Shown here: positions 1 through 64,000 of the stretch, in pieces
Layout: each line of letters opens with the position of its first letter
Numbering within the stretch: position 1 is the first letter of the stretch
Sequence record: NZ_LC532224.1
Strand: one strand, 5' to 3'
Length of the DNA: 64,000 nt
Source: a plasmid
The notes under the pieces: model-generated
The model's database searches: none
Seen by the model: only the letters and a program-made list of their open reading frames with translations
Told to the model about the DNA's origin: nothing
Made by a program: the position numbers and the translations under genes

Positions 1-66
1 AGATCAAATGCTTTCTCTGTTATAAGCCGTTGATTGTTTGGGTATGAAAACACCGGAGACCCAACC

Positions 67-501
67 ATGAAAAAGATCCTTGTATCATTTGTTGCCATTA
101 TGGCTGTCGCTTCATCCGCCATGGCTGCAGAGACAATGAACATGCATGACCAGGTAAATAATGCCCAGGCACCCGCCCATCAGATGCAGTCAACCTCTGA
201 AAAAAGCGCTGTTCAGGGAGACAGTATGACAATGATGGATATGAGCGGACACGATCAGGCTGCAATGTCCCATGAAATGATGCAAAACGGCAACGCTTCT
301 GCCCACCAGGACATGGCGGAGATGCATAAAAAAATGATGAAAGGCAAACCAGGGGCCACCAACGAATCAGCAACGTCATTTTCAGAAATGAACGAGCATG
401 AAAAAGCCGCTGTTGTGCACGAGAAGGCGAATAATGGTCAGTCTTCCGTTATTCATCAGCAGCAGGCTGAAAAGCATCGCAGCCAGATCACCCAGAATTA
501 A
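67..501 (+). CDS. pcoE: PcoE/SilE-family periplasmic Met/His-rich metal-binding protein
   Basis: Signal peptide MKKILVSFVAIMAVASSAMA followed by repeated MxxH/HxxM motifs; the rest of the ORF is Met/His-rich. Recognised from memory as PcoE-like. Confidence 0.75.
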   Translation: MKKILVSFVAIMAVASSAMAAETMNMHDQVNNAQAPAHQMQSTSEKSAVQGDSMTMMDMSGHDQAAMSHEMMQNGNASAHQDMAEMHKKMMKGKPGATNESATSFSEMNEHEKAAVVHEKANNGQSSVIHQQQAEKHRSQITQN

Positions 502-552
502 CCCGCAGCTCCACTTGTTAGACCCTCATTTGACGCCGAAGTCACTGGCTTA

Positions 553-580
553 CGCTCCCGTCCGGGAGCGTTTTTTTTAT
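553..580 (+). terminator. Rho-independent terminator after pcoE
   Basis: Hairpin CGCTCCCG-TCC-GGGAGCG followed by T8. Confidence 0.7.
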
Positions 581-758
581 TCTTTCATTTATCATTGAGT
601 CTTATGGGAATGGATTTAATCAGTTACTTAATCCCTGCCTCAGCAACAAGTCCCGGAAAGAGCAGCTTTATATTCCGGGTTTTTCTGCTCATAACCTCAA
701 CGGTGGCGCTTAGGATGTACTTTGTAAGTACCCAGAGTGTGTGTCATCAGTACCGGTG

Positions 759-1883
759 TTAATGCACCAGCCCATTCCAGCCATGTATACCCATGTAAAT
801 CCCAACAGCAGCAATCAGGGCGCTTGAAATATAGGGGGCTCTTCTGGCGATGGTATTGAAGCCACTCCAGCGTTTGGCGACCTGACGAACGCTGATCGCC
901 GCACCCACTCCAACCGTTACGAGGGTCAATGCCAGGCCGATACTGAAACAAACAACCAGTGTGGCACCCAGCGTAAGCGCTTTAAGCTGAAGGCAGATCA
1001 ACAATACAGTTATAGCTGCCGGGCAAGGGATAAGCCCTCCTGTCAGTCCAAATATCAGGATTTGCCCGTTGGTTACTTCTTTCCCGTCGAAGCGGCGTTT
1101 TATGTCATTGGCATGAGCCAGTTCGTGAGCGTCCTGATACTCTTTCGAATTCACATCCAGCCCATCAAGCTCAGAGTGGTCATGGTCATGGTCGTGTTCA
1201 GCGAACGCCACATCATAGTCATGGACATGACCACGATGTCCCAGAGACAGACGTACGTTGAAACTGTGAGGCTCAGGGATGGGAGATGTTGACTCCAGAT
1301 AATCACCATGATCAACAAATTCAAAAGTCTGAGAGATCGTACTGTTTTCCCGAAGTGTGGTTAATGAGATATCTTCAGAAGCCCATCTTTGGCCACTAAG
1401 AGTGCGTAGCCGCCAGTGGGGAAGTTGTCCTTCTTCAAAAATGGACAGTTCAACTTTTCCATGGCCAGTATCGATCAACCTTGTTTCGTCATGGTGATGA
1501 TGTTCATTCTCCTGCATTCCCTCCAGCCAGTTTTTCTCACCGCTCCAGGTTCGCCAGAACATCCAAAAAGCCGTACCAAGGATGATCACTGAAGAGACCA
1601 TCTGTAGCCAGGGTTCGGCTGATTCTGCGGTAAATTTATTACTGATATACATCCCTCCAAAAGCAATCAGCCATACGACTGCAGTGTGCGACAATGTTGC
1701 CGCGACACCCAGCATCACGGCCTGACGTACGGTGCCTTTTATAGCAATGATGAATGCTGCCATCATTGTTTTGGAGTGCCCGGGCTCCAGTCCATGAAGC
1801 GCGCCAAGCAGAATGGCGCTGGGGATGAAAAACCATGCGTTGCCTTGCTGAAGAAGTGTCGTAAATTCGTTCATGAGAATCAT
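759..1883 (-). CDS. rcnA: RcnA-family Ni/Co efflux permease with extended His-rich loop
   Basis: 374-aa membrane protein with a central HHHH...HDHDHDH loop, divergent from rcnR. Confidence 0.8.
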   Translation of the reverse strand: MILMNEFTTLLQQGNAWFFIPSAILLGALHGLEPGHSKTMMAAFIIAIKGTVRQAVMLGVAATLSHTAVVWLIAFGGMYISNKFTAESAEPWLQMVSSVIILGTAFWMFWRTWSGEKNWLEGMQENEHHHHDETRLIDTGHGKVELSIFEEGQLPHWRLRTLSGQRWASEDISLTTLRENSTISQTFEFVDHGDYLESTSPIPEPHSFNVRLSLGHRGHVHDYDVAFAEHDHDHDHSELDGLDVNSKEYQDAHELAHANDIKRRFDGKEVTNGQILIFGLTGGLIPCPAAITVLLICLQLKALTLGATLVVCFSIGLALTLVTVGVGAAISVRQVAKRWSGFNTIARRAPYISSALIAAVGIYMGIHGWNGLVH

Positions 1884-1904
1884 TCTTGGTTATTAAGTGT
1901 AGGC

Positions 1905-1950
1905 CGGATTCTACTCCCCCCCAGTAAAATATACTACCCCCCAGTAGAAT
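1905..1950. promoter_or_regulatory. Tandem RcnR operator sites (TACT-C6/G6-AGTA) in the rcnR-rcnA intergenic region
   Basis: Two copies of TACTCCCCCCAGTA / TACTACCCCCCAGTAG read directly. This matches the known RcnR G-tract operator architecture. Confidence 0.6.
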
Positions 1951-1996
1951 AACGCTGGTATAGTTACATAAAATATCCAGGAGAGTGAGAGCCCAC

Positions 1997-2269
1997 ATGT
2001 CACATACCATCCGCGATAAACAAAAACTGAAAGCACGTACAAGCAAGATCCAGGGGCAGGTTGCTGCGCTGAAAAAAATGCTTGATGAACCTCACGAATG
2101 TGCCGCTGTACTGCAACAAATAGCCGCCATACGTGGTGCCGTGAATGGTTTATTGCGTGAAGTGATTAAAGGACATTTGACTGAACATATTGTTCATGAA
2201 AGTGAAGAACAGAAACGAGAAGAAGACCTGGACGTTGTGCTGAAGGTTCTGGATTCTTACATCAAGTGA
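1997..2269 (+). CDS. rcnR: RcnR Ni/Co-responsive repressor (CsoR/RcnR family)
   Basis: 90 aa from [22 protein letters not shown]..., near-identical in pattern to E. coli RcnR as I recall it. The ORF-track start is 12 nt upstream. Confidence 0.85.
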
Positions 2270-2734
2270 CAGTTTGGCTAAAAGCCCTGAGCATTAATTT
2301 ATCTAAATAACACGTTATCAAGTGACGGTTTTGGGCTGTTTGTAGCGGCATAGTGAGTTTGTTTAATCAATGAGCTTTAAGATGCCCCCCTTCATGCAAG
2401 GCAACGCGTACATTTCTGGTACATCTACTTCCCTTACTTTGCTCAGGGCAACCCACATTGTTAAAGCCTCTACTCGCTGACCATCAAAATCACCCAACGT
2501 CAGATAATGGAAAAAAATTTTGGATGACATTTTGAAACGTGTCCTCTGCTGTGAACGTCGAGAGATGCTACGCGAGAAAGGAGATGACCTACTTAGTATC
2601 CTGTTAAGTAGGTCTATCTGAAGAAGTAGACAACTTTAAAGTCTTTTTCATGTTAAAGGAGACAACTTTAATGTCTGTGTACACCTACCTTTGCTCAAAT
2701 CAAAATGTTCTGACATACCAAAATGGAGTGTAAA

Positions 2735-3553
2735 ATGACTCAAAACCAGGGTTCTGAGCCAGTACCGGCGAGCCGGACAGGGCAGCTCATCAGCGCCCGG
2801 GATATGGCCATGCAGAAATTCGAAGAAGGGATGCGGTTAATCTCGGAAGCGTCGGAACTGTGCGGTCTCTCTCTCTTCACCAGCAGAATTATGCAGCCCA
2901 ACGCATTTGGTCTTCCGTCGTCACTGGATCGCACCATCGAGGAGGGGCGTAAGGAAATTGACCGTAAAACGTGGAAAAGGCTCTTTGAAGAAATAGGTAT
3001 GGACCGGTACTGGAACCATAAGCAAAAAGAAGCCTTTAACGAATCCCTACGTACGGATCCGCCCGTCGCTTCCCTGGAGATTGTTAAGGGAACATTACAG
3101 CATGCACTGGCTAACAGACGAGACACGCTTGCAGAAGGTTTCGTTGATGTTCTCAACAAGCTTGACCGAAGTTTTAAAAGCAATGCACGGCAATATACAA
3201 TGCCGAAAAAGCTTGTTCTTCGGGGGATTTTTCCTGGTGTGAACGTACTGAGGTACAACGGTTTCTCGCAGGACAATCACTTTTGTTTACGCGACTTTGA
3301 GAATATTGTATGCATCTGTTCTGATACTCCAACACCTGCAACCGGCGGTGGGCTGAGTATGGTCGACAGGCTGACGGCCATGAGAAATACAGATTTCACA
3401 GGCGAGGTCTGCGATGAGAATGGCTGGCGGTGTCGCCTGTTTGAGAATGGAAACGTTCATATTTGTATCGACAGTATCTCGCTTCTGAATGCTCTGAACG
3501 ATCTTATCAGCATATATTTTGCAAACCAGCTTCCGGCCGCAGGAAAAAAATGA
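2735..3553 (+). CDS. Hypothetical plasmid protein (about 272 aa)
   Basis: Long ORF with no recognised motif. Its stop overlaps the downstream coiled-coil gene (ATGATGA). Confidence 0.5.
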   Translation: MTQNQGSEPVPASRTGQLISARDMAMQKFEEGMRLISEASELCGLSLFTSRIMQPNAFGLPSSLDRTIEEGRKEIDRKTWKRLFEEIGMDRYWNHKQKEAFNESLRTDPPVASLEIVKGTLQHALANRRDTLAEGFVDVLNKLDRSFKSNARQYTMPKKLVLRGIFPGVNVLRYNGFSQDNHFCLRDFENIVCICSDTPTPATGGGLSMVDRLTAMRNTDFTGEVCDENGWRCRLFENGNVHICIDSISLLNALNDLISIYFANQLPAAGKK

Positions 3554-4755
3554 TGATCGAAAACGATAAAGAAAAAAGCCTGAACGATGCTACCTCGCCA
3601 GAGGTGCAGAATGACATCCGCAGCGAATCCACAGAAAAATCAAAGGAAATGGGTCGTTCAAGGTACTCATCTATTGCGATGATCGATTACTTCAATGCAA
3701 TCGAACGTCTGTGCGAAGAGAAAAAAATTAACCCGGAAAATATCGATCTGAGCTTCAAAGTTCACTGGCTCAGAAACGCTGTTGGCGGCTCGTTTGCAAG
3801 GTCACAGGAGATGTTCGCTGAGTACCAGAAGTATGTTAAAGAGGTTCCTGAAGAGGCCCGTTACCTGGATATACCCGATGAGGTGAAGGTTGCACTCGGC
3901 GATATTATCTCGTACATCACCTGGCACTACCGTAGAAGCTATACCGCAATACAGAGTGATAGTGTTAAAAAAGCTGAAGCACGTAGCATGCAGCTGGAGG
4001 AGGAGGTAACGCAGCTTTTACAGCGGCTTGAGCAAAGCGCTACCGATATGGATGAGCTGAAACTTGAGAATCAGGCGCTACAGGGTCGATTAGAGATCCG
4101 GGACAGTACCGTCAAGGAGTTAGAAACAAGGCTGAATGTTGCCGAAGCAGAACTCGAAACCTGCCATCACCAGTTAGATAGCACACGGCATGAATTAAGC
4201 CTCGCACAGCAGTCAAATGACTCACTCTCCCAGCAACTGGCTGAACGTAAAACAGAGATCGCTGGTCACCTTGAATATCAAAAAAAGCTGAACGAAGAGA
4301 TCAACACTCAGCGTTCTGATAATGCCGGTCTTTCCAGACAATGCGACCAGTTAAGTCAGACTGTGTCAGATACAAAGGCAGAGAGGGACAGGTTTGAACA
4401 GGAATTGATTGCTGCACAGAACCTCTGTGCTGAGCTGAAAAGTGCACTGTCCGGGAAGGAGGGTGACCTGGTGGCGGTGAATGCCGAGCTTACTGAACTC
4501 CATAAACTAAACGAGTCGCTGAGCGCCGACCTGAAAAAAGTAACTTTGGTCAGCCAGGGCTATGAAGCGGAAGTGGCTGAACAAAGCAGTGAATTAAAAA
4601 CGCTCCAGTCCAAAGTAATGAAGCTGGAAGCTACCCTGGAGGCAGAGAAAACAATCTCAGAATCCCTGAAAGGCACCATTGATACATTGACTGGTGCAAT
4701 GGCAGGGGGAGGTACTGGAAAGTCAAAACAGCCGCGTAGTAGAAAAACATCATGA
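3550..4755 (+). CDS. KfrA-like protein: N-terminal domain plus long alpha-helical coiled coil
   Basis: From MMIENDKEKS. About 250 aa of heptad-like Q/E/L-rich repeats (LEEEVTQLLQRLEQ...). Translationally coupled to the upstream ORF. Confidence 0.45.
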   Translation: MMIENDKEKSLNDATSPEVQNDIRSESTEKSKEMGRSRYSSIAMIDYFNAIERLCEEKKINPENIDLSFKVHWLRNAVGGSFARSQEMFAEYQKYVKEVPEEARYLDIPDEVKVALGDIISYITWHYRRSYTAIQSDSVKKAEARSMQLEEEVTQLLQRLEQSATDMDELKLENQALQGRLEIRDSTVKELETRLNVAEAELETCHHQLDSTRHELSLAQQSNDSLSQQLAERKTEIAGHLEYQKKLNEEINTQRSDNAGLSRQCDQLSQTVSDTKAERDRFEQELIAAQNLCAELKSALSGKEGDLVAVNAELTELHKLNESLSADLKKVTLVSQGYEAEVAEQSSELKTLQSKVMKLEATLEAEKTISESLKGTIDTLTGAMAGGGTGKSKQPRSRKTS

Positions 4756-4804
4756 TAAATGAAGCCAGGTTGATAGACTTCTCTGCATCCCCTGGCACAG
4801 TAGA

Positions 4805-4845
4805 CCTTCTGCGGACATTCAGCCCGTCCGCAGGAGTTTTCGTCC
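4805..4845 (+). terminator. Hairpin terminator downstream of the coiled-coil gene
   Basis: CTGCGGAC-N9-GTCCGCAG followed by GTTTTCGT. Confidence 0.5.
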
Positions 4846-5034
4846 TTCAGTCAACAAATGCACTACCTTTTTTGAGTCTCCACTTTCCAGTGCAGAAAAC
4901 ACGTTACCGATTTTACCAACAGCTTGTATCTGAGTGATAACCCCAGTCTTGTAATCATCAAGGATCCCTGACAGGAAAGCGTTCAGTTTTGTCTGTTCGC
5001 TTAGTGAAAGCATGTATGACATTTTTTCTCCATT

Positions 5035-6354
5035 TTAAGCAGGTGTGCCAGTTGAAAGAGGTTTACGTGATTCTGGAAAATGAGGCAGCACCATAGTTTC
5101 AGATGCTGTGGTCGCATCCCAGTGCCACCATCCATAAGGCCCATATTCACGGTTGTAATAATCTTTTTTGAGTTGCTTTCGGGCCAGATAAGCAGGAGTG
5201 GCCATACCAAATACTTCCATCGGGAACGGCTTATCGCTTTTTGTGTCGAGCAGGTAGAAGTCAGGGAACACCTCACTAATACTCGCATCATAACGCATGG
5301 GCTTAACGTACTGCCGGTGCTCTGCATCCAGCTTTTCTGCAACAACCGCCTCATAGGAGGAGTCCAGAGGTATCCAGTTCTCGCTAACGTGCATCAGCAC
5401 AATTTGATGAGCTCTTACAGAAGGGCCTCTGCCGGTTACCGCAGCTGGTGACGTCAACGCAAAGACAACTATTTTCGCCCCGGATTTCCATGCTGCGTAC
5501 TCCGATGAAAATCGTTTCTTTACGCTATCCCAATGGCCTTCTGAATTGAAAAAAATCAGCGGTAGCCCCCCAAAATTCCGCAGGGGTAAAAATTTAAGTG
5601 GCTTCTCATGCTTTTCAGCATCGTAGCGAGGTAAAACTGACAGGAGCATGAGACGTTTATCACTCATCGCCTGTGATGAAAGACGCTGAATTTGCGACTG
5701 AGCGACAGGTTGTTTCGGGTCAGGTACACCAATGAATAAATGGTCACCTATGCAGGCTCTGCCGGTACGAATTTGTTTAGCGGTTTCAAGCAGACGATAC
5801 CGTACCAGTGAATCGTTACGTTTCCCTGCCATTTTCGGGTACCAGACATTCAGACCAGACTCTGTCCACAAAAGACTAAGCAAGCCCAGGAGGGTCATTG
5901 AGGCCTGACCTCCTTCTGGTCGCTGAACATGGGGCAGGGGAGGCACTTCTGATTTTTCAGGAGGATCTTTCTCTGTCATACCGATACCGAGCCTTACAGC
6001 CATATCACCTTCGGTTGTAATCCGGACCACACCACTCGCATATCCTTTCAGGCCGGTATGCCGGGCATCAAGGGAGAAGAATACACAGGAAGGATCATGC
6101 TCAATGCCCGTGTTAGCGGCTTTGACGAGAATAAAGGCATCACCGTTCGGTAAAGCACGAACATAAAGTCGCTTTTCTCCTTTTCCACGACATCCGCAGG
6201 TGATGACTGATTTTTGACCTGAGGTGTGGTGTGCCTTTTTAAGAGCCGACTGCCACCCTTTAGCAAACTCATCCTGCGTTTGAAAGTCAGGTGAGTACCT
6301 TTTGACGTTTGGATCGTCGTCGTAAGCAATCATCACTGCGAATTTTTGGCTCAT
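5035..6354 (-). CDS. Hypothetical 439-aa protein, last large gene of the dcm operon
   Basis: Same strand, 250 bp downstream of dcm with only a 56-aa ORF between. No motif recognised. Confidence 0.6.
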   Translation of the reverse strand: MSQKFAVMIAYDDDPNVKRYSPDFQTQDEFAKGWQSALKKAHHTSGQKSVITCGCRGKGEKRLYVRALPNGDAFILVKAANTGIEHDPSCVFFSLDARHTGLKGYASGVVRITTEGDMAVRLGIGMTEKDPPEKSEVPPLPHVQRPEGGQASMTLLGLLSLLWTESGLNVWYPKMAGKRNDSLVRYRLLETAKQIRTGRACIGDHLFIGVPDPKQPVAQSQIQRLSSQAMSDKRLMLLSVLPRYDAEKHEKPLKFLPLRNFGGLPLIFFNSEGHWDSVKKRFSSEYAAWKSGAKIVVFALTSPAAVTGRGPSVRAHQIVLMHVSENWIPLDSSYEAVVAEKLDAEHRQYVKPMRYDASISEVFPDFYLLDTKSDKPFPMEVFGMATPAYLARKQLKKDYYNREYGPYGWWHWDATTASETMVLPHFPESRKPLSTGTPA

Positions 6355-6375
6355 AGTAGTCTCCTAAACAGGAAG

Positions 6376-6543
6376 TTTAATATCCCAACCAAAGCAACAC
6401 TTCCTGAGCGTCATACTGTTCCTTTACGCCCATGTCGCTAAAGAATTCTTCGAAATCTGTTTCGGGAACGCAATGCCTGGACAGTTCTTGTAATGCTCGT
6501 TCTTTAGATACCGTCTCACCTTCAGCTGATTCGAAATACGTCA
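6376..6543 (-). CDS. Small 56-aa ORF between dcm and the 439-aa gene (MTYFESAEGETVSKERALQELSRH...)
   Basis: Found by manual translation; below the ORF-track length cutoff. Confidence 0.3.
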
Positions 6544-6604
6544 TGGTTGACCTCTGACATTATTACAACAATCTTAAGCATTTAAATTGATGAAGGAGCT
6601 CAGG

Positions 6605-8074
6605 TCAGCTGACTTCGTCGTAAAACTGCCGCAAGCGCTGGGAGGCTGCAAATTCAATTCGAGACTTCAGCAGTTTGGCGACGGCCGCAAAGACATCAAC
6701 GACCACGGAGTTCCCAAACTGTCTGTAAGCCTGTGTATTGGACACAGGGATACGGAAAACACTTTCCCCGGGTTTATCGAAGCCCATTAGCCTGCTGCAT
6801 TCACGTGGCGTTAGCATGCGTGGCCGACGGTCCATGTTGTATGTGTTATGGAAATCAGTTTCTCCCAGCTCATGAGACCAGCCCCGATCAATAAGAATTT
6901 CAGATCCGTCTTTCATATAGCGGCTTGAGAGGGTTCTGGTGACACTATTAACATTGGAAGGATCTACTAGTCCAAAACCAAAACCATTGCCTTTTGCCGC
7001 ATGTTTCTTTGCATAGTTGTATAAGTACTCCCAGAGTTTAGGGGAGAGGATGTATTTACTATCTACGCTCGGATCCAGTAAATCTGAGAGAGAAGGGCGC
7101 TTGTCCGGATAAAAGTCTTTAATGTCTCTCAGAGTAAAACCGTCTTTCAGACGTAGGTCGCGGCGAAAACCAATAAGGACGATACGTTCACGGTGCTGGG
7201 GTCGGAAATGACGGCCATCGATGACTTTAGGATCATCCGCGCCCGTGCTTTCGCTGTTTGCGACGTCGTAGCCAAGCTCATCGAGCGTTTTCATGATGAT
7301 GTTAAAGGTATTACCCTTATCGTGACTCTTCAGATTTTTTACGTTTTCCAGAACAAAAATTGCAGGTTGTTTTGCCCGGATGATCCTGGCCACATCAAAG
7401 AAGAGCGTACCCTGAGTGTCGCACTCGAAACCGTGTTTGCGACCCATAGAGTTCTTTTTACTGACACCGGCGATGCTGAATGGCTGGCATGGAAATCCCG
7501 CAAGAAGAACATCATGATCCGGGATAGAGGCATCGATAAATTTGTATGCCTCGTCATCAGTAACCTCGGGCCGGTTGCTAAGAGTGATGTCACGGATGTC
7601 TGAATTGAAGCGGTGCTCGTTCTCATCGCAATACCAGTTCGCCCGGTAAGTACGGCTGGAATAAGTATTCCATTCGCTCGTGAAAAGACATTTACCACCG
7701 ATGGCATCAAATCCGCTTCGCAGTCCACCTATCCCTGCAAACAGATCGATAAAGCTAAAGTGCCTGTCCTCATAATCAGCAGGTCGTGAAGGTATTAAAG
7801 TCTGTAGATAGCGTCCATCTGCGATACTCAGATCACAATGCTCAGGTATGCATGTAACCTGACGTTTAAGGGATGCACGGGACCAATTACTGCCATTTTC
7901 ATCATTTAATACCTGAGCCAGATATTTCAGGTCATAAATAGTCGAAGCTGTTAACAAAGTTTTGTGGATCAGAGATGGTGTTTTATCCACATCATTCAGG
8001 TCTGTCTCAAGATCATGAGTGTAACGTTTCATCCAAACTCTCTCAGGAATAATATCTTTGAGATAGATTAACAC
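6605..8074 (-). CDS. dcm: DNA (cytosine-5)-methyltransferase, Dcm/EcoRII-methylase-like
   Basis: Motif I DLFAGIGG and motif [13 protein letters not shown]. Collinear with E. coli Dcm along the whole length. Confidence 0.9.
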
Positions 8075-8543
8075 GCTTAATTTGGATTATTTTTTGGTTC
8101 AGGTTCTAAATTTATTGTGATTATTCTGCCTTTAAGTTGCAAAAAGATTGGTTTTAAGCCCGCCCATGAAATAATGACTTGTTAAAATACTGCCTGTAAA
8201 TAGGCTTGTGGATACATGTCTGTACTCAACAAATTCAGGTGAAATGATGTTTTTTTTTACAAAGTTACTTTTGCCCATCATGATTGTTGTATTCCCAGTG
8301 GCGTCCTGGGGGAACTCAACAACTTTTGAGGCAAAGGTGGTTAAGATTGTTGACGGTGACACCATAACTGCGTTGGATGCTCAAAACACAACCATCAAAA
8401 TACGGATGTATGGTATAGACGCTCCTGAATCTAAACAGGCTTTTGGCCAAAAAGCAAAACAGGCCTTAACCACAGCTATAGCAACTAAGGTGATGCTGCC
8501 AACTTACTGATTTAGTGTATGATGGTGTTTTTGAGGTGCTCCA

Positions 8544-8819
8544 GTGGCTTCTGTTTCTATCAGCTGTCCCTCCTGTTCAGCTACTGACGGGGTGGTGCGT
8601 AACGGCAAAAGCACTGCCGGACATCAGCGCTATCTCTGCTCTCACTGCCGTAAAACATGGCAACTGCAGTTCACTTACACCGCTTCTCAACCCGGTACGC
8701 ACCAGAAAATCATTGATATGGCCATGAATGGCGTTGGATGCCGGGCAACCGCCCGCATTATGGGCGTTGGCCTCAACACGATTTTCCGCCATTTAAAAAA
8801 CTCAGGCCGCAGTCGGTAA
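8544..8819 (+). CDS. insA: IS1 InsA
   Basis: [23 protein letters not shown]... Confidence 0.95.
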
Positions 8820-9241
8820 CCTCGCGCATACAGCCGGGCAGTGACGTCATCGTCTGCGCGGAAATGGACGAACAGTGGGGATACGTCGGGGCTAAATCGC
8901 GCCAGCGCTGGCTGTTTTACGCGTATGACAGGCTCCGGAAGACGGTTGTTGCGCACGTATTCGGTGAACGCACGATGGCGACGCTGGGGCGTCTTATGAG
9001 CCTGCTGTCACCCTTTGACGTGGTGATATGGATGACGGATGGCTGGCCGCTGTATGAATCCCGCCTGAAGGGAAAGCTGCACGTAATCAGCAAGCGATAT
9101 ACGCAGCGAATTGAGCGGCATAACCTGAATCTGAGGCAGCACCTGGCACGGCTGGGACGGAAGTCGCTGTCGTTCTCAAAATCGGTGGAGCTGCATGACA
9201 AAGTCATCGGGCATTATCTGAACATAAAACACTATCAATAA
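8738..9241 (+). CDS. insB: IS1 InsB (made as InsAB' by frameshift)
   Basis: Canonical InsB reading frame. Confidence 0.9.
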
Positions 9242-9541
9242 GTTGGAGTCATTACCAGCAACTAAAATCGTTACCGTGATAGACCATGGTACGGATATCT
9301 ATGGCCGTATGTTAGGTACCATCTGGTTAGATGGATATGATATCAATGCCTCTATGGTGGACAGTGGATATGCGTGGGTTTATCGGTTCGAAGATAACGC
9401 CATTGTCCCTGGCTATATCAAATATGAATCCGCAGCACAAAAGGAGGCAAAAGGGTTATGGGCAGACACCAACCCTGTCCCACCATGGCAGTGGAGACAG
9501 GCAAACGAAAAGCCCAGAAAGGTGAAAGGGAAGAAATAACC

Positions 9542-10438
9542 ATGATGAAAGAGCCTCATCCGTTACTTCAGTTGGTACTAAACGATTCCGGTCGTCTAAC
9601 CATGCCTGTTTATTATAGAGATCAACAGTATTGCCCGACTTGCCTTACAAAGGTGTTGAAGAGTGAGGATGGAAGTTTGGCGCACCTCGGGGAAATAAAT
9701 CAAAATACATGTAGACCTTCTATTTCAGTAGTTGTGACAAAAGCAATTATTGAAATGTTATGTGACGGGGAAAAAATATTTGTAAATCCAATACGATACC
9801 GAGGCCGGGTGCTGGCACCCTCAGTAATTTTTTCTCCCGACACTCACACTTTCAAACCGTTTATAAATACAGACTATCAGCCTGTGGGAGCAAACTGGAA
9901 AAGTGAAAAGGGATATAAACTCGGTCTGTTTTATCTCAAAGATCGAGCCAACTCTATCAATAAAGAGGAATTTGATTTCATTGCCGTTATAGACCCTAAG
10001 GCAATGCAGAAAGAATTTATTTCGGCCTGGTCTGAGGTTGATGAAAAAAATCCATTGGAAACGCTGAAGCAGATCTTACGATCTAAAAACAACTCTTCTT
10101 TATGGGTAAAATGGCCTGGCAAAATTGAGCATGCGCAAAAAGGAAATTGCAACGAAAATTACTGGTTCGATTATCAATCTGATAATCAGGAAGTGAACTG
10201 TACGGTCTCTGTTGTAGGTATCGAAGGTAACAGTTCCGGTGAGACAATTTATAGATTGCAAACTTTGCTAAAGCGTAAGCTCAATGAATATCAACTGGTT
10301 CGGTCTTTAGGGACTATTATGCTTCTTGATAATACCGGGAATATGATTCCATCAAACCATCCTTATTTTGAAGTCATCTCAAAAGCATGTATAAATGGAG
10401 TGCGTGACTTTGTTCGTCAAAACCCGTGGGTAGTCTGA
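9542..10438 (+). CDS. Hypothetical 299-aa protein immediately downstream of nuc
   Basis: Starts MMKEPHPLL 3 nt after the nuc stop. AT-rich. Confidence 0.55.
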   Translation: MMKEPHPLLQLVLNDSGRLTMPVYYRDQQYCPTCLTKVLKSEDGSLAHLGEINQNTCRPSISVVVTKAIIEMLCDGEKIFVNPIRYRGRVLAPSVIFSPDTHTFKPFINTDYQPVGANWKSEKGYKLGLFYLKDRANSINKEEFDFIAVIDPKAMQKEFISAWSEVDEKNPLETLKQILRSKNNSSLWVKWPGKIEHAQKGNCNENYWFDYQSDNQEVNCTVSVVGIEGNSSGETIYRLQTLLKRKLNEYQLVRSLGTIMLLDNTGNMIPSNHPYFEVISKACINGVRDFVRQNPWVV

Positions 10439-10485
10439 CGGTCAACTATAAAGCATAATATAATTAGTAATAACAAGGAACAGAC

Positions 10486-10800
10486 ATGAATGAAAACTCA
10501 GTAATCTTAATAAGTTTATTTTGGTTTTTTTTTGGATCGAGTGTTGTAGCTGGTTTTATGGATGCATCATTATATTGCTGGATTTTTGCAGCCATAAGCG
10601 CATTGTTTCTTCTTTCGGTGATACAAACACCAAAGGAGTTAACGGTATCTATTCTTCTTGCGGTACTTATGGCAAGCTCCGCAGGTGTTTTCATTCTGGC
10701 TTATAAAGTCAAAACGAATGTCGTTTCACCAATCTATCTCTTAAAAAAGCCTACTGCATACATGGCTGAAATAGATAACCGAAGGATTCATGGTTACTAA
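10486..10800 (+). CDS. Small membrane protein (104 aa)
   Basis: Two predicted TM helices. AT-rich island. Confidence 0.4.
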   Translation: MNENSVILISLFWFFFGSSVVAGFMDASLYCWIFAAISALFLLSVIQTPKELTVSILLAVLMASSAGVFILAYKVKTNVVSPIYLLKKPTAYMAEIDNRRIHGY

Positions 10801-10873
10801 ATATTTTGCAATTGCATCATTTGACGGTCCGGGTTTATTTACCCACAGCATCGACTAATTCAAGAGGTTACAT

Positions 10874-11131
10874 ATGATAGTTTCAGAAGCAATTTTTTAT
10901 TCTTCTATTATTTCCTGGGTTCTTTATTGGTGGTTTATTGGAAATATTACTAAAAAGGTAGGGATGCTTGTTGTTCCACTCACGCTTACCTTCGGATGTT
11001 ACATTTATGCAATTCATTTGGATGATTCCGAACAGCAAACCAATTTACGTTGGGAGCAGATCGGTTTTATTACCTTTATAATTGTGATAATGTGGGCAGG
11101 AAAGTTTGTGATGAAAAGACTATCTGAATGA
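10874..11131 (+). CDS. Small membrane protein (85 aa)
   Basis: Hydrophobic. Confidence 0.4.
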   Translation: MIVSEAIFYSSIISWVLYWWFIGNITKKVGMLVVPLTLTFGCYIYAIHLDDSEQQTNLRWEQIGFITFIIVIMWAGKFVMKRLSE

Positions 11132-11189
11132 TGATCTAATCCACACTTTTCGATATCTTAGAAAAGTAACTTTGTGAGCAAACAGTCAT

Positions 11190-11423
11190 ATGACATGCAA
11201 AACGCTGATCTCAAAGACAGATGATGGATACACATTTAGCATTTCACCTTACGAAGACGGGTACCGCTTATCAGTCTCGCCTGAAAATCGTCACAATGGT
11301 ACCCAAAGCTTTGACGGCTGGTTCCCACGTTTTTTTTCCGAACCACAGTATGCCAAATCATCTTTAACTAAGTTTCTCGGTGAGTCCTTAGTATGGGAAG
11401 AAGATTCAAGTAATGCTCTATGA
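11190..11423 (+). CDS. Small hypothetical protein (77 aa)
   Basis: ORF only. Confidence 0.3.
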   Translation: MTCKTLISKTDDGYTFSISPYEDGYRLSVSPENRHNGTQSFDGWFPRFFSEPQYAKSSLTKFLGESLVWEEDSSNAL

Positions 11424-11468
11424 GATTACTTATTATAAATTTTTCTATTAATCTCCATGGAGTGATAT

Positions 11469-11723
11469 ATGAATTTGGCCTATTTTTTATTTTTGTCTAT
11501 AACTGTTATGCTTACGAGCTTTATTATTAAATCACTTGTCGTATTGGTAAAGTTCAAATTACTTCGTGATGAACGTCTCGAATATACCAGCAATAAAAAT
11601 ATTGATGAGATGTACGATTTAATGAATGCGAAGGAAGAAATCCTCATAAGGCATCATAAGCAGATGTTGGCATTGCATCTTTCACTATTAATATTCGTTC
11701 TATTTATTGCTTACATTTACTAA
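11469..11723 (+). CDS. Small membrane protein (84 aa)
   Basis: TM segments. Confidence 0.4.
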   Translation: MNLAYFLFLSITVMLTSFIIKSLVVLVKFKLLRDERLEYTSNKNIDEMYDLMNAKEEILIRHHKQMLALHLSLLIFVLFIAYIY

Positions 11724-11760
11724 AAATAATTTTATTCAACATTTCAACAAAGGGTTTTCA

Positions 11761-12048
11761 ATGGAAAGCTTCGAAACTGAACAAATGATTCAATATGCTT
11801 TCTACATAAATATCGTAATAACGACTGGTTTGGCATGGTTTTGCTTGCGGTCAGGATTGCATTACAATTTTTTCAGAAAAGCAGAGAGTGCCAGAACAAA
11901 AGGGCTGAGTAGTACCTCTACTGAACACGGTCCAGCAATTGTGAGAATAAAGAAGCTACAAGCATTAGTAGATTTTATTAGTAACTGTGCTTTTCTAATC
12001 CTTTCAATTGGCACAGCTTATATTTTGTATTTTTGGATCCACAGTTAA
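11761..12048 (+). CDS. Small membrane protein (about 95 aa)
   Basis: Internal start MESFETEQ. TM segments. Confidence 0.35.
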   Translation: MESFETEQMIQYAFYINIVITTGLAWFCLRSGLHYNFFRKAESARTKGLSSTSTEHGPAIVRIKKLQALVDFISNCAFLILSIGTAYILYFWIHS

Positions 12049-12108
12049 CTCATACAAGGTAACTTCGGCAAATAACAACTTCTAATGCAGGACTTTAATA
12101 ACTATAAC

Positions 12109-12315
12109 GGATGCTACATGAAAAACGACAGTTTAATTACGCGGTATAAAATACTTAAAGGCGAACGCGATGAGTCTATCTTCACCATAATAATCGCGCT
12201 AGTAGTAAAGCTGGGGCTGGTAGCCCTGGCATTCTATCTGTTGCTTGGTTCCACGATTGATTGGTCAAGCTGGAAAACCTATGCCGCCATGTTGATCTTT
12301 GGAGCATTTCTCTAA
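12109..12315 (+). CDS. Small membrane protein (about 68 aa)
   Basis: Hydrophobic C-terminus. Confidence 0.3.
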   Translation, partial: GCYMKNDSLITRYKILKGERDESIFTIIIALVVKLGLVALAFYLLLGSTIDWSSWKTYAAMLIFGAFL

Positions 12316-12455
12316 AAGGATGACCACGGCAATACCAGGTCAGACAACAAGGTCGTTAGCATGATCGTTGGAAGCAACGGAAGCACCTTGAAAAAGGTCG
12401 GCAGCACTATAAAATCCATCAGCAATGCACACAAATAAACTACTGGTATCTTAAA

Positions 12456-12731
12456 ATGAAAGTGAAAGAGTTGATCGCCATGCTGAACGAAAGAGACCCT
12501 GAGGCAATTGTTCTGATTTCCGGCTATGAAACGATCGGCGGCACGGAAGTCGCAGAAGCTGATTTGCTCATTGATATGCAGTCAATATGCTTAGAACAGG
12601 CTGATAATCTCACAGGAAACCGTAAAGTTGTTTCTTCCGGTGGTGAAGATTCAGTTTGGTTAGGCTGGAAAGATGATTACCGTACAAAGGTGTTTTTAGA
12701 AGATGCCCAAATTCCTGATCAAGATGAATGA
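12456..12731 (+). CDS. Hypothetical 91-aa protein
   Basis: ORF only. Confidence 0.35.
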   Translation: MKVKELIAMLNERDPEAIVLISGYETIGGTEVAEADLLIDMQSICLEQADNLTGNRKVVSSGGEDSVWLGWKDDYRTKVFLEDAQIPDQDE

Positions 12732-13222
12732 CGGTCAGCGTTGGCTTCAAAGGCAATCTATCAGTACGTGAAACGTAAATGTTAAAAAATAACCACATAT
12801 GAATCAATAACTTATGTCAAAGCTAAGTAGAGATGTCCGGGGTGGGGCAAAGTTCAAATGTCCTTTGATAATATTGAATTCCTGGATAAAAATCGCATCT
12901 TAACCTCTTCGTTTGAGTACCTTGTTGGGTTGACCCCGTATTCGCTTTATTTGTAGTATTGGGCTGCTTTGAAGTGTTTCATGTTCAAACGCGACGTGTT
13001 CTGTAAGTTCTTCCTGACAACAGAGCCGACAATATATACACATCCGCTATGGAGAATCTGACAACCGCTATGCGTATTACGCCACCCTGAGTTTTTCCTT
13101 CCTCTGTCGTACTGAGCAAGCCTCAGCACGCACTCAATAACATCCCGTCTGCGGATGTGCTTTACCGTACGTAAAAATGTAGCCCTCCAGGGCTGACTGT
13201 ATCTAAAAACTGAGAAATTACT

Positions 13223-14701
13223 ATGTTGCTGTCCTCGACGCGTAAGGACTGGCTGGGTAACGTCCGTGGTGACGTTCTGGCCGGTATTGTTGTCGCGCTC
13301 GCACTCATTCCAGAAGCGATCGCCTTTTCCATTATCGCCGGTGTTGATCCCCAGGTGGGCCTCTACTCGGCGTTCTGTATTCCTCTCGTTATGGCCTTCT
13401 TTGGCGGACGTCCGGCGATGATTTCGTCCTCCACCGGTGCAATGGCTCTCCTGATGGTGACGCTGGTGAAAGATCATGGCTTACAGTATTTACTGGCTGC
13501 CTCCATACTGACCGGGGTATTCCAGCTGATAGCCGGATATCTGAAGCTTGGCGGGCTGATGCGTTTTGTTTCACGCTCAGTGGTCACGGGGTTTGTTAAT
13601 GCACTGGCAATACTGATTTTTATGGCCCAGTTGCCTGAGCTGACCAATGTGACATGGCATGTTTATGCCATGACTGCGGCAGGGCTGGGGATCATCTATC
13701 TCTTCCCTTATATCAACAAAACCATTCCTTCACCGCTTGTGTGCATCGTGGTGCTGACTGGGATTGCCATGTGGCTGCATCTGGATGTGCGAACCGTCGG
13801 GGATATGGGGAAACTTCCCGACAGTCTGCCGGTCTTCCTGCTCCCGGACGTGCCTTTAAATCTTCAGACGCTGCTCATCATCCTGCCATATTCTGCGGGG
13901 CTTGCGGTGGTTGGCCTGCTTGAGTCGATGATGACCGCCACTATCGTGGATGACATGACCGACACGCCAAGCGACAAAAACAGGGAGTGCAAAGCTCAGG
14001 GCATCGCGAACATCTGCACATCCTTTATCGGAGGAATGGCAGGCTGCGCGATGATTGGGCAATCTGTTATCAACGTAAAATCCGGTGGACGCGGACGACT
14101 TTCAACCCTCACGGCGGGCGTGGTGCTGCTTTGCCTGATTGTGTTCCTGCGCAACTGGGTCTCCCAAATTCCGATGGCAGCGCTGGTCGCGGTGATGATT
14201 ATGGTTTCCATCGGGACATTCTCCTGGCGCTCCATTGCCAACCTGCGGACACACCCCCTTTCAACCAGCGTGGTCATGCTTGCCACCGTCGCGGTTGTGG
14301 TGGCAACACATAATCTGGCCTTCGGTGTGCTGACCGGTGTACTGATTGCTTCGCTCAATTTTGCCACTAAAGTATCCCGGTTCATGCGTGTAACCTCAGT
14401 TCTGGAGGGGACGAGCCGGACGTATACCGTCACCGGCCAGGTATTCTTTGCATCAGCAGACCGCTTTACGAGCCACTTTGATTTCCGTGAAGCGATTGAG
14501 AATGTGGTGATAGACGTTTCACATGCCCATTTCTGGGACATCACGTCCGTCAGCGCCCTGGATAAGGTGGTCATTAAGTTCCGTAGAGAGGGCGCCGGGG
14601 TTGAAATACGTGGGATGAATGAAGCCACCCGCACCATCGTTGACCGGTTTGGTGTTCACGATAAACCTGAAGAAGTCGAAAAACTGATGGGCGGTCATTA
14701 A
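13223..14701 (+). CDS. SulP-family anion transporter with C-terminal STAS domain
   Basis: About 10 TM helices. The N-terminal region ...[13 protein letters not shown]... was recognised from memory as SulP-like. Confidence 0.8.
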
Positions 14702-14719
14702 CAGACTGGAGGGAAAACT

Positions 14720-15547
14720 ATGAATAATACTGTTACAGCCTGTGTGGACGGTTCACTTTCAACGCGGTCAGTGTGTGAATATGCGGCGTGGGCAGCCCGC
14801 ACTTTGCAATCACAGCTAGCACTGTTGCACGTTATCGAAAAAGACAGCACCCCGGTAGTGTCAGACCTGACCGGCACTCTCGGCATAGACAGTCAGCAAT
14901 TGCTGACCGATGAGCTGGTAGAAATTGAAGGGCAACGTAATCGCCTGCTGATGGCCCAGGGGAAAGCAATACTGGAAAGTTGTGCTGAACTGCTTCAAAA
15001 ACAGGGAAGCCCGGATGTGCTTTTGATGCAAAAACACGGTACACCGGATGAAGTTCTGGCAGAGCTGAGCGACCTTCGTCTCATGGTGCTGGGGCGTCGG
15101 GGTAGCCAGCATCCGGTAGGCTCTCATCTGGAAAGCGTTATTCGTCTGCAAAAGAAACCCCTACTGGTTGTTCCGGAGAACTACTCAGTGCCTTCCAGAG
15201 TCATGCTGGCTTATGATGGCAGTGAAGAAAGCAGGAGTAACCTGGAACGTCTGACGATGAGTCCCTTACTCAGGGGGCTGGAGTGCCACCTTGTCATGGT
15301 AAACGGTAAGAAGGAAGAGCTGCTGACCGCACAGCAAATTTTACGTGACGCGGATATAGAAAACAGCACAACACATCTTACCGGGCAATCAGTCGGGGAC
15401 GCGCTTATTCGTTACGCCGAGGAAAATGCTGTCGATCTGATAGTGATGGGGGCCTACGGTCATTCCAGGTTGCGGCAGTTCTTTATCGGTAGTCATACCT
15501 CCGAAATGCTGCAAAAGACGCAACAACCGCTTCTTATCCTCCGTTAG
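14720..15547 (+). CDS. Tandem universal stress protein (UspA-domain x2)
   Basis: Two Usp halves. 275 aa. Confidence 0.7.
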   Translation: MNNTVTACVDGSLSTRSVCEYAAWAARTLQSQLALLHVIEKDSTPVVSDLTGTLGIDSQQLLTDELVEIEGQRNRLLMAQGKAILESCAELLQKQGSPDVLLMQKHGTPDEVLAELSDLRLMVLGRRGSQHPVGSHLESVIRLQKKPLLVVPENYSVPSRVMLAYDGSEESRSNLERLTMSPLLRGLECHLVMVNGKKEELLTAQQILRDADIENSTTHLTGQSVGDALIRYAEENAVDLIVMGAYGHSRLRQFFIGSHTSEMLQKTQQPLLILR

Positions 15548-15564
15548 CACTGATTATCTTAAAT

Positions 15565-15592
15565 AAAAAAGGGCGAGTTCTCTCGCCCTTCG
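15565..15592. terminator. Bidirectional hairpin terminator between usp and arsC
   Basis: GGGCGAG-TTCTC-TCGCCC flanked by A/T runs. Confidence 0.6.
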
Positions 15593-15606
15593 TCACAAGA
15601 ACACGT

Positions 15607-16032
15607 TTAGTTCAGCCGGTTACCTTTTTCATCAACTACCTTCTCACCGTCCTCTTTCGTGAACGCGCTTTTCTGCGCATCGGGAAGAATATCCAGCACG
15701 ACTTCAGAAGGGCGGCATAGCCGGGTACCCAGCGGCGTTACCACGATAGGGCGATTGATCAGAACAGGGTGCTGCAACATAAAATCGATTAACTGCTCGT
15801 CAGTAAAGCGGTCTTCCGCCAGCCCTAACGCTTCAAAAGGTTCGACATTCTTACGCAGCAGCGCTCGTACCGTGATCCCCATATCCGCAATGAGTTTTAC
15901 CAGCTCAGCTCGTGATGGTGGGGTTTCAAGATAATGAATAACGGTCGGCTCTGTACCGCTGTTGCGGATCATTTCAAGGGTATTGCGTGACGTGCCGCAG
16001 GCCGGGTTGTGATAAATGGTAATGTTGCTCAT
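15607..16032 (-). CDS. arsC: Arsenate reductase (glutaredoxin-type ArsC)
   Basis: MSNITIYHNPACGTSRNTLEMIR... resembles R773-type ArsC as I recall it. Confidence 0.9.
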   Translation of the reverse strand: MSNITIYHNPACGTSRNTLEMIRNSGTEPTVIHYLETPPSRAELVKLIADMGITVRALLRKNVEPFEALGLAEDRFTDEQLIDFMLQHPVLINRPIVVTPLGTRLCRPSEVVLDILPDAQKSAFTKEDGEKVVDEKGNRLN

Positions 16033-16044
16033 ATCAGTATCTCA

Positions 16045-17334
16045 TTACAAAGTGAAAGACAGACGAAGCGCCAGTGCTGCAAGCGTGACAAACAGCACGG
16101 GGATTGTCATGACAATGCCCACCCGGAAGTAATATCCCCAGGTAATTTTGATATTTTTCTGCGACAGAACGTGCAGCCACAGTAACGTTGCCAGACTGCC
16201 GATAGGGGTAATTTTTGGCCCCAGGTCGCTGCCGATGACGTTGGCGTAAATCATCGCTTCTTTGATAACACCGGTCGCTGTGCTGCCATCAATCGACAGC
16301 GCCCCGACCAGCACGGTCGGCATATTGTTCATCACTGATGACAGGAAGGCCGTCAGGAAGCCCGTACCCAGCGTTGCCGCCCACAATCCCTGCTCTGCCA
16401 GCTGATTCAGCAAGGAAGAGAGATAGTGGGTCAGACCGGCATTTCGTAAGCCGTAGACCACCAGGTACATCCCCAGCGAGAAGATAACGATTTGCCAGGG
16501 CGCACCACGCAGCACCTTACCGGTGTTAATGGCATGCCCTTTTTTCGCAACAGCAAACAGAAGCAATGCACCAGCGGCTGCGACCAAACTGACCGGTACG
16601 CCCAGCGGCTCCAGTCCGAAGAATCCCACCAGAAGCAACACCAGAACCAGCCAGCCGGTTTTAAAGGTATTCACATCACGTATAGCGTCTTTCGGTTCTT
16701 TCAACAGAGAAACGTCGTAAACGGCGGGAATGTCCTTACGGAAAAACAGATGCAGCATCACCAGCGTAGCCGCAATCGCGGCCAGGTTAACCGGGACCAT
16801 CACGGCGGCATATTCTGAGAAACCAAGCTTAAAGAAATCCGCCGAGACGATATTCACCAGGTTTGAGACAATCAGTGGCAGGCTTGCCGTGTCAGCGATA
16901 AACCCTGCGGCCATGATAAACGCTAAGGTTGCTCCCCGGCTGAATCCCAGCGCCAGCAGCATCGCGATAACGATAGGTGTCAGGATCAGTGCCGCACCGT
17001 CGTTGGCAAACAGTGCCGCAACCATCGCACCAAGCAGGACGATCCAGGTGAAGAGCAGCCGCCCCCGGCCATTCCCCCAACGGGCAACGTGCAGCGCGGC
17101 CCATTCAAAGAAGCCGGATTCGTCGAGCAGAAGACTGATGATGATCACGGCGATAAAGGTGGCGGTCGCATTCCACACTATCTGCCAGACCACCGGAATA
17201 TCCCCCAGATGAACGACGCCAGTCAGCAATGCCAGAATTGCGCCCAGTGAGGCACTCCAGCCAATCCCCAGCCCTCTGGGTTGCCAGATAACCAGGACGA
17301 GCGTGAATAAAAAGATAGCACCAGCCAGTAACAT
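16045..17334 (-). CDS. arsB: Arsenite efflux pump ArsB
   Basis: 429-aa membrane protein collinear with ArsB (LLAGAIF...[11 protein letters not shown]...). Confidence 0.9.
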
Positions 17335-17379
17335 CAGAAACTCCATTCACATTTGTTTATTCGGATATATATATCGCCA

Positions 17380-17700
17380 TCAGCAGGAGACAGATGCCAC
17401 GCTACTGAGCTTGTTGCGTATGTTTTCTCGTTCACAGTTCCAGGCTGTATCAATAATACCCGCAGCCCATGCTGGCATGTGTGGCGACAGTCGGTAATGC
17501 ACCCATTTTCCTTCGCGACGGTCGATGACCAGCTCGGCTTCACGTAAAAGGGCCATATGGCGAGAAATTTTTGGCTGAGACTCTGCGGTTGCCGCACAGA
17601 TGTCACAGACGCACATTTCACCGGACTCCCTGAGAAGCATCACGATAGTTGAACGGGTCTCGTCGGCGAGCAGTTTAAAAAGCTGAACAGGCTGTAGCAT
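17380..17700 (-). CDS. arsR: ArsR repressor
   Basis: Metal-binding ELCVCDL-like motif (EMCVCDICAA) and wHTH, from MLQPVQLFK. Confidence 0.85.
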   Translation of the reverse strand: MLQPVQLFKLLADETRSTIVMLLRESGEMCVCDICAATAESQPKISRHMALLREAELVIDRREGKWVHYRLSPHMPAWAAGIIDTAWNCERENIRNKLSSVASVSC

Positions 17701-17786
17701 GCTTAACCTCGTAAAAAAATAACAATACATATGGTATTTCATATGTGATAACTTTTAAAGCATAGCTTATGAAATGGAGATTTTTT

Positions 17787-18491
17787 ATGACCGACTTACC
17801 AGCAATCGAACCGGCTTATTTTGATGATGCGCTTGCCAGCAAACTTACGGGCAACAACGAAACCATGCCGCGAATTCTCATCCTGTACGGTTCAGTACGA
17901 GAGCGGTCCTACAGTCGTTTTGCAGCGGAAGAGGCCGGGCGGTTGCTGGCAAAGATGGGGGCTGAGGTGAAAATATTTAACCCATCCGGTCTGCCGTTAC
18001 CCGATGATGCGCCCGAAAGTCACCCCAAAGTGCTTGAACTCCGCGAGCTGGTCAGGTGGTGTGACGGAATGGTCTGGAGTTCTCCGGAAAGACATGGCGC
18101 CATGAGCTCGGTGATGAAGGCCCAGATTGACTGGATACCCCTGAGTGAAGGTGCTGTTCGTCCTTCCCAGGGTAAAACGCTGGCCGTCATGCAGGTTTGT
18201 GGTGGTTCACAGTCGTTTAACACGGTCAATCAGATGCGGATACTTGGCCGCTGGATGCGGATGTTCACCATCCCCAATCAGTCGTCAGTGCCAAAGGCAT
18301 GGCAGGAATTTGATGATGAAGGGCGCATGAAACCCTCACCCTGGTATGACAGGATTGTCGACGTTACCGAAGAGTTGTTCAAAATGACGTTACTCCTGAA
18401 AGGGCACACAGCCTACCTGTCCGACCGCTACAGCGAAAGGAAAGAGAGTCATCAGGAGCTCGCGGCACGGGTCAATCAGGCCAAAATCTGA
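17787..18491 (+). CDS. arsH: ArsH NADPH-dependent FMN reductase
   Basis: Divergent from ars[16 protein letters not shown]... flavodoxin-like. Confidence 0.85.
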
Positions 18492-18502
18492 CAGCCAGGC
18501 AT

Positions 18503-18525
18503 GCCCGGATGGATTACCGGGCTTT
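18503..18525 (+). terminator. Hairpin after arsH
   Basis: GCCCGG-N8-CCGGGC then TTTAAAT. Confidence 0.4.
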
Positions 18526-19960
18526 AAATCGGTTTCTTCCCAAATATCTCTTCAGAGCGTGACTGAAGTTTCACCAGGGCATTGAACATATCGTCCTGAT
18601 CCAGGGAACGCTGGGATTTCTTCGTCGTGGGAGCTTTACGCCTGCGAGAAGGGCCGTCTCCGGATGGTACGGATTGCGACCGGTTATTATCCCGCTCGGC
18701 CTGGACCAGCTGCGCCATTTCCAGGGCCCGCCCCAGACGTTTGTTATCCACAATGGCCCCCTGATCGATTTCAGAAAGCTTGTCATAGGTGGAGTAGGGA
18801 AGTGATACGCCATTAAGCCGGAGCTCTTTATGTCCATCCGGGTAATGCCAGACATCGATGTATTTACCAATCGCCCGACGACTGAATTCGCTGTCTTCAA
18901 TCAGATAAAGGACTTTGTCGTATTGCACTGTGAGTGATTTCGACACTTTACGAGCTTCACGCCAGTTAAATACCATATCAAGATCGTCATCGACATCCAG
19001 TTCCCGATGAACATCAAACGCCTGGCGAGGCGCTTTTGCGAAACGACGGTTGTAATCGTTCATGAACTCTTCGGCAAATGCGTTCGCAGCTTCCATGGAA
19101 CTGATGCCCTGGAGCCTGAGCTCCTTGACCAGTCGGTCCTGAAGCGTCAGGTGCGCCCGTTCAACGCGGCCTTTGGCAGCACTGGTTTCTGCACAAATGG
19201 TCTGAATGTTCAGTTCATGCATCGCACGGCCAAACTGGGTATCGCCGTCGCCGCCGGTTGCATTTTTATTGTTGATCCTGAATACGCTGGCTTTGTCGCT
19301 GTACAGCGCAAGCGGTTTGCCATGTTTTTCAATATAGCCCCGGGTCGCTTCAAAATAGGTGAAAGTAGACTCAGATTTCACGAAAAGAAGCTGCATTAAA
19401 CGACTGGTTGCGTCATCAACGTAAACCAGTGCCGTACACTTAGGTCCCCGATTTTCAAACCAGTGGTGGTCGCAGCCGTCGATTTGTATGAGTTCACCGG
19501 CACAGGCACGGCGGTAACGAGGTTGCTGAATTTTTGGCGCACGTTGCTTACGTGGGACCCACAGACTGGCCTGAGTCATCAGCTTACGGACGGTTTCTTT
19601 GGAAAGATGAACACCGTGCACCTCAGACAGTTTTTCACAGGCCAGCGTCGGACCGAAATCGTTATAGCGTTCGCGAATAATGTTCAGCGCGTATGCGGCC
19701 AGTCCCTGAGGCAACTGGTTGTTACTGGATTTACCACGACGGCGGCTGGTCATGCCAATCGGACCATCTTCACGATAACGCGCAAGCAGACGACGGCACT
19801 GACGGTCGGAGATACCAAGCCGCTGAGCTGCCATTTGTGTTGTCAGACGCCGGTCGATGACATCCTGAATGATTTTGAGTCGGTTAACTTCATCCAATGT
19901 GAAAAACTCCGCTGCGAGAGCCGTCATGGTAATCCTTACTTGATTATACACGCCGGACAT
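18524..19960 (-). CDS. DDE transposase (rve integrase core, IS481/ISNCY-IS1202-like), 478 aa
   Basis: N-terminal HTH (RLGISDRQCRRLLARYRE) and catalytic D...D...E (IQIDGC / YSDKASVF / GRVERAH). I could not define the IS ends. Confidence 0.6.
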   Translation of the reverse strand: MSGVYNQVRITMTALAAEFFTLDEVNRLKIIQDVIDRRLTTQMAAQRLGISDRQCRRLLARYREDGPIGMTSRRRGKSSNNQLPQGLAAYALNIIRERYNDFGPTLACEKLSEVHGVHLSKETVRKLMTQASLWVPRKQRAPKIQQPRYRRACAGELIQIDGCDHHWFENRGPKCTALVYVDDATSRLMQLLFVKSESTFTYFEATRGYIEKHGKPLALYSDKASVFRINNKNATGGDGDTQFGRAMHELNIQTICAETSAAKGRVERAHLTLQDRLVKELRLQGISSMEAANAFAEEFMNDYNRRFAKAPRQAFDVHRELDVDDDLDMVFNWREARKVSKSLTVQYDKVLYLIEDSEFSRRAIGKYIDVWHYPDGHKELRLNGVSLPYSTYDKLSEIDQGAIVDNKRLGRALEMAQLVQAERDNNRSQSVPSGDGPSRRRKAPTTKKSQRSLDQDDMFNALVKLQSRSEEIFGKKPI

Positions 19961-20118
19961 CTTAACTTAGCCATTATCGGACATTACAACTTTGCTACTA
20001 CAACTTAAGTGCGCATAATCAGGATTATGTAAGATCAGCGTTAAGTAGTCGATTTATTTGAAAGTGACGTCGTCTTTAAGTTAAAATCACCTATAATCAA
20101 TACCTACTGGAGCAGCTC

Positions 20119-20436
20119 ATGGCTGACACCTACCTCCCCCCGGGCTTTAAAAAATGCAAATCATGTCAGCAAGTTAAACCCTTTGAACAGTTTGGAAAAG
20201 AGCTCAAGGGCAAGTTTGGCCTCAAGAGTAAATGCCGAGCGTGTATTAGCGAGAAAAACAAAACGTACGCAGCAGGCCCAGGGGCCGAAGTAAAGACGCA
20301 AAATAATAGGACCTACCAGGCAGAAAACAAGACTGAGCTCGCGGAGAAAATGCGCGTTAAGCGTGCGAAAGAAAAATTTGGTGATCGCTATAATTCCTAC
20401 CTCGCTTCTTTAGAGTCCATGAAAAAACTCAAATAA
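20119..20436 (+). CDS. Small Zn-ribbon protein (CKSC...CRAC)
   Basis: Cys4 pattern in the N-terminal half. Confidence 0.4.
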   Translation: MADTYLPPGFKKCKSCQQVKPFEQFGKELKGKFGLKSKCRACISEKNKTYAAGPGAEVKTQNNRTYQAENKTELAEKMRVKRAKEKFGDRYNSYLASLESMKKLK

Positions 20437-20458
20437 TGTAATCGCCAACGGAGGAATA

Positions 20459-20764
20459 ATGAATGTACATCTGAAATATGATACGATAAAGCACTATCAC
20501 TTTGATTGGCTAACGCCTGCTGGCGACTATCCTAATTCAGCGGTTATGCTCGTAGGTTTCCGTGATGGGCGCTGGATTATTGTTCAAGAGTTCGGAAATG
20601 ATTATAGCTGCTTCGAGGGCGTTCTGAAGAATGGTGATGATCTTAATACGGAGCCTAAATTCTATTCCGACTTAGAAAGCGTAGCGGTTGCTGCTTTTGG
20701 CATGATGAAGCAGATATATCCCCAGTACCAAGATAGCACGTTAGAAGAATTCCTCGCTGGATAA
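20459..20764 (+). CDS. Hypothetical 101-aa protein
   Basis: ORF only. Confidence 0.35.
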   Translation: MNVHLKYDTIKHYHFDWLTPAGDYPNSAVMLVGFRDGRWIIVQEFGNDYSCFEGVLKNGDDLNTEPKFYSDLESVAVAAFGMMKQIYPQYQDSTLEEFLAG

Positions 20765-20808
20765 AATATTCTAGAAACCAAACTCGCCTTATTCGAAGGA
20801 AACTGACT

Positions 20809-21480
20809 ATGTATAGAAAGGTTTTAGCTCTTTCAGCCTTACTGATTTCTGCTTGTTCCACCGATAATCCTCATAAACAAAGTATGCACCACAATGATTT
20901 TGAGCTTTCGGACTCAGCTGTAAAAATTCAAATCAAGTCTGGAAATAAGACAATCTCCGGCTCAGGTACTTGGATCGATGAACAACATATTCTTACAGCT
21001 TCACATTTATGGCTTGATGCAAGCAAGGATTATAGTCTAAGTATAATAACAAGGAATGGGAGCCAACCAGCAACAGTTATCAATATTGATGATCCTAAGA
21101 ACCGGGACCTCGCTCTTTTAAAAGTAGAAAAAAATACTATTGTCAAAGCCCCACCTAATTGGAAGCTTCCAGTATGTGATAATGTTCTAGCTCCAGGTGA
21201 GTCTGTTTGGGTTCTATCGGGAATGTATAATACGCTTTCAAATACGTATGCTTCCCCCGACTCAACCTACTATTATAAAGGAATAGTTGGTTCTGATGGT
21301 TTGACTGCTTTTTATCAAAATGGAGTTAGTGGAAGCGCTGTGTTAAACCAATCTAAGAGTTGCTTATATGGTGTTGTGAGTCAACAAGACATTAAAAAGA
21401 TCAATGTCTATCAGATATATATTACGAAGATTACTACAAATGAAATTATACGCGGATTCATAGGTTATAAAAATAATTAA
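20809..21480 (+). CDS. Lipoprotein trypsin-like serine protease
   Basis: Lipobox LLISAC. His (ILTASHLW), Asp (DLALLKV) and Ser (GVSGSAV) blocks in trypsin order. Confidence 0.55.
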   Translation: MYRKVLALSALLISACSTDNPHKQSMHHNDFELSDSAVKIQIKSGNKTISGSGTWIDEQHILTASHLWLDASKDYSLSIITRNGSQPATVINIDDPKNRDLALLKVEKNTIVKAPPNWKLPVCDNVLAPGESVWVLSGMYNTLSNTYASPDSTYYYKGIVGSDGLTAFYQNGVSGSAVLNQSKSCLYGVVSQQDIKKINVYQIYITKITTNEIIRGFIGYKNN

Positions 21481-21738
21481 ATGAGCGTAATCTTACAACA
21501 GGCAATTCCGACGTTATCTGCGTTGGTCTACCTATCTGAACCTTTAAAAGGAACGTCTATCATGTATAAACTTTTACCCGCAATACTAGTCTTTCTTTCG
21601 GTGTTCCTTGGACTAATCGCTCTACTCAGTGCTATCAAAAATGGTTCTGATGAATTGGCGGTATTCCTCATTACACTTTCGGCGTGGTTCGCTGCTTTAA
21701 GTAAGTTTTATTCACTTAAACTGTATAAAAATAGTTAG
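21481..21738 (+). CDS. Small membrane protein (85 aa)
   Basis: ATG overlaps the upstream stop. Two hydrophobic segments. Confidence 0.4.
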   Translation: MSVILQQAIPTLSALVYLSEPLKGTSIMYKLLPAILVFLSVFLGLIALLSAIKNGSDELAVFLITLSAWFAALSKFYSLKLYKNS

Positions 21739-21937
21739 CCTGTGAATCCAAATACAGTTGACAAGTATCCAGCACTGCCCCCGTGATTTATTCAGGTTAG
21801 AAGCATTCCCGGAGTGCAGGCTGGGATTAGAAAAGTTACTTTTCTTACGATGTACCAACCAATAGGGCACGACTTATCGTAATGCCTAATTACATATTAC
21901 CTGTTTAAGTCGATCTAATAATTTCATTGGAGCAGAC

Positions 21938-22345
21938 ATGTCCCCGGAATTGGTATCAGGCATTGCACGAGTGGCGCATGAAAAGCTACTTTCAGTTTTG
22001 ACGGAGTGCGGCACAAAGAAGACGAAAGGCACATGCCTTTTTGCAAGCTATCTTGTATGTTATTTAGCAAAAACTAAAGGTCTAGATGCTGTTGTTCGTG
22101 GGGGTAACGGTGCAGATGATGGCGGTATATTTACAGAGAGTGGTGGCTTTGGCCATTATTGGTGTGAATTGAACTTCGAAGAAGTGCAATATTATATTGA
22201 CATCACTTCCGAGCAGTTTGGGTTTCATCCATACATAGTGAAACGCGTCAACGATATAACAGGATGGCCACGATATATTCCTGGTGATCAGGAAACGGTC
22301 GATAGTCATTTAGAACAATTATTACGCGACGGCTATACAGAATAG
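21938..22345 (+). CDS. Hypothetical 135-aa protein with Cys...His...Asp pattern (possible permuted papain/transglutaminase-like fold)
   Basis: GTCLFASY ... GHYWCEL ... YYIDIT. Confidence 0.35.
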   Translation: MSPELVSGIARVAHEKLLSVLTECGTKKTKGTCLFASYLVCYLAKTKGLDAVVRGGNGADDGGIFTESGGFGHYWCELNFEEVQYYIDITSEQFGFHPYIVKRVNDITGWPRYIPGDQETVDSHLEQLLRDGYTE

Positions 22346-22395
22346 GCTGCGTATACACTATCGCAGCCTTTCAGGCTCTTAACCCTTGTGACCAG

Positions 22396-22713
22396 TTAAC
22401 GGAACCACTCAGGATGACGCTGCCGATCAACGTTGATAACCTGCGAATTAAATTCAACGACATCCGCTGGAGTAAGCATTAATTCATCAGGATTTACAAT
22501 AAATGGTCTTAAAACCACTTCGCCACCGTCTTCTTTTGCACCGTAGATATTAATAAGAAAGTGCAGTCGTTGATTTCCGTCAGCATTGCGTTGCCATTCT
22601 CTAAAAGTCAAAGTCTGTTTAATATAGTTTGTTAAAAGAAATGCGAATTCAGATTCTTCCGTTTGTGAGATACCGTTTTTGTTAGACATTTTTTTTAGTA
22701 TCTTTCCGAGCAT
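22396..22713 (-). CDS. Hypothetical protein abutting the truncated IS5 end
   Basis: The ORF-track N-terminus (MFAGKKSAQIREIL...) is IS5-derived; the same sequence lies inside IS5 copy 2. The native start is probably MLGKILKK. Confidence 0.35.
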   Translation of the reverse strand: MLGKILKKMSNKNGISQTEESEFAFLLTNYIKQTLTFREWQRNADGNQRLHFLINIYGAKEDGGEVVLRPFIVNPDELMLTPADVVEFNSQVINVDRQRHPEWFR

Positions 22714-22731
22714 GGATACACAGGCATCTAG

Positions 22732-24232
<1,501 letters not shown>

Positions 24233-24420
24233 AAAATCCGATCATCTCTCACGCCCGCCACTTTGAGTTCAGAAATCTGTGTGGTCAGTTTCTGATGGCT
24301 GGTTGATACCCTTGCATACCCCAACAATGCCATTTGTGTCTCACAAATCGATATTGATACTGTGTAGTATCATAATGCATAAATCACGATTTTTGATACT
24401 GACATTCAGTACCGTTTTGG
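24233..24420. promoter_or_regulatory. Probable res-site remnant of a gamma-delta-like Tn3-family transposon (tnpR lost)
   Basis: TGTCTCA...TGAGACG subsites and GATACTG repeats immediately upstream of tnpA. Confidence 0.35.
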
Positions 24421-24492
24421 GTGGTATCAAAACTCATAACATTTGAGACGGTTAAAAAGAGAACAGAACACCCGTTTACGAAAGGATGCGTG

Positions 24493-27400
24493 ATGGCTGC
24501 TGATTTTCTGACCGACAAACAGACACAGAACTACGGGCGTTATGCCGCAGAGCCAAACGAGATCCAGCTGGCACGGTATTTTCATCTTGATGAGCGAGAC
24601 CTTACTTTCATCAACCTGCGTAGGGGCAGGCATAACCGGTTGGGAATTGCCCTTCAACTCACAACTGCCCGCTTTCTGGGAACCTTCTTGTCCGATCTCA
24701 TGCAAATACCGCCCGGTGTCCAGTTTTATGTCGCAAGGCAACTTAACATCCGCTATCCAGAGATCATTTCCCGCTATGCTCAAAGGGAAAACACACGTTG
24801 GGAGCACCACGGGCTTATCAGGCAGCACTATAGCTATCATGATTTCGGTGATTTCCCGTGGTCGTTCAGACTGAAGCGATTGCTGTATACCCGTGCATGG
24901 CTCAGTAATGAACGCCCCGGACTGATGTTCGATTTTGCCACCGCGTGGTTGCTTCAAAATAAAGTGTTGTTGCCAGCCGCATCCACCCTGACGAGAGTCA
25001 TTGGTGAAATCCGTGAGCGTGCGACCCGCCGCTTGTGGCGAAAATTGGCCGCGCTGCCAAACCGTTGGCAGACCGCACAACTGGCTGGGTTACTTGAAAT
25101 CCCCGAAGGACAGCGACTCTCAGTGATGGAGCACCTAAAAAGAGGCCCTGTCACTATCAGCGGCCCCGCGTTCACTGAAGCACTTGAACGTTACACTCGC
25201 CTGCGCAGCCTGGAGTTTTCCTGTCTGAATTTCACTGGGCTGCCCGCCATACAGCTCCGCAATCTGGCACGCTATGCCGGAATGGCATCGGTGAAATATA
25301 TCAGCAGAATGCCAGAAGAACGGCGGCTGGCGATCCTTACCGCATTCGTGAAAGCGCAAGAAATCTCGGCGCTGGACGAGGCCGTTGACGTGCTGGATAT
25401 GCTGATCCTCAATATTACCCGGGAGGCGAAGAAAACCGGGCAGAAAAAGCGACTTAGGACGCTCAAGGATCTTGACCGCGCGGCGTTGCTGCTGGCGCGG
25501 GCATGCGCACTTTTACTTGATGAAGATACCGCCGATGATTTGCTGCGAAAGACCATATTCAGCAGTGTGTCTGTCGCCAGACTGGCAGAGTCCGTGGAAA
25601 AAGTGAATGAACTGGCCCGCCCCCAGGATACAAACTTTCAGGATGAAATGGTGGAGCAATACGGACGGGTAAGGCGTTTTTTGCCCGCACTACTGCGCGA
25701 TCTGCACTTCCGTGCGGCCCCAGACGGTGAACATACCTTGGCTGCCATCCATTACCTGGCAGAGCTAAACGGCTCGAAAAAACGGATCCTGGACGATGCA
25801 CCTGAACATATCATTTCAGGCCCTTGGAAACGCCTGGTGTACGATGCTGACGGTCGGATACAGCGAGCAGGTTACTCGTTGTGTCTGCTGGAGCGACTTC
25901 AGGATGCGCTACGCCGTCGTGACATCTGGTTGGAAAACAGCGATCGTTGGGGTGATCCGCGCCAAAAACTTCTTCAGGGGGAGGAATGGCAGGCGCAGCG
26001 GGTTCCAGTCTGCCGGGCATTGGGTCACCCCACTAATGGCAGTAAAGCATCGGAGCAATTGGCCGCTCAGTTAGATGAAACCTGGAAAACGGTGGCATCA
26101 CGTTTTGATCGCAATACCGCCGTGGACATCTGCAATGAAGGTAAACATCCTTCGCTGACCATCAGCAGCCTGGATAAATTGGATGAACCACCGGCGCTGA
26201 TACAACTGAGCAGCCGAGTCAGACAATTGCTTCCACCCGTTGACCTGACAGAACTGTTGCTCGAGATTGACGCCAGAACTGGCTTCACCCGTGAATTCAG
26301 CCATGTCAGCGAGTCAGGTGCCCGTGCGCAGGATCTGCATATAAGCCTGTGTGCGGTGATGCTGGCTGAGGCCTGCAATATCGGACATGAGCCGCTGATC
26401 AAGCACAATATCCCTGCACTGACTCGCCATCGTCTGAGCTGGGTGAAACAGAACTACATCCGAGCAGAAACGCTGGTTAGCGCCAATGCGCGGCTGGTTG
26501 ATTTTCAGTCCTCGTTAGCGTTGGCAGGATACTGGGGGGCGGGGAGGTAGCCTCCGCTGATGGTATGCGTTTTGTCACGCCAGTGAAAACGGTGAATTCT
26601 GGCCCCAACAGAAAATACTTTGGTTCAGGGCGCGGCATCACCTGGTACAACTTTGTCTCTGACCAATATTCGGGTTTTCATGGCATAGTGATTCCTGGAA
26701 CACTGCGGGATTCCATCTTTGTGCTGGAAGGGCTACTTGAGCAACAAACGGGACTAAACCCGGTTGAAATCATGACGGACACAGCAGGTACCAGTGACAT
26801 TATCTTTGGCCTGTTCTGGCTACTGGGATACCAATTTTCACCTCGTCTGGCGGATGCGGGTGAGGCTGTGTTCTGGCGGGCCGACAAAGCAGCGAATTAC
26901 GGGGCGTTGGACAAACTGGCGCGGGGTTGTGTTGACCTTTCTAAAATCGAAAGCCACTGGGATGAGATGATGCGGGTTGCCGGTTCGCTGAAGCTGGGCA
27001 CTATTCATGCGTCAGAACTCATTCGATCGCTATTGAGAAGTACCCGACCGTCAGGGCTTGCTCAGGCAATAATGGAGGTCGGAAGAGTTAACAAGACACT
27101 GTATCTTCTCAACTATATTGATGATGAGGACTATCGTCGCCGGATCCTAACACAGTTGAACCGGGGTGAAGGCCGCCATGCCGTTGCAAGAGCCATCTGC
27201 TACGGTCAGCGTGGCGAGATCAGAAAACGTTACCGCGAGGGGCAGGAAGATCAGTTGGGTGCGCTGGGTCTGGTGACAAACGCAGTGGTGCTGTGGAATA
27301 CGCTTTATATGCAGGAAGCCTTGTCGCACCTGCGCAGCATCGGGGAAGGGCCAGAGGATGAACATATCGCGCGGCTTTCGCCTCTGATGCACGGTCATAT

Positions 27401-27500
27401 CAACATGCTGGGACATTATACGTTCACACTACCGGAGGATATTATGAAGGGGGAATTGAGGCCGTTAAATCTCAATTTAAACAATGAATTATCTCCTTAG
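24493..27500 (+). pseudogene. tnpA: Tn3-family (Tn3/gamma-delta subgroup) transposase, frameshifted into two ORFs (709 + 311 aa)
   Basis: N-terminus MAADFLTDKQTQNYGRYAAEPNEIQLARYFHLDE follows the Tn3 TnpA pattern. Frame change near 26550-26565. Confidence 0.8.
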
Positions 27501-27533
27501 CGTGGTTTTTTACATCATTGGCCCTCAAACCCC
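27496..27533. repeat. 38-bp Tn3-family terminal inverted repeat (GGGGTTTGAGGGCCAATG...ACGCTAAG, gamma-delta-like)
   Basis: Reads CTTAGCGTGG...CATTGGCCCTCAAACCCC on the + strand. The first 18 nt match the Tn1000 IR as I recall it. Confidence 0.7.
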
Positions 27534-28461
27534 ATGATGATGGTTTCGAAACGTCTTAAGGCCAAAGACTATCGAACGGTTTCCACGGGATTTAACGTCC
27601 TGAGCTCTAAGCCAGGGCTGATAACTTTGGCCATAGCCCACTCCTATGCCGTCACCTAGCGCATTTTCATAATCCAAATAGGATTTGAGACGCCTACCCC
27701 TACCCATGATCGTACCCAAAAAACGACATTGATACGTACCTATATGTGCATTTTATAGTCTCCAACCCTATAACCACACATTCAGTAAGCATACAACATT
27801 AGCGTCGTTTTTTGAGAATGGTTACAACTTTAGTGCTTTGTGTACAACTTTATTGTCTTCGGACAGTAGGACCCTCTAAAACCAATAGAATTTACGTAGA
27901 AACGCGTTTAGTAAAGGCTTTACTAATTACTAATGACTAACATATTAGCACTTTCAGATCTGTCAGCAATAACCCCGGGCGGCGAAATAATGAGAAGAGT
28001 TCTTCCGGAGAGCCTTTTCTTTCTATCTGATTGATTTTTAACACTTTTAAATGTCAGCTTTATGTAAACCTGTGGGATTTACTCCTAATTAAATCCCATA
28101 GTATGAAAATTAGGCATTTGCAAACCTTAATGACGTGACGTTGTCACGTAAATCAATGGAATTTAGTCTCTAGTAAAGAGTTAACTAGTGACTAACTGCC
28201 TGATCGGTGTGCTTGAACGGTGCACTTCAGGCCGGATATAAAAATTGATGAGAGATATACAGAAAATGATGGACCGGCTTAATAAGCCAGCCTTTCTTGG
28301 GATGATTGATGATGTTGAACACGCTATAAAGCGAAAATGCCCCTTTTTAACCTATAGGTTGGGCACTATGAGTAAGATACAATCAAATCGCCAGTCAGAT
28401 GGCTAATTTCATTTTGACCAAAGCGGGCTATTTCAAGCGTTATCGCTGAGACGAGGCTTCA

Positions 28462-28842
28462 ATGACAAGTACACTTGACCCATCACACAAGCAAATTGAA
28501 ATGTGGCGCAGAGCTACCGGTTCCGAAGGTGGACTCAACGAATACCGCAACTGGGTTCTGGAAAATAGTATGAGATTTACAGCATACGGTATCCATACCG
28601 TTATCGTCGAAGGTGAGGCGAAGCATATAACAGCGCTTGATGATGTTACCCTCTGTAACGAGTGGGCGAAGCTTAAAAGAGAAAACAATAGGCTTTACGC
28701 AGCAAATGAAAAAATTTGCTCTGGCTGGCGTGGTTTTGTGTTGCGTTTGTTAGGAATAACACTGTCATGCAGAAAACCGGTCATCTTACTGGGGGCAGAC
28801 GCGAAGAATCAAAATGATGCCGTGAAAGGGGCTGATTTGTAA
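28462..28842 (+). CDS. Hypothetical 126-aa protein
   Basis: ORF with an AT-rich upstream region containing palindromes. Confidence 0.4.
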   Translation: MTSTLDPSHKQIEMWRRATGSEGGLNEYRNWVLENSMRFTAYGIHTVIVEGEAKHITALDDVTLCNEWAKLKRENNRLYAANEKICSGWRGFVLRLLGITLSCRKPVILLGADAKNQNDAVKGADL

Positions 28843-28899
28843 TTTTCAGGCGAGCCCACCGTTCTTAGAAAGCTGTTCTATGGGTATGTAAGGAAGATA

Positions 28900-29500
28900 A
28901 TGTTCTCTGAACGCTCAGTACACTTAATCACTTCCTGTACAAAGGGCAAGAATCATCAGGGCCACGTCTGGCCGACATTGGACATAGATCCAAAACAAAC
29001 CCCGGACGACGCAGCATATGCCTGGAGTAACATTGTAGACGACGCCAGAAGTAATCAGGCGGTACCGGCATTGTCCTTGTATTCAGGTAATCACTGGTCT
29101 ACGGCAAAGGAAATTTTAAACTCAACCAGAAATCTGGAGTTGTGGATAATCTCTGCCGGGATGGGGTTTTTAAATAGTCGAGATCGGGTGCCCTCTTACG
29201 AGGCGACATTTCATCAAGTACCATTCAGGCATGATCTCTGGTGGAAAGCCATCACAAAATCACTAGGAAAGCATAACCGTTGCGCAACTATAAGCCAGTT
29301 AATGCAGTCCAGTCCGAATGATGAATATTTGATTGCGGCTTCGCCTGTTTATATTGCTGCTGTCCAGAATGACATCCTGAAGGGCATTGAGAGTTTGACT
29401 CATCCTCTTACGCAACTAACGATCGTGACATCAGGGGCATATGCTGGCCCACTTGAAGAATACTTAATTAAGAGTTCTTCTAGGATGATGAAAGAGCTAG

Positions 29501-29523
<23 letters not shown>
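28900..29523 (+). pseudogene. Hypothetical protein, 3' end displaced by IS5 insertion
   Basis: The ORF reads into the IS5 left IR. The original C-terminus (LECNMVCLNIKLAQYILKSGSR) resumes after the IS at 30697. Confidence 0.5.
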
Positions 29524-30696
<1,173 letters not shown>

Positions 30697-30824
30697 CTAG
30701 AGTGCAATATGGTGTGCCTGAATATAAAACTGGCTCAATACATACTTAAAAGTGGTAGTCGTTAGAACTAGACTGTTAATGATACAATTCTCCTGTTATT
30801 TTATTTTTATAAAAGGTCTCAAAT

Positions 30825-31280
30825 ATGCTCAAAAACAGATTTTCTTTATTGTGTCTTGCTGTGGCATCGTCACTTACTCTTACTGCTTGCGATGTAGTTG
30901 ATGCTGCCTATGACGAGACTTTAAATGATAATGCACCCGAAATTGTAATAGCTGGAGGATTCAAAATTGATATCCAAGGTAATGCAGTTCCGGTTGAGGG
31001 ATATGATAATTGCTCTTTGAATACTCTTCAGGGAAGCGTTGATACGGATAAATCAAATTGTATTGTTCTGGATAGAACACGTAAAAAAGTACCGGTTCTA
31101 GTTCATTTGTCATCCGGTCCCGTCAAAGAAGAATGGAAGATCGAGCACCAGGTTGAAAAAAACAAATCCGGCAAAAATTTCATCCAAACTCGTATGATTA
31201 GACCTGACGGTAACTTTGTAGTGCCTGCATCCTCAGAACGAGGGATCTTTAGTGGCAAACATTACAGTCAAGCCAGCTAA
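30825..31280 (+). CDS. Lipoprotein (151 aa)
   Basis: Signal peptide with lipobox LTLTAC. Confidence 0.5.
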   Translation: MLKNRFSLLCLAVASSLTLTACDVVDAAYDETLNDNAPEIVIAGGFKIDIQGNAVPVEGYDNCSLNTLQGSVDTDKSNCIVLDRTRKKVPVLVHLSSGPVKEEWKIEHQVEKNKSGKNFIQTRMIRPDGNFVVPASSERGIFSGKHYSQAS

Positions 31281-31582
31281 GTCAAGTCTATCCGTTCAAA
31301 CAGAAAAAGGTTTCTTAAAAATGACGTTATCCGCTGCATTGCAAGGCACTTTTAAAGAGATGAGGAAAGACAATACAGTAGGCATCACAGTTCAAACTTG
31401 TTCAGATATTTTTGACAGCAATGTTCCTCCGGCTTATGTTTTCTGGCTTTATCGTCTCAAAGCGGGAGAAACTTTGCCGCGCGGAAGGTTCTTCAGAAAA
31501 AGAAAGCCAATCATCAATGTTATGGCAGTTGTTCATGATGCTGCATTCGAAAAATAACTGCGCTATCAGGAAAGTTACTTTT

Positions 31583-31876
31583 ATGAACGTAATTGCAGCT
31601 GGAATTTTTTGCTTTATTTTTTACCCTACAGCTTTCGCTTATGCTTGTTATAAAAAGAGATGGCTAGAGTGGATTTTTCTTACTTTAATTATAATTTTTG
31701 CTTCTGCCATTTCGATTCAACAATACAATGAAGCGAATTTTGTAAGTGAGTTAAATTACCCTATGTTTATCTCCGCCATATATGGCCTGTCACTGGCATG
31801 GTTTCCTTTTCCGATTGCTTATGTTGTTCTGCGCTTCCTTCTTGATGATTTACAGCATGAGTACCCTAAACAGTGA
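31583..31876 (+). CDS. Small membrane protein
   Basis: Hydrophobic; start chosen at MNVIAAGIF within the longer ORF. Confidence 0.3.
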   Translation: MNVIAAGIFCFIFYPTAFAYACYKKRWLEWIFLTLIIIFASAISIQQYNEANFVSELNYPMFISAIYGLSLAWFPFPIAYVVLRFLLDDLQHEYPKQ

Positions 31877-32053
31877 GCAGATTTTAAGACTCATGAACAA
31901 CATCGAAAGCACGAAACAGTCTGCACAAGGAAGATAAGGAGTATTCTTAGCAAGATATCTTTGTACCTGAAGACATAAAGCTGGCATCTTTTTCCTTATA
32001 GAGTGTATTATGATTAAGTAAATCCTTATCAAAGAATTAGAAAGTGAGGTCGT

Positions 32054-32458
32054 ATGTCTGAAGCACTCAAATCGTTAAACAATATTCGTACTCTTCGCGC
32101 CCAGGGCCGCGAGCTGCCTTTAGAAGTACTTGAGGAAATCCTCGAAAAGCTTAATGTCATTGTTGATGAGCGTCGTCAGGAAGAATCATCCAAAGCTGCC
32201 GAACTGCAAGCTCGTCAGGAGAAACTTGACGCCCTGCGTAAGTTAATGGAAGAAGATGGTATCAACCCGGAAGAGCTGCTTGGCTCATTCCAGGCCAAAT
32301 CTACGGCTACCAAGAAAAGCCGTGAACCACGCCCGGCCAAATACTCATTTACTGATGAAAATGGCGAAACAAAAACGTGGACTGGACAGGGCCGTACCCC
32401 CAAAGCTCTGGCAGAACAAATTGCAGCCGGTAAAAGTCTTGATGATTTCCTGATCTAA
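32054..32458 (+). CDS. hns: Plasmid-encoded H-NS family nucleoid protein
   Basis: [20 protein letters not shown] ... [20 protein letters not shown]...SLDDFLI, collinear with chromosomal H-NS. Confidence 0.9.
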
Positions 32459-32477
32459 CTTTTGCCACCAGTTTTGA

Positions 32478-32503
32478 TAGAGGCCACTTCGGTGGCCTTT
32501 TCT
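32478..32503 (+). terminator. Rho-independent terminator after hns
   Basis: GGCCAC-TTCG-GTGGCC then TTTTCT. Confidence 0.7.
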
Positions 32504-32799
32504 CATACGGAATCAATTTCAGGTACAGAACATATGAAAAATTCAGAACCTAAGAGCTGTGATCCCTATGTGGACAGTTTGATTAGAAATGCAGATGCAA
32601 AGGAAGCCAGGTCATTTCTCAAAATATTGAAGCCCTTACCATTCCTTATCGTTATCATCGCTGTATTCTTTTTTTGGGTATCGTTTTCCCGTTTATTATC
32701 CCAGGTCGCGTAAAACCTTTTTAAAGACTCTTCTTTACCAGATATGCTCCCTCACCGGGATGGTTTCAACCTCTTCAGTTTCCCATATTGGCAAAACCT

Positions 32800-33003
32800 T
32801 CAGGAAATAAGACGATACCCTCCACGCTTTCCATTAAAGCGGGATGACGACGCCCAGTTCTTACGACCAGACTCCACGTTTTCGATTAGGATGCCTTTGG
32901 GCCCTTCTAACGAGGCCACCTCAACAACTCGCACTTTCCGGATCAGTCTTGGATCCACTTCTTCCCAGATCTGGCCAACTGTAATATCTTTTTGGGTTTG
33001 CAT
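32800..33003 (-). CDS. Small 67-aa protein, last gene of the HNH cassette
   Basis: ORF only. Confidence 0.35.
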   Translation of the reverse strand: MQTQKDITVGQIWEEVDPRLIRKVRVVEVASLEGPKGILIENVESGRKNWASSSRFNGKRGGYRLIS

Positions 33004-33064
33004 TTAATCTCTCGCTGTCATTTAGTGAACAAGACTAATCCTCGCCGTGGTTCAGCTTATGGCT

Positions 33065-33922
33065 TTATTTACGCTGACGATCCTTAGCCTTAAATTTTTG
33101 CCATCGTATCCGAAGGTTTTCGATGTTAACCGGAACCTGCATGCGTGTCGTCTCTATCTCATTCCCATGCCATTTCAGGAGATCATCATCCAACTCCCGG
33201 GCCTCCCGGCTGAAGTAAATTTTCATAGTGTCAGGGTTTATGGCGCAATGGTCATTGTCGAACAGTGTATGGATATCACGGCGAAGTAAAATTCCGTTCG
33301 TTACGTCGGGAATGCCTTCTTCATGACGTGGCGTTAAGTGCGCGGCCTCAGTACGCCAGGGGGACCTTACGCCGGTGACAACACATCGCCCGTAGCAATT
33401 CAACCTAACATCCCGGGCGAAAGGACCTTGGTCAGGACTGGTGACAGAAGTACATTCCTGGCCCTCTTTGTAGATACGCTTCGGGAAGTCGATAGTGGTT
33501 TGAGCTGTTTGGGAAAGTGACACATACGTAACCCCTTTGTATCTCTTTATCCCACCATTAAAAGTGGTAGGAATCGAGCTGGTTATGGCCACCAGTTTCA
33601 CATCGCCCATTTCGACGATCTTAAGGCTCTTATTAGCGGCTACATGTAACTGGATGAATTTACCTACGTACACATCATGGTTCTCATCTTGTCTTTCAAC
33701 ACACAGAACGACATGGTCGAAGGTTCTCTTGTCAGAGATTACCCAGTTGCCGGTTTTCACACGGCCTGCTTCACTCACCCCTGCGGTAAGATCGGGTATG
33801 AGCGTCCCCTGCATGCCGTCAGTTCGAATTGAAAGAATTTCACCCGATAAACCCAGCTCTGCAAGCTCACTAATAAACGGTCTTTTCATCCGGCTTACCG
33901 GTTTTGGCTTCGTCATTTTCAT
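33065..33922 (-). CDS. HNH endonuclease with an unrecognised 190-aa N-terminal domain
   Basis: C-terminal motif CVVTGV...AAHLTP...NGILLRRDIHTLFDN (HNH, pfam13391-like pattern). Confidence 0.6.
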   Translation of the reverse strand: MKMTKPKPVSRMKRPFISELAELGLSGEILSIRTDGMQGTLIPDLTAGVSEAGRVKTGNWVISDKRTFDHVVLCVERQDENHDVYVGKFIQLHVAANKSLKIVEMGDVKLVAITSSIPTTFNGGIKRYKGVTYVSLSQTAQTTIDFPKRIYKEGQECTSVTSPDQGPFARDVRLNCYGRCVVTGVRSPWRTEAAHLTPRHEEGIPDVTNGILLRRDIHTLFDNDHCAINPDTMKIYFSREARELDDDLLKWHGNEIETTRMQVPVNIENLRIRWQKFKAKDRQRK

Positions 33923-33937
33923 CTTTGCTGTAACACC

Positions 33938-34246
33938 TCAGTACCCCATTGCTCGTTCCTGGCGGGACAGCCGTTCATCAGCAGCCTGAAGACGCTCATC
34001 ACGCCGCCGTGCTGCCAGAACCCGTCGTTCTGAAAAAGACATAGCCGCTACGTTTGGTACGCTGAGCTTACCGTCACCGGCACAAACGTCACAGCGAACA
34101 TCAAATGCTCCGGCAAAATACTTTTCACGCATTTCTGGCTCCCACTCAGCCATTTCTGATTGGGTGAATCCATTTTCAAAGGCCGGGTTTTCCATGGTCC
34201 CGTGGCCTTCGCACTGGTGACAGATTATGTACTTAAATTTGCGCAT
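33938..34246 (-). CDS. Small protein with two DnaJ-type CxxCxGxG zinc-finger repeats
   Basis: CHQCEGHG and CDVCAGDG. Stop-start proximity to the HNH gene. Confidence 0.4.
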   Translation of the reverse strand: MRKFKYIICHQCEGHGTMENPAFENGFTQSEMAEWEPEMREKYFAGAFDVRCDVCAGDGKLSVPNVAAMSFSERRVLAARRRDERLQAADERLSRQERAMGY

Positions 34247-34794
34247 GTAACGCTCCTGTATATGATGGATGAACCACTCTCGTTCAGGGTTATGGCGAAA
34301 TGTTTATCGCCGCAGCGAGAGATTCAGTCTTGCTATCAATATTCCTGAAGGTTGTCCGCCTGATTTCAGGGAAAGCATTCATTCACTGGCCGGTTCTACC
34401 TTATTATTCATACAGATTAAAGTAGTTGTGCCTACTACTGCGGTCACCTTCCTTGACAAAGTAAGCAAAGTTTGAAAAATTTAACACCGACGAAAGGCCA
34501 TACCTTCGTTAGTGTGCGAAAGCCGCTTGCGAGCGACGGAATAGGTGAAAGCTTTAGTCAGGGTTAATTACCCTGTCTGCGGTGATGGGATGGCTCAGGC
34601 GTATATCATCACTCCTTCCAAAGTCCGTACACACTCTTTCAGCCTTTGCAGAAATGCAGGGGCTGTTTCATATCAGACAAGCGCAATGAAATTTTCAAAT
34701 GCTTTCCAGAAATTCAAAGGCCTTAAGCTTTATCTGTATCTTACGGTCCCCGCACGGAAAGTAACTTTCCTGAACAGGAACCGCCTTGCCAGCC

Positions 34795-35220
34795 TTAACT
34801 TTCTAAACGGTTAAAGTTACACCAGGCTGTAAATGGTGAAACAGTTTTTGAAGCCCATGAAACACCGCTGTCGGAAAGATAACTAGCCCCAAGACGTCTA
34901 ACTTCTTTTTGATGTAGAGCTAATTCTTTCGGATCGGCAATATCTTCCACCACGCTCATCATGGCAATCTGAACTCCGGGAGATGCCATTTTATAAGCTG
35001 TCGAGCTTGCAACTGAATTTTTCAGGATTGCCAATCTTTCTTTTTCTGGTCGCCCGTTGTCAGACGTATTCGCGTACGTTGTACCCGCAACTAACAATGG
35101 AAGACTGGCGTTGGCACAGAACTGCATAACGCGTTTTTGCTGGAGCTGTAATTCAGTGGCTGCAAATGCTTTACTGCATCCGAGGATCCCGATAATCATC
35201 ACTAATGCTGTTTTATACAT
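34795..35220 (-). CDS. Secreted protein (141 aa)
   Basis: N-terminal signal peptide ...SKAFAATE. Confidence 0.4.
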   Translation of the reverse strand: MYKTALVMIIGILGCSKAFAATELQLQQKRVMQFCANASLPLLVAGTTYANTSDNGRPEKERLAILKNSVASSTAYKMASPGVQIAMMSVVEDIADPKELALHQKEVRRLGASYLSDSGVSWASKTVSPFTAWCNFNRLES

Positions 35221-35472
35221 AAAATTGAAACCGTCCTTATTGAACTTTAAATGTTGCGGTTAACACTGTGTGGAGATGTATGGACTGGATAATACCCACA
35301 TGCCTGCGCCTGCCAGTATACCGGCTCAGGTATTAAACCTAAGAGATCTGGTGCACCGGATTTTACCTTTTCATTTCGGTTTTATCTTGAGCCTGGCTCT
35401 TGAGTTTAAATTTAAAGGTATGGCGCATGCAGGTTTCACTGACGGGTTTTCACACATCCCGGCTGTAACCCA

Positions 35473-36288
35473 TCATTGTTCATGAGCCAGGCCCTGGTAT
35501 CCTGCCCAGCGTACGGCCAGCCGCTCTAAGTCCAGATCGTACACCAGCGGTGTGATTTTACGGCCTTCAAACAGCTCGCCCAGCTCAATGCCTGGCTTAA
35601 AATGAACGGTCAGGGTGGCCGGATCTATGCCCATAAGATCGGCATCAAACAGAGCATGCATTGTTGGAGTCATCAGGATGCCATTAGACGGATTGTACCG
35701 GGTTCCATGTTCAATGTGTGCCGCATCCAGGACACCGCCATTAACCCAACCGGTTACCGCACAACGGCCCGCGAAATTCTCGATGAGCAGAGCTTTAAAT
35801 TTACCCTGTGCCACGCCACTACGTTGCGTCACTACGCGCTCGCAGTGCTCACCCTGGATATCTACGTCAGGTTTCCGCTTTGGTTCGCTGGTGGCCGTCT
35901 CAGCTTGTTTTAGGGTGGAACGTGGATAGGCCAGGTTATATGCTGCGCCTGTGGTCATTTGCTCGATGACCGCAGGTGCATAACCTTCTGCTTCCAGCTT
36001 ACGATATGCAGCCCGGTAGTCTCTTTGGGTTTTCAGCGGGTATATCTTTCCGCCTTTACCATCGAAAGCGATAAACCAGAAATCGTCCGTGCCAGTTTCC
36101 AGATTTCTGCAACGTTTCAGATGCCATCCGCCTTCTCTCGCCCAGATGGTACGGTTATTTCTGGCATTCGTTTTGTCATAACCGTTCTCGTCAAGCCAGC
36201 TATCAAAGCTGGTCAGCCCCAGATCCTGAACCTCCAGAGAAGGCACTCGAATGACCTGCAAGGTATGGCGGGGTCTTGGCTCTCTCAT
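35473..36288 (-). CDS. Second HNH endonuclease paralog with a different N-terminal domain
   Basis: CAVTGW...AAHIEHG...NGILMTPTMHALFDADL. Confidence 0.6.
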   Translation of the reverse strand: MREPRPRHTLQVIRVPSLEVQDLGLTSFDSWLDENGYDKTNARNNRTIWAREGGWHLKRCRNLETGTDDFWFIAFDGKGGKIYPLKTQRDYRAAYRKLEAEGYAPAVIEQMTTGAAYNLAYPRSTLKQAETATSEPKRKPDVDIQGEHCERVVTQRSGVAQGKFKALLIENFAGRCAVTGWVNGGVLDAAHIEHGTRYNPSNGILMTPTMHALFDADLMGIDPATLTVHFKPGIELGELFEGRKITPLVYDLDLERLAVRWAGYQGLAHEQ

Positions 36289-36300
36289 CTTGATCTCTTC

Positions 36301-36711
36301 CTAGCGCTGGTCTGGGAAATACGGATATTGCGGGCCATATTCATAGTCATGCGGGCCTGGCTCAACTTCCCAGAATGGACGGCCGCTAATTGTCTTTGGA
36401 CCGCGCTCGTTTACGATGTCTTCTACATCCTGAATATTAAATGGCATCGTTGCCAGTAACAGCTGATCTTCGGGTGTCAGCGTCACAGTTGCACCGTCGA
36501 TACGGCTGTAAAGGTCGGCAAACTGTTTACCTGCACCGTGCAACCGGTGCTCCGCTACACTTCTGATTGCGTGTAAGTCCAGCTCCGCCGCTTCCATGCG
36601 ATCCACGTATAGTTTCATTTCTTTACGCAAAGCGCTCAGCTCACGGGCTTTAATAAACCCGCAGGCGTACCCACCCAGGGCGATAACTGCAATGATTGCT
36701 AAAATTGCCAT
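36301..36711 (-). CDS. Membrane-anchored 136-aa protein
   Basis: N-terminal TM MAILAIIAVIALGGY. 12 bp downstream of the HNH gene start on the same strand. Confidence 0.4.
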   Translation of the reverse strand: MAILAIIAVIALGGYACGFIKARELSALRKEMKLYVDRMEAAELDLHAIRSVAEHRLHGAGKQFADLYSRIDGATVTLTPEDQLLLATMPFNIQDVEDIVNERGPKTISGRPFWEVEPGPHDYEYGPQYPYFPDQR

Positions 36712-36811
36712 TTTTTTCTCTCACGTGATTGCGGCCGTTACTCTAGTCTTAATGTGAAGTCTGGGAATTCGCTGGATGTTAAGTACGTTTTCATCCCCAG
36801 ACTGACAGATG

Positions 36812-37018
36812 CTAAGGCGCGATCCCAACACTCCATTTGTAAGTATCAGGCCCATCTTCTCCGCTGGTGGCATCTGCTACAATCTGTGCATAACGTTCTC
36901 CAGCAAGTTCTCTTACCATCTGATCCACGACCCATTGCAGATGATGCATTTCATCGGTTCCGCCGTAACGACAAGCCAACTCAATAGCCCGCTCTATTCT
37001 TTTTTGTTCTTCAGTCAT
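36812..37018 (-). CDS. Small 68-aa protein
   Basis: ORF only. Confidence 0.3.
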   Translation of the reverse strand: MTEEQKRIERAIELACRYGGTDEMHHLQWVVDQMVRELAGERYAQIVADATSGEDGPDTYKWSVGIAP

Positions 37019-37078
37019 ACTGAATCCTCACGCTTACATCAGCTATTCTGAAAACATGCACACTATAAATTGCGGCTG

Positions 37079-38404
37079 TCATTTCTCAGCCAGGCGCCTG
37101 CATTGCTGCCTCATTCCATCAAAAATACTTTCCGCAAGCTGCTGGGGGAACTGGTCCGGAAGAAGCCCGCTAACACGTTCAATGACACCCGGGGTTCTGG
37201 CGATGATTTCCTCTATCATCGCCTCTGTCTGCTGTTTACTCAGGCCGGTTATCTCACCATGCCTGATCCAGTGGCGTCGTTGTATTCGATATATCTGGTA
37301 ATAGTTGCTACTGCCACGTACGGCCATCGCCAGTTTGCACTTCTGCCAGGATATCTGATTGTTCCCATGACCGATCACCGGCCATGCCGACAACACATCA
37401 TAGAGTGGTGTAAGGTGATAACGTCCCTGTGGCCCAATAGAAATACTGAAATTTTTAGCGTGGCCATCTGTTGCGGCCATCATCCAGAAAACTATCTGCG
37501 TCATAAAAAACTGCGCTTTGTCACGCTCAGCACGGTCTGAATTACTCAGAACTTCCATAATTTCCGATATACCTGGCCCGCCGTCCGCCTGATATTTTCG
37601 TAATGGCGAAATGCCCAGGGCCTGACACATATCCTCCTGGGGTAAACGAATGATCCATTGTCCGTTTCCTGACCATTTTCGGTCAAAACGTTCTACCACC
37701 AGCGCTTTCTGATCTTCAAAGTGAGCAATCTGCGTTCTTGCCACGGGGAGCCCGTACTGTTCGAGAAGTACCGAGCAGAGCCATTCATTTTCAACCGACG
37801 AGCGCATGTCGGCTTTCATGTTCCCCACAAGTCCGAGCGGTAGCTTGAATATATGCGTCGTTGGTGTATTACCCTCCGGCATACACCACCGATCTTCATG
37901 CCACAGTAGGGCTGTTTTCTCCTGAGCACCGGCAATAGATAAACGTAAGTCGTCGTTATCTTCTGGCCTGCCCGGTAGCAATGTCTCCGTGGTATTACGC
38001 AAAGTTGCCGCAATTTCTGATTCAGTAAGCGGGTGATACTTCACGGAATATAAATCTGTGGGTTCATCTCCGTCATGAAGCAGCTGTATCGCGCCCACGC
38101 AGTCTTTTCCCAGCTCCGTCAGAAGATCAAAAGGCTCCAGGCTATCGGCCTTGTAACGCATTGCCAGACGTCTGCGTATGCCTTCGCTGTCCGGGAGTAA
38201 ATTATCAAAATAGTCACGTACCACATTTCCACGCCAGACCTGGTTCCCGGGAGTAAAAGGAAGGGACAATGACAGCGGCCTTCCCTGTTCGTCTGCACTC
38301 CAGTCAGGAAGGTATTGTAAGCTGTCTACCCCTTTACTTTTTTCCCAGTATCCGACTTTGATTCCGTTCATCCAGATTGCCAGACGCTGCTGTTTCCGGC
38401 TCAT
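37079..38404 (-). CDS. hipA: HipA-family Ser/Thr kinase toxin
   Basis: 441 aa, collinear with E. coli HipA (...VAGAQEKTALL...RLPQEDMCQ...GATDGHAKNFS...). Confidence 0.85.
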   Translation of the reverse strand: MSRKQQRLAIWMNGIKVGYWEKSKGVDSLQYLPDWSADEQGRPLSLSLPFTPGNQVWRGNVVRDYFDNLLPDSEGIRRRLAMRYKADSLEPFDLLTELGKDCVGAIQLLHDGDEPTDLYSVKYHPLTESEIAATLRNTTETLLPGRPEDNDDLRLSIAGAQEKTALLWHEDRWCMPEGNTPTTHIFKLPLGLVGNMKADMRSSVENEWLCSVLLEQYGLPVARTQIAHFEDQKALVVERFDRKWSGNGQWIIRLPQEDMCQALGISPLRKYQADGGPGISEIMEVLSNSDRAERDKAQFFMTQIVFWMMAATDGHAKNFSISIGPQGRYHLTPLYDVLSAWPVIGHGNNQISWQKCKLAMAVRGSSNYYQIYRIQRRHWIRHGEITGLSKQQTEAMIEEIIARTPGVIERVSGLLPDQFPQQLAESIFDGMRQQCRRLAEK

Positions 38405-38408
38405 ATCG

Positions 38409-38705
38409 TTACCATTTCTCCTGTCGTGCAGGTGAGTTTGATTTAAGCATTTCTTCCGTCTGCTTCCCCTCTGAAGAGGCGGTTGTCGAGGAGAAGCTGA
38501 TTTTTACGCCCAGGATAGAAAACACCTTGAATAGCCGTTCAATGCTCGCACTGGCAGGGTTGGCTTCCAGACGTGAGTATGTCTGTTGAGTGACCCCTAA
38601 CCTTTCGGACAGGTCTTTTTGCGTCAGGCCATTCGCCTTGCGAAAACCAATGAGCAAGGGACGCAACTGGTTGAGCGTGTTTAACGGGTAATCATTATTG
38701 ATCAT
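38409..38705 (-). CDS. hipB: HipB-like XRE-family HTH antitoxin
   Basis: LTQKDLSERLGVTQQTYSRLE HTH. 4 bp upstream of hipA. Confidence 0.8.
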   Translation of the reverse strand: MINNDYPLNTLNQLRPLLIGFRKANGLTQKDLSERLGVTQQTYSRLEANPASASIERLFKVFSILGVKISFSSTTASSEGKQTEEMLKSNSPARQEKW

Positions 38706-38739
38706 AAGCTGGCCTCAGTAGTTCCTCTGATACACCTTG

Positions 38740-38830
38740 TACGCTGTTTTCTAAACATACACCCTAAAAGCTGTAATATCAAATTAACAGCCTAAAAGCT
38801 GTTAAATAGAGAGTACAACCTTTAGGCTGT
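38740..38830. promoter_or_regulatory. Operator-like repeats upstream of hipB
   Basis: AACAGC-CTAAAA-GCTGTT perfect inverted repeat plus related copies CTAAAAGCTGT and CTTTAGGCTGTTA. Confidence 0.4.
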
Positions 38831-39102
38831 TACTAAGTGGCAGCATAAATCTTTATGAGGTTTGATATGAGAGAACTATCAATAATAAGCCGTTACGCTC
38901 GTACAGCATCCGGTAAGAGAGCTGACAGATCAGGATCATCGGTAAACGAGAAGCGGAGTATCTTATGGCCCTGTTGTGAGCTGTATAAATAACTACGAGC
39001 TACTCTCTGCCTCGGGGAGGAGGCAGAGAGAGTATTAAAAGCAAAGGCAGACATTTTTAGCAGCTGGTGGGCTATGGGGTTCCGGAGGTGCTCCGGTGAA
39101 TG

Positions 39103-40491
39103 TTACTTGACTGGCAAGTTTCCTGCTCTGATGGTCAATGCCTCGATGCTGTCTATATTGTTCTGAAGCCGTTCCAGTTCTGCCTTTTCAATACCGGCCC
39201 AAAGCTTTAAGTGTCGCTGATAAAGGGACCACTTGAGTGAGTGAAAACCATTCCAGGCCAACCCCATCCAGGAGGCGTAATTCGCATTGAGAATATTGCC
39301 GGTGATATACATTTTACCTGCGTTAACAGCACTGGAAGTTCCATAACCCAGGGCAAGCATCATCCGGAAGCGTGGATTTAGCCGCAACGGCATGGTATCC
39401 AGTAAGGTCTCCCCAAAAGCTCCTTTTCCCAGCGATACCTGTTTCGCCACATAGAAAACCCGCATCAAAACTTCCATTATGCTCATCGGAATACTTGTCA
39501 CGATAAACTGACGAAAGTCATACCCGTTGACATACATGTACTCTATTTGTTTGCCGAAGTTAGAACTCCCCACAGGGATCCCCTCAAGCATACGAAGTAG
39601 CCCCATAAAAGGAGCCGGTAACCCCATGCCACGGTTTCCTTTTGCTGAGGGGGCATTAACATCCGATGCCAGGTGTCCAAACATTCTGGCGATGAGCCTG
39701 AAAATATTGGTTTCGTCTGTAACGCCTTTACTGGAAGGATAAACCACGATCTGTCCATTCTGAACCACCGTACAGGTCCCGTTCAGCATATCCTTTATAC
39801 CGAAAATAATGCCCAGTACGGGATCGTGTGACAAAGCTCTTAAGCGGTGATTTGTGGGAGACAAAACGCCACCGGCCGCACCCACTAAATCGCTGCTGAT
39901 CGAACTGTCTGGTGCCCCTATAGGGAACAAATCTGAGAGTTTTGTACTCAGGTCCTCCGGCAAAATGGCATTGAAGGCTTTCTGCACCTGTTTATTGAAA
40001 ATACCATCCACTTCTGCCGTAAAGCTCACCGTAGGTTTTGGCGGGGCTCTGACGCAAAGTAAATCCAGCATGGATGCTATGAGCCCGCATCCGCAGGCAA
40101 TAGCATAATCCCAGGCGTCGAGTGCGTAGCGATCATTAAATTCTTTAATATGATTCTGGATCCGGGCATCTACAACAGCCAAGTCATCCGTGGAGAGTAT
40201 TGTGGCCAGTCCAATATCACTGCATACACGCTGGTTAGCCTCGCTATATATAGTCTTGAGACCAGTAGAATGCATGGCAGTATCTGAAGGGGTCATTTCT
40301 CGCAGATGATGTTCTTTAAGCGCCAGATGCTCCGCTTCATCAAGTTCAGTGCCGCTGATTAGCCCGGTCAACTGTGCCTTAAGGCTCTCTATATCACTGT
40401 TAATTGTCTCGTGAGCGTTCGCGATATCCTGACCACGGAGCTGAATATAACGGATGGCCCTGAACTCATCATCATAAGGAGACTGACTCAT
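39103..40491 (-). CDS. Hypothetical 462-aa protein, third gene of the protease operon
   Basis: No nucleotide-binding or known motif seen. 4 bp after the upstream gene. Confidence 0.55.
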   Translation of the reverse strand: MSQSPYDDEFRAIRYIQLRGQDIANAHETINSDIESLKAQLTGLISGTELDEAEHLALKEHHLREMTPSDTAMHSTGLKTIYSEANQRVCSDIGLATILSTDDLAVVDARIQNHIKEFNDRYALDAWDYAIACGCGLIASMLDLLCVRAPPKPTVSFTAEVDGIFNKQVQKAFNAILPEDLSTKLSDLFPIGAPDSSISSDLVGAAGGVLSPTNHRLRALSHDPVLGIIFGIKDMLNGTCTVVQNGQIVVYPSSKGVTDETNIFRLIARMFGHLASDVNAPSAKGNRGMGLPAPFMGLLRMLEGIPVGSSNFGKQIEYMYVNGYDFRQFIVTSIPMSIMEVLMRVFYVAKQVSLGKGAFGETLLDTMPLRLNPRFRMMLALGYGTSSAVNAGKMYITGNILNANYASWMGLAWNGFHSLKWSLYQRHLKLWAGIEKAELERLQNNIDSIEALTIRAGNLPVK

Positions 40492-40495
40492 GTGT

Positions 40496-41065
40496 TTACC
40501 TCACCGCGACCAGGCTACCTTTTGGAGCTTTCTTAGTAAGCATGTCGATTGTTGCCTTGATGCCAGCAATTTCTGCCTTAAAATATTCCGCATTCGACAT
40601 CAACCTTTCCTGAACTTCGTAGAGCTTTTGGATGGCCTGACTAAGGGCGGCTGTCAGTTTCGCATTTTTTTTGTGTTTCACTATCGCGTACCCGCCAATC
40701 CCTAACACAGCTACAGGTGCGGCCAATACCGCAATGCCTGCAACCATACCGCCACCGACGATAGACCCTGCTGTAGCGAGCCCGGAGGTTATGCCTGCTG
40801 CTGACACTCCCGTTGTACCAAGCGTATAGAGAGCACCGAAGGAAGCCGCTGCGCCTACGCCTGACCCCGCCAAAGCTGCTGCGCCCTCAGTAATACCCGG
40901 GAACTTATTTTCAAGCGCCTGAAGAGCACTTGTAACTTCATCCATTGCCTTCTTGCGAATTTTTTCGAGCTCTTCAGTTTCGGTAGCGTCCATTACAGGC
41001 CTCGTATTCATAACTTGCTGTGTGATAGGTGAAAAAGAGCACCATAAAAGTGATGAAGAAATCAT
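40496..41065 (-). CDS. Glycine-zipper membrane protein (Gly/Ala-rich TM hairpin between amphipathic helices)
   Basis: GSGVGAAASFGALYTLGTTGVSAAGITSGLATAGSIVGGGMVAGIAVLAAPVAVLGIGGYAIV. The likely start is the internal MDATETE. Confidence 0.5.
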   Translation of the reverse strand: MISSSLLWCSFSPITQQVMNTRPVMDATETEELEKIRKKAMDEVTSALQALENKFPGITEGAAALAGSGVGAAASFGALYTLGTTGVSAAGITSGLATAGSIVGGGMVAGIAVLAAPVAVLGIGGYAIVKHKKNAKLTAALSQAIQKLYEVQERLMSNAEYFKAEIAGIKATIDMLTKKAPKGSLVAVR

Positions 41066-41195
41066 GACTTACTATTGTGGCACTTTCGAGTTCATGTTTG
41101 TCAGTTTCAATGCTGTTGCTGTTAGTAAGGGCAGACGCCATATCGGGCAGACCCAAAATAACTATCGTGCCAGCGTCATTTTGGAACTGACTTTG

Positions 41196-41852
41196 CTAAA
41201 AATCAGTAGCGGACTGAACAGACATGTGTGGATTTGAATCTGGGCAGGTTCCAGACATTATTCCAACCAGACTTCCAATGACAAAATGCTCGTCATTCTC
41301 GGAGACGACATAGGGTCCACCAGAGCAACCATCGGTGTTGAAATGTGCTATTACAAAGCGAGTTGTGAGATGTTGGGGAGAATGATTTGAGCAATTTAAA
41401 GGCCAAATGCCTGAAACTTCACCAGGGAATGTCGAAATTGTTGTCTCATTCATTGGATATCCGACACCCAATGTACCCATGCCAGCTGCGGGAGCCAGGA
41501 CCTTAAAGTAACTACTTACAGGCTGTTGTATTCCAGCTGGTAATACGATTTCTGCACTGTCAACAAACGGAATGCCGTCTTTAAAGTCTGCCCTGTCATT
41601 AGCCTCATTGAGAATGAAATCGACTAGAACAGGCTCTTCGTTCACCAGTCCTTGATGGTTAAGAAATTTGACGTAAAGTTTAAGTGTATTGCTGACGGGA
41701 TAAATTTTTCCAAGAGCATTGGTAACAACATGGGCTGCGGTGAGAATCTTTTGCTGCTGACCATTATCGAAACCAAACGCAGTTGCTTCGAGATGGCTAC
41801 TAAAATGAGGATCATTGCTTACATAGATTTTACAAACGTAGTTTTCAAACAT
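41196..41852 (-). CDS. Cytoplasmic trypsin-like serine protease (218 aa, no signal peptide)
   Basis: His (LTAAHVV) and Ser (DGCSGGP) in trypsin order. Confidence 0.6.
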   Translation of the reverse strand: MFENYVCKIYVSNDPHFSSHLEATAFGFDNGQQQKILTAAHVVTNALGKIYPVSNTLKLYVKFLNHQGLVNEEPVLVDFILNEANDRADFKDGIPFVDSAEIVLPAGIQQPVSSYFKVLAPAAGMGTLGVGYPMNETTISTFPGEVSGIWPLNCSNHSPQHLTTRFVIAHFNTDGCSGGPYVVSENDEHFVIGSLVGIMSGTCPDSNPHMSVQSATDF

Positions 41853-42187
41853 TATTTCCTCCTTTTGCCGGTACCTAATCAGTTACACGGCTGCATGTTA
41901 TAAACAACTAAACTCGCTTCCTGATATTTGAGTTTGTATGTTTTGCCAGGCACCAGCTCACCTCTGAAACACGGTTAGTCTCCTCCATGACATGGTTATG
42001 GCGATGGTCAGAAACTGTTATCGACGAAAGGCTGGAATTCCTTTAATGGCATTATCCATTTCAAGTCGTATGTCCTGAACGGGAGCGTATATTTTTATGA
42101 TTCCAGATCTTAACCCTGAAACATTCCCCGTATCAAAACTGACCCGTTACAGATAAGTCACCACCGGTGCTGTCGATTAATTTAGTG

Positions 42188-42444
42188 AATTGCATGTCCT
42201 CATCCCATAAAGGGTAGGGCCTACCCCCGGCATCGAGCAAACCTGACCACCCTGCCCTTATTAAGACCCCACATGCGGCAATGGTGCCCTGTCCACGCCG
42301 CCCGCGAACTTTGAGGAAATGGGGAGAAAATAAAAAGAAAACAAAAAGTTATCGGCTGAAGTACCGGCGCAGATCGGGAATCAGGCGAAGCCTGACAGCA
42401 CGTTAGGGCCTGGCAGGGGGCTTGAGGGATGAGGACATGCAATT
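42188..42444. repeat. 257-bp element bounded by perfect 19-bp inverted repeats (AATTGCATGTCCTCATCCC), GC-rich interior
   Basis: Inverted repeats at 42188-42206 and 42426-42444. GTG immediately outside both ends. Confidence 0.5.
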
Positions 42445-42510
42445 GTGATAACCTTCCCGCCACGGGGTCGGTTAAATTCGTATCCTGCCGGTGCAATTCC
42501 AACGGCCGCG

Positions 42511-42903
42511 TTACCAGTTCGCCGGGTAGCATGGCCAGCAAAGCCAGGCATCGAGCACCCGGGTTTCACTGACGGCCGCTGCATAGACGCCGGTATCCGG
42601 GAAGAAATAAACCGGGGTGGCGTTGTTCAGCTGGTCGCCTTCATCGGCCAGAGCGCCGATCACCTCATGAGGCTTAAGCAGCATATCCGTTAAATATTCA
42701 TCCGGGTGGATGGCATTCAGCGATATGGCCATCTCCAGAAATTCATCCAGGGTATGGCGGGTACGATACCCCCGGAAAACCTCGTATGAAGGCGTGACGC
42801 ATTCACCATCCAGGGAACAGGCATCGTAACCGGCCAGCTGCTCTTCGGTGAGTCCGGAGGCATGCTTTGCCACAAGATTCGTAAATTGCTCTTTATCGTC
42901 CAT
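42511..42903 (-). CDS. Hypothetical about 130-aa protein
   Basis: Start at MDDKEQF. Confidence 0.4.
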   Translation of the reverse strand: MDDKEQFTNLVAKHASGLTEEQLAGYDACSLDGECVTPSYEVFRGYRTRHTLDEFLEMAISLNAIHPDEYLTDMLLKPHEVIGALADEGDQLNNATPVYFFPDTGVYAAAVSETRVLDAWLCWPCYPANW

Positions 42904-43823
42904 CACAATCCTTACGCTGTAGGGGCCTGTTTGTGTTATCACTGCTTCCGGTTTTTACTTCGCACAACCCGGCAGGTATCCGGTCGCCCGGGCGTCCTTT
43001 GCGGTCTTGTTCGCCCTTCGCCTGAATTACGTCAAATCCCTTTCACTACCCGGCCGCAGGGTGACACCTCCCCTTTTCTCCGGAAGCGAAAGAGGAAGAA
43101 CAGTTTAACAGCCCGGATCCTCAATAATTTTCGCGTAACGGACTAAATAACCGGTTTATGCAGCTTCTGATAACCACAGACCGCGATAGAATAAAACGTC
43201 TGGTGAGGAACCGGAGTGTTATGTAAGCGGGGGGTTTAACTGGGTATCTGTGTAGTCCTATTTAGCCAGATATCCCGAATAAAAACCTCAACGATTAGGT
43301 AAACGAAATGGATGGATTCTGGTCGATGTTCTGTTTGTTTGTCGTGGTAGTTTCACTGCATAAAGCCCTTTCTGTAGCAGCAGCACGAGCAGACGCAGCA
43401 AAATTAAATATGCTTCTCAGAATGAGAAAGTTTAAAAAGTAGCTTTCAAGACATCTGAGAATTCTTTTAAATCCTCAGAGGAAGTTATATGTTTAGGCTA
43501 TTTGCAAACTAAGGTTGGAATTCCATCATTCTAGCCTTAGATCTTTGATCAAGTGAAGTTGCTCACTTGGTTGGATTTTACCGTTTCCTGACGGCTTTTC
43601 AGAAGCGAGGGCTGGTTGGAATGCCTTCCAGCTAGAAGTCTTGCAGATGCTCTCCGGGCATTAACTCATTGTCGAATCTGCACCAGTATCACTAGGTTGT
43701 TGAGCGGGCGATTAGCTTTTTCACTGAGCCGCTGTACACTCGACTGCTTCAAGAAGCACTACTTACCATTTGCCTGCCGTAAGGTCTGTTCTTAGCTGGA
43801 TTTTTTTGGGAGGATACGCAGTC

Positions 43824-44810
43824 ATGACAACTCAATCCAGCTCAATACAATACGCTTACGCGCTAGACGGCGAGGGCACCCTCACGCACATTGGCGCTGC
43901 CCTGCGCTCACATACTTACACCTGCCCAGGTTGTAAGAGCCCCCTGACCCCGGTAATGGGCGAGTTCAACGCTAAGCACTTTCGCCATTCGGAAGAATGC
44001 TGTGCCCTTGAAACCTATCTTCACAAGTGCGGCAAAGAAGCATTCTTCTATCGCTACCAACAAGCTCTCAGCCGTGAAATGCCTATTAGCCTTGAGCTGG
44101 AGCGCCGGGTTGCCTGTAATGGTTCTCGTTTAGCCTTGGTTAGAGACGAAGCACGTCAGTGCGTAAAATCCGTGCCTGCACGCTACAACTTGACTCAATT
44201 TTTCGATCAGGCAGAGCTGGAAAAACACGATAAGGTCACAGGGCTGCGACCAGACGTGATGTTGTATGATACGACTGGCGAAAGGCGTTGCTACGTAGAG
44301 ATTTGTGTCACACACCCCTGCTCTCAAGACAAGATCGAAGCCGGTATCCCGATTCTTGAGTTTAAGGTCCAATCTGCCTCTGATATTCAGATGTTGCTTA
44401 CCGGGGCCTACTCGATCAAGGAGAAGATCCTGAGAGTATTCAACTGGCTTCCCCCGTTTCAATCTGTGGACACCTGTAGCGGCGTCTGCTCAGTAGGTAA
44501 CGTGGATATGTCTGTCTGGAGTTTAAGTGGTTCCGGCCGACTCAACGAACAAACGATGCCGCTCGCTGAAGTGGATTTAACAATCAATTCTGACGTGAAC
44601 ACATGGCCTAGATCGTTAGGGGCCGCTGAGCTGGCTGATAACTTACGAGCTTTTATCCGTCACGCCGATCCTCATTCACTATTTCCCAACTGCATTATGT
44701 GCGAGCAAGCAGGCCGATGGGAGGATGGCTATCTGCAATGTCACAGTAAGGCAAAGATCGTTCCCTACACCGAGGCCCGTCAGTGCGCCAATTACAAGGT
44801 TAAGGCATGA
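43824..44810 (+). CDS. CoiA-like zinc-ribbon plus PD-(D/E)xK-type nuclease-domain protein
   Basis: Strong SD GGGAGGA before ATG(MTTQSS). CPGC...G....KHFRH (CoiA N-terminal pattern). RPDVMLYD...VEICVTH nuclease-core-like block. Cys/His-rich C-terminus. Stop overlaps the helicase ATG (ATGA). Confidence 0.5.
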   Translation: MTTQSSSIQYAYALDGEGTLTHIGAALRSHTYTCPGCKSPLTPVMGEFNAKHFRHSEECCALETYLHKCGKEAFFYRYQQALSREMPISLELERRVACNGSRLALVRDEARQCVKSVPARYNLTQFFDQAELEKHDKVTGLRPDVMLYDTTGERRCYVEICVTHPCSQDKIEAGIPILEFKVQSASDIQMLLTGAYSIKEKILRVFNWLPPFQSVDTCSGVCSVGNVDMSVWSLSGSGRLNEQTMPLAEVDLTINSDVNTWPRSLGAAELADNLRAFIRHADPHSLFPNCIMCEQAGRWEDGYLQCHSKAKIVPYTEARQCANYKVKA

Positions 44811-46471
44811 CCAAAAGACTGACTTGGGAGCAGAAAAGTATTGTCAGCCATGACACCGGACATGCGTTGGTAAAAGCCGTACCTGGTAGCGGGAAAACAA
44901 CCACACTTGTAAAGCGCGTTGAGCGGCTGGTCAAGACGGGAACTGATCCTCGCTCCATTCTGATCCTGATGTACAACAAGTCGGCGCAGGTGAGCTTCAC
45001 GGAGAACTTGAAGACGGCACTGATGTCGAGCGTGATTCCAGAAATCCGCACGTTCCACAGCTTGGCCTTAAAGATTGTTGGTTACGGAGAACGCCAACAG
45101 ATAATCAAGAAGAAAGACCTCATTACTCCAAGCGACTACCGCTATGAGCAACTGGTAAAGCAAGCCTACCGCTATGGCTTTGACCATGAGGCGAATTATA
45201 TTGACCCCAATGAAATTGAAAACTTCGAGCTGTTTATTGCTCGCTGCCGGGCGGCGGCCGTAACTCCTGTTGATGCTGCCAATGATCCAACGTTCAGCAA
45301 CATCAAACGGGAGTTTATTCACGCCTATGGCCGCTATTGTGAGCTGCTGGAGGAAAACAGTCTGCGAACCTTTGATGACTGTTTGATTGAGGCTGTCGCA
45401 CTGTTGCGTAATGACAGCAGCCTTGGTGCCCACTTCAAGCACATCATTGTTGATGAATATCAGGACGTTAACCTGATACAGCATGACATGACCCGCTTGC
45501 TATCTAAGTCGGATACGTCGGTTATGGCTGTTGGTGATGTTAACCAGTGTATTTATGAGTGGCGTGGTGCTCGACCAGACTTTATCGGCGGACTGTTTGA
45601 AAGGCACTACCCGAATACGAAGGTGTTTCAACTGTCATGCACGTTCAGATTTGGCCATGAGCTTTCCTTGATGGCTAACTCGGTAATTCGGCGCAACTCT
45701 ACAAAGCTGACCAAGCTTTGTGTCAGTCATCCTAGCACCCCCAAAACAGAGGTCAGATTGCACTTTGATAACTGCCTATCCAAGGTGCTATCAAACCTCT
45801 CGGTGAGCAGTGGAACACAAGCCATATTGTCCCGCACTAAGGCGAACCTTGCTGAGGCGGAAATTGCTTTACGCCTGTGTGGGCTACCTTATCGCTACCT
45901 CAATGGTTCAAGCGCATTACACACCCGCACCGAAATCGGGATACTGGTAGTTGGCGTCTTGCTGTCTGTGTACGGCGATCTGCGGCTACTGGAAAACCAT
46001 CCCAACAAACAAGCGATTGTTTACGGCTTTCTGAAGGAGGCTGGTTTTAGATGGCAGAAAGGGCAATTCAAAGCGGCGCTCAGTGGATTGATGGCTCCGC
46101 ACGCCGACCTATGGTCTGCTCTAGGTCAGTTATTCGAGGGCGCACAATACCAAAAAGATCGGCTGGGCAGGCTCGCCACTATCTGCCAGAAAGACGGAGA
46201 GGAAACGCCTGCTATCGATGTGTTACGACGCCTGAGTATGGAGGGTTTCATTGATAGTGTTGGCTCTGAGGGTGTAACTCGCACTGGATCGAACGACCAG
46301 CAACGAGGGGTCGTGAGGATCGGGGAGCTACTTGACTCCAGTAAGATCGATTCCCGCACGTTTTTAAACCTTATCTTGAATCCAGGCGAGGCTGCTACTG
46401 ACTGCGATCCCTTCATCCTTTCCACACTGCATGGTTCCAAGGGGCTGGAGTGGGATAACGTAATACTGATC
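44807..46471 (+). pseudogene. UvrD/PcrA-like superfamily-1 helicase, N-terminal 555 codons (gene split by transposon)
   Basis: Walker A AVPGSGKTTTLVKR. Motif II IVDEYQD. The ORF reads through the Tn IR into IS5075. Confidence 0.8.
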
Positions 46472-46492
46472 GGGGTCGTCTCAGAAAACGGA

Positions 46493-47819
46493 ATCTATGG
46501 TCACTCCCGTTTTTGCAACACCGATTTTGACGACAAGTTGGCTTGCTTGAATCTATCCGGCGTCTGAATGGGATTTTATTCCCGCGCCTTGATGAGTTCC
46601 GCGCCTGATGAACCTCCAGAAAATATACGGCTTCAATGAGCCTTTCCGTTTTACAGGTTCCTCAACAGGCCGGTGGGCCGTTAGTATCATCAATATCAGT
46701 ATTCGCAAAACCAGATCAGTAATTCTTTAAACCGGTGTATTTCTGCCGTTATGCTACATAAGTTTGCTGTCGTGCCGTTAGGGCCCAGGCTATTCTGGCC
46801 AGCTTGTTTGCCAGAGCACAAGTGACGACAAAGTTGCTTTTCCGGCACAGTAAATCCCTGACCCAATCGGCCAATTTGCCAGACTGGTGTTCCAGTTTTT
46901 GTATGAATACCCTGGCACATTGAACCAACAAAGTTCGGATCTTTTTATTACCTCGCTTACTAATTCCCAGCAATGTCGTCCTACCTCCCGTGCTGTACTG
47001 CCGAGGTACAAGCCCTGTTGCCGCCGCAAAGTCACGGCTGCTGGCGTACTGCTTCCCGTCGCCAATCTCAGTTGAAATAGTACTCGCTGTCAGTGTTCCG
47101 ACGCAGGGAATGCTCAGCAAGCGCTGTCCAACCTCATCTTCGTCCAACTTTCGTTTCAACTGGGATTCCAAATCTTTAATCTGCTCAACAAGATAGTGAT
47201 AATGCTGTTGTAATTTCAGCAATAACTGGCTGAGGTAAAGAGGCAAACTATTATCCTCAAGAATGGTACTCAGTCGGCTAATAACGGCAGCTCCTCGGGG
47301 AACGCTAATGCCAAATTCCAGCAGAAAAGCATGCATTTGATTGGTTGTTTTTACCTTATCCTGAACCAGGGATTCACGGACACGATGCAGAGCCCGCATT
47401 GCCTGCTGAGATTCCGTTCTGGGCTGCACAAAACGCATAGACGGACGCGATGCAGCTTCACAAATAGCTTCGGCGTCGACAAAGTCGTTTTTATTGCTTT
47501 TAACGAACGGGCGGACAAATTGTGGTGATATCAGCTTTGGGGAATGCCCCAACTCTTCCAACTTGCGTGCCATAAAGTGAGAACCGCCACAGGCTTCCAT
47601 TGCGATGGTTGTAGCGGGGCATGTCGCCAAAAATTCGATCAACTTTGGCCGGGTAAATTTTTTACGGTAAACAGCCTTCCCGCGACGATCCTGGCAATGA
47701 ATATGGAAAGAGTTTTTACCCAGATCGATACCAATGAGCGCAATGTTTTCCATGATAGTTCTCCGAATGAAAGCCTGTCCTCAGCATAGTACCGGGAAGG
47801 AGGGAGTGACCATCTCATT
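46493..47819 (-). mobile_element. IS5075/IS4321-type IS (IS110/IS1111 family), 1327 bp, copy A, inserted in the transposon IR
   Basis: Identical to copy B in inverted orientation. IS110-family elements make no duplication. Confidence 0.85.
46749..47753 (-). CDS. IS110-family transposase (334 aa)
   Basis: MENIALIGIDLGKNSFHIHCQDRRGKAVY... is identical in both copies. Confidence 0.9.
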   Translation of the reverse strand: MENIALIGIDLGKNSFHIHCQDRRGKAVYRKKFTRPKLIEFLATCPATTIAMEACGGSHFMARKLEELGHSPKLISPQFVRPFVKSNKNDFVDAEAICEAASRPSMRFVQPRTESQQAMRALHRVRESLVQDKVKTTNQMHAFLLEFGISVPRGAAVISRLSTILEDNSLPLYLSQLLLKLQQHYHYLVEQIKDLESQLKRKLDEDEVGQRLLSIPCVGTLTASTISTEIGDGKQYASSRDFAAATGLVPRQYSTGGRTTLLGISKRGNKKIRTLLVQCARVFIQKLEHQSGKLADWVRDLLCRKSNFVVTCALANKLARIAWALTARQQTYVA

Positions 47820-47831
47820 AAATAAAGCACG

Positions 47832-48389
47832 CTAAGCGTGCGTGGAGGCTGGCACCCAGCGGTACAGCGTCGGAATGGACACGCCGAGGTTCTTGGCCAC
47901 GTCCTTGGGCGGCACCCCGCTGGCCAGCAGCTTCTTGGCCGACTCGATCTTGCTGTCGGTCATCTTCGGCTTGCGGCCGCCTTTGCGGCCGAGCTGCTTG
48001 GCGACTTCCAGCCCGGCGCGGGTGCGCTCGACGGTCAGCTCGCGCTCCATTTCGGCAAGGCTCGCCATGACGTGGAAGAAGAACCGCCCGGATGGTGTGC
48101 CGGTGTCGATGGAGTCGGTGAGGCTCCTGAACTGGACACCGTGCTTGTGCAGATCGCCGACCAGATCGACCAGTTGCTTGACCGACCGGCCCAGCCGGTC
48201 GAGCTTCCAGACGACCAAAGTATCGCCTTCGCGCAGCATTTCGAGCGTCTTGGCCAAGCCAGGCCGGTCTGCCCGCGTGCCACTCACCTTGTCCTCGAAG
48301 ACCTTTTTACATCCGGCCTTGCTCAAGGCTTCGCGTTGCAGCTCCAGGTTCTGATCCTGCGTCGAGACGCGCGCATAGCCAATCAACAT
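47832..48389 (-). CDS. tnpR: Serine recombinase / resolvase TnpR
   Basis: GYARVSTQDQNLELQ catalytic Ser motif and C-terminal HTH. The gene ends at the IR. Confidence 0.85.
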   Translation of the reverse strand: MLIGYARVSTQDQNLELQREALSKAGCKKVFEDKVSGTRADRPGLAKTLEMLREGDTLVVWKLDRLGRSVKQLVDLVGDLHKHGVQFRSLTDSIDTGTPSGRFFFHVMASLAEMERELTVERTRAGLEVAKQLGRKGGRKPKMTDSKIESAKKLLASGVPPKDVAKNLGVSIPTLYRWVPASTHA

Positions 48390-48754
48390 GGCTTGTCTCG
48401 CGCCCGGTCGATGCGTTCCTGCATCGCCTGCATCACTTCTTCGTGGGTGTACGATCTGGCGTTGGCGTCGGTGGCTTGCCGCAGGGCTTCCTCAACCTCG
48501 CGCGTCATCCGCTCGTAATCCTCCGGCCACAGCGCTTGCTCCATGCGCAGCGACGCCTGACTCAGCAGGTGCAGCAGGCTGAACAGCCGCATGTCGTTGG
48601 TGGCGACGATGCGCTCCCGAATCTGCTCCTGAATAGCTTCGCTAGCCCGATGCGCTTGTGGTGTGGCAGTCCCCTCGTAGTCAGCGGGGAATTCCGCTTC
48701 CTCGGCAATCCTTGCCCAGGCGCTGGCCAGCGCCTCGATGGTTGACGTGCTCAT
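48383..48754 (-). CDS. Hypothetical 123-aa protein upstream of tnpR
   Basis: Start MSTSTIEAL immediately after the upstream stop. Confidence 0.4.
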   Translation of the reverse strand: MSTSTIEALASAWARIAEEAEFPADYEGTATPQAHRASEAIQEQIRERIVATNDMRLFSLLHLLSQASLRMEQALWPEDYERMTREVEEALRQATDANARSYTHEEVMQAMQERIDRARDKPC

Positions 48755-49263
48755 TTCCGCCGCTCCTGTGCTCTTTGGCGAATCAACCGGCCAAGGGGCC
48801 TCGACGCGAAAACCAGCAGCATCACGCCTATCGGATACCAGGTCGAGAAGACCACCAAGGCATCGAAGGCTGGCCGTCCGGTGTTGGTAGGCAGTACGGC
48901 GGTCACAGCCATCAACCCGCCGACCGTCCAGATGATGCGCCACACGTAGGGCATCACGCGGGGCACGTAGCCGTCATCGAAAGCGGTCTGGTAGTAGCGG
49001 CGCAGGCCGCGCTCGGCAAGCGCCTGGCGCTGCCGCTCCGACAGCGCATCCGTCCGGCCATACCAGCGCCGGAATGGTGGACAGCGCAGCAGCAAAGGGG
49101 TGAAGAGGATCATCACCGCCACGATCGCGACACCCCACGCCATGACGGCGCCGGCATCGGGCCGCTTGGCGTTCTCGATCACGGGCGCGAAGACGCCCGG
49201 AGCACCGATCATCCAGAACAGCGCAATGTGCTGATGGAAGGAGAGCTTCATTTGCTCATCCAC
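48751..49263 (-). CDS. Membrane protein (170 aa)
   Basis: Three or four TM helices. Confidence 0.45.
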   Translation of the reverse strand: MDEQMKLSFHQHIALFWMIGAPGVFAPVIENAKRPDAGAVMAWGVAIVAVMILFTPLLLRCPPFRRWYGRTDALSERQRQALAERGLRRYYQTAFDDGYVPRVMPYVWRIIWTVGGLMAVTAVLPTNTGRPAFDALVVFSTWYPIGVMLLVFASRPLGRLIRQRAQERRK

Positions 49264-49574
49264 TTGCGCAGCAGGCGCTTTTTCAGGGAGGCGCGTTCTT
49301 GCGGGTTGCGTCCCTTGTGATTGGCGATGCGATCCGCCGTGGCGGCCTGGCGCTTGACGGGCCAGTAGGAGCGGCCATCCTTGCCCATCGACCAGACGCT
49401 GCTGGCCTGGTTTTCCAGCAGGGGCAGATGGGCGCTCAGGGCTTCGGGCGACGCGCTGGTCAGCGCCGTGCGCTCACGGGTGCGCCAGCGCTGATGCCAG
49501 AGCTTCTTGTTCTCGCGCTCGCTGCCGCAGGTCGTGTGCCCGACGATGGGTGTTTTGCGGCGGCTGCGGCTCAT
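49248..49574 (-). CDS. Small basic protein (108 aa)
   Basis: Arg/Lys-rich. Confidence 0.35.
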   Translation of the reverse strand: MSRSRRKTPIVGHTTCGSERENKKLWHQRWRTRERTALTSASPEALSAHLPLLENQASSVWSMGKDGRSYWPVKRQAATADRIANHKGRNPQERASLKKRLLRKWMSK

Positions 49575-49828
49575 AACGTAGTGGTCTCCAAGAACATTCA
49601 GGACTGATCCCAGGCGTCGATGGTCAAGACCTGATCGGCAGGACAGGCGGCTACGCGGTCGGGAACTGGATGGTGTTCAGTCTCATGCCGACCCCATTCG
49701 ATTGATCGCGTCGCTTGCGGCACGCTGCGACGCAAGGAGGTTTGCGACCTGGTTTAGCAGCCGTGTCCGCTGCATGTCTGTTACCTATCTCCCCGACCGC
49801 TCATTGGACCAACTCCAGAGATTGGGCT

Positions 49829-50185
49829 CTATCGCTCAGCCAATACGAAACCGGCATTGGCTGATGCCACAACCGAGACTAACACAAATGGCTCGGTACC
49901 TGTATTTCGCGCCCCGTGCACTTGGCCCGGTCTTGCCACGGCTATCTCACCTTCCCTGAGGGCACGAACAATCCCATTGCCCTGAAAGTAATCAGCCATT
50001 CCCGACAAAACAGTCCACGTGTCTTGGCCGTGAGGATGAATGTGAGCCGCAATTTCCTGCCCGGGATGGACATGCCAAACCACGATAATTGAGTCTCGGG
50101 TTTCAAGCACAACGGAACGAATAGGCTCGCCTTCGGACGGCTGAACATACTCGGCTACAGAAAATATTCTCGATTCAACAGTCAT
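49829..50185 (-). CDS. Cupin-domain protein
   Basis: WHVHPGQEIAAHIHPHGQD...GQVHGARN two-His cupin motifs. Confidence 0.6.
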   Translation of the reverse strand: MTVESRIFSVAEYVQPSEGEPIRSVVLETRDSIIVVWHVHPGQEIAAHIHPHGQDTWTVLSGMADYFQGNGIVRALREGEIAVARPGQVHGARNTGTEPFVLVSVVASANAGFVLAER

Positions 50186-50576
50186 CGGAGATCCCTCTTT
50201 CACAGTTGTCGTTACGGTCTTCATCGTCGGCATCCTGACGCACGGCGGGCAATTGCTGGAGCAACGCCGGCAGCCATTCCTGTACCGTCTCCCACACCAC
50301 ATCGAGGTTGATGTCGAAATAGCCGTGAGCCATGCGATTACGCATATTGCGCATGCTGCGCCACGGCACGTCGGCATGCGCCTGGGTGAACTCGACGTAG
50401 CCATCCATCACCTTTGTGGCCGCCTCGCCGATGACGATCAGGCTCATGATGACGGCCTGCTGGGTGCGCTTGTCGGCCAAGAAGTCGTCCTTGGCCATCC
50501 CTTCCACGAAGCTGCGCGCATCGGTTGCGGCCTGCTGAATGTGGTCGAGGTAATCGGGCAGGCGGTTCTCGCTCAT
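50175..50576 (-). CDS. hepT: HepT-like (DUF86/HEPN) toxin
   Basis: R(N)xxxH motif RNRMAHGY near the C-terminus. Overlaps the mntA stop by 4 nt. Confidence 0.7.
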   Translation of the reverse strand: MSENRLPDYLDHIQQAATDARSFVEGMAKDDFLADKRTQQAVIMSLIVIGEAATKVMDGYVEFTQAHADVPWRSMRNMRNRMAHGYFDINLDVVWETVQEWLPALLQQLPAVRQDADDEDRNDNCERGISDDC

Positions 50577-50869
50577 ATCGGTTGCGCCTCCGCGAGCACC
50601 TTGGCCCGGAACTTCGGCGGCAGGTCGCCGGGAGTCAGCAGATCGACGTCAACGCCGAGCAGCGATTTCAGTTCTTCTTCCAAATCGCCCAAGTCCAACA
50701 ACGTGGCACCGGGCAGCGCATCGACCAACAGGTCGAGGTCGCTGCCATCCCGGTCGGTGCCATGCAGCACCGAGCCGAAGACGCGCGGGTTCGCGGCGCG
50801 AAAGCGGCCTACCGCTTCACGCACTGCGCTTCGCTTCATGTCAAGCACAACAGACGGTCGCATGCGCAT
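50573..50869 (-). CDS. mntA: MntA-like minimal nucleotidyltransferase antitoxin
   Basis: GSVLHGTDRDGSDLDLLV nucleotidyltransferase signature (GS...D.D). Confidence 0.7.
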   Translation of the reverse strand: MRMRPSVVLDMKRSAVREAVGRFRAANPRVFGSVLHGTDRDGSDLDLLVDALPGATLLDLGDLEEELKSLLGVDVDLLTPGDLPPKFRAKVLAEAQPI

Positions 50870-51021
50870 CCTTTCTTATCGAAACTCGTTGAGATGATAT
50901 GCAATCAAGAATAGAATTTCAAGAACTATTTTCGAGAATCGCAATGCCTTGATTCCCGTGCCGCGCCGGTTGCCTTGGCGGGCTTGTCACAAACCTACGT
51001 TTTCAAGAAGAAGGAAACCGC

Positions 51022-53988
51022 ATGCCCCGCCGTTCGATCCTCTCCGCCGCCGAGCGCGAAAGCCTGCTGGCGTTGCCGGACACCAAGGATGAGTTGATCC
51101 GTCACTACACGTTCAGCGAAAGCGACCTCTCCATCATCCGGCAGCGGCGCGGCCCGGCCAATCGGCTGGGCTTCGCGGTGCAGCTCTGCTACCTGCGCTT
51201 TCCCGGCGTCATCCTTGGCGCTGATGAGCCACCGTTCCCGCCATTGCTGAGACTGGTCGCCAACCAGCTCAAGGTCGGCATCGAAAGCTGGGACGAGTAC
51301 GGGCAGCGTGAGCAGACCCGACGCGAGCACCTGGTCGAGCTGCAAACGGTGTTCGGCTTCCAGCCGTTCACGATTGGCCACTACCGGCAGGCTGTCCAGT
51401 TGCTGACCGAGCTGGCCATGCAAACCGACAAGGGCATCGTGCTGGCCAGAGCCTTGATCGAGCACCTGCGGCGGCAGTCGGTCATTGTGCCCGCCCTCAA
51501 CGCCGTCGAGCGGGCGAGCGCCGAAGCGATTACCCGCGCCAACCGGCGTCTCTACGACGCCTTGGCTGAGCCGCTGACGGACGTGCATCGCCGTCGCCTC
51601 GACGATCTGCTCAAGCGCCGCGACAACGGCAAGACGACGTGGCTGGCCTGGCTGCGGCAATCCCCGGTCAAACCGAACTCGCGGCACATGCTGGAACACA
51701 TCGAACGCCTCAAGGCGTGGCAGGCGCTCGACCTGCCCTCCGGCATCGAGCGGCTGGTTCACCAGAACCGGCTGCTCAAGATCGCCCGCGAGGGCGGCCA
51801 GATGACGCCCGCCGACCTGGCGAAGTTCGAGCCGCAGCGGCGTTACGCGACCCTGGTGGCGCTCGCCATCGAGGGCATGGCCACCGTCACCGACGAAATC
51901 ATCGACCTGCATGACCGCATCCTGGGCAAGCTGTTCAATGCCGCCAAGAACAAGCATCAGCAGCAGTTCCAGGCATCCGGCAAGGCGATCAATGCCAAGG
52001 TGCGGCTGTTCGGGCGCATCGGCCAGGCGCTGATCGAGGCCAAGCAAGCGGGCCGCGATCCGTTCGCCGCCATCGAGGCCGTCATGTCCTGGGATGCTTT
52101 CGCCGAGAGCGTCACCGAAGCGCAGCGGCTCGCGCAACCCGAGGACTTCGATTTCCTGCACCGCATCGGCGAGAGCTACGCCACGCTGCGCCGCTACGCG
52201 CCGGAATTTCTCGACGTGCTCAAGTTGCGGGCCGCGCCCGCCGCCAAGGACGTACTCGACGCCATCGAGGTGCTGCGCAGCATGAACAGCGACAACGCCC
52301 GCAAGGTGCCCACCGACGCGCCGACCGAGTTCATCAAGCCGCGCTGGCAGAAGCTGGTGATGACCGACACCGGCATCGACCGGCGCTACTACGAACTGTG
52401 CGCGCTGTCGGAGCTGAAGAACGCGCTGCGCTCCGGCGACATCTGGGTGCAAGGCTCGCGCCAGTTCAAGGACTTCGAGGACTACCTGGTGCCGCCCGCG
52501 AAATTCGCCAGCCTCAAGCAGGCCAGCGAATTGCCGCTGGCCGTGGCCACCGATTGCGACCAGTACCTGCATGACCGGCTGACGCTGCTGGAAACGCAGC
52601 TCGCCACCGTCAACCGCATGGCGCTGGCCAACGAGCTGCCGGACGCCATCATCACGGAGTCGGGCCTGAAGATCACGCCGCTCGATGCGGCGGTGCCCGA
52701 TACCGCACAGGCCCTGATCGACCAGACGGCGATGATCCTACCGCACGTCAAGATCACCGAATTGCTGCTGGAGGTAGACGAATGGACGGGCTTCACCCGG
52801 CACTTCGCCCACCTGAAGTCAGGCGACCTGGCCAAGGACAAAAACCTGTTGCTGACCACGATCCTCGCCGACGCGATCAACCTGGGCCTGACCAAGATGG
52901 CGGAATCGTGCCCCGGCACGACCTACGCCAAGCTGGCCTGGCTGCAAGCCTGGCACATCCGCGACGAAACCTACGGGGCGGCACTGGCCGAGCTGGTCAA
53001 CGCGCAGTTCCGACATCCCTTCGCCGGGCATTGGGGCGACGGCACCACGTCATCGTCGGACGGCCAGAACTTCCGCACCGGCAGCAAGGCCGAGAGCACC
53101 GGCCACATCAATCCGAAATACGGCAGCAGCCCAGGGCGGACGTTCTACACCCATATCTCCGACCAGTACGCGCCGTTCCACACCAAGGTCGTGAACGTCG
53201 GCGTGCGCGACTCGACCTACGTGCTCGACGGCCTGCTGTATCACGAATCCGACCTGCGGATCGAGGAGCACTACACCGACACGGCAGGGTTCACGGACCA
53301 CGTCTTCGCGTTGATGCACCTGCTGGGCTTCCGCTTCGCCCCGCGCATTCGTGACCTGGGCGACACCAAGCTCTACATCCCGAAGGGCGATGCCACCTAC
53401 GAGGCGTTGAAACCGATGATCGGCGGCACGCTCAACATCAAGCACGTCCGCGCCCATTGGGATGAAATCCTGCGGATGGCCACCTCGATCAAGCAGGGCA
53501 CGGCGACGGCCTCGCTGATGCTCAGGAAGCTTGGCAGCTACCCGCGCCAGAACGGCCTGGCCGTCGCCCTGCGTGAGCTGGGACGCATCGAGCGCACACT
53601 GTTCATCCTGGACTGGCTGCAAAGCGTCGAGCTGCGCCGCCGCGTGCATGCCGGGCTGAACAAAGGCGAGGCGCGCAACGCGCTGGCCCGCGCCGTGTTC
53701 TTCAACCGCCTGGGGGAAATCCGCGACCGCAGCTTCGAGCAGCAGCGCTACCGGGCCAGCGGCCTCAACCTGGTGACGGCGGCCATCGTGCTATGGAACA
53801 CGGTCTATCTGGAGCGGGCCGCGAACGCCTTGCGTGGCCACGGTCAAGCCGTCGATGACGGCCTGTTGCAGTACCTGTCGCCGCTCGGCTGGGAGCACAT
53901 CAACCTGACCGGCGATTACCTCTGGCGCAGCAGCGCCAAGATCGGCGCGGGCAAGTTCAGGCCGCTACGGCCGCTGCAACCGGCTTAG
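51022..53988 (+). CDS. tnpA: Tn21-subgroup Tn3-family transposase TnpA (988 aa)
   Basis: [31 protein letters not shown]... is near-collinear with Tn21/Tn501 TnpA as I recall it. The gene ends at the IR. Confidence 0.95.
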
Positions 53989-54001
53989 CGTGCTTTATTT
54001 A

Positions 54002-55328
54002 ATGAGATGGTCACTCCCTCCTTCCCGGTACTATGCTGAGGACAGGCTTTCATTCGGAGAACTATCATGGAAAACATTGCGCTCATTGGTATCGATCTGG
54101 GTAAAAACTCTTTCCATATTCATTGCCAGGATCGTCGCGGGAAGGCTGTTTACCGTAAAAAATTTACCCGGCCAAAGTTGATCGAATTTTTGGCGACATG
54201 CCCCGCTACAACCATCGCAATGGAAGCCTGTGGCGGTTCTCACTTTATGGCACGCAAGTTGGAAGAGTTGGGGCATTCCCCAAAGCTGATATCACCACAA
54301 TTTGTCCGCCCGTTCGTTAAAAGCAATAAAAACGACTTTGTCGACGCCGAAGCTATTTGTGAAGCTGCATCGCGTCCGTCTATGCGTTTTGTGCAGCCCA
54401 GAACGGAATCTCAGCAGGCAATGCGGGCTCTGCATCGTGTCCGTGAATCCCTGGTTCAGGATAAGGTAAAAACAACCAATCAAATGCATGCTTTTCTGCT
54501 GGAATTTGGCATTAGCGTTCCCCGAGGAGCTGCCGTTATTAGCCGACTGAGTACCATTCTTGAGGATAATAGTTTGCCTCTTTACCTCAGCCAGTTATTG
54601 CTGAAATTACAACAGCATTATCACTATCTTGTTGAGCAGATTAAAGATTTGGAATCCCAGTTGAAACGAAAGTTGGACGAAGATGAGGTTGGACAGCGCT
54701 TGCTGAGCATTCCCTGCGTCGGAACACTGACAGCGAGTACTATTTCAACTGAGATTGGCGACGGGAAGCAGTACGCCAGCAGCCGTGACTTTGCGGCGGC
54801 AACAGGGCTTGTACCTCGGCAGTACAGCACGGGAGGTAGGACGACATTGCTGGGAATTAGTAAGCGAGGTAATAAAAAGATCCGAACTTTGTTGGTTCAA
54901 TGTGCCAGGGTATTCATACAAAAACTGGAACACCAGTCTGGCAAATTGGCCGATTGGGTCAGGGATTTACTGTGCCGGAAAAGCAACTTTGTCGTCACTT
55001 GTGCTCTGGCAAACAAGCTGGCCAGAATAGCCTGGGCCCTAACGGCACGACAGCAAACTTATGTAGCATAACGGCAGAAATACACCGGTTTAAAGAATTA
55101 CTGATCTGGTTTTGCGAATACTGATATTGATGATACTAACGGCCCACCGGCCTGTTGAGGAACCTGTAAAACGGAAAGGCTCATTGAAGCCGTATATTTT
55201 CTGGAGGTTCATCAGGCGCGGAACTCATCAAGGCGCGGGAATAAAATCCCATTCAGACGCCGGATAGATTCAAGCAAGCCAACTTGTCGTCAAAATCGGT
55301 GTTGCAAAAACGGGAGTGACCATAGATT
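54002..55328 (+). mobile_element. IS5075/IS4321-type IS, copy B, inserted in the other transposon IR at the same IR position
   Basis: Junction CTTAGCGTGCTTTATTT|AATGAGATGG ... CCATAGAT|TCCGTTTTCTGAGACGACCCC. Confidence 0.85.
54067..55071 (+). CDS. IS110-family transposase (334 aa)
   Basis: Identical to the copy at 46749-47753. Confidence 0.9.
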   Translation: MENIALIGIDLGKNSFHIHCQDRRGKAVYRKKFTRPKLIEFLATCPATTIAMEACGGSHFMARKLEELGHSPKLISPQFVRPFVKSNKNDFVDAEAICEAASRPSMRFVQPRTESQQAMRALHRVRESLVQDKVKTTNQMHAFLLEFGISVPRGAAVISRLSTILEDNSLPLYLSQLLLKLQQHYHYLVEQIKDLESQLKRKLDEDEVGQRLLSIPCVGTLTASTISTEIGDGKQYASSRDFAAATGLVPRQYSTGGRTTLLGISKRGNKKIRTLLVQCARVFIQKLEHQSGKLADWVRDLLCRKSNFVVTCALANKLARIAWALTARQQTYVA

Positions 55329-55348
55329 CCGTTTTCTGAGACGACCCC

Positions 55349-55728
55349 TGATCGGGCTGAATGAGCAGGAATTTCCTGGCGGCAAACCCGATGATGTTTA
55401 CAGCGTTCGCACATCGATGAACACCCCTCCGGCCGAAGAGGAAATCGAGGAGGAACGTCGGCTGTTTTATGTCGGTATCACTCGCACAAAACAGCAGCTA
55501 AATCTGGTGGTCCCTCTTGATGAAGGGCTTGCGCGGTGGCTCAAAAACCGCTGGGATAGCACCCCGAAGAAGTCACCGATAGCTACTCGCTTCGTCTATG
55601 AGGCTGGCTGGACTGCTTGTGCGGTTACCAGTGATGCGATCTATAACAGCACGGTAGAGAAACAGAAGGCTGACTTCAGCAAGTTTCACCAATGGTATCT
55701 AAGAGATCTTCAGCGGCTAAAAGTCTAG
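55349..55728 (+). pseudogene. UvrD-like helicase C-terminal fragment (distal to the transposon)
   Basis: Reads in frame from the TGATC duplication (IGLNEQEFPGGKPDDVYSV...) and contains helicase motif VI RLFYVGITRTKQQL. Confidence 0.8.
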
Positions 55729-55730
55729 GG

Positions 55731-55985
55731 CTACCGATACTTTTCGATTTCAGACAGGTGCTCGTTATCCAGATCAATTGTGGCTTTTCTTTCAGAAGCG
55801 AGCTTCTTCGCTCGCTTTGCATACTGAAGCCCCTTGGCTGGCTGCTCTCCGCGTAGGATCTGTTCAGCCTGCTTGCTCGTGCTGTGCCCCAGAAAGCGTT
55901 CGTACTGCTCGTCAGATACCTCAGTGCCGATCAGTCGTTCGATCCAGCCGCTTTTCGGCGGGTAACTTACGCCCAGCGCAAGCAA
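55731..55985 (-). CDS. Hypothetical 84-aa protein, convergent with the helicase
   Basis: ORF only. Confidence 0.3.
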   Translation of the reverse strand: MLALGVSYPPKSGWIERLIGTEVSDEQYERFLGHSTSKQAEQILRGEQPAKGLQYAKRAKKLASERKATIDLDNEHLSEIEKYR

Positions 55986-56104
55986 CTGCCTTTTCTGTAC
56001 CCACTATTTCCGGCGCGGCCGGCTTCAATCAAGGCTTTGGTTAGAACTACAGCCATTTGGGGACTCTCATACACAAACCTGAACCATGCGGGTCTGATTG
56101 GCGG

Positions 56105-56358
56105 TCAAGATAGCAGCGCATCGAAATCAACACTGAACTCTGCTTCTAAGAACTCAATCGTGGCTGGTTGGCTATCGAGCGATGCTTCCCGTGTAGACTC
56201 CAGTGCGCACTCCAATCGACGCAGCAGAGTAAACGGCAAAATGATCTTGCCGAAGTCGGTATGCTTGAAATCCCCCCCCACAGGTCTTCCGCGTTCTTCC
56301 AAATGAAATCAGCTTGCGAAGCAGCCGAACCTACGAACTCTGCCATCTTGGCCTCCAA
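56105..56358 (-). pseudogene. N-terminal remnant of an N6-adenine DNA methyltransferase (HsdM_N-like), frameshifted at a G8 tract
   Basis: [11 protein letters not shown] / [24 protein letters not shown] across two frames joined at C8 (+ strand, about 56273-56280). No downstream MTase domains. Confidence 0.45.
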
Positions 56359-56971
56359 CCAACTTTTGCACGAAACGGCACATCTTCCAAAAGAGGGTTG
56401 TCAACCAAGTTTTGCACAAAACGGACTTTGATCCATTTCTAACTAAAATCTACAATCCAACCTCAGATTGCAAATAGCCTATGTTTATTACAGATGGTAT
56501 GGTTCGTGTTTTTGTTTATTCGATGGCAACTGTACTCTTTCTGCCGCTTGGCTTGTTGAAAAGCACGTGGTGGTTTTCACCATTGTTTGCGATAGCTGCT
56601 ATTGATTACTTAATGTTTCTGCGTCGACAAGGCTAGTTGCTGAACCTCATACCTCAGAGCAATCTGTATGTTTTTTACACCACTGGTTAAAAGGTCAGGC
56701 TACGTTCCTGACGTTTTTTAAAAAACAGTTTTATGTTTGATGCGTTACTGGTCTGTCTGGTAACCCAGTGGTACATTACCATTATTAAGGCTGGCTGGCG
56801 GTGGTGCATCATGCTTAAACGACCCTCTCTGAGCGTACTTTCCGACAGTCCTGTGCACCGCACCACTTACCCGGCAGGCCTATGTCTTGGTTATTCTTCG
56901 TTGTACCTTTTTCTTCAGCTTTATCCCTGACATGTCTGTCTGAACAGTTCTAAGCAAACCGGAATGTTGTC

Positions 56972-57313
56972 ATGGCCAAAGTACAAGGGCTCTTTGTTGG
57001 ATACCGAAAATTCGCTGTTGATCGCGACTGGCTTCGTCAGCAGGAAGAACAACGTTATCGGGATCGCCAGCGACAATTTGATGAATGGTCCAGGAAATGG
57101 GTCACTGTAACCAGGCTCAAAGAGACTCGTTTATGGACTGACGGAGCCATCAGGCGATGGTTGGGTGAACCTCAGCAGCAGGGTAAATATAAAGTTTTCC
57201 CCGTTGAAGCGGTTTTGGCTGCTGAGAAGTTGAATGAGTTTCGGCTCTGGCTTAAACCCCGACTGGAAAAGAAACGTGCCCAGCACCACCACTTTTTAAT
57301 TCCATTTCTGTAA
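56972..57313 (+). CDS. Hypothetical 113-aa protein
   Basis: ORF only. Confidence 0.35.
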   Translation: MAKVQGLFVGYRKFAVDRDWLRQQEEQRYRDRQRQFDEWSRKWVTVTRLKETRLWTDGAIRRWLGEPQQQGKYKVFPVEAVLAAEKLNEFRLWLKPRLEKKRAQHHHFLIPFL

Positions 57314-57404
57314 AGTAGAAACAACGGCAGTTCCGGCCGCATTCAAGGCTTCGGCATCTGGTCAGAAATAAAGCGCCATTTTTCAGTATAAGGGAGGTTA
57401 GATA

Positions 57405-57596
57405 GTGGAAGGTATTGAGACACTGAGTTTGCAGCTTGATGAGAATGAAACTATGGCCCTTGCTCAATTAGTTAAACGTCTGAACTGGAGCGATCTTCGT
57501 GGCTGTGCTGTGAGTGACGAAGAAGCCTGGGTAATGAAAAGCGCAATTGAAAAATTACAACAGGCGTTAAGGGAAGAAGGTTATGCGCCTCGATGA
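57405..57596 (+). CDS. Hypothetical 63-aa protein
   Basis: ORF only. Confidence 0.3.
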   Translation: MEGIETLSLQLDENETMALAQLVKRLNWSDLRGCAVSDEEAWVMKSAIEKLQQALREEGYAPR

Positions 57597-57836
57597 GGCT
57601 GGCTTCGTTCTTTATTCCGATAACAAATTTGCTTAAGGACTAACTATGAGCCAGCACTGGTATGAGGTGAAAAGCAATCAGGGAATTGTTCAGGTGATTG
57701 TTGGGAGAAGATATTAATGTAATGCGTTTCTGCATTACATCAAGCAGATTAGCTTTTTCTGGTCAAAATAGACGATGTGATTTTTCTTTAGCCGAAGTCC
57801 ATCCGCTCCCCACGCAACCGGTAAAGGTTCGCAGGT

Positions 57837-58292
57837 TTAATAAAGATAGGTTTCGTATCTCCCTAAGGGTGGGATAGGTAAACTCATAATGGCATCTGTG
57901 TTTACTATGTAAGTATTCGGGTAAAATTCATCTAATACAGTAAAGTTTAGTTTCTTACAAAAGCTTAATAAATATGGGTTTTTCACGTCTTCTATTACAA
58001 CATCGCACCAGGGATTCGATTCACAGCAAAGCTTCAGAAAAGACTTAAACCATCCCTTGTTTTGTATTTCTTCCGGAAGCCGTACCACATGTATGGTCAG
58101 ACAATCTCCATGATAACGATTAGTACTTTGTCTAAGCCCTACAACAATCCCCTTTTCTTGAATCTGTACACCTGCCTGATGCTCTTTCATGTCGGGCGTA
58201 TAGTGCCTTGCTCTGTTTAACCAGGCCACCAGCTGCTGAGCCGTACTTGGTGATTCTTCAGCTATCCATTTCAGGTACTTGATGCGGTCCAT
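57837..58292 (-). CDS. Hypothetical 151-aa protein downstream of terF
   Basis: ORF only. Confidence 0.4.
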   Translation of the reverse strand: MDRIKYLKWIAEESPSTAQQLVAWLNRARHYTPDMKEHQAGVQIQEKGIVVGLRQSTNRYHGDCLTIHVVRLPEEIQNKGWFKSFLKLCCESNPWCDVVIEDVKNPYLLSFCKKLNFTVLDEFYPNTYIVNTDAIMSLPIPPLGRYETYLY

Positions 58293-58382
58293 ATGCGCCT
58301 CCCTGTACGATTTCCAATGAACAAAGGCTCTACAGTATTAAGCTGCTGTAGAGCTCATTCAACCAAGCTCAAACTGTGCGTA

Positions 58383-59624
58383 TTAAAGGATGCCTAACCT
58401 TTTTGTTTCATCGATCCACGGTCTGAATTCTTCCAGTAGATTATCATATAACTTTTCATCGCTAATCGAACCGAAATCATCCATGGCAAAGAAGTGGGTG
58501 TTATCAACCCGGCGGTCAGTAAAGTCATCCAGATTTTTGAGGATACCGTAGCTTGAACCACCCAGGCCGACAAACTTCCAGAAGATGGGGTAGTTGGCAG
58601 AACGCCGGATTGCATCTTTAATCGCCCGGGTCTTGCTGATCCCGCCATCGGTAATAAATACAACATACACCGGGATTTTCGAGTCCTTAAAGTAGTCGAC
58701 TATTTCTTCCATCACAGGAGGCTCGTTGTTTGTCCCTCCGAGGCCCGGCAGGTTCTCCCAGGCTGAACGCTTTCCAGCCCCGCGAATGGACTGAATATAT
58801 GTGTCCAGGTTGTCCAGTGTGACGTTTGGATACTTCTTATGCTTCTCTCCAAATCCCCAGACATCCATTTCACCGTCGTCGTCGAACTGGGCGGCAAGAA
58901 CGGCGATGCGGTCCAGCACAGACTGAACGTTACCCTTACTGAACTGGCCACTCATTGAGCCGGATGCGTCAAGTACAAATGCAACCGCTGCCTCAAGGGT
59001 GTCCAGTTTATTTTTAGTAAGACTGACCGAGGCTTTTTTAGCGAGGCTTACAAGGCGCGGAGATCTGGTTTCCAGTTTCTTTTCCAGACTGATACGAGCA
59101 GGCTTTGCTGGCTGCGGAGCTGGCTGTGCGACATCAACGCCATAGCTAATGGCCAGAGGCTCAAGACCACCGTTGAAACCCTGCCCGAGCGCACGAAGCT
59201 TCCAGGCGCCATTGTGCCGATATACTTCACCCAGGATAATTGCTTTCTCACTGCGGCCCTGAGTCTCAGCCTGGAACTCAGCGATTCCTTGAGCCTGCAT
59301 GCTCAACGAACTGAGCCCACTGATGGTATCTTCACCATCAATGACAACTGTGATTGCAATTTTACTGATGTTCGCAGGAACACGATCCAGTGCTATCTCA
59401 ATGCTGGACTGCTGAGAACCGGTAACGAGCTTTACTGCCCCTTCAGGAGAAGACAGATTATTGTAAAAGATAAAGTCAGAATCGCCGCTGACCTTTCCCT
59501 GAGCATTAAGCAGGAACAGGCAGGTATCGGGTTCGCCTTTAAAGCCGGATTTGGTAGGGTACTGAAGATTCAGCCTGATCGCAGATTGCTGAAGTGGTAT
59601 GTTTTGTCCGGATTGTAGATTCAC
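58383..59624 (-). CDS. terF: TerF (TerD-domain fused to vWA domain)
   Basis: N-terminal TerD fold (DFIFYNN...[19 protein letters not shown]). C-terminal DxSGS MIDAS motif ([10 protein letters not shown]). Confidence 0.8.
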
Positions 59625-60015
59625 ATTAACTCTCCTGATTTTTGATTATTTTAAAGCGCAGCGTTTATATAGGTTCCCCTGGCTTAGTTCAGGACGCTGG
59701 ATTTCTGGTGAGGCGTATATATGGTGTGACACCATATTTCATCACGTTGAAGTTTCTATACCTGTTGAATTGGAATTTCCATTGGTCGGGTATTTTATCT
59801 TCCAGAACCCGTGCCTTCATAAGTCGCAAACGTAACATATATCAGAGGGGCATGCTGTTGATATAAGGCACGGAATACAGGCTTTAACCAGCAACCAGAG
59901 AAAAATCCGTTTCCTGCCTTTAAAAGGCTCACGTCAGAATTAACATCTCTCTGCTTTCTGAGATTCCCGAACCCTTTCTGCCCCCCCCCTCCTGATAGCG
60001 GATCGCAACCAAAAA

Positions 60016-60045
60016 AAACCCCGGCATTGCCGGGGTATGATTCAG
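60016..60045 (-). terminator. Rho-independent terminator after terE
   Basis: On the - strand: CCCCGGC-AAT-GCCGGGG followed by T8. Confidence 0.7.
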
Positions 60046-60052
60046 CGTTATT

Positions 60053-60628
60053 TTAGATGTTAACGCCGTGCTGGGAGGCAAGAGCCGCCAGGCCACCGGC
60101 AAAGCCCTGACCGACAGCTTTAAACTTCCACTCAGCGCCATGACGATACAGTTCACCGAAGACCATAGCGGTTTCGGTTGAGGCATCTTCAGACAGATCG
60201 AAACGGGCAATTTCCGTGCCGTTGTCGTTGTTGTAAACGCGCATGAAGCTGTTGCTCACCATGCCGAAGTTTTGTTTACGCGCTTCTGCATCATAGATGG
60301 TAACGGCAAACACCAGTTTTTTGATATCTGCTGAGACTTTGGTCAGATCGATTTTGACCTGCTCATCGTCGCCGTCGCCTTCACCGGTACGGTTGTCGCC
60401 CTGGTGCTCTACCGCGCCATCAGGGCTGGTTTTGTTATTGAAGAAAATGAAATGCGCATCTGACAACACTTTACCGTCTTCGCCTACTGCGAACACGGAA
60501 GCGTCCAGGTCAAAACCCTGACCATCGGTTACACGGGCATCCCAGCCTAGGCCAACCATAGCAACATTCATGGTTGGTGCTTCTTTGGTCAGAGATACAT
60601 TGCCGCCTTTTACGAGAGAAACTGCCAT
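60053..60628 (-). CDS. terE: TerE
   Basis: 191-aa TerD-family protein from [13 protein letters not shown]. Confidence 0.9.
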
Positions 60629-60696
60629 TTTTAGCTCCTGCAAACAGTTGAATGAGGGCTGCATTAACAGCCCCGGGTAGAAAAGTTACTTTTTGA

Positions 60697-61275
60697 TCAG
60701 GACGCGTTAATGCCGTACTGAGCACATACAGATGCCAGACCACCAGCATAACCCTGACCTACTGCGCGGAATTTCCACTCACCATTGTGGCGATACAGCT
60801 CGCCGAACAGCATGGCAGTCTCAGTGGACGCATCTTCGGTCAGATCGTAGCGAGCAACTTCAGTCTGGTTATCGTCATTAACCAGACGAATAAACGCACC
60901 GGATACCTGACCAAAGCTCTGGCGACGAGCCTGAGCATCGTGGATGGTCACAACGAAGATGATCTTGTCAACTTCAGACGGGACGGCGTCCAGTTTAATT
61001 TTCAGCGATTCATCATCACCATCGCCCTCACCGGTGCGGTTATCGCCGGTGTGCGTTACGGAACCGTCGGATGACGTCAGGTTGTTATAGAAGATGAAAT
61101 CTGAATCGCCGCGCACTTTGCCGTTTGAGGCCAGCAGGAATGCTGAAGCATCCAGGTCAAAGTCCTGACCGTCTGTTGAACGCGCATCCCAGCCAAGGCC
61201 CACCAGGACGTTTTTCATTGACGGAGCTGCTTTACTTAGGGAGACGTTCCCGCCTTTGGAAAGAGAAACACTCAT
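60697..61275 (-). CDS. terD: TerD
   Basis: [15 protein letters not shown]...[19 protein letters not shown]. Confidence 0.9.
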
Positions 61276-61323
61276 AAAATAACCTCTTCGATTAGTAATT
61301 GTTCAGGTTAACACTTAAGGGGA

Positions 61324-62364
61324 TTAACTCCCCTTTTCCTCAGATTCAGGTTTGCCCGGGAACATGACGCTTGCGAGAATGCCCAGCGCCAGTACACCCA
61401 GTACAACATACAGGCTGGTTGTTGCCGCGATGCTGTAACCATGATGCCAGATGTGATCGGTCGCATTCAGGCCGAGTTTTGCCGCGATGAAGAACAGCAG
61501 CACGATAACGGCCTTCTCCAGATGAACCAGGTACTGTTTCAGTGCCTCAAGGACAAAGTACAGAGTACGCAGGCCCAGGATAGCAAACATCATGGCACTA
61601 TAGACGATAAGCGGTTCACGACTGACGGCAATGATTGCCGGTACCGAGTCAAACGCGAACATTACGTCCGAGAGTTCAACCACAGCCACACACAGGAACA
61701 GCGGGGTCGCATACAGCGCCGCTTTTTTACCACGGCCAATGGTGACATCGCTGTTTTCTGGTTTCGCCAGTTCAGCATCCACTTCCTTCTGGTTAAGCAG
61801 GAAGGCATGCCCTCTGAGCTTCGGCCAGATAGGGAAGAAGCGTTTAACCATGCGGTAAGCCAGATGCTGGGAGTAATCCTCAATTTCATCATCGTCATCA
61901 CCGCTTTTAAGCATCATGACCGCTGTCCAGGCAACGATAATAGCGAAGACAACTTCAACATACGGCCCCAGACTCAGCAGGCTCGTACCGATGGCGACAA
62001 AGATGCCCCTGAAGACAATGGCACCAATGATCCCCCAGTAGAGAACACGGTGGCGATAACGATCCGGAACGGCGAACCAGGAGAAGATGGCCATCATGAC
62101 GAACAGGTTATCGACCGACAGCACTTTCTCCAGCGCATAACCCGTGACAAACAGACTGGCAACCTCAGCACCGTGGTGGATATAGAGGAAACCGGCAAAT
62201 GCCATCGCAACCACAACCCAGAATACGGACCAGAGCGCCGCACTCTTCAGCGAAATAGGCTTGTCATCACGGTGCATAAACAGGTCAATAAAGATGGCAC
62301 CGACTGAAAGCGCAATAAAAACAATGACCGTTTCAGTCGGGAAGCCGATGTGTGTGGAAACCAT
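61324..62364 (-). CDS. terC: TerC integral membrane protein
   Basis: 346 aa, multi-TM, with the acidic loop DDDDEIEDY. Confidence 0.9.
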   Translation of the reverse strand: MVSTHIGFPTETVIVFIALSVGAIFIDLFMHRDDKPISLKSAALWSVFWVVVAMAFAGFLYIHHGAEVASLFVTGYALEKVLSVDNLFVMMAIFSWFAVPDRYRHRVLYWGIIGAIVFRGIFVAIGTSLLSLGPYVEVVFAIIVAWTAVMMLKSGDDDDEIEDYSQHLAYRMVKRFFPIWPKLRGHAFLLNQKEVDAELAKPENSDVTIGRGKKAALYATPLFLCVAVVELSDVMFAFDSVPAIIAVSREPLIVYSAMMFAILGLRTLYFVLEALKQYLVHLEKAVIVLLFFIAAKLGLNATDHIWHHGYSIAATTSLYVVLGVLALGILASVMFPGKPESEEKGS

Positions 62365-62386
62365 ATTTTACCCTTAGGGATGTGGA

Positions 62387-62842
62387 TCAGAGGCCAAATT
62401 CAGCCGGGTCGAAGCCCAACGCGATAGCGATCTCGCGGGAGGCCAGTTTCTCGTCCTGATCGAAGTTACCGTCACTTTTCGCAACGGCAATACCAACACG
62501 TAAGGCCAGCTGAGCGGCCTCAGGCTGATCTTTCAGCGCCAGGATGTATTTCATGGTTTCGCCCTTGCCGATTTCAACATCGAAATCGAAGCTTGAAACC
62601 AGTTTATTGAAGAACTCAATCACCTCATTGGTATCGAAGACCTTCAGCTCTTCTGAAGAGCGCAGAAAGCCCATCATTTTCTGCTTTTCTTCCGAACTTA
62701 CGCCGTCACTCGATACGGCAATACGGGCACATACAGCAACGGTGCCCTGCATGAATTTTTTGTTTTTGAAACGGCCAACCTGGCGGGTCAGTTCGTCACG
62801 GCCTGAGTTAATGGCACCTTTAACTTTGTCGAAAAAGCTCAT
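62387..62842 (-). CDS. terB: TerB
   Basis: 151 aa from MSFFDKVKGAINSG. Confidence 0.85.
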   Translation of the reverse strand: MSFFDKVKGAINSGRDELTRQVGRFKNKKFMQGTVAVCARIAVSSDGVSSEEKQKMMGFLRSSEELKVFDTNEVIEFFNKLVSSFDFDVEIGKGETMKYILALKDQPEAAQLALRVGIAVAKSDGNFDQDEKLASREIAIALGFDPAEFGL

Positions 62843-62864
62843 ACCTGTTTCCTTTGTTGCTGTG

Positions 62865-64000
62865 TTATTTAGAACCGGCGCTCCAGCGAAATCCCCAGCC
62901 AAATGCCCGGTCCATTTCGTCCTGGCCTTTGAAGTACTGGTTAATTCGCTCGACTTTAATTGCGCCGTTTTCGTTTACGAGTCTGGCAATGGCGCACAAT
63001 GTGCGACGGTTTTCACCTTCGGTCAGGCGGGTCTCAATGGGCGGTTGATCCGGCACATGAATGGTGACCACACCATCAGTCTTGTCCCAGCTGGGAACAC
63101 CTTCATAAATAAAGGCGTAAATCAGCACTTCGCGGATATGCTTCCATTCACGTCCATTGATATGCAGCCACTCGCCGTCTGATACATCACCCGTCCGGTC
63201 ATCGCCCTTGAGCTGAACATACGGTTCATCGCGATAATCACCGAATGCATTACCGAGCGCCTGAATGACCGATTTATACCCGTCCTGAAGCTCAACAAAG
63301 GCCCCCAGATCCAGGTCGATTCCTTTGGAGCCGAACATGCCTGCAAAGCCTGATTTGCCGCTGCCCCGGTGCCAGTTCAGGTTGATCCGGATTTCACCGA
63401 AGTTATCCCGTTTGGTCAGGCTGATTGCAGGCTTCTCTTTTGTCAGCGATACCTTGCTCAGGCTGATTTTTGTCTCAACTGGCGGAGGGGTTACAACCGG
63501 AGGAGTCGGGGCTGCGGGAGCCGGTTCGTCGGCAATATTTACGCCGAAATGCTCTGCCAGCGGTTTAAGTCCACCGTTGAACCCCTGCGCAACGAAGCGG
63601 AATTTCCAGTCATTATTACGACGGTAAAATTCACCCAGAATTAAGGCTGCTTCCTGACGGCCGCTCAGTTCGACACTGCCGCTAACCAGGCCGGTAGCCC
63701 CTTGCTCCACGTCGATGGAAAGATTACGAAGACCGGACACCGTCTGCCCACCGTCACAGGTCACGGTGAACGCAATTTTCTGGACATCAGGTTTCAGCCG
63801 GTTGAGCGCGACAGTAAAGGTTGAGTACTGGCCTTCACTGACCAGGCTGACGGTACCATCATCGTTACGTGGCTGACCATAAAACACCATGTCCGCATCA
63901 CCCTGCACCTTCCCGTCGGCATACAGGCGAAACGCCGAAGCATCCACCTGGCCGCCCGAGGTGATCCGGACCCGCAACTCCTGGGCTGGAACGGGGGCAT
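62865..64000 (-). CDS. terA: TerA, partial (N-terminus lies beyond the window end)
   Basis: Tandem TerD-like halves. The ORF is open to the window edge. Confidence 0.8.
   Translation of the reverse strand, partial: APVPAQELRVRITSGGQVDASAFRLYADGKVQGDADMVFYGQPRNDDGTVSLVSEGQYSTFTVALNRLKPDVQKIAFTVTCDGGQTVSGLRNLSIDVEQGATGLVSGSVELSGRQEAALILGEFYRRNNDWKFRFVAQGFNGGLKPLAEHFGVNIADEPAPAAPTPPVVTPPPVETKISLSKVSLTKEKPAISLTKRDNFGEIRINLNWHRGSGKSGFAGMFGSKGIDLDLGAFVELQDGYKSVIQALGNAFGDYRDEPYVQLKGDDRTGDVSDGEWLHINGREWKHIREVLIYAFIYEGVPSWDKTDGVVTIHVPDQPPIETRLTEGENRRTLCAIARLVNENGAIKVERINQYFKGQDEMDRAFGWGFRWSAGSK

Follow-up and report, generated by a model that had tools for sequence, protein, structure and literature searches.

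Results

An overlapping nuclease-helicase gene pair is split by a transposon

We analyzed a 64,000-nt stretch of plasmid DNA (NZ_LC532224.1, hereafter the window) that carries two overlapping genes, a predicted nuclease gene (gene 1) and a helicase gene (gene 2), the second of which is interrupted by a mobile element. The relevant features are as follows.

39103-41852, minus strand: Bunzi-like operon, located 2 kb upstream of gene 1, for a trypsin-like protease, a membrane protein and a BnzB-like protein
43688-43823, plus strand: conserved leader or promoter region of the operon, ~135 nt, from nucleotide identity to Pseudomonas loci
43824-44810, plus strand: gene 1, predicted zinc-finger PD-(D/E)xK nuclease of 328 aa, identical to WP_000211823.1 (annotated as hypothetical)
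43923-43988, plus strand: C2H2 zinc finger, CoiA_N-type domain (C34, C37, H52, H55), from Pfam and alignment
44001-44366, plus strand: predicted PD-(D/E)xK nuclease core, aa 60-181 (invariant E63, H67, K71, E133, D144, E159, K170, E179)
44406-44807, plus strand: Cys-rich C-terminal domain, aa 195-328 (C222, C290, C293, C306 and C321 invariant in the alignment)
44807-46471, plus strand: gene 2, proximal part, codons 1-555, with motifs I, II, III and V
44807-46567, plus strand: truncated helicase ORF as now present, 586 aa
46467-46471: TGATC target-site duplication, left copy, 5 bp
46472-55348: insertion of 8,877 bp, made up of a 6,223-bp unit transposon (Tn3 family, Tn21 subgroup, ISPa38-like) and two copies of IS4321
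46494-47820, minus strand: IS4321, 1,327 bp, in the left 38-bp inverted repeat (IR); transposase ORF 46749-47753
47832-48389, minus strand: tnpR resolvase, 185 aa, named "Recombinase family protein" in identical copies
49829-50869, minus strand: passenger genes for a cupin, a DUF86 protein (both named in identical copies) and a small adjacent ORF
51022-53988, plus strand: tnpA, Tn3-family transposase of 988 aa (ORF and annotation)
54000-55326, plus strand: IS4321, 1,327 bp, in the right 38-bp IR; transposase ORF 54067-55071
55349-55353: TGATC target-site duplication, right copy, 5 bp
55354-55728, plus strand: gene 2, distal part, codons 556-679 and stop, with motif VI at nt 55456-55491

The ATG of gene 1 is preceded at a distance of 8 nt by a GGGAGG Shine-Dalgarno sequence, and its stop codon overlaps the ATG of gene 2 by 4 nt (ATGA). 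In three loci from Pseudomonas (L004, L007 and L009), the region directly 5' of gene 1 shares 82-87% nucleotide identity with this leader, and no covarying pairs were found.

The reading frame of gene 2 resumes at 55354, directly after the right duplication, and in silico excision of the insertion yielded an operon of 3,023 nt with no mismatch to the intact operon of R478, which encodes WP_000211823.1 and WP_000166877.1; the proximal helicase part alone is 100% identical to R478. The initial annotation had deduced a single ancestral gene of 679 codons, and the intact R478 allele proves this beyond the logic of the frame alone.

The restored protein contains helicase motifs I (GSGKTTT, aa 27-33), II (DEYQD, aa 216-220), III, V and VI (RRLFYVGITRTK, aa 590-601), the last of which lies in the distal fragment as had been noticed. 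It matched Pfam UvrD-helicase (PF00580; 5.6e-45) and UvrD_C (PF13361; 1.1e-19, aa 537-606), in agreement with the proposed superfamily 1 UvrD-like assignment, and aligned with UvrD of D. radiodurans along its full length (123 bits). The NCBIfam equivalogs of housekeeping UvrD, Rep and PcrA have cut-offs of 911-1,168 bits, whereas the scores reached 129-173 bits and gave no orthology to these proteins. Judged by its sequence, gene 2 encodes a full-size SF1A helicase of the UvrD/PcrA/Rep type. In the window, what remains is a product of 555 native residues, to which read-through into the IR and IS4321 adds 31, without motif VI. The system is therefore dead in the window, with motif VI and the helicase C-terminus cut off and the nuclease gene intact.

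The insertion is a Tn21-type unit transposon

The insertion had been described as a composite transposon with an intact 38-bp IR into which the helicase frame runs. Neither description held. The ends of the insertion form perfect inverted arms of 1,366 nt, in which the 38-bp IR is split 22+16 (GGGGTCGTCTCAGAAAACGGAA and AATAAAGCACGCTAAG) by IS4321 on both sides. A composite transposon was rejected because the terminal 22 bp at either end belong to a Tn21-type IR and not to IS4321 ends, and because the 5-bp duplication, which was located as predicted, flanks the transposon IRs, with IS4321 sitting inside each of them. The 38-bp IRs, the 988-aa TnpA, TnpR and the 5-bp duplication identify a unit transposon of the Tn3 family, Tn21 subgroup. 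The identical element occurs in many plasmids, where it is annotated as "Tn3-like ISPa38 family transposase" and "IS110-like IS4321". This transposon, whose two IRs have each been hit by IS4321, entered after codon 555 and generated the TGATC duplication. The DUF86 gene and the small ORF next to it presumably form a HEPN/nucleotidyltransferase toxin-antitoxin pair.

The identical insertion junction was found in at least 184 PLSDB plasmids, and 604 plasmids have an intact junction. A single junction shared by so many plasmids indicates that the knock-out is one inherited event; as such it is no evidence of counter-selection, and the earlier suggestion that it betrays a toxic or costly gene is not supported. 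In other plasmids, we observed several independent IS insertions inside or just 5' of gene 1.

Gene 1 combines a CoiA_N-type finger with a predicted nuclease core

Gene 1 carries the motifs CPGC (aa 34-37), KHFRH (51-55), RPDVML (142-147) and VEICVTH (158-164), from which a CoiA-like nuclease had been proposed. Its product matched Pfam CoiA_N (PF25164) at 24.0 bits (E 2.8e-5), just below the cut-off of 26.3 bits. All 60 relatives examined matched the same domain (best 7.7e-14), many of them above the cut-off, and the four finger residues are invariant or nearly so in the family alignment. In contrast, the CoiA nuclease domain (PF06054) gave no match at E<=1 in gene 1 or in any of these 60 diverse relatives, and a sequence search for a CoiA relative in the PDB found none. 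The HMM search thus recovered the expected UvrD_N and UvrD_C domains of the helicase but not PF06054, and the CoiA likeness holds for the finger and the general layout but not for the nuclease domain.

E63, D144, E159 and K170 are invariant over the 60 family sequences, which share 22-52% identity, and in the AF2 model (pLDDT 84.8) the catalytic Asp lies in beta2 and the Glu in beta3, as in the PD-(D/E)xK fold. We therefore predict from sequence and model that gene 1 encodes a nuclease. The lysine of the canonical ExK is replaced by another residue, so that catalytic competence is not guaranteed; K170 or K71 probably provides the charge instead. Beyond the finger, the C-terminal domain contains eight conserved cysteines, which probably form two metal sites; the Cys-rich tail of the window protein includes C218, C222, C290, C293, C306 and C321. 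No solved structural relative was found. In more distant members of the family (21-35% identity), the nuclease gene stands by itself with no helicase gene beside it, so that the nuclease can work alone.

The two genes are conserved as a mobile operon

The helicase gene lies directly 3' of the nuclease gene with a 4-nt overlap in all 13 genome loci, which come from Aeromonas, Pseudomonas, Marinobacter, Motilimonas and Paraneptunicella. Wherever gene calls in metagenome pairs reveal it, the same overlap is present down to 27% identity. Nuclease and helicase still occur together at respective identities of 40/50%, 37/47%, 36/43%, 30/34% and 28/32%, the two proteins diverging in parallel, and theirs are the only genes common to the compared loci, with no third conserved gene. 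The ATGA-coupled unit predicted from the window is thus borne out, and intact syntenic pairs exist in genomes, metagenomes and the 604 uninterrupted plasmid junctions. Truncated variants of both proteins also occur in databases.

At 99-100% identity, the pair is part of the stable backbone gene set of about 780 IncHI2 plasmids, and almost all PLSDB matches are on IncHI2-type plasmids. Named homologues at >=50% identity are all from Gammaproteobacteria and lie on plasmids or islands; at this threshold, about 64 clusters were found among 5.8 billion proteins, a patchy and mobile distribution. The two overlapping genes constitute one horizontally mobile nuclease-helicase operon.

Defense genes recur next to the pair

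A colinear annotated plasmid confirmed the context that had been read from the window, with two HNH genes, hipA together with an HTH gene, and also the protease operon. In the window, this operon matched PADLOC BnzB (2.9e-53) and BnzA (1.6e-6). Elsewhere, the pair lies directly downstream of SoFic (L006; 1.3e-47) or of a HamB-like helicase belonging to a separate Hachiman-like system (L003), and directly upstream of KwaA/KwaB of Kiwa (L008) or of Tmn (L026; 5e-52). The Tn7-like cargo genes TniB/TniQ/TnsD (L022) and MazEF, ParE and HNH genes (L025) are also found nearby, and conjugation, partition and UmuC-type genes, read from ORF translations, adjoin the pair in L004, L007, L009 and L014. The defense genes in these neighborhoods support a defense-island-like context.

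Relationship to known systems

PADLOC v2 recognized the helicase alone, as GajB-like, and called no system. Consistent with the view that the pair matches no named system, we found no name for it in PADLOC v2, NCBIfam, the source annotations or the literature searched, and no phenotype for either gene is reported in that literature.

Gene 1 resembles CoiA, a structure-specific nuclease that works with the helicase RadA (bioRxiv 10.1101/2024.02.06.579203); anti-phage activity has been validated for one protein with a CoiA domain (PMC9519451). Gene 1 and CoiA both have an N-terminal CoiA_N C2H2 finger, a PD-(D/E)xK core whose Asp lies in beta2 and whose Glu lies in beta3, an atypical catalytic motif, a C-terminal extension and a functional link to a helicase. 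However, in addition to lacking a PF06054 match, gene 1 has extra inserts at aa 99-132 and the eight extra conserved cysteines, and its partner is a co-encoded SF1A UvrD-like helicase rather than RadA. Furthermore, CoiA is a D-loop resolvase of the competence regulon in Bacillota, whereas the gene 1 family belongs to Gammaproteobacteria and resides on plasmids and islands.

Like Gabija (GajA and GajB), the pair is a two-gene module of a nuclease and a UvrD-family helicase found in defense islands, and the PADLOC GajB profiles were the best defense-library matches of the helicase (4.5e-52, in two partial stretches). Gene 1 is nonetheless a zinc-finger PD-(D/E)xK protein and GajA an OLD ATPase-TOPRIM protein; searches against PADLOC and Pfam gave no GajA, OLD or TOPRIM match for gene 1, which bears out the initial annotation on this point. 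The helicase, at ~680 aa, stands nearer to UvrD/PcrA/Rep; its match to the solved GajB, a protein of about 495 aa, reached only 45 bits along about 85 residues, and in the pair the nuclease gene comes first, with the 4-nt overlap.

Hachiman also places a small nuclease gene of the restriction endonuclease fold directly upstream of a large helicase gene and likely follows a similar logic, with the helicase sensing or remodeling DNA and the nuclease serving as effector, but HamB is an SF2 helicase, HamA is DUF1837, and neither protein matched the PADLOC HamA/HamB profiles. AddAB, RecBCD, AdnAB and the class 2 OLD-UvrD pairs likewise combine a UvrD-like SF1 motor with a PD-(D/E)xK-type nuclease, and the dispersed conserved cysteines of gene 1 may be reminiscent of the Fe-S "staple" found in AddB and Cas4 nucleases. 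In contrast to this group, the gene 1 nuclease is separate, small and equipped with a zinc finger, the pair lacks both a second motor and Chi-type logic, and the NCBIfam equivalog scores of the helicase in this comparison fell far under the cut-offs. Finally, positions 4-79 of PADLOC DruB (type I Druantia) weakly matched the finger and first helix in 14 of the 60 family members (best 4.9e-5). A helicase, DruE, is likewise part of Druantia. The similarity is limited to about 75 residues, whereas DruB has about 500 aa, and the other Druantia genes are absent at the pair.

Discussion

On balance, we lean toward a reading in which the nuclease and the helicase form a complex that acts against incoming DNA, such as that of a phage or a rival plasmid. 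The helicase would load onto foreign DNA or its replication or recombination intermediates, unwind it or translocate along it, and present single-stranded or branched DNA to a structure-selective nuclease, which would cleave it. We infer the defense role from context only, and the complex and its substrate are likewise predictions. Many non-defense cargo genes of mobile elements also adjoin defense genes. Further points against this reading are that PADLOC v2 calls no system, that the ExK lysine is replaced and that distant relatives of gene 1 occur solo. Backbone status in about 780 IncHI2 plasmids would fit plasmid maintenance too, which counts against a defense role. Phage inhibition by R478 has been attributed, in older literature, to the neighboring ter cluster and not to the pair.

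That backbone status is among the observations that make a recombination or repair accessory for plasmid or ICE DNA a possible, though clearly less probable, explanation. Such an accessory would resolve D-loops, flaps or stalled forks, perhaps while the transferred strand becomes established, when multimers or branches are processed, or in recombination, with CoiA-RadA and YraN-ComM in transformation as analogues. Gene 1 has the layout of CoiA, CoiA and YraN both work with a cognate helicase, the helicase is, along its entire length, nearest to the genuine repair helicases UvrD, PcrA and Rep and not to GajB (123 vs 45 bits), and conjugation, partition and UmuC-type genes adjoin the pair in the four loci mentioned. 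However, the core shows no detectable sequence relationship to that of CoiA (0/60), the direct neighbors are repeatedly bona fide defense genes, and the patchy, single-copy distribution is unlike that of core repair genes. Furthermore, at least 184 plasmids persist and spread with the helicase destroyed, indicating that the pair is dispensable for plasmid maintenance and transfer.

These same plasmids bear on the idea of a selfish or competitive module, either an addiction-like nuclease restrained by the helicase or a weapon of exclusion against related plasmids, which would be retained because its loss is costly rather than for host defense. Their nuclease gene is intact and they are viable without a functional helicase, so the nuclease alone is not lethal when expressed at its native level. 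Neither a small antitoxin-like partner nor a third conserved gene is present, and solo nuclease homologues are common. We consider such a module unlikely, even though the two-gene unit moves between unrelated contexts, toxin-antitoxin genes lie nearby (HipA in the window, MazEF and ParE in L025) and IS elements landed several times independently in or just 5' of gene 1 in other plasmids. The inactivated copy in the window and the truncated variants in databases might also suggest an incidental adjacency or decaying remnants without a joint function. The conservation data essentially refute this reading: the 4-nt overlap and the gene order persist from 100% to 27% identity with parallel divergence, the catalytic and helicase motifs are invariant, and the junction is uninterrupted in 604 plasmids. 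The nuclease-helicase pair looks like an undescribed anti-phage or anti-plasmid defense candidate on IncHI2 resistance plasmids.

Structure and restoration of the operon

The feature is real and was read correctly in the initial annotation, apart from two descriptive errors that concern the type of transposon and the extent of the relationship to CoiA. The anatomy of the operon, formed by the candidate nuclease gene (gene 1) and the helicase gene, is firm.

43824 (ATG)-44810 (stop), + strand: gene 1, 328 aa, with a GGGAGG Shine-Dalgarno sequence 8 nt upstream
46494-47820 and 54000-55326, mirror orientation: IS4321 copies, each at the same position within a 38-bp inverted repeat (IR)

The ATG of the helicase gene at 44807 shares ATGA with the stop codon of gene 1. 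Its frame is native to 46471, then continues into foreign sequence and reaches a stop at 46567, giving a current product of 586 aa that includes 31 non-native residues. TGATC occurs at both edges of the insertion (46467-46471 and 55349-55353), and joining 46471 to 55354 regained an ORF of 679 aa. The 3,023 nt restored in silico were compared with R478 (NC_005211.1), an IncHI2 plasmid in which the operon is unbroken at nt 83841-86863 and annotated as WP_000211823.1 ('hypothetical protein') and WP_000166877.1 ('ATP-dependent helicase'), and no position differed, confirming that a single helicase gene was split by a transposon. The insertion falls between motif V (TLHGSKGLEW, aa 540-549) and motif VI (RRLFYVGITRTK, aa 590-601). 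SF1 helicases require motif VI for ATP-coupled function; because the insertion parts this motif from the rest of the protein, the copy in the window should be inactive.

The insert of 8,877 bp has perfectly complementary arms of 1,366 nt. Each arm comprises, in order, 22 bp of a Tn21-type IR (GGGGTCGTCTCAGAAAACGGAA), the 1,327-bp IS4321 and the last 16 bp of the IR (AATAAAGCACGCTAAG). In the interior, tnpR and a tnpA encoding 988 aa accompany several small ORFs, a gene for a cupin and one for a DUF86 protein, the latter next to another small ORF. The 38-bp IRs of Tn21-family transposons are reportedly a specific target of IS4321 and IS5075. Because IS4321 sits within Tn21-type IRs, its known target, and the outer 22 bp on each side belong to the IR, the insert is not the composite transposon initially described. 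It is a Tn3-family unit transposon of 6,223 bp that produced the 5-bp duplication and was later struck twice by IS4321. With both IRs interrupted, it is presumably immobilised.

Gene 1 encodes a predicted zinc-finger nuclease

In Pfam, gene 1 matched CoiA_N alone, scoring 24 bits where the cut-off is 26.3, and the NCBIfam search gave no match. In a word-indexed search, about 64 clusters shared at least 50% identity; all are of about 328 aa, and those with names are gammaproteobacterial. When 1.84 billion representatives were searched with a profile, 3,236 clusters matched at E<=1e-3, of which 316 reached E<=1e-30. The gene 1 family is therefore large, and it is unnamed. The description 'CoiA-like' proved half right: the CoiA_N finger was matched by all 60 diverse relatives (best 7.7e-14), but none matched the CoiA nuclease domain PF06054, and membership of PF06054 was rejected.

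Alignment of 60 sequences at 22-52% identity showed that finger residues C34, C37 and H55 are invariant and H52 nearly so. Also invariant are C60, E63, H67, K71, C113, E133, D144, E159, K170 and E179, along with the C-terminal cysteines C222, C290, C293, C306 and C321. The product is a predicted zinc-finger PD-(D/E)xK nuclease. Its canonical ExK lysine is replaced (E-I-C), and the missing lysine is probably supplied by K170 or K71. A further eight cysteines are conserved and point to two more metal sites. A sequence search of the PDB returned chance matches alone (E>=0.3), Foldseek against the PDB gave no significant match, and no homologue was found in phage genomes.

The sole PADLOC match of gene 1 was a weak one to the N terminus of DruB. 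This part of DruB, a type I Druantia protein, weakly matches the finger and first helix in 14/60 family members (gene 1 aa 13-85, window 43860-44078); therefore, DruB may start with the same finger-nuclease module.

The helicase belongs to the UvrD type

Reading the partner as a UvrD-like helicase was sound, as the restored protein matched Pfam UvrD-helicase (5.6e-45) and UvrD_C (1.1e-19). It scored far under the NCBIfam equivalog cut-offs for UvrD, Rep, PcrA and HelD. Among solved structures, Deinococcus radiodurans UvrD aligned over the full length (123 bits), followed by PcrA and Rep, and GajB reached no more than 45 bits. Its best PADLOC matches were to the GajB and RTasHel profiles, each partial.

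The two genes are conserved as a pair

We compared 13 genome loci from Aeromonas, Pseudomonas, Marinobacter, Motilimonas, Paraneptunicella and one MAG. The helicase gene begins at the end of gene 1 in all 13, and all-against-all clustering of the flanking ORFs left gene 1 and the helicase gene as the sole genes common to the loci. The pairing extends to metagenome members with identities as low as 28% and 32%, as the following table shows, so the genes are indeed neighbours elsewhere.

Table. Metagenome members of the pair. Neighbours were read from the encoding contigs; identities are to the window pair.
Member (locus); nuclease identity; helicase identity; helicase length; junction
P0066 (L022); 40%; 50%; cut by contig end; 4-nt overlap
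P0065 (L021); 37%; 47%; 691 aa; 4-nt overlap
P0068 (L036); 36%; 43%; cut by contig end; called start overlaps by 17 nt
P0074 (L023); 30%; 34%; 670 aa; 4-nt overlap
P0081 (L025); 28%; 32%; 668 aa; 4-nt overlap

The paired identities fall together across these members; therefore, divergence of nuclease and helicase runs in parallel. No helicase partner accompanies the more distant relatives P0131, P0185, P0225, P0085, P0083 and P0084, which are solo genes, so the clade coupled to a helicase branches from within a larger family of solo nucleases.

Over about 135 nt upstream of gene 1 (43688-43823), the window shares 82-87% identity with three chromosomal loci of Pseudomonas (L004, L007 and L009), a similarity not found in the Aeromonas loci. 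This stretch could be a promoter or leader carried along with the module. No structural covariation was found in it, Rfam gave no match over the whole window, and promoter and terminator scans around the operon returned nothing informative.

Genomic neighbourhoods

In independent loci, relatives of the pair adjoin the following genes:

L003: a HamB-like helicase gene and a small gene upstream of it
L008: KwaA and KwaB
L006: SoFic (1.3e-47)
L026: Tmn (5e-52)
L022 (1-4443): Tn7-like genes (TniB-type ATPase, two TniQ/TnsD proteins), with the 40%-identical pair directly after
L025: MazEF, ParE and HNH genes

The L022 pair is apparently carried as cargo by a Tn7-like transposon. The window itself is IncHI2 plasmid backbone, with a tellurite (ter) cluster downstream of the pair and the following genes upstream:

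33065-38702, - strand: HNH-endonuclease genes in two paralogous copies, each with a small ORF after it, plus hipA paired with an HTH gene
39103-41852, - strand: 'protease operon' (trypsin-like protease, small membrane protein, 462-aa protein)

The 462-aa protein strongly matched BnzB of Bunzi (2.9e-53) and the membrane protein weakly matched BnzA (1.6e-6). Judged by these matches, the 'protease operon' looks like a defence system of the Bunzi type to which a protease gene has been added. The context on this IncHI2 backbone, with its HNH genes, hipA/HTH pair and Bunzi-like operon, resembles a defence island, as had been proposed. HipA also weakly matched the PADLOC candidate PDC-M03A.

Distribution and disruption among plasmids

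Gene 1 is encoded by 803 PLSDB plasmids, in 787 of which the identity is at least 95%, and nearly all come from Enterobacterales among the matches listed. A 600-nt probe over the restored junction matched 818 records, of which 604 are uninterrupted. Many plasmids hold identical copies of the insert, and the exact helicase-IR-IS4321 junction was found in at least 184 records. Because this same junction recurs, the helicase knock-out is a single inherited event and the mark of a successful sublineage. Plasmid survival evidently does not require the helicase, but the event is uninformative on cost.

Database variants truncated by frameshifts diverge at homopolymers, C5/A4 in the helicase gene (window 45737-45750) and C5 in gene 1 (about 44450), and may be sequencing errors instead of real inactivations. 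With one transposon event and several such variants, we rejected the earlier suggestion that recurrent inactivation signals cost. Independent insertions in other IncHI2 plasmids lie inside gene 1 (ISSen4, ISEc33) and in the 880-bp intergenic region upstream of it, 42943-43823 (IS256, IS903B, IS100 and an IS3-family element).

Function of the pair

The pair had not been recognised as any named system, and our searches agree, although it may have been described before under another name. PADLOC, run on the pair and 60 relatives, gave GajB-like and RTasHel-like helicase matches and weak DruB N-terminal matches only, with no named defence system. Source names go no further than 'hypothetical', 'competence protein' and 'ATP-dependent helicase', and no publication describing the pair was found in the literature searched. 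A CoiA-domain protein has been validated as anti-phage in E. coli (PMC9519451), and none of its PADLOC models matches the gene 1 family. Gabija and Hachiman follow an analogous logic, but the parts of the pair are unrelated to theirs or different.

The most likely reading, which we hold slightly above even, is an anti-phage or anti-plasmid nuclease-helicase system. The main rival, a recombination or repair accessory that processes branches as CoiA-RadA does, seems rather unlikely, since a helicase-null sublineage has spread and relatives of the pair lie in defence-gene neighbourhoods. Returning to defence, the pair is a good candidate addition to the nuclease-helicase class. More tentatively, it could be an undescribed two-gene system, composed of a CoiA_N-finger PD-(D/E)xK nuclease and a UvrD-type helicase, within a defence island of the IncHI2 backbone. 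In that reading, the helicase would lay bare intermediates of invading DNA, from phage or plasmid, that are branched or single-stranded, for a structure-specific nuclease to cut; one transposon insertion would have removed the system from a common IncHI2 sublineage.

IncHI2 plasmids are major carriers of colistin and carbapenem resistance, and about 800 PLSDB plasmids bear the pair. Without a phenotype, it would be an ordinary hypothetical backbone operon broken by a common transposon. If phages or competing plasmids are its targets, it would influence these strains in their host range, in the competition among their plasmids and in their susceptibility to phage, and the natural knock-out in about one fifth of sequenced plasmids would offer ready isogenic comparisons. 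Furthermore, the pair would be a weaponised version of the helicase-nuclease logic of CoiA-RadA and YraN-ComM, a third such pairing, built on a CoiA-type finger nuclease, and would tie immunity to transformation-type branch processing.

Follow-up and report, generated by a model that had tools for sequence, protein, structure and literature searches.

The window analysed here, i.e., the whole 64,000-nt stretch of plasmid sequence record NZ_LC532224.1, contains at 46472–55348 an 8877-bp unit, which is composed of a 6223-bp Tn3-family transposon and a 1327-bp insertion sequence (IS) located in each of its 38-bp terminal repeats (IR). The unit interrupts a helicase gene, and the features of the region are as follows (NCR, non-coding region):

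44807–46471, plus strand: 5′ part of the helicase gene, UvrD-type, IncHI2 (Pfam UvrD-helicase); its last 5 nt are the left TGATC copy
46472–46492, plus strand: left IR, outer 21 nt, GGGGTCGTCTCAGAAAACGGA (IS-free copies show the intact IR)
46493–47819, minus strand: left IS4321 copy, 1327 bp, with the transposase at 46749–47753 (minus) and a 3′ NCR, putatively of seekRNA type, at 46493–46748
47820–47836, plus strand: left IR, inner 17 nt, AAATAAAGCACGCTAAG, containing the tnpR stop codon
47832–48389, minus strand: tnpR, 185-aa small serine recombinase of Hin/Gin type (Pfam Resolvase and HTH_7)
48383–48754, minus strand: orf123, acidic product, 7-nt overlap with tnpR
48751–49251, minus strand: orf166, basic product with hydrophobic, membrane-like segments
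49248–49574, minus strand: orf108, basic product, pI 11.6
49575–49828, no strand: non-coding gap, 254 bp
49829–50185, minus strand: cupin gene, 118 aa (Pfam Cupin_2; public annotation)
50175–50576, minus strand: hepT, predicted HEPN RNase toxin, 133 aa (Pfam HepT-like, 9e-27, 94 bits)
50573–50869, minus strand: mntA, predicted minimal nucleotidyltransferase antitoxin, public start 50863 (Pfam NTP_transf_2, 37 bits)
50873–51009, no strand: predicted res region (conservation, hybrid breakpoint, Tn5053-family insertions)
51022–53988, plus strand: tnpA, 988-aa Tn3-family DDE transposase, Tn21 subgroup, with its stop codon within the right IR
53984–54000, minus strand: right IR, inner 17 nt
54001–55327, plus strand: right IS4321 copy, with the transposase at 54067–55071 (plus) and the 3′ NCR at 55072–55327
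55328–55348, minus strand: right IR, outer 21 nt
55349–55728, plus strand: 3′ part of the helicase gene, including the right TGATC copy at 55349–55353

First of all, the two ends of the unit form a perfect inverted repeat of 1366 nt (arms 46472–47837 and 53983–55348), and both arms are arranged from the outside inwards as 21 nt of outer IR, 1327 bp of IS and 17 nt of inner IR. When the halves are rejoined, the same sequence, GGGGTCGTCTCAGAAAACGGAAAATAAAGCACGCTAAG, is obtained at the left and the right end, and the intact GGGGTCGTCTCAGAAAACGGAAAATAAAGCACGCTAAG is found with the same interior at 100% identity in many plasmids, which bears out the Tn21-subgroup IR that the first-pass annotation had put together from the two halves. 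Its statement that both IRs are interrupted at the same nucleotide by a 1327-bp IS in the same relative orientation is also confirmed from the sequence, with a one-T ambiguity in the split point (21 + 17 or 22 + 16 nt). The reconstituted IR starts with GGGG and is presumably the Tn21 IR, and targeting by IS4321/IS5075 is consistent with that. The unit is flanked by a 5-bp direct repeat, TGATC (46467–46471 and 55349–55353), and when it is taken out, i.e., when 44807–46471 is joined to 55354 onward, an intact helicase ORF of 679 aa is restored, so that it was indeed the whole unit that inactivated this gene, as first proposed. The empty helicase site, with the gene uninterrupted, is present at 100% identity in related plasmids, R478 and many other IncHI2 plasmids among them (604 records in all), and is far commoner than the unit with its 3-kb flanks (at least 80%), which is found in about 18 records of the plasmid collection. 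The insertion can be used to mark the lineage of a subset of IncHI2 plasmids.

The region is a known and catalogued element, i.e., ISPa38 with IS4321 in the IncHI2 helicase gene, and not a new one. A total of 165 plasmid records contain the 8877-bp unit over at least 80% of its length, the best matches being 100% identical and annotated as ‘Tn3-like element ISPa38 family transposase’ and ‘IS4321 family transposase’. MH909331, which serves as the ISPa38 reference in the literature (PMC6848029), matches the unit region at 100% identity, and ISPa38/TnPa38 has been described (PMC12466754 and PMC3735179). Relative to the 6455-bp ISPa38, a 57-aa ORF has been lost through a 232-bp deletion and the last 5 hepT codons have been replaced, so that the C-terminal tail of HepT is non-native. 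Copies of the 6223-bp form whose IRs are free of IS (uncapped) are common and carry target site duplications (TSDs) of their own, at a distance of 3 SNPs from the transposon here; that is to say, IS-free copies with intact repeats, for which related plasmids were checked, exist.

Membership of the Tn3 family is indicated by TnpA, which contains DDE_Tnp_Tn3 and an N-terminal DUF4158 (Pfam, 527 and 191 bits) and scores 1314 bits against NCBIfam transpos_Tn3 (cut-off 500), while pairwise comparison of the first 380 nt of tnpA gives 78–92% identity to many Tn21-subgroup tnpA genes (TnAs3, 87.8%). Together with the 38-bp IR and the 5-bp TGATC, these matches agree with the original description of a cryptic Tn3-family transposon that has a Tn21-type IR and carries MntA/HepT. 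The collinear res-tnpR-tnpA order typical of the Tn21 subgroup is absent; tnpR and tnpA are divergent and lie at opposite ends, and the predicted res adjoins tnpA. Since TnSod9, which is placed in this subgroup by PMC7157771, shares the layout seen here, the collinear order is typical but not defining. The gene order that had been called unusual was thus correctly read but is not unique, being common to TnSod9 (PMC7157771) and to a Sulfuriferula relative.

The left and right IS copies have the same sequence (100% identity), and their IS110-family DEDD transposase genes both point outward, i.e., away from the transposon, in accordance with the initial reading. The transposase matches Pfam PF01548 and PF02371 as well as the NCBIfam model of the IS110 RNA-guided transposase (NF033542, 341 bits, cut-off 140). 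With a 1-nt ambiguity at the junction settled, the ends of the IS read TAATGAG-ATGGTCACTCCC ... GGGAGTGACCAT-AGA, that is, 12-bp subterminal IRs (ATGGTCACTCCC / GGGAGTGACCAT) with 7- and 3-nt extensions, and the NCR located 3′ of the tnp stop codon is 256 nt. Members of the IS1111 group are defined by subterminal IRs of 11–13 bp, extensions of about 7 nt and 3 nt and a long NCR downstream of tnp (PMC11187229); by virtue of the DEDD transposase, the subterminal IRs with their extensions and the 3′ NCR, the IS4321 copies fit this definition. The position and orientation of the IS are the same at three IRs (left and right in the unit, and the mer-side IR in pSTm-A54650), and this comparison, together with Pfam and NCBIfam, supports the proposal of an IS1111-group member with orientation-specific IR targeting. 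As for the name, the label ‘IS5075-type’ holds for the IS4321/IS5075 group but not for the element itself, which is identical to copies named IS4321 in NCBI annotation but shares only 93.1% identity with a copy that bears the name IS5075. The targeting of the IRs of Tn21-family transposons by IS4321/IS5075 was reported by Partridge & Hall 2003 (cited in PMC11187229 and PMC8269217).

In the NCR of the right IS4321 copy, two segments match the target, namely AAAACGGAAA (55168–55177) and TATTTTC (55195–55201). The 10-nt match spans the IR junction and was reached in 5 of 500 shuffles; the 7-nt match, which is to the other IR strand and lies 27 nt after the first, was reached in 123 of 500 and is not significant alone. 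Their order is as expected, they overlap at the junction, and both are located on an internal loop (fold z-score −0.4); no Rfam family was matched by the NCR. By analogy with other IS1111 members, it is suggested that IS4321 insertion may be guided by a seekRNA that is encoded at the 3′ end of the IS and pairs with both IR strands.

It is very probable that this is the 6223-bp variant of ISPa38 in the IncHI2 helicase gene, later capped at both IRs by IS4321. The variant would have entered the UvrD-type helicase gene by replicative transposition, making the TGATC duplication, and IS4321 would then, in the order of events proposed here, have entered each 38-bp IR at a fixed position and in a fixed orientation. 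Since 1327 bp now separate the outer and inner parts of the IRs, TnpA should no longer be able to use the ends, and the element would be locked unless the IS copies excise precisely; it is a reasonable inference that the capped transposon is immobilised.

At least six different sites are occupied by the doubly capped unit, each with its own 5-bp TSD (one possibly 6-bp); the capped units are near-identical (2–6 differences in 8877 bp), and in every complete capped copy examined both ends are capped by the same IS variant. Such a distribution could be taken to mean that the doubly capped 8877-bp unit is still mobile, with TnpA using the outer 21-nt halves or bridging the split IRs, and that many capped copies stem from transposition of the capped form, but mobility of this kind is improbable, and the origin of the copies that would follow from it is equally so. 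Tn3-family TnpA requires a contiguous 38-bp IR, and here the halves are 1327 bp apart. Moreover, the same tnpA-end junction with a trbG flank (279/280 identical) lacks the cap in pFBAOT6 but has it in three further plasmids, uncapped copies at a distance of only 3 SNPs are common, and IS4321/IS5075 enter IRs very often, about 900 IS4321 insertions being recorded in PMC11187229 and four independent IR insertions of IS5075 in one outbreak in PMC8269217. Because one junction occurs with and without the IS, capping recurs in situ, and its repetition in situ is the best explanation of the capped copies at these sites.

In the interior, orf123, orf166 and orf108 overlap, lie upstream of tnpR and are annotated in public copies, and no match to them was obtained in Pfam, NCBIfam or PADLOC. 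They had been described as a 123-aa ORF entering tnpR, a membrane protein and a basic protein, which corresponds to the 7-nt overlap, the hydrophobic segments and the pI of 11.6, respectively. The presence of a cupin gene is likewise supported by Pfam, but its length had to be corrected from a 191-aa maximal ORF to the 118 aa of the public annotation. In the neighbouring pair, mntA (the antitoxin gene) is upstream of hepT and overlaps it by 4 nt, and the catalytic motifs are intact, i.e., RNRMAH (Rx4H) followed by GY in HepT and GSX10DXD (GS...DLD) in MntA. A PADLOC match (PDC-S09) was found for mntA, and the NCBIfam scores of HepT and MntA are 37 and 36 bits, under the equivalog cut-off of 60. 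By domains, motifs and gene order, MntA/HepT is a predicted type VII toxin-antitoxin (TA) pair, and with the function expected of such a pair it would penalise loss of the element.

According to the rule given for Tn3-family elements (PMC7157771), the TA pair is located beside res, just downstream of site I, while tnpR adjoins site III, and in divergent elements the pair is expressed in the tnpA direction. Here, too, the pair is beside res, the mntA start (50863/50869) being no more than 10 nt from the first conserved res block at 50873, but its placement departs from the rule, as site I faces tnpA and the TA pair is on the opposite side and on the tnpR strand. The first-pass annotation had placed the pair between res and tnpA; it lies instead between res and tnpR, on the accessory side and co-oriented with tnpR.

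The predicted res maps to the mntA–tnpA intergenic region (50873–51009). Its site I is a 26-bp dyad, TTGTCACAAACC-TA-CGTTTTCAAGAA, at 50984–51009; no other complete dyad is present in the window, and this one is kept in a relative of about 75% identity. Accessory half-site repeats at 50876, 50914 and 50927, which form no clear dyads, overlap divergent promoter-like hexamers (50889–50922, promoter scan); the predicted res subsites lie within 50870–51021, the first of two stretches in which they were sought. The hybrid transposon L013 is identical through 49575–49828 and switches at 51004, a breakpoint 7 nt from the central TA of site I. In related copies, position 50967/8 is the insertion point of three different ‘res hunters’ of the Tn5053 family; insertions of this family cluster in resI–resII of Tn21/Tn501-type res sites (PMC7765201). 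The second stretch is the 254-bp gap at 49575–49828, the sole other sizeable non-coding stretch, which precedes four overlapping ORFs ending in tnpR; if res were located there, the TA pair would lie between res and tnpA after all. This is hardly probable, as no recombinase half-site, dyad, promoter-like site or Rfam match was found in the gap, L013 is unchanged across it, and all three Tn5053-family insertions fall outside it.

TnpR is closer to Mu Gin (242 bits, about 60% identity over 182 aa) than to gamma-delta resolvase (107 bits), and it is 83% identical to TnpR of the Sulfuriferula relative. The sequence of site I, ...AAACC / GTTTT..., is one that we take to resemble hix/gix. Could TnpR, then, be a DNA invertase by which part of the element is turned round, and not a cointegrate resolvase? 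Besides its identity to Gin and this presumed likeness of site I, a hyperactivity-associated His is kept in TnpR. Only one complete 26-bp dyad is present in the whole 64-kb window, so that there is no second, inverted crossover site of the Hin/Gin type with which it could pair; its central dinucleotide, TA, is symmetric; the natural hybrid broken at the centre of the dyad points to recombination between separate elements; and the half-sites beside site I are like the accessory sites of resolvases. A report exists of an unresolved ISPa38 cointegrate from P. aeruginosa (PMC12466754), but against the above an invertase is very unlikely. In the layout that is most probable, one intergenic control region holds both the predicted res and divergent promoters, tnpA being read rightward from it and mntA-hepT-cupin-orf108-orf166-orf123-tnpR leftward as an operon, and TnpR would resolve cointegrates at site I, the hix-like 26-bp site that immediately precedes tnpA. 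The weakest proposal, that the IS4321 copies at both ends make up a composite transposon moving the interior, has next to no probability: identical IS copies do bound the 6.2-kb segment, but the 5-bp duplications adjoin the outer IR halves (GGGG...) and not the IS ends, the IR target sequence would be needed at every new site, and elements of the IS1111 group are mobile as circles, enter a specific target and produce no such duplication (PMC11187229).

A broader reading is offered tentatively, as one with perhaps a minority chance of being right: the Gin-like TnpR, with its hix-like site I and accessory half-sites, would be a cointegrate resolvase that is a natural intermediate between invertase and resolvase, and the capping by IS4321 would be a reversible RNA-guided lock. 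Precise seekRNA-dependent excision would then restore the 38-bp IRs and re-arm the transposon; such a lock, if true, would account for the presence, at many target sites, of doubly capped copies that are nearly identical.

The practical import of the region is a matter of annotation, and the label proposed is ‘ISPa38 (6223-bp variant) with IS4321 in IRL and IRR, inserted in the IncHI2 uvrD-like helicase gene’. The mapped res, the Gin-like TnpR, the rule-departing TA placement and the recurrent in situ capping of IRs are by-products of modest specialist interest.

In comparison with known systems, the transposon is closest to ISPa38/TnPa38 (e.g., pFBAOT6 and P. aeruginosa DK2), with 99.9% nucleotide identity in both arms to the pFBAOT6 copy, and shares with it the 38/39-bp IRs and tnpR, the three ORFs, cupin, hepT, mntA and tnpA; it differs in that ISPa38 is 6455 bp and the copy here, owing to the 232-bp deletion at about 50206, is 6223 bp, and in that both IRs here carry IS4321. 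TnSod9, from the megaplasmid of Shewanella oneidensis MR-1, a Tn21-subgroup element with the layout <tnpR <T <A tnpA> and with HEPN/MNT near the tnpA-proximal control region, is the one Tn3-family element in Lima-Mendez et al. 2020 (PMC7157771) that carries HEPN/MNT; it is likened by layout and not by TA sequence, and the transposon here has four extra genes (cupin and the three ORFs) between the TA pair and tnpR. As in Tn3, divergent tnpA and recombinase genes run from one res region, with site I on the tnpA side and accessory sites on the tnpR side, but here res and tnpR are separated by about 2.5 kb of passenger genes, TnpA and both IRs are of Tn21 type, and the recombinase is Gin-like. The likeness to Hin/Gin/Cin consists in the approximately 60% identity of TnpR to Gin and in a site I with two 12-bp inverted half-sites and a 2-bp core; unlike these systems, there is a single site per element, with a symmetric TA core and neighbouring accessory half-sites, and the recombinase would serve to resolve cointegrates and not to invert DNA. 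Finally, the capping elements resemble IS4321/IS5075 in their length of 1327 bp, DEDD transposase, 12-bp subterminal IRs, 3′ NCR and fixed site and orientation in the 38-bp IR.

The outstanding repeat of the window in the repeat scan is a perfect 1366-nt inverted repeat, whose two copies form the ends of an 8877-bp unit, and the features are as follows.

46472-47837 and 53983-55348, inverted relative to one another: the two arms, each with 21 nt of GGGGTCGTCTCAGAAAACGGA outermost, a 1327-bp element in the middle and AAATAAAGCACGCTAAG innermost (end reading and script check)
46467-46471 and 55349-55353, direct: TGATC, outside the outer halves of the terminal inverted repeats (IRs)
Interior, minus strand: tnpR, orf123, orf166, orf108, cupin gene, hepT and mntA, in this order from the left
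Interior, plus strand: tnpA

The two 1327-bp elements are mutually identical and inverted relative to one another, and the 38-bp sequence obtained by joining the IR halves is the same at both ends. The split point has a one-T ambiguity; when it is set at 22|16, the insertion sequence (IS) has 7-nt and 3-nt terminal extensions and 12-bp subterminal repeats (ATGGTCACTCCC / GGGAGTGACCAT), and such extensions and repeats define IS1111-group elements (PMC11187229). On removing the unit and one TGATC copy, a 679-aa UvrD-type helicase ORF is regained. Pfam identified the two IS transposases, which read outward, as DEDD enzymes of the IS110 type, and found in the interior a serine recombinase, a cupin, HepT, an MNT nucleotidyltransferase and a Tn3 transposase. 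The repeat scan, end reading, Pfam and the regained helicase ORF confirm the description in the first-pass annotation, i.e., a Tn3-family transposon capped at both ends (each IR split by an IS), and its main interpretation is also right. The three unnamed ORFs also agree with its description: orf108 is basic, orf166 has hydrophobic segments and orf123 (123 aa) overlaps tnpR; none of them has a match in PADLOC, Pfam or NCBIfam. A composite transposon of two IS is rejected, because the duplications adjoin the IR halves and not the IS ends. A 26-nt inverted repeat (43494-43519 / 56456-56481, 92% complementary) also flanks the helicase region within the IncHI2 backbone, with its copies 12.9 kb apart.

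The unit is already known: both the element, ISPa38 plus IS4321, and its setting in an IncHI2 plasmid have been catalogued. At least 80% of it is held by 165 plasmid records, many at essentially 100% identity, and NCBI annotates its parts as "Tn3-like element ISPa38 family transposase" and "IS110-like element IS4321 family transposase". It is perfectly matched in the Leclercia plasmid p707804-NDM (MH909331), which serves in the literature as the ISPa38 reference (PMC6848029). ISPa38, also proposed as TnPa38, has 6455 bp and eight genes, and its hosts include P. aeruginosa, pFBAOT6 and others (PMC12466754, PMC3735179). Alignment with the pFBAOT6 copy showed that the transposon of the window is a 6223-bp variant, in which a 232-bp deletion at ~50206 has removed a 57-aa ORF and the last five hepT codons and left the cupin gene intact. 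The IS had been called IS5075-type; it is of the same IS4321/IS5075 kind, but it is identical to IS4321-annotated copies and only 93.1% identical to the IS5075-annotated copy of pSTm-A54650. The IncHI2 backbone extends from ~35.9 kb onward; upstream of this point the window is not collinear with p707804-NDM, and the IS26 copy at 23413-24232 is 100% identical to the IS26 copies of that plasmid. The additions made here are modest: a res map, the Gin-like TnpR, an exception in toxin–antitoxin (TA) placement, the 232-bp deletion variant and evidence for repeated in-situ capping.

The first-pass annotation had proposed looking for uncapped copies and for an uninterrupted helicase gene, and both were found. 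Queries built from the reconstituted ends found the same interior next to intact 38-bp IRs in many plasmids; two such copies are 6223 bp long, with target-site duplications TGTTA and AGGTA and 3 SNPs from the window transposon. R478 (NC_005211.1) has the reconstituted helicase junction at 100% identity, and 604 records have it uninterrupted; the unit with its 3-kb flanks is held to at least 80% in only ~18 records. Many other IncHI2 plasmids have a derived structure at the same TGATC site, with tnpA replaced by a Tn5053-family mercury transposon and an adjacent deletion. In a common IncHI2 lineage of this kind (e.g., NC_024983.1, 7990-17770), the ISPa38 left arm runs to window position 50967 and is followed by the mercury transposon, whose internal Tn21-type IR relic carries IS5075; its tniA-end IR adjoins position 57 of the right IS4321, so that tnpA and 56 bp of the IS have been deleted.

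The res site is placed in the mntA–tnpA intergenic region by four lines of evidence. First of all, a complete dyad of the recombinase type occurs just once in the window: TTGTCACAAACC-TA-CGTTTTCAAGAA at 50984-51009, upstream of tnpA and with 12 nt between it and the tnpA start; it is read as res site I, and its architecture is that of hix/gix sites. Three more half-site-like repeats, at 50876, 50914 and 50927, overlap divergent promoter-like hexamers. Secondly, the res blocks are kept in an element of a Sulfuriferula plasmid that is only ~75% identical overall; this element shares the <tnpR ... tnpA> layout and carries another small gene pair. Thirdly, a natural hybrid in K. pneumoniae pINF118_1 (NZ_CP083776.1) joins the ISPa38 left arm to a TnShfr1-type tnpA: leftward there are 2 mismatches in 3184 bp, and from 51004, i.e., 7 nt right of the central TA, it is ~13% divergent. 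No matching duplication flanks its ends, the right IR is of the different, TnShfr1 type, and at both IRs the cap is another IS4321 variant (WP_000427620). The breakpoint, the unmatched ends and the different right IR bear the signature of recombination at res site I. Fourthly, three different Tn5053/Tn402-family elements, whose 25-bp IRs differ from each other, are inserted in ISPa38-type elements at 50967/8 (±1 nt), 16–17 bp away from res site I, in pSTm-A54650 (NC_024983.1), pUO1 and Aeromonas pKAM330_4. Of the two regions suggested earlier for res, 50870-51021 therefore holds it, but 49575-49828 has none of these features (dyad, conserved blocks, hybrid breakpoint or Tn5053-family insertions). 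An 84-bp deletion variant (NZ_CP045019.1 and matches H175-H179), which corresponds to window 50926-51009, has the TTTCAAGAA repeats at 50917 and 51001 fused; these copies should be resolution-defective, since their res site I has lost its left half and its core.

TnpR is closer to the phage Mu Gin invertase (242 bits, ~60% identity over 182 residues) than to γδ resolvase (107 bits). An invertible segment is rejected because the window has a single dyad; TnpR is read as a resolvase, Gin-like in sequence but not an inversion system, because there is one dyad per element, a symmetric TA core, neighbouring accessory half-sites and a hybrid breakpoint at the dyad centre. The Sulfuriferula TnpR is 83% identical to it, so that Gin-likeness is a family trait. 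A plasmid-borne "recombinase" beside intI1 was dropped as a Tn21 TnpR comparator, being a different, partial protein.

Alongside the IS1111-group hallmarks of its ends, IS4321 has a 256-nt non-coding region (NCR) downstream of tnp. In it, AAAACGGAAA (55168-55177) is identical to the IR bottom strand spanning the insertion point, a match length reached by only 5 of 500 shuffles, and TATTTTC (55195-55201) is identical to the top strand there, a 7-nt match not significant alone. The order, with the top-strand-pairing segment first, the junction overlap and the placing of the segments on two sides of an internal loop fit what was shown for other IS1111 members (PMC11187229). These likenesses are suggestive of NCR-guided targeting of the IR, as in those members. 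The NCR fold is not unusually stable, and an Rfam scan of 46300-55500 (E ≤ 1) gave no match, which leaves the NCR without a curated RNA family. Relative to the IR, the IS lies in one and the same orientation at three different IRs. A junction promoter is expected in, and has been reported for, the circular intermediate of IS1111-group elements, and the joined IS4321 ends (55301-55327 + 54001-54003) would give TTGCAA-17 nt-GATAAT, of σ70 type, facing the transposase gene.

Immobilisation of the doubly capped transposon is a reasonable inference, because the IR halves lie 1327 bp apart. In the sampled loci of the plasmid collection, doubly capped copies with their own duplications (CAGTA, TACCA, TCGAT, TTATA and ATTGA(T)) also occur elsewhere, in unrelated plasmids, and doubly capped copies are present at a trbG site too. 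That the capped form is itself mobile is one way to account for them, of low probability. The tnpA-end/trbG junction of pFBAOT6, whose IR is intact, is 279/280 identical to the capped junction of three enterobacterial plasmids, so capping does happen in situ. Moreover, different elements are capped by different IS4321 protein variants, and IS5075 made four independent IR insertions within one hospital outbreak (PMC8269217). Therefore, recurrent capping after each transposition is the best explanation of doubly capped copies at many sites. In NZ_CP074184.1 (1-600, 9478-10077), the capped transposon lies between inverted duplicate trbG segments, and these palindromic flanks could be an intramolecular transposition product or an assembly artefact.

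MntA has the GSX10DXD motif and HepT has Rx4H followed by GY; their genes overlap, antitoxin first, both proteins are below NCBIfam equivalog thresholds, and the HepT tail is non-native. A TA function is inferred from family membership only. HepT has no match in the PDB sequence search or in PADLOC, and MntA (50573-50863) scores 90 bits against PDC-S09, a candidate defence system of PADLOC. The pair had been placed between res and tnpA; it does adjoin res, but since res is in the mntA–tnpA region, the pair is situated between res and tnpR, on the side of the accessory sites, and is co-oriented with tnpR. The Sulfuriferula nivalis plasmid (3416-7636) carries a compact relative of the same <tnpR ... 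res tnpA> design, which has a DUF5397 / "virulence factor" gene pair where mntA-hepT-cupin-orfs would be; this suggests that the res-proximal slot is exchangeable. According to the published generalisation, TA pairs lie just downstream of site I (PMC7157771); the placement in the window departs from this, and matches the layout listed for TnSod9 in the table of the same paper, through which alone the two were compared.
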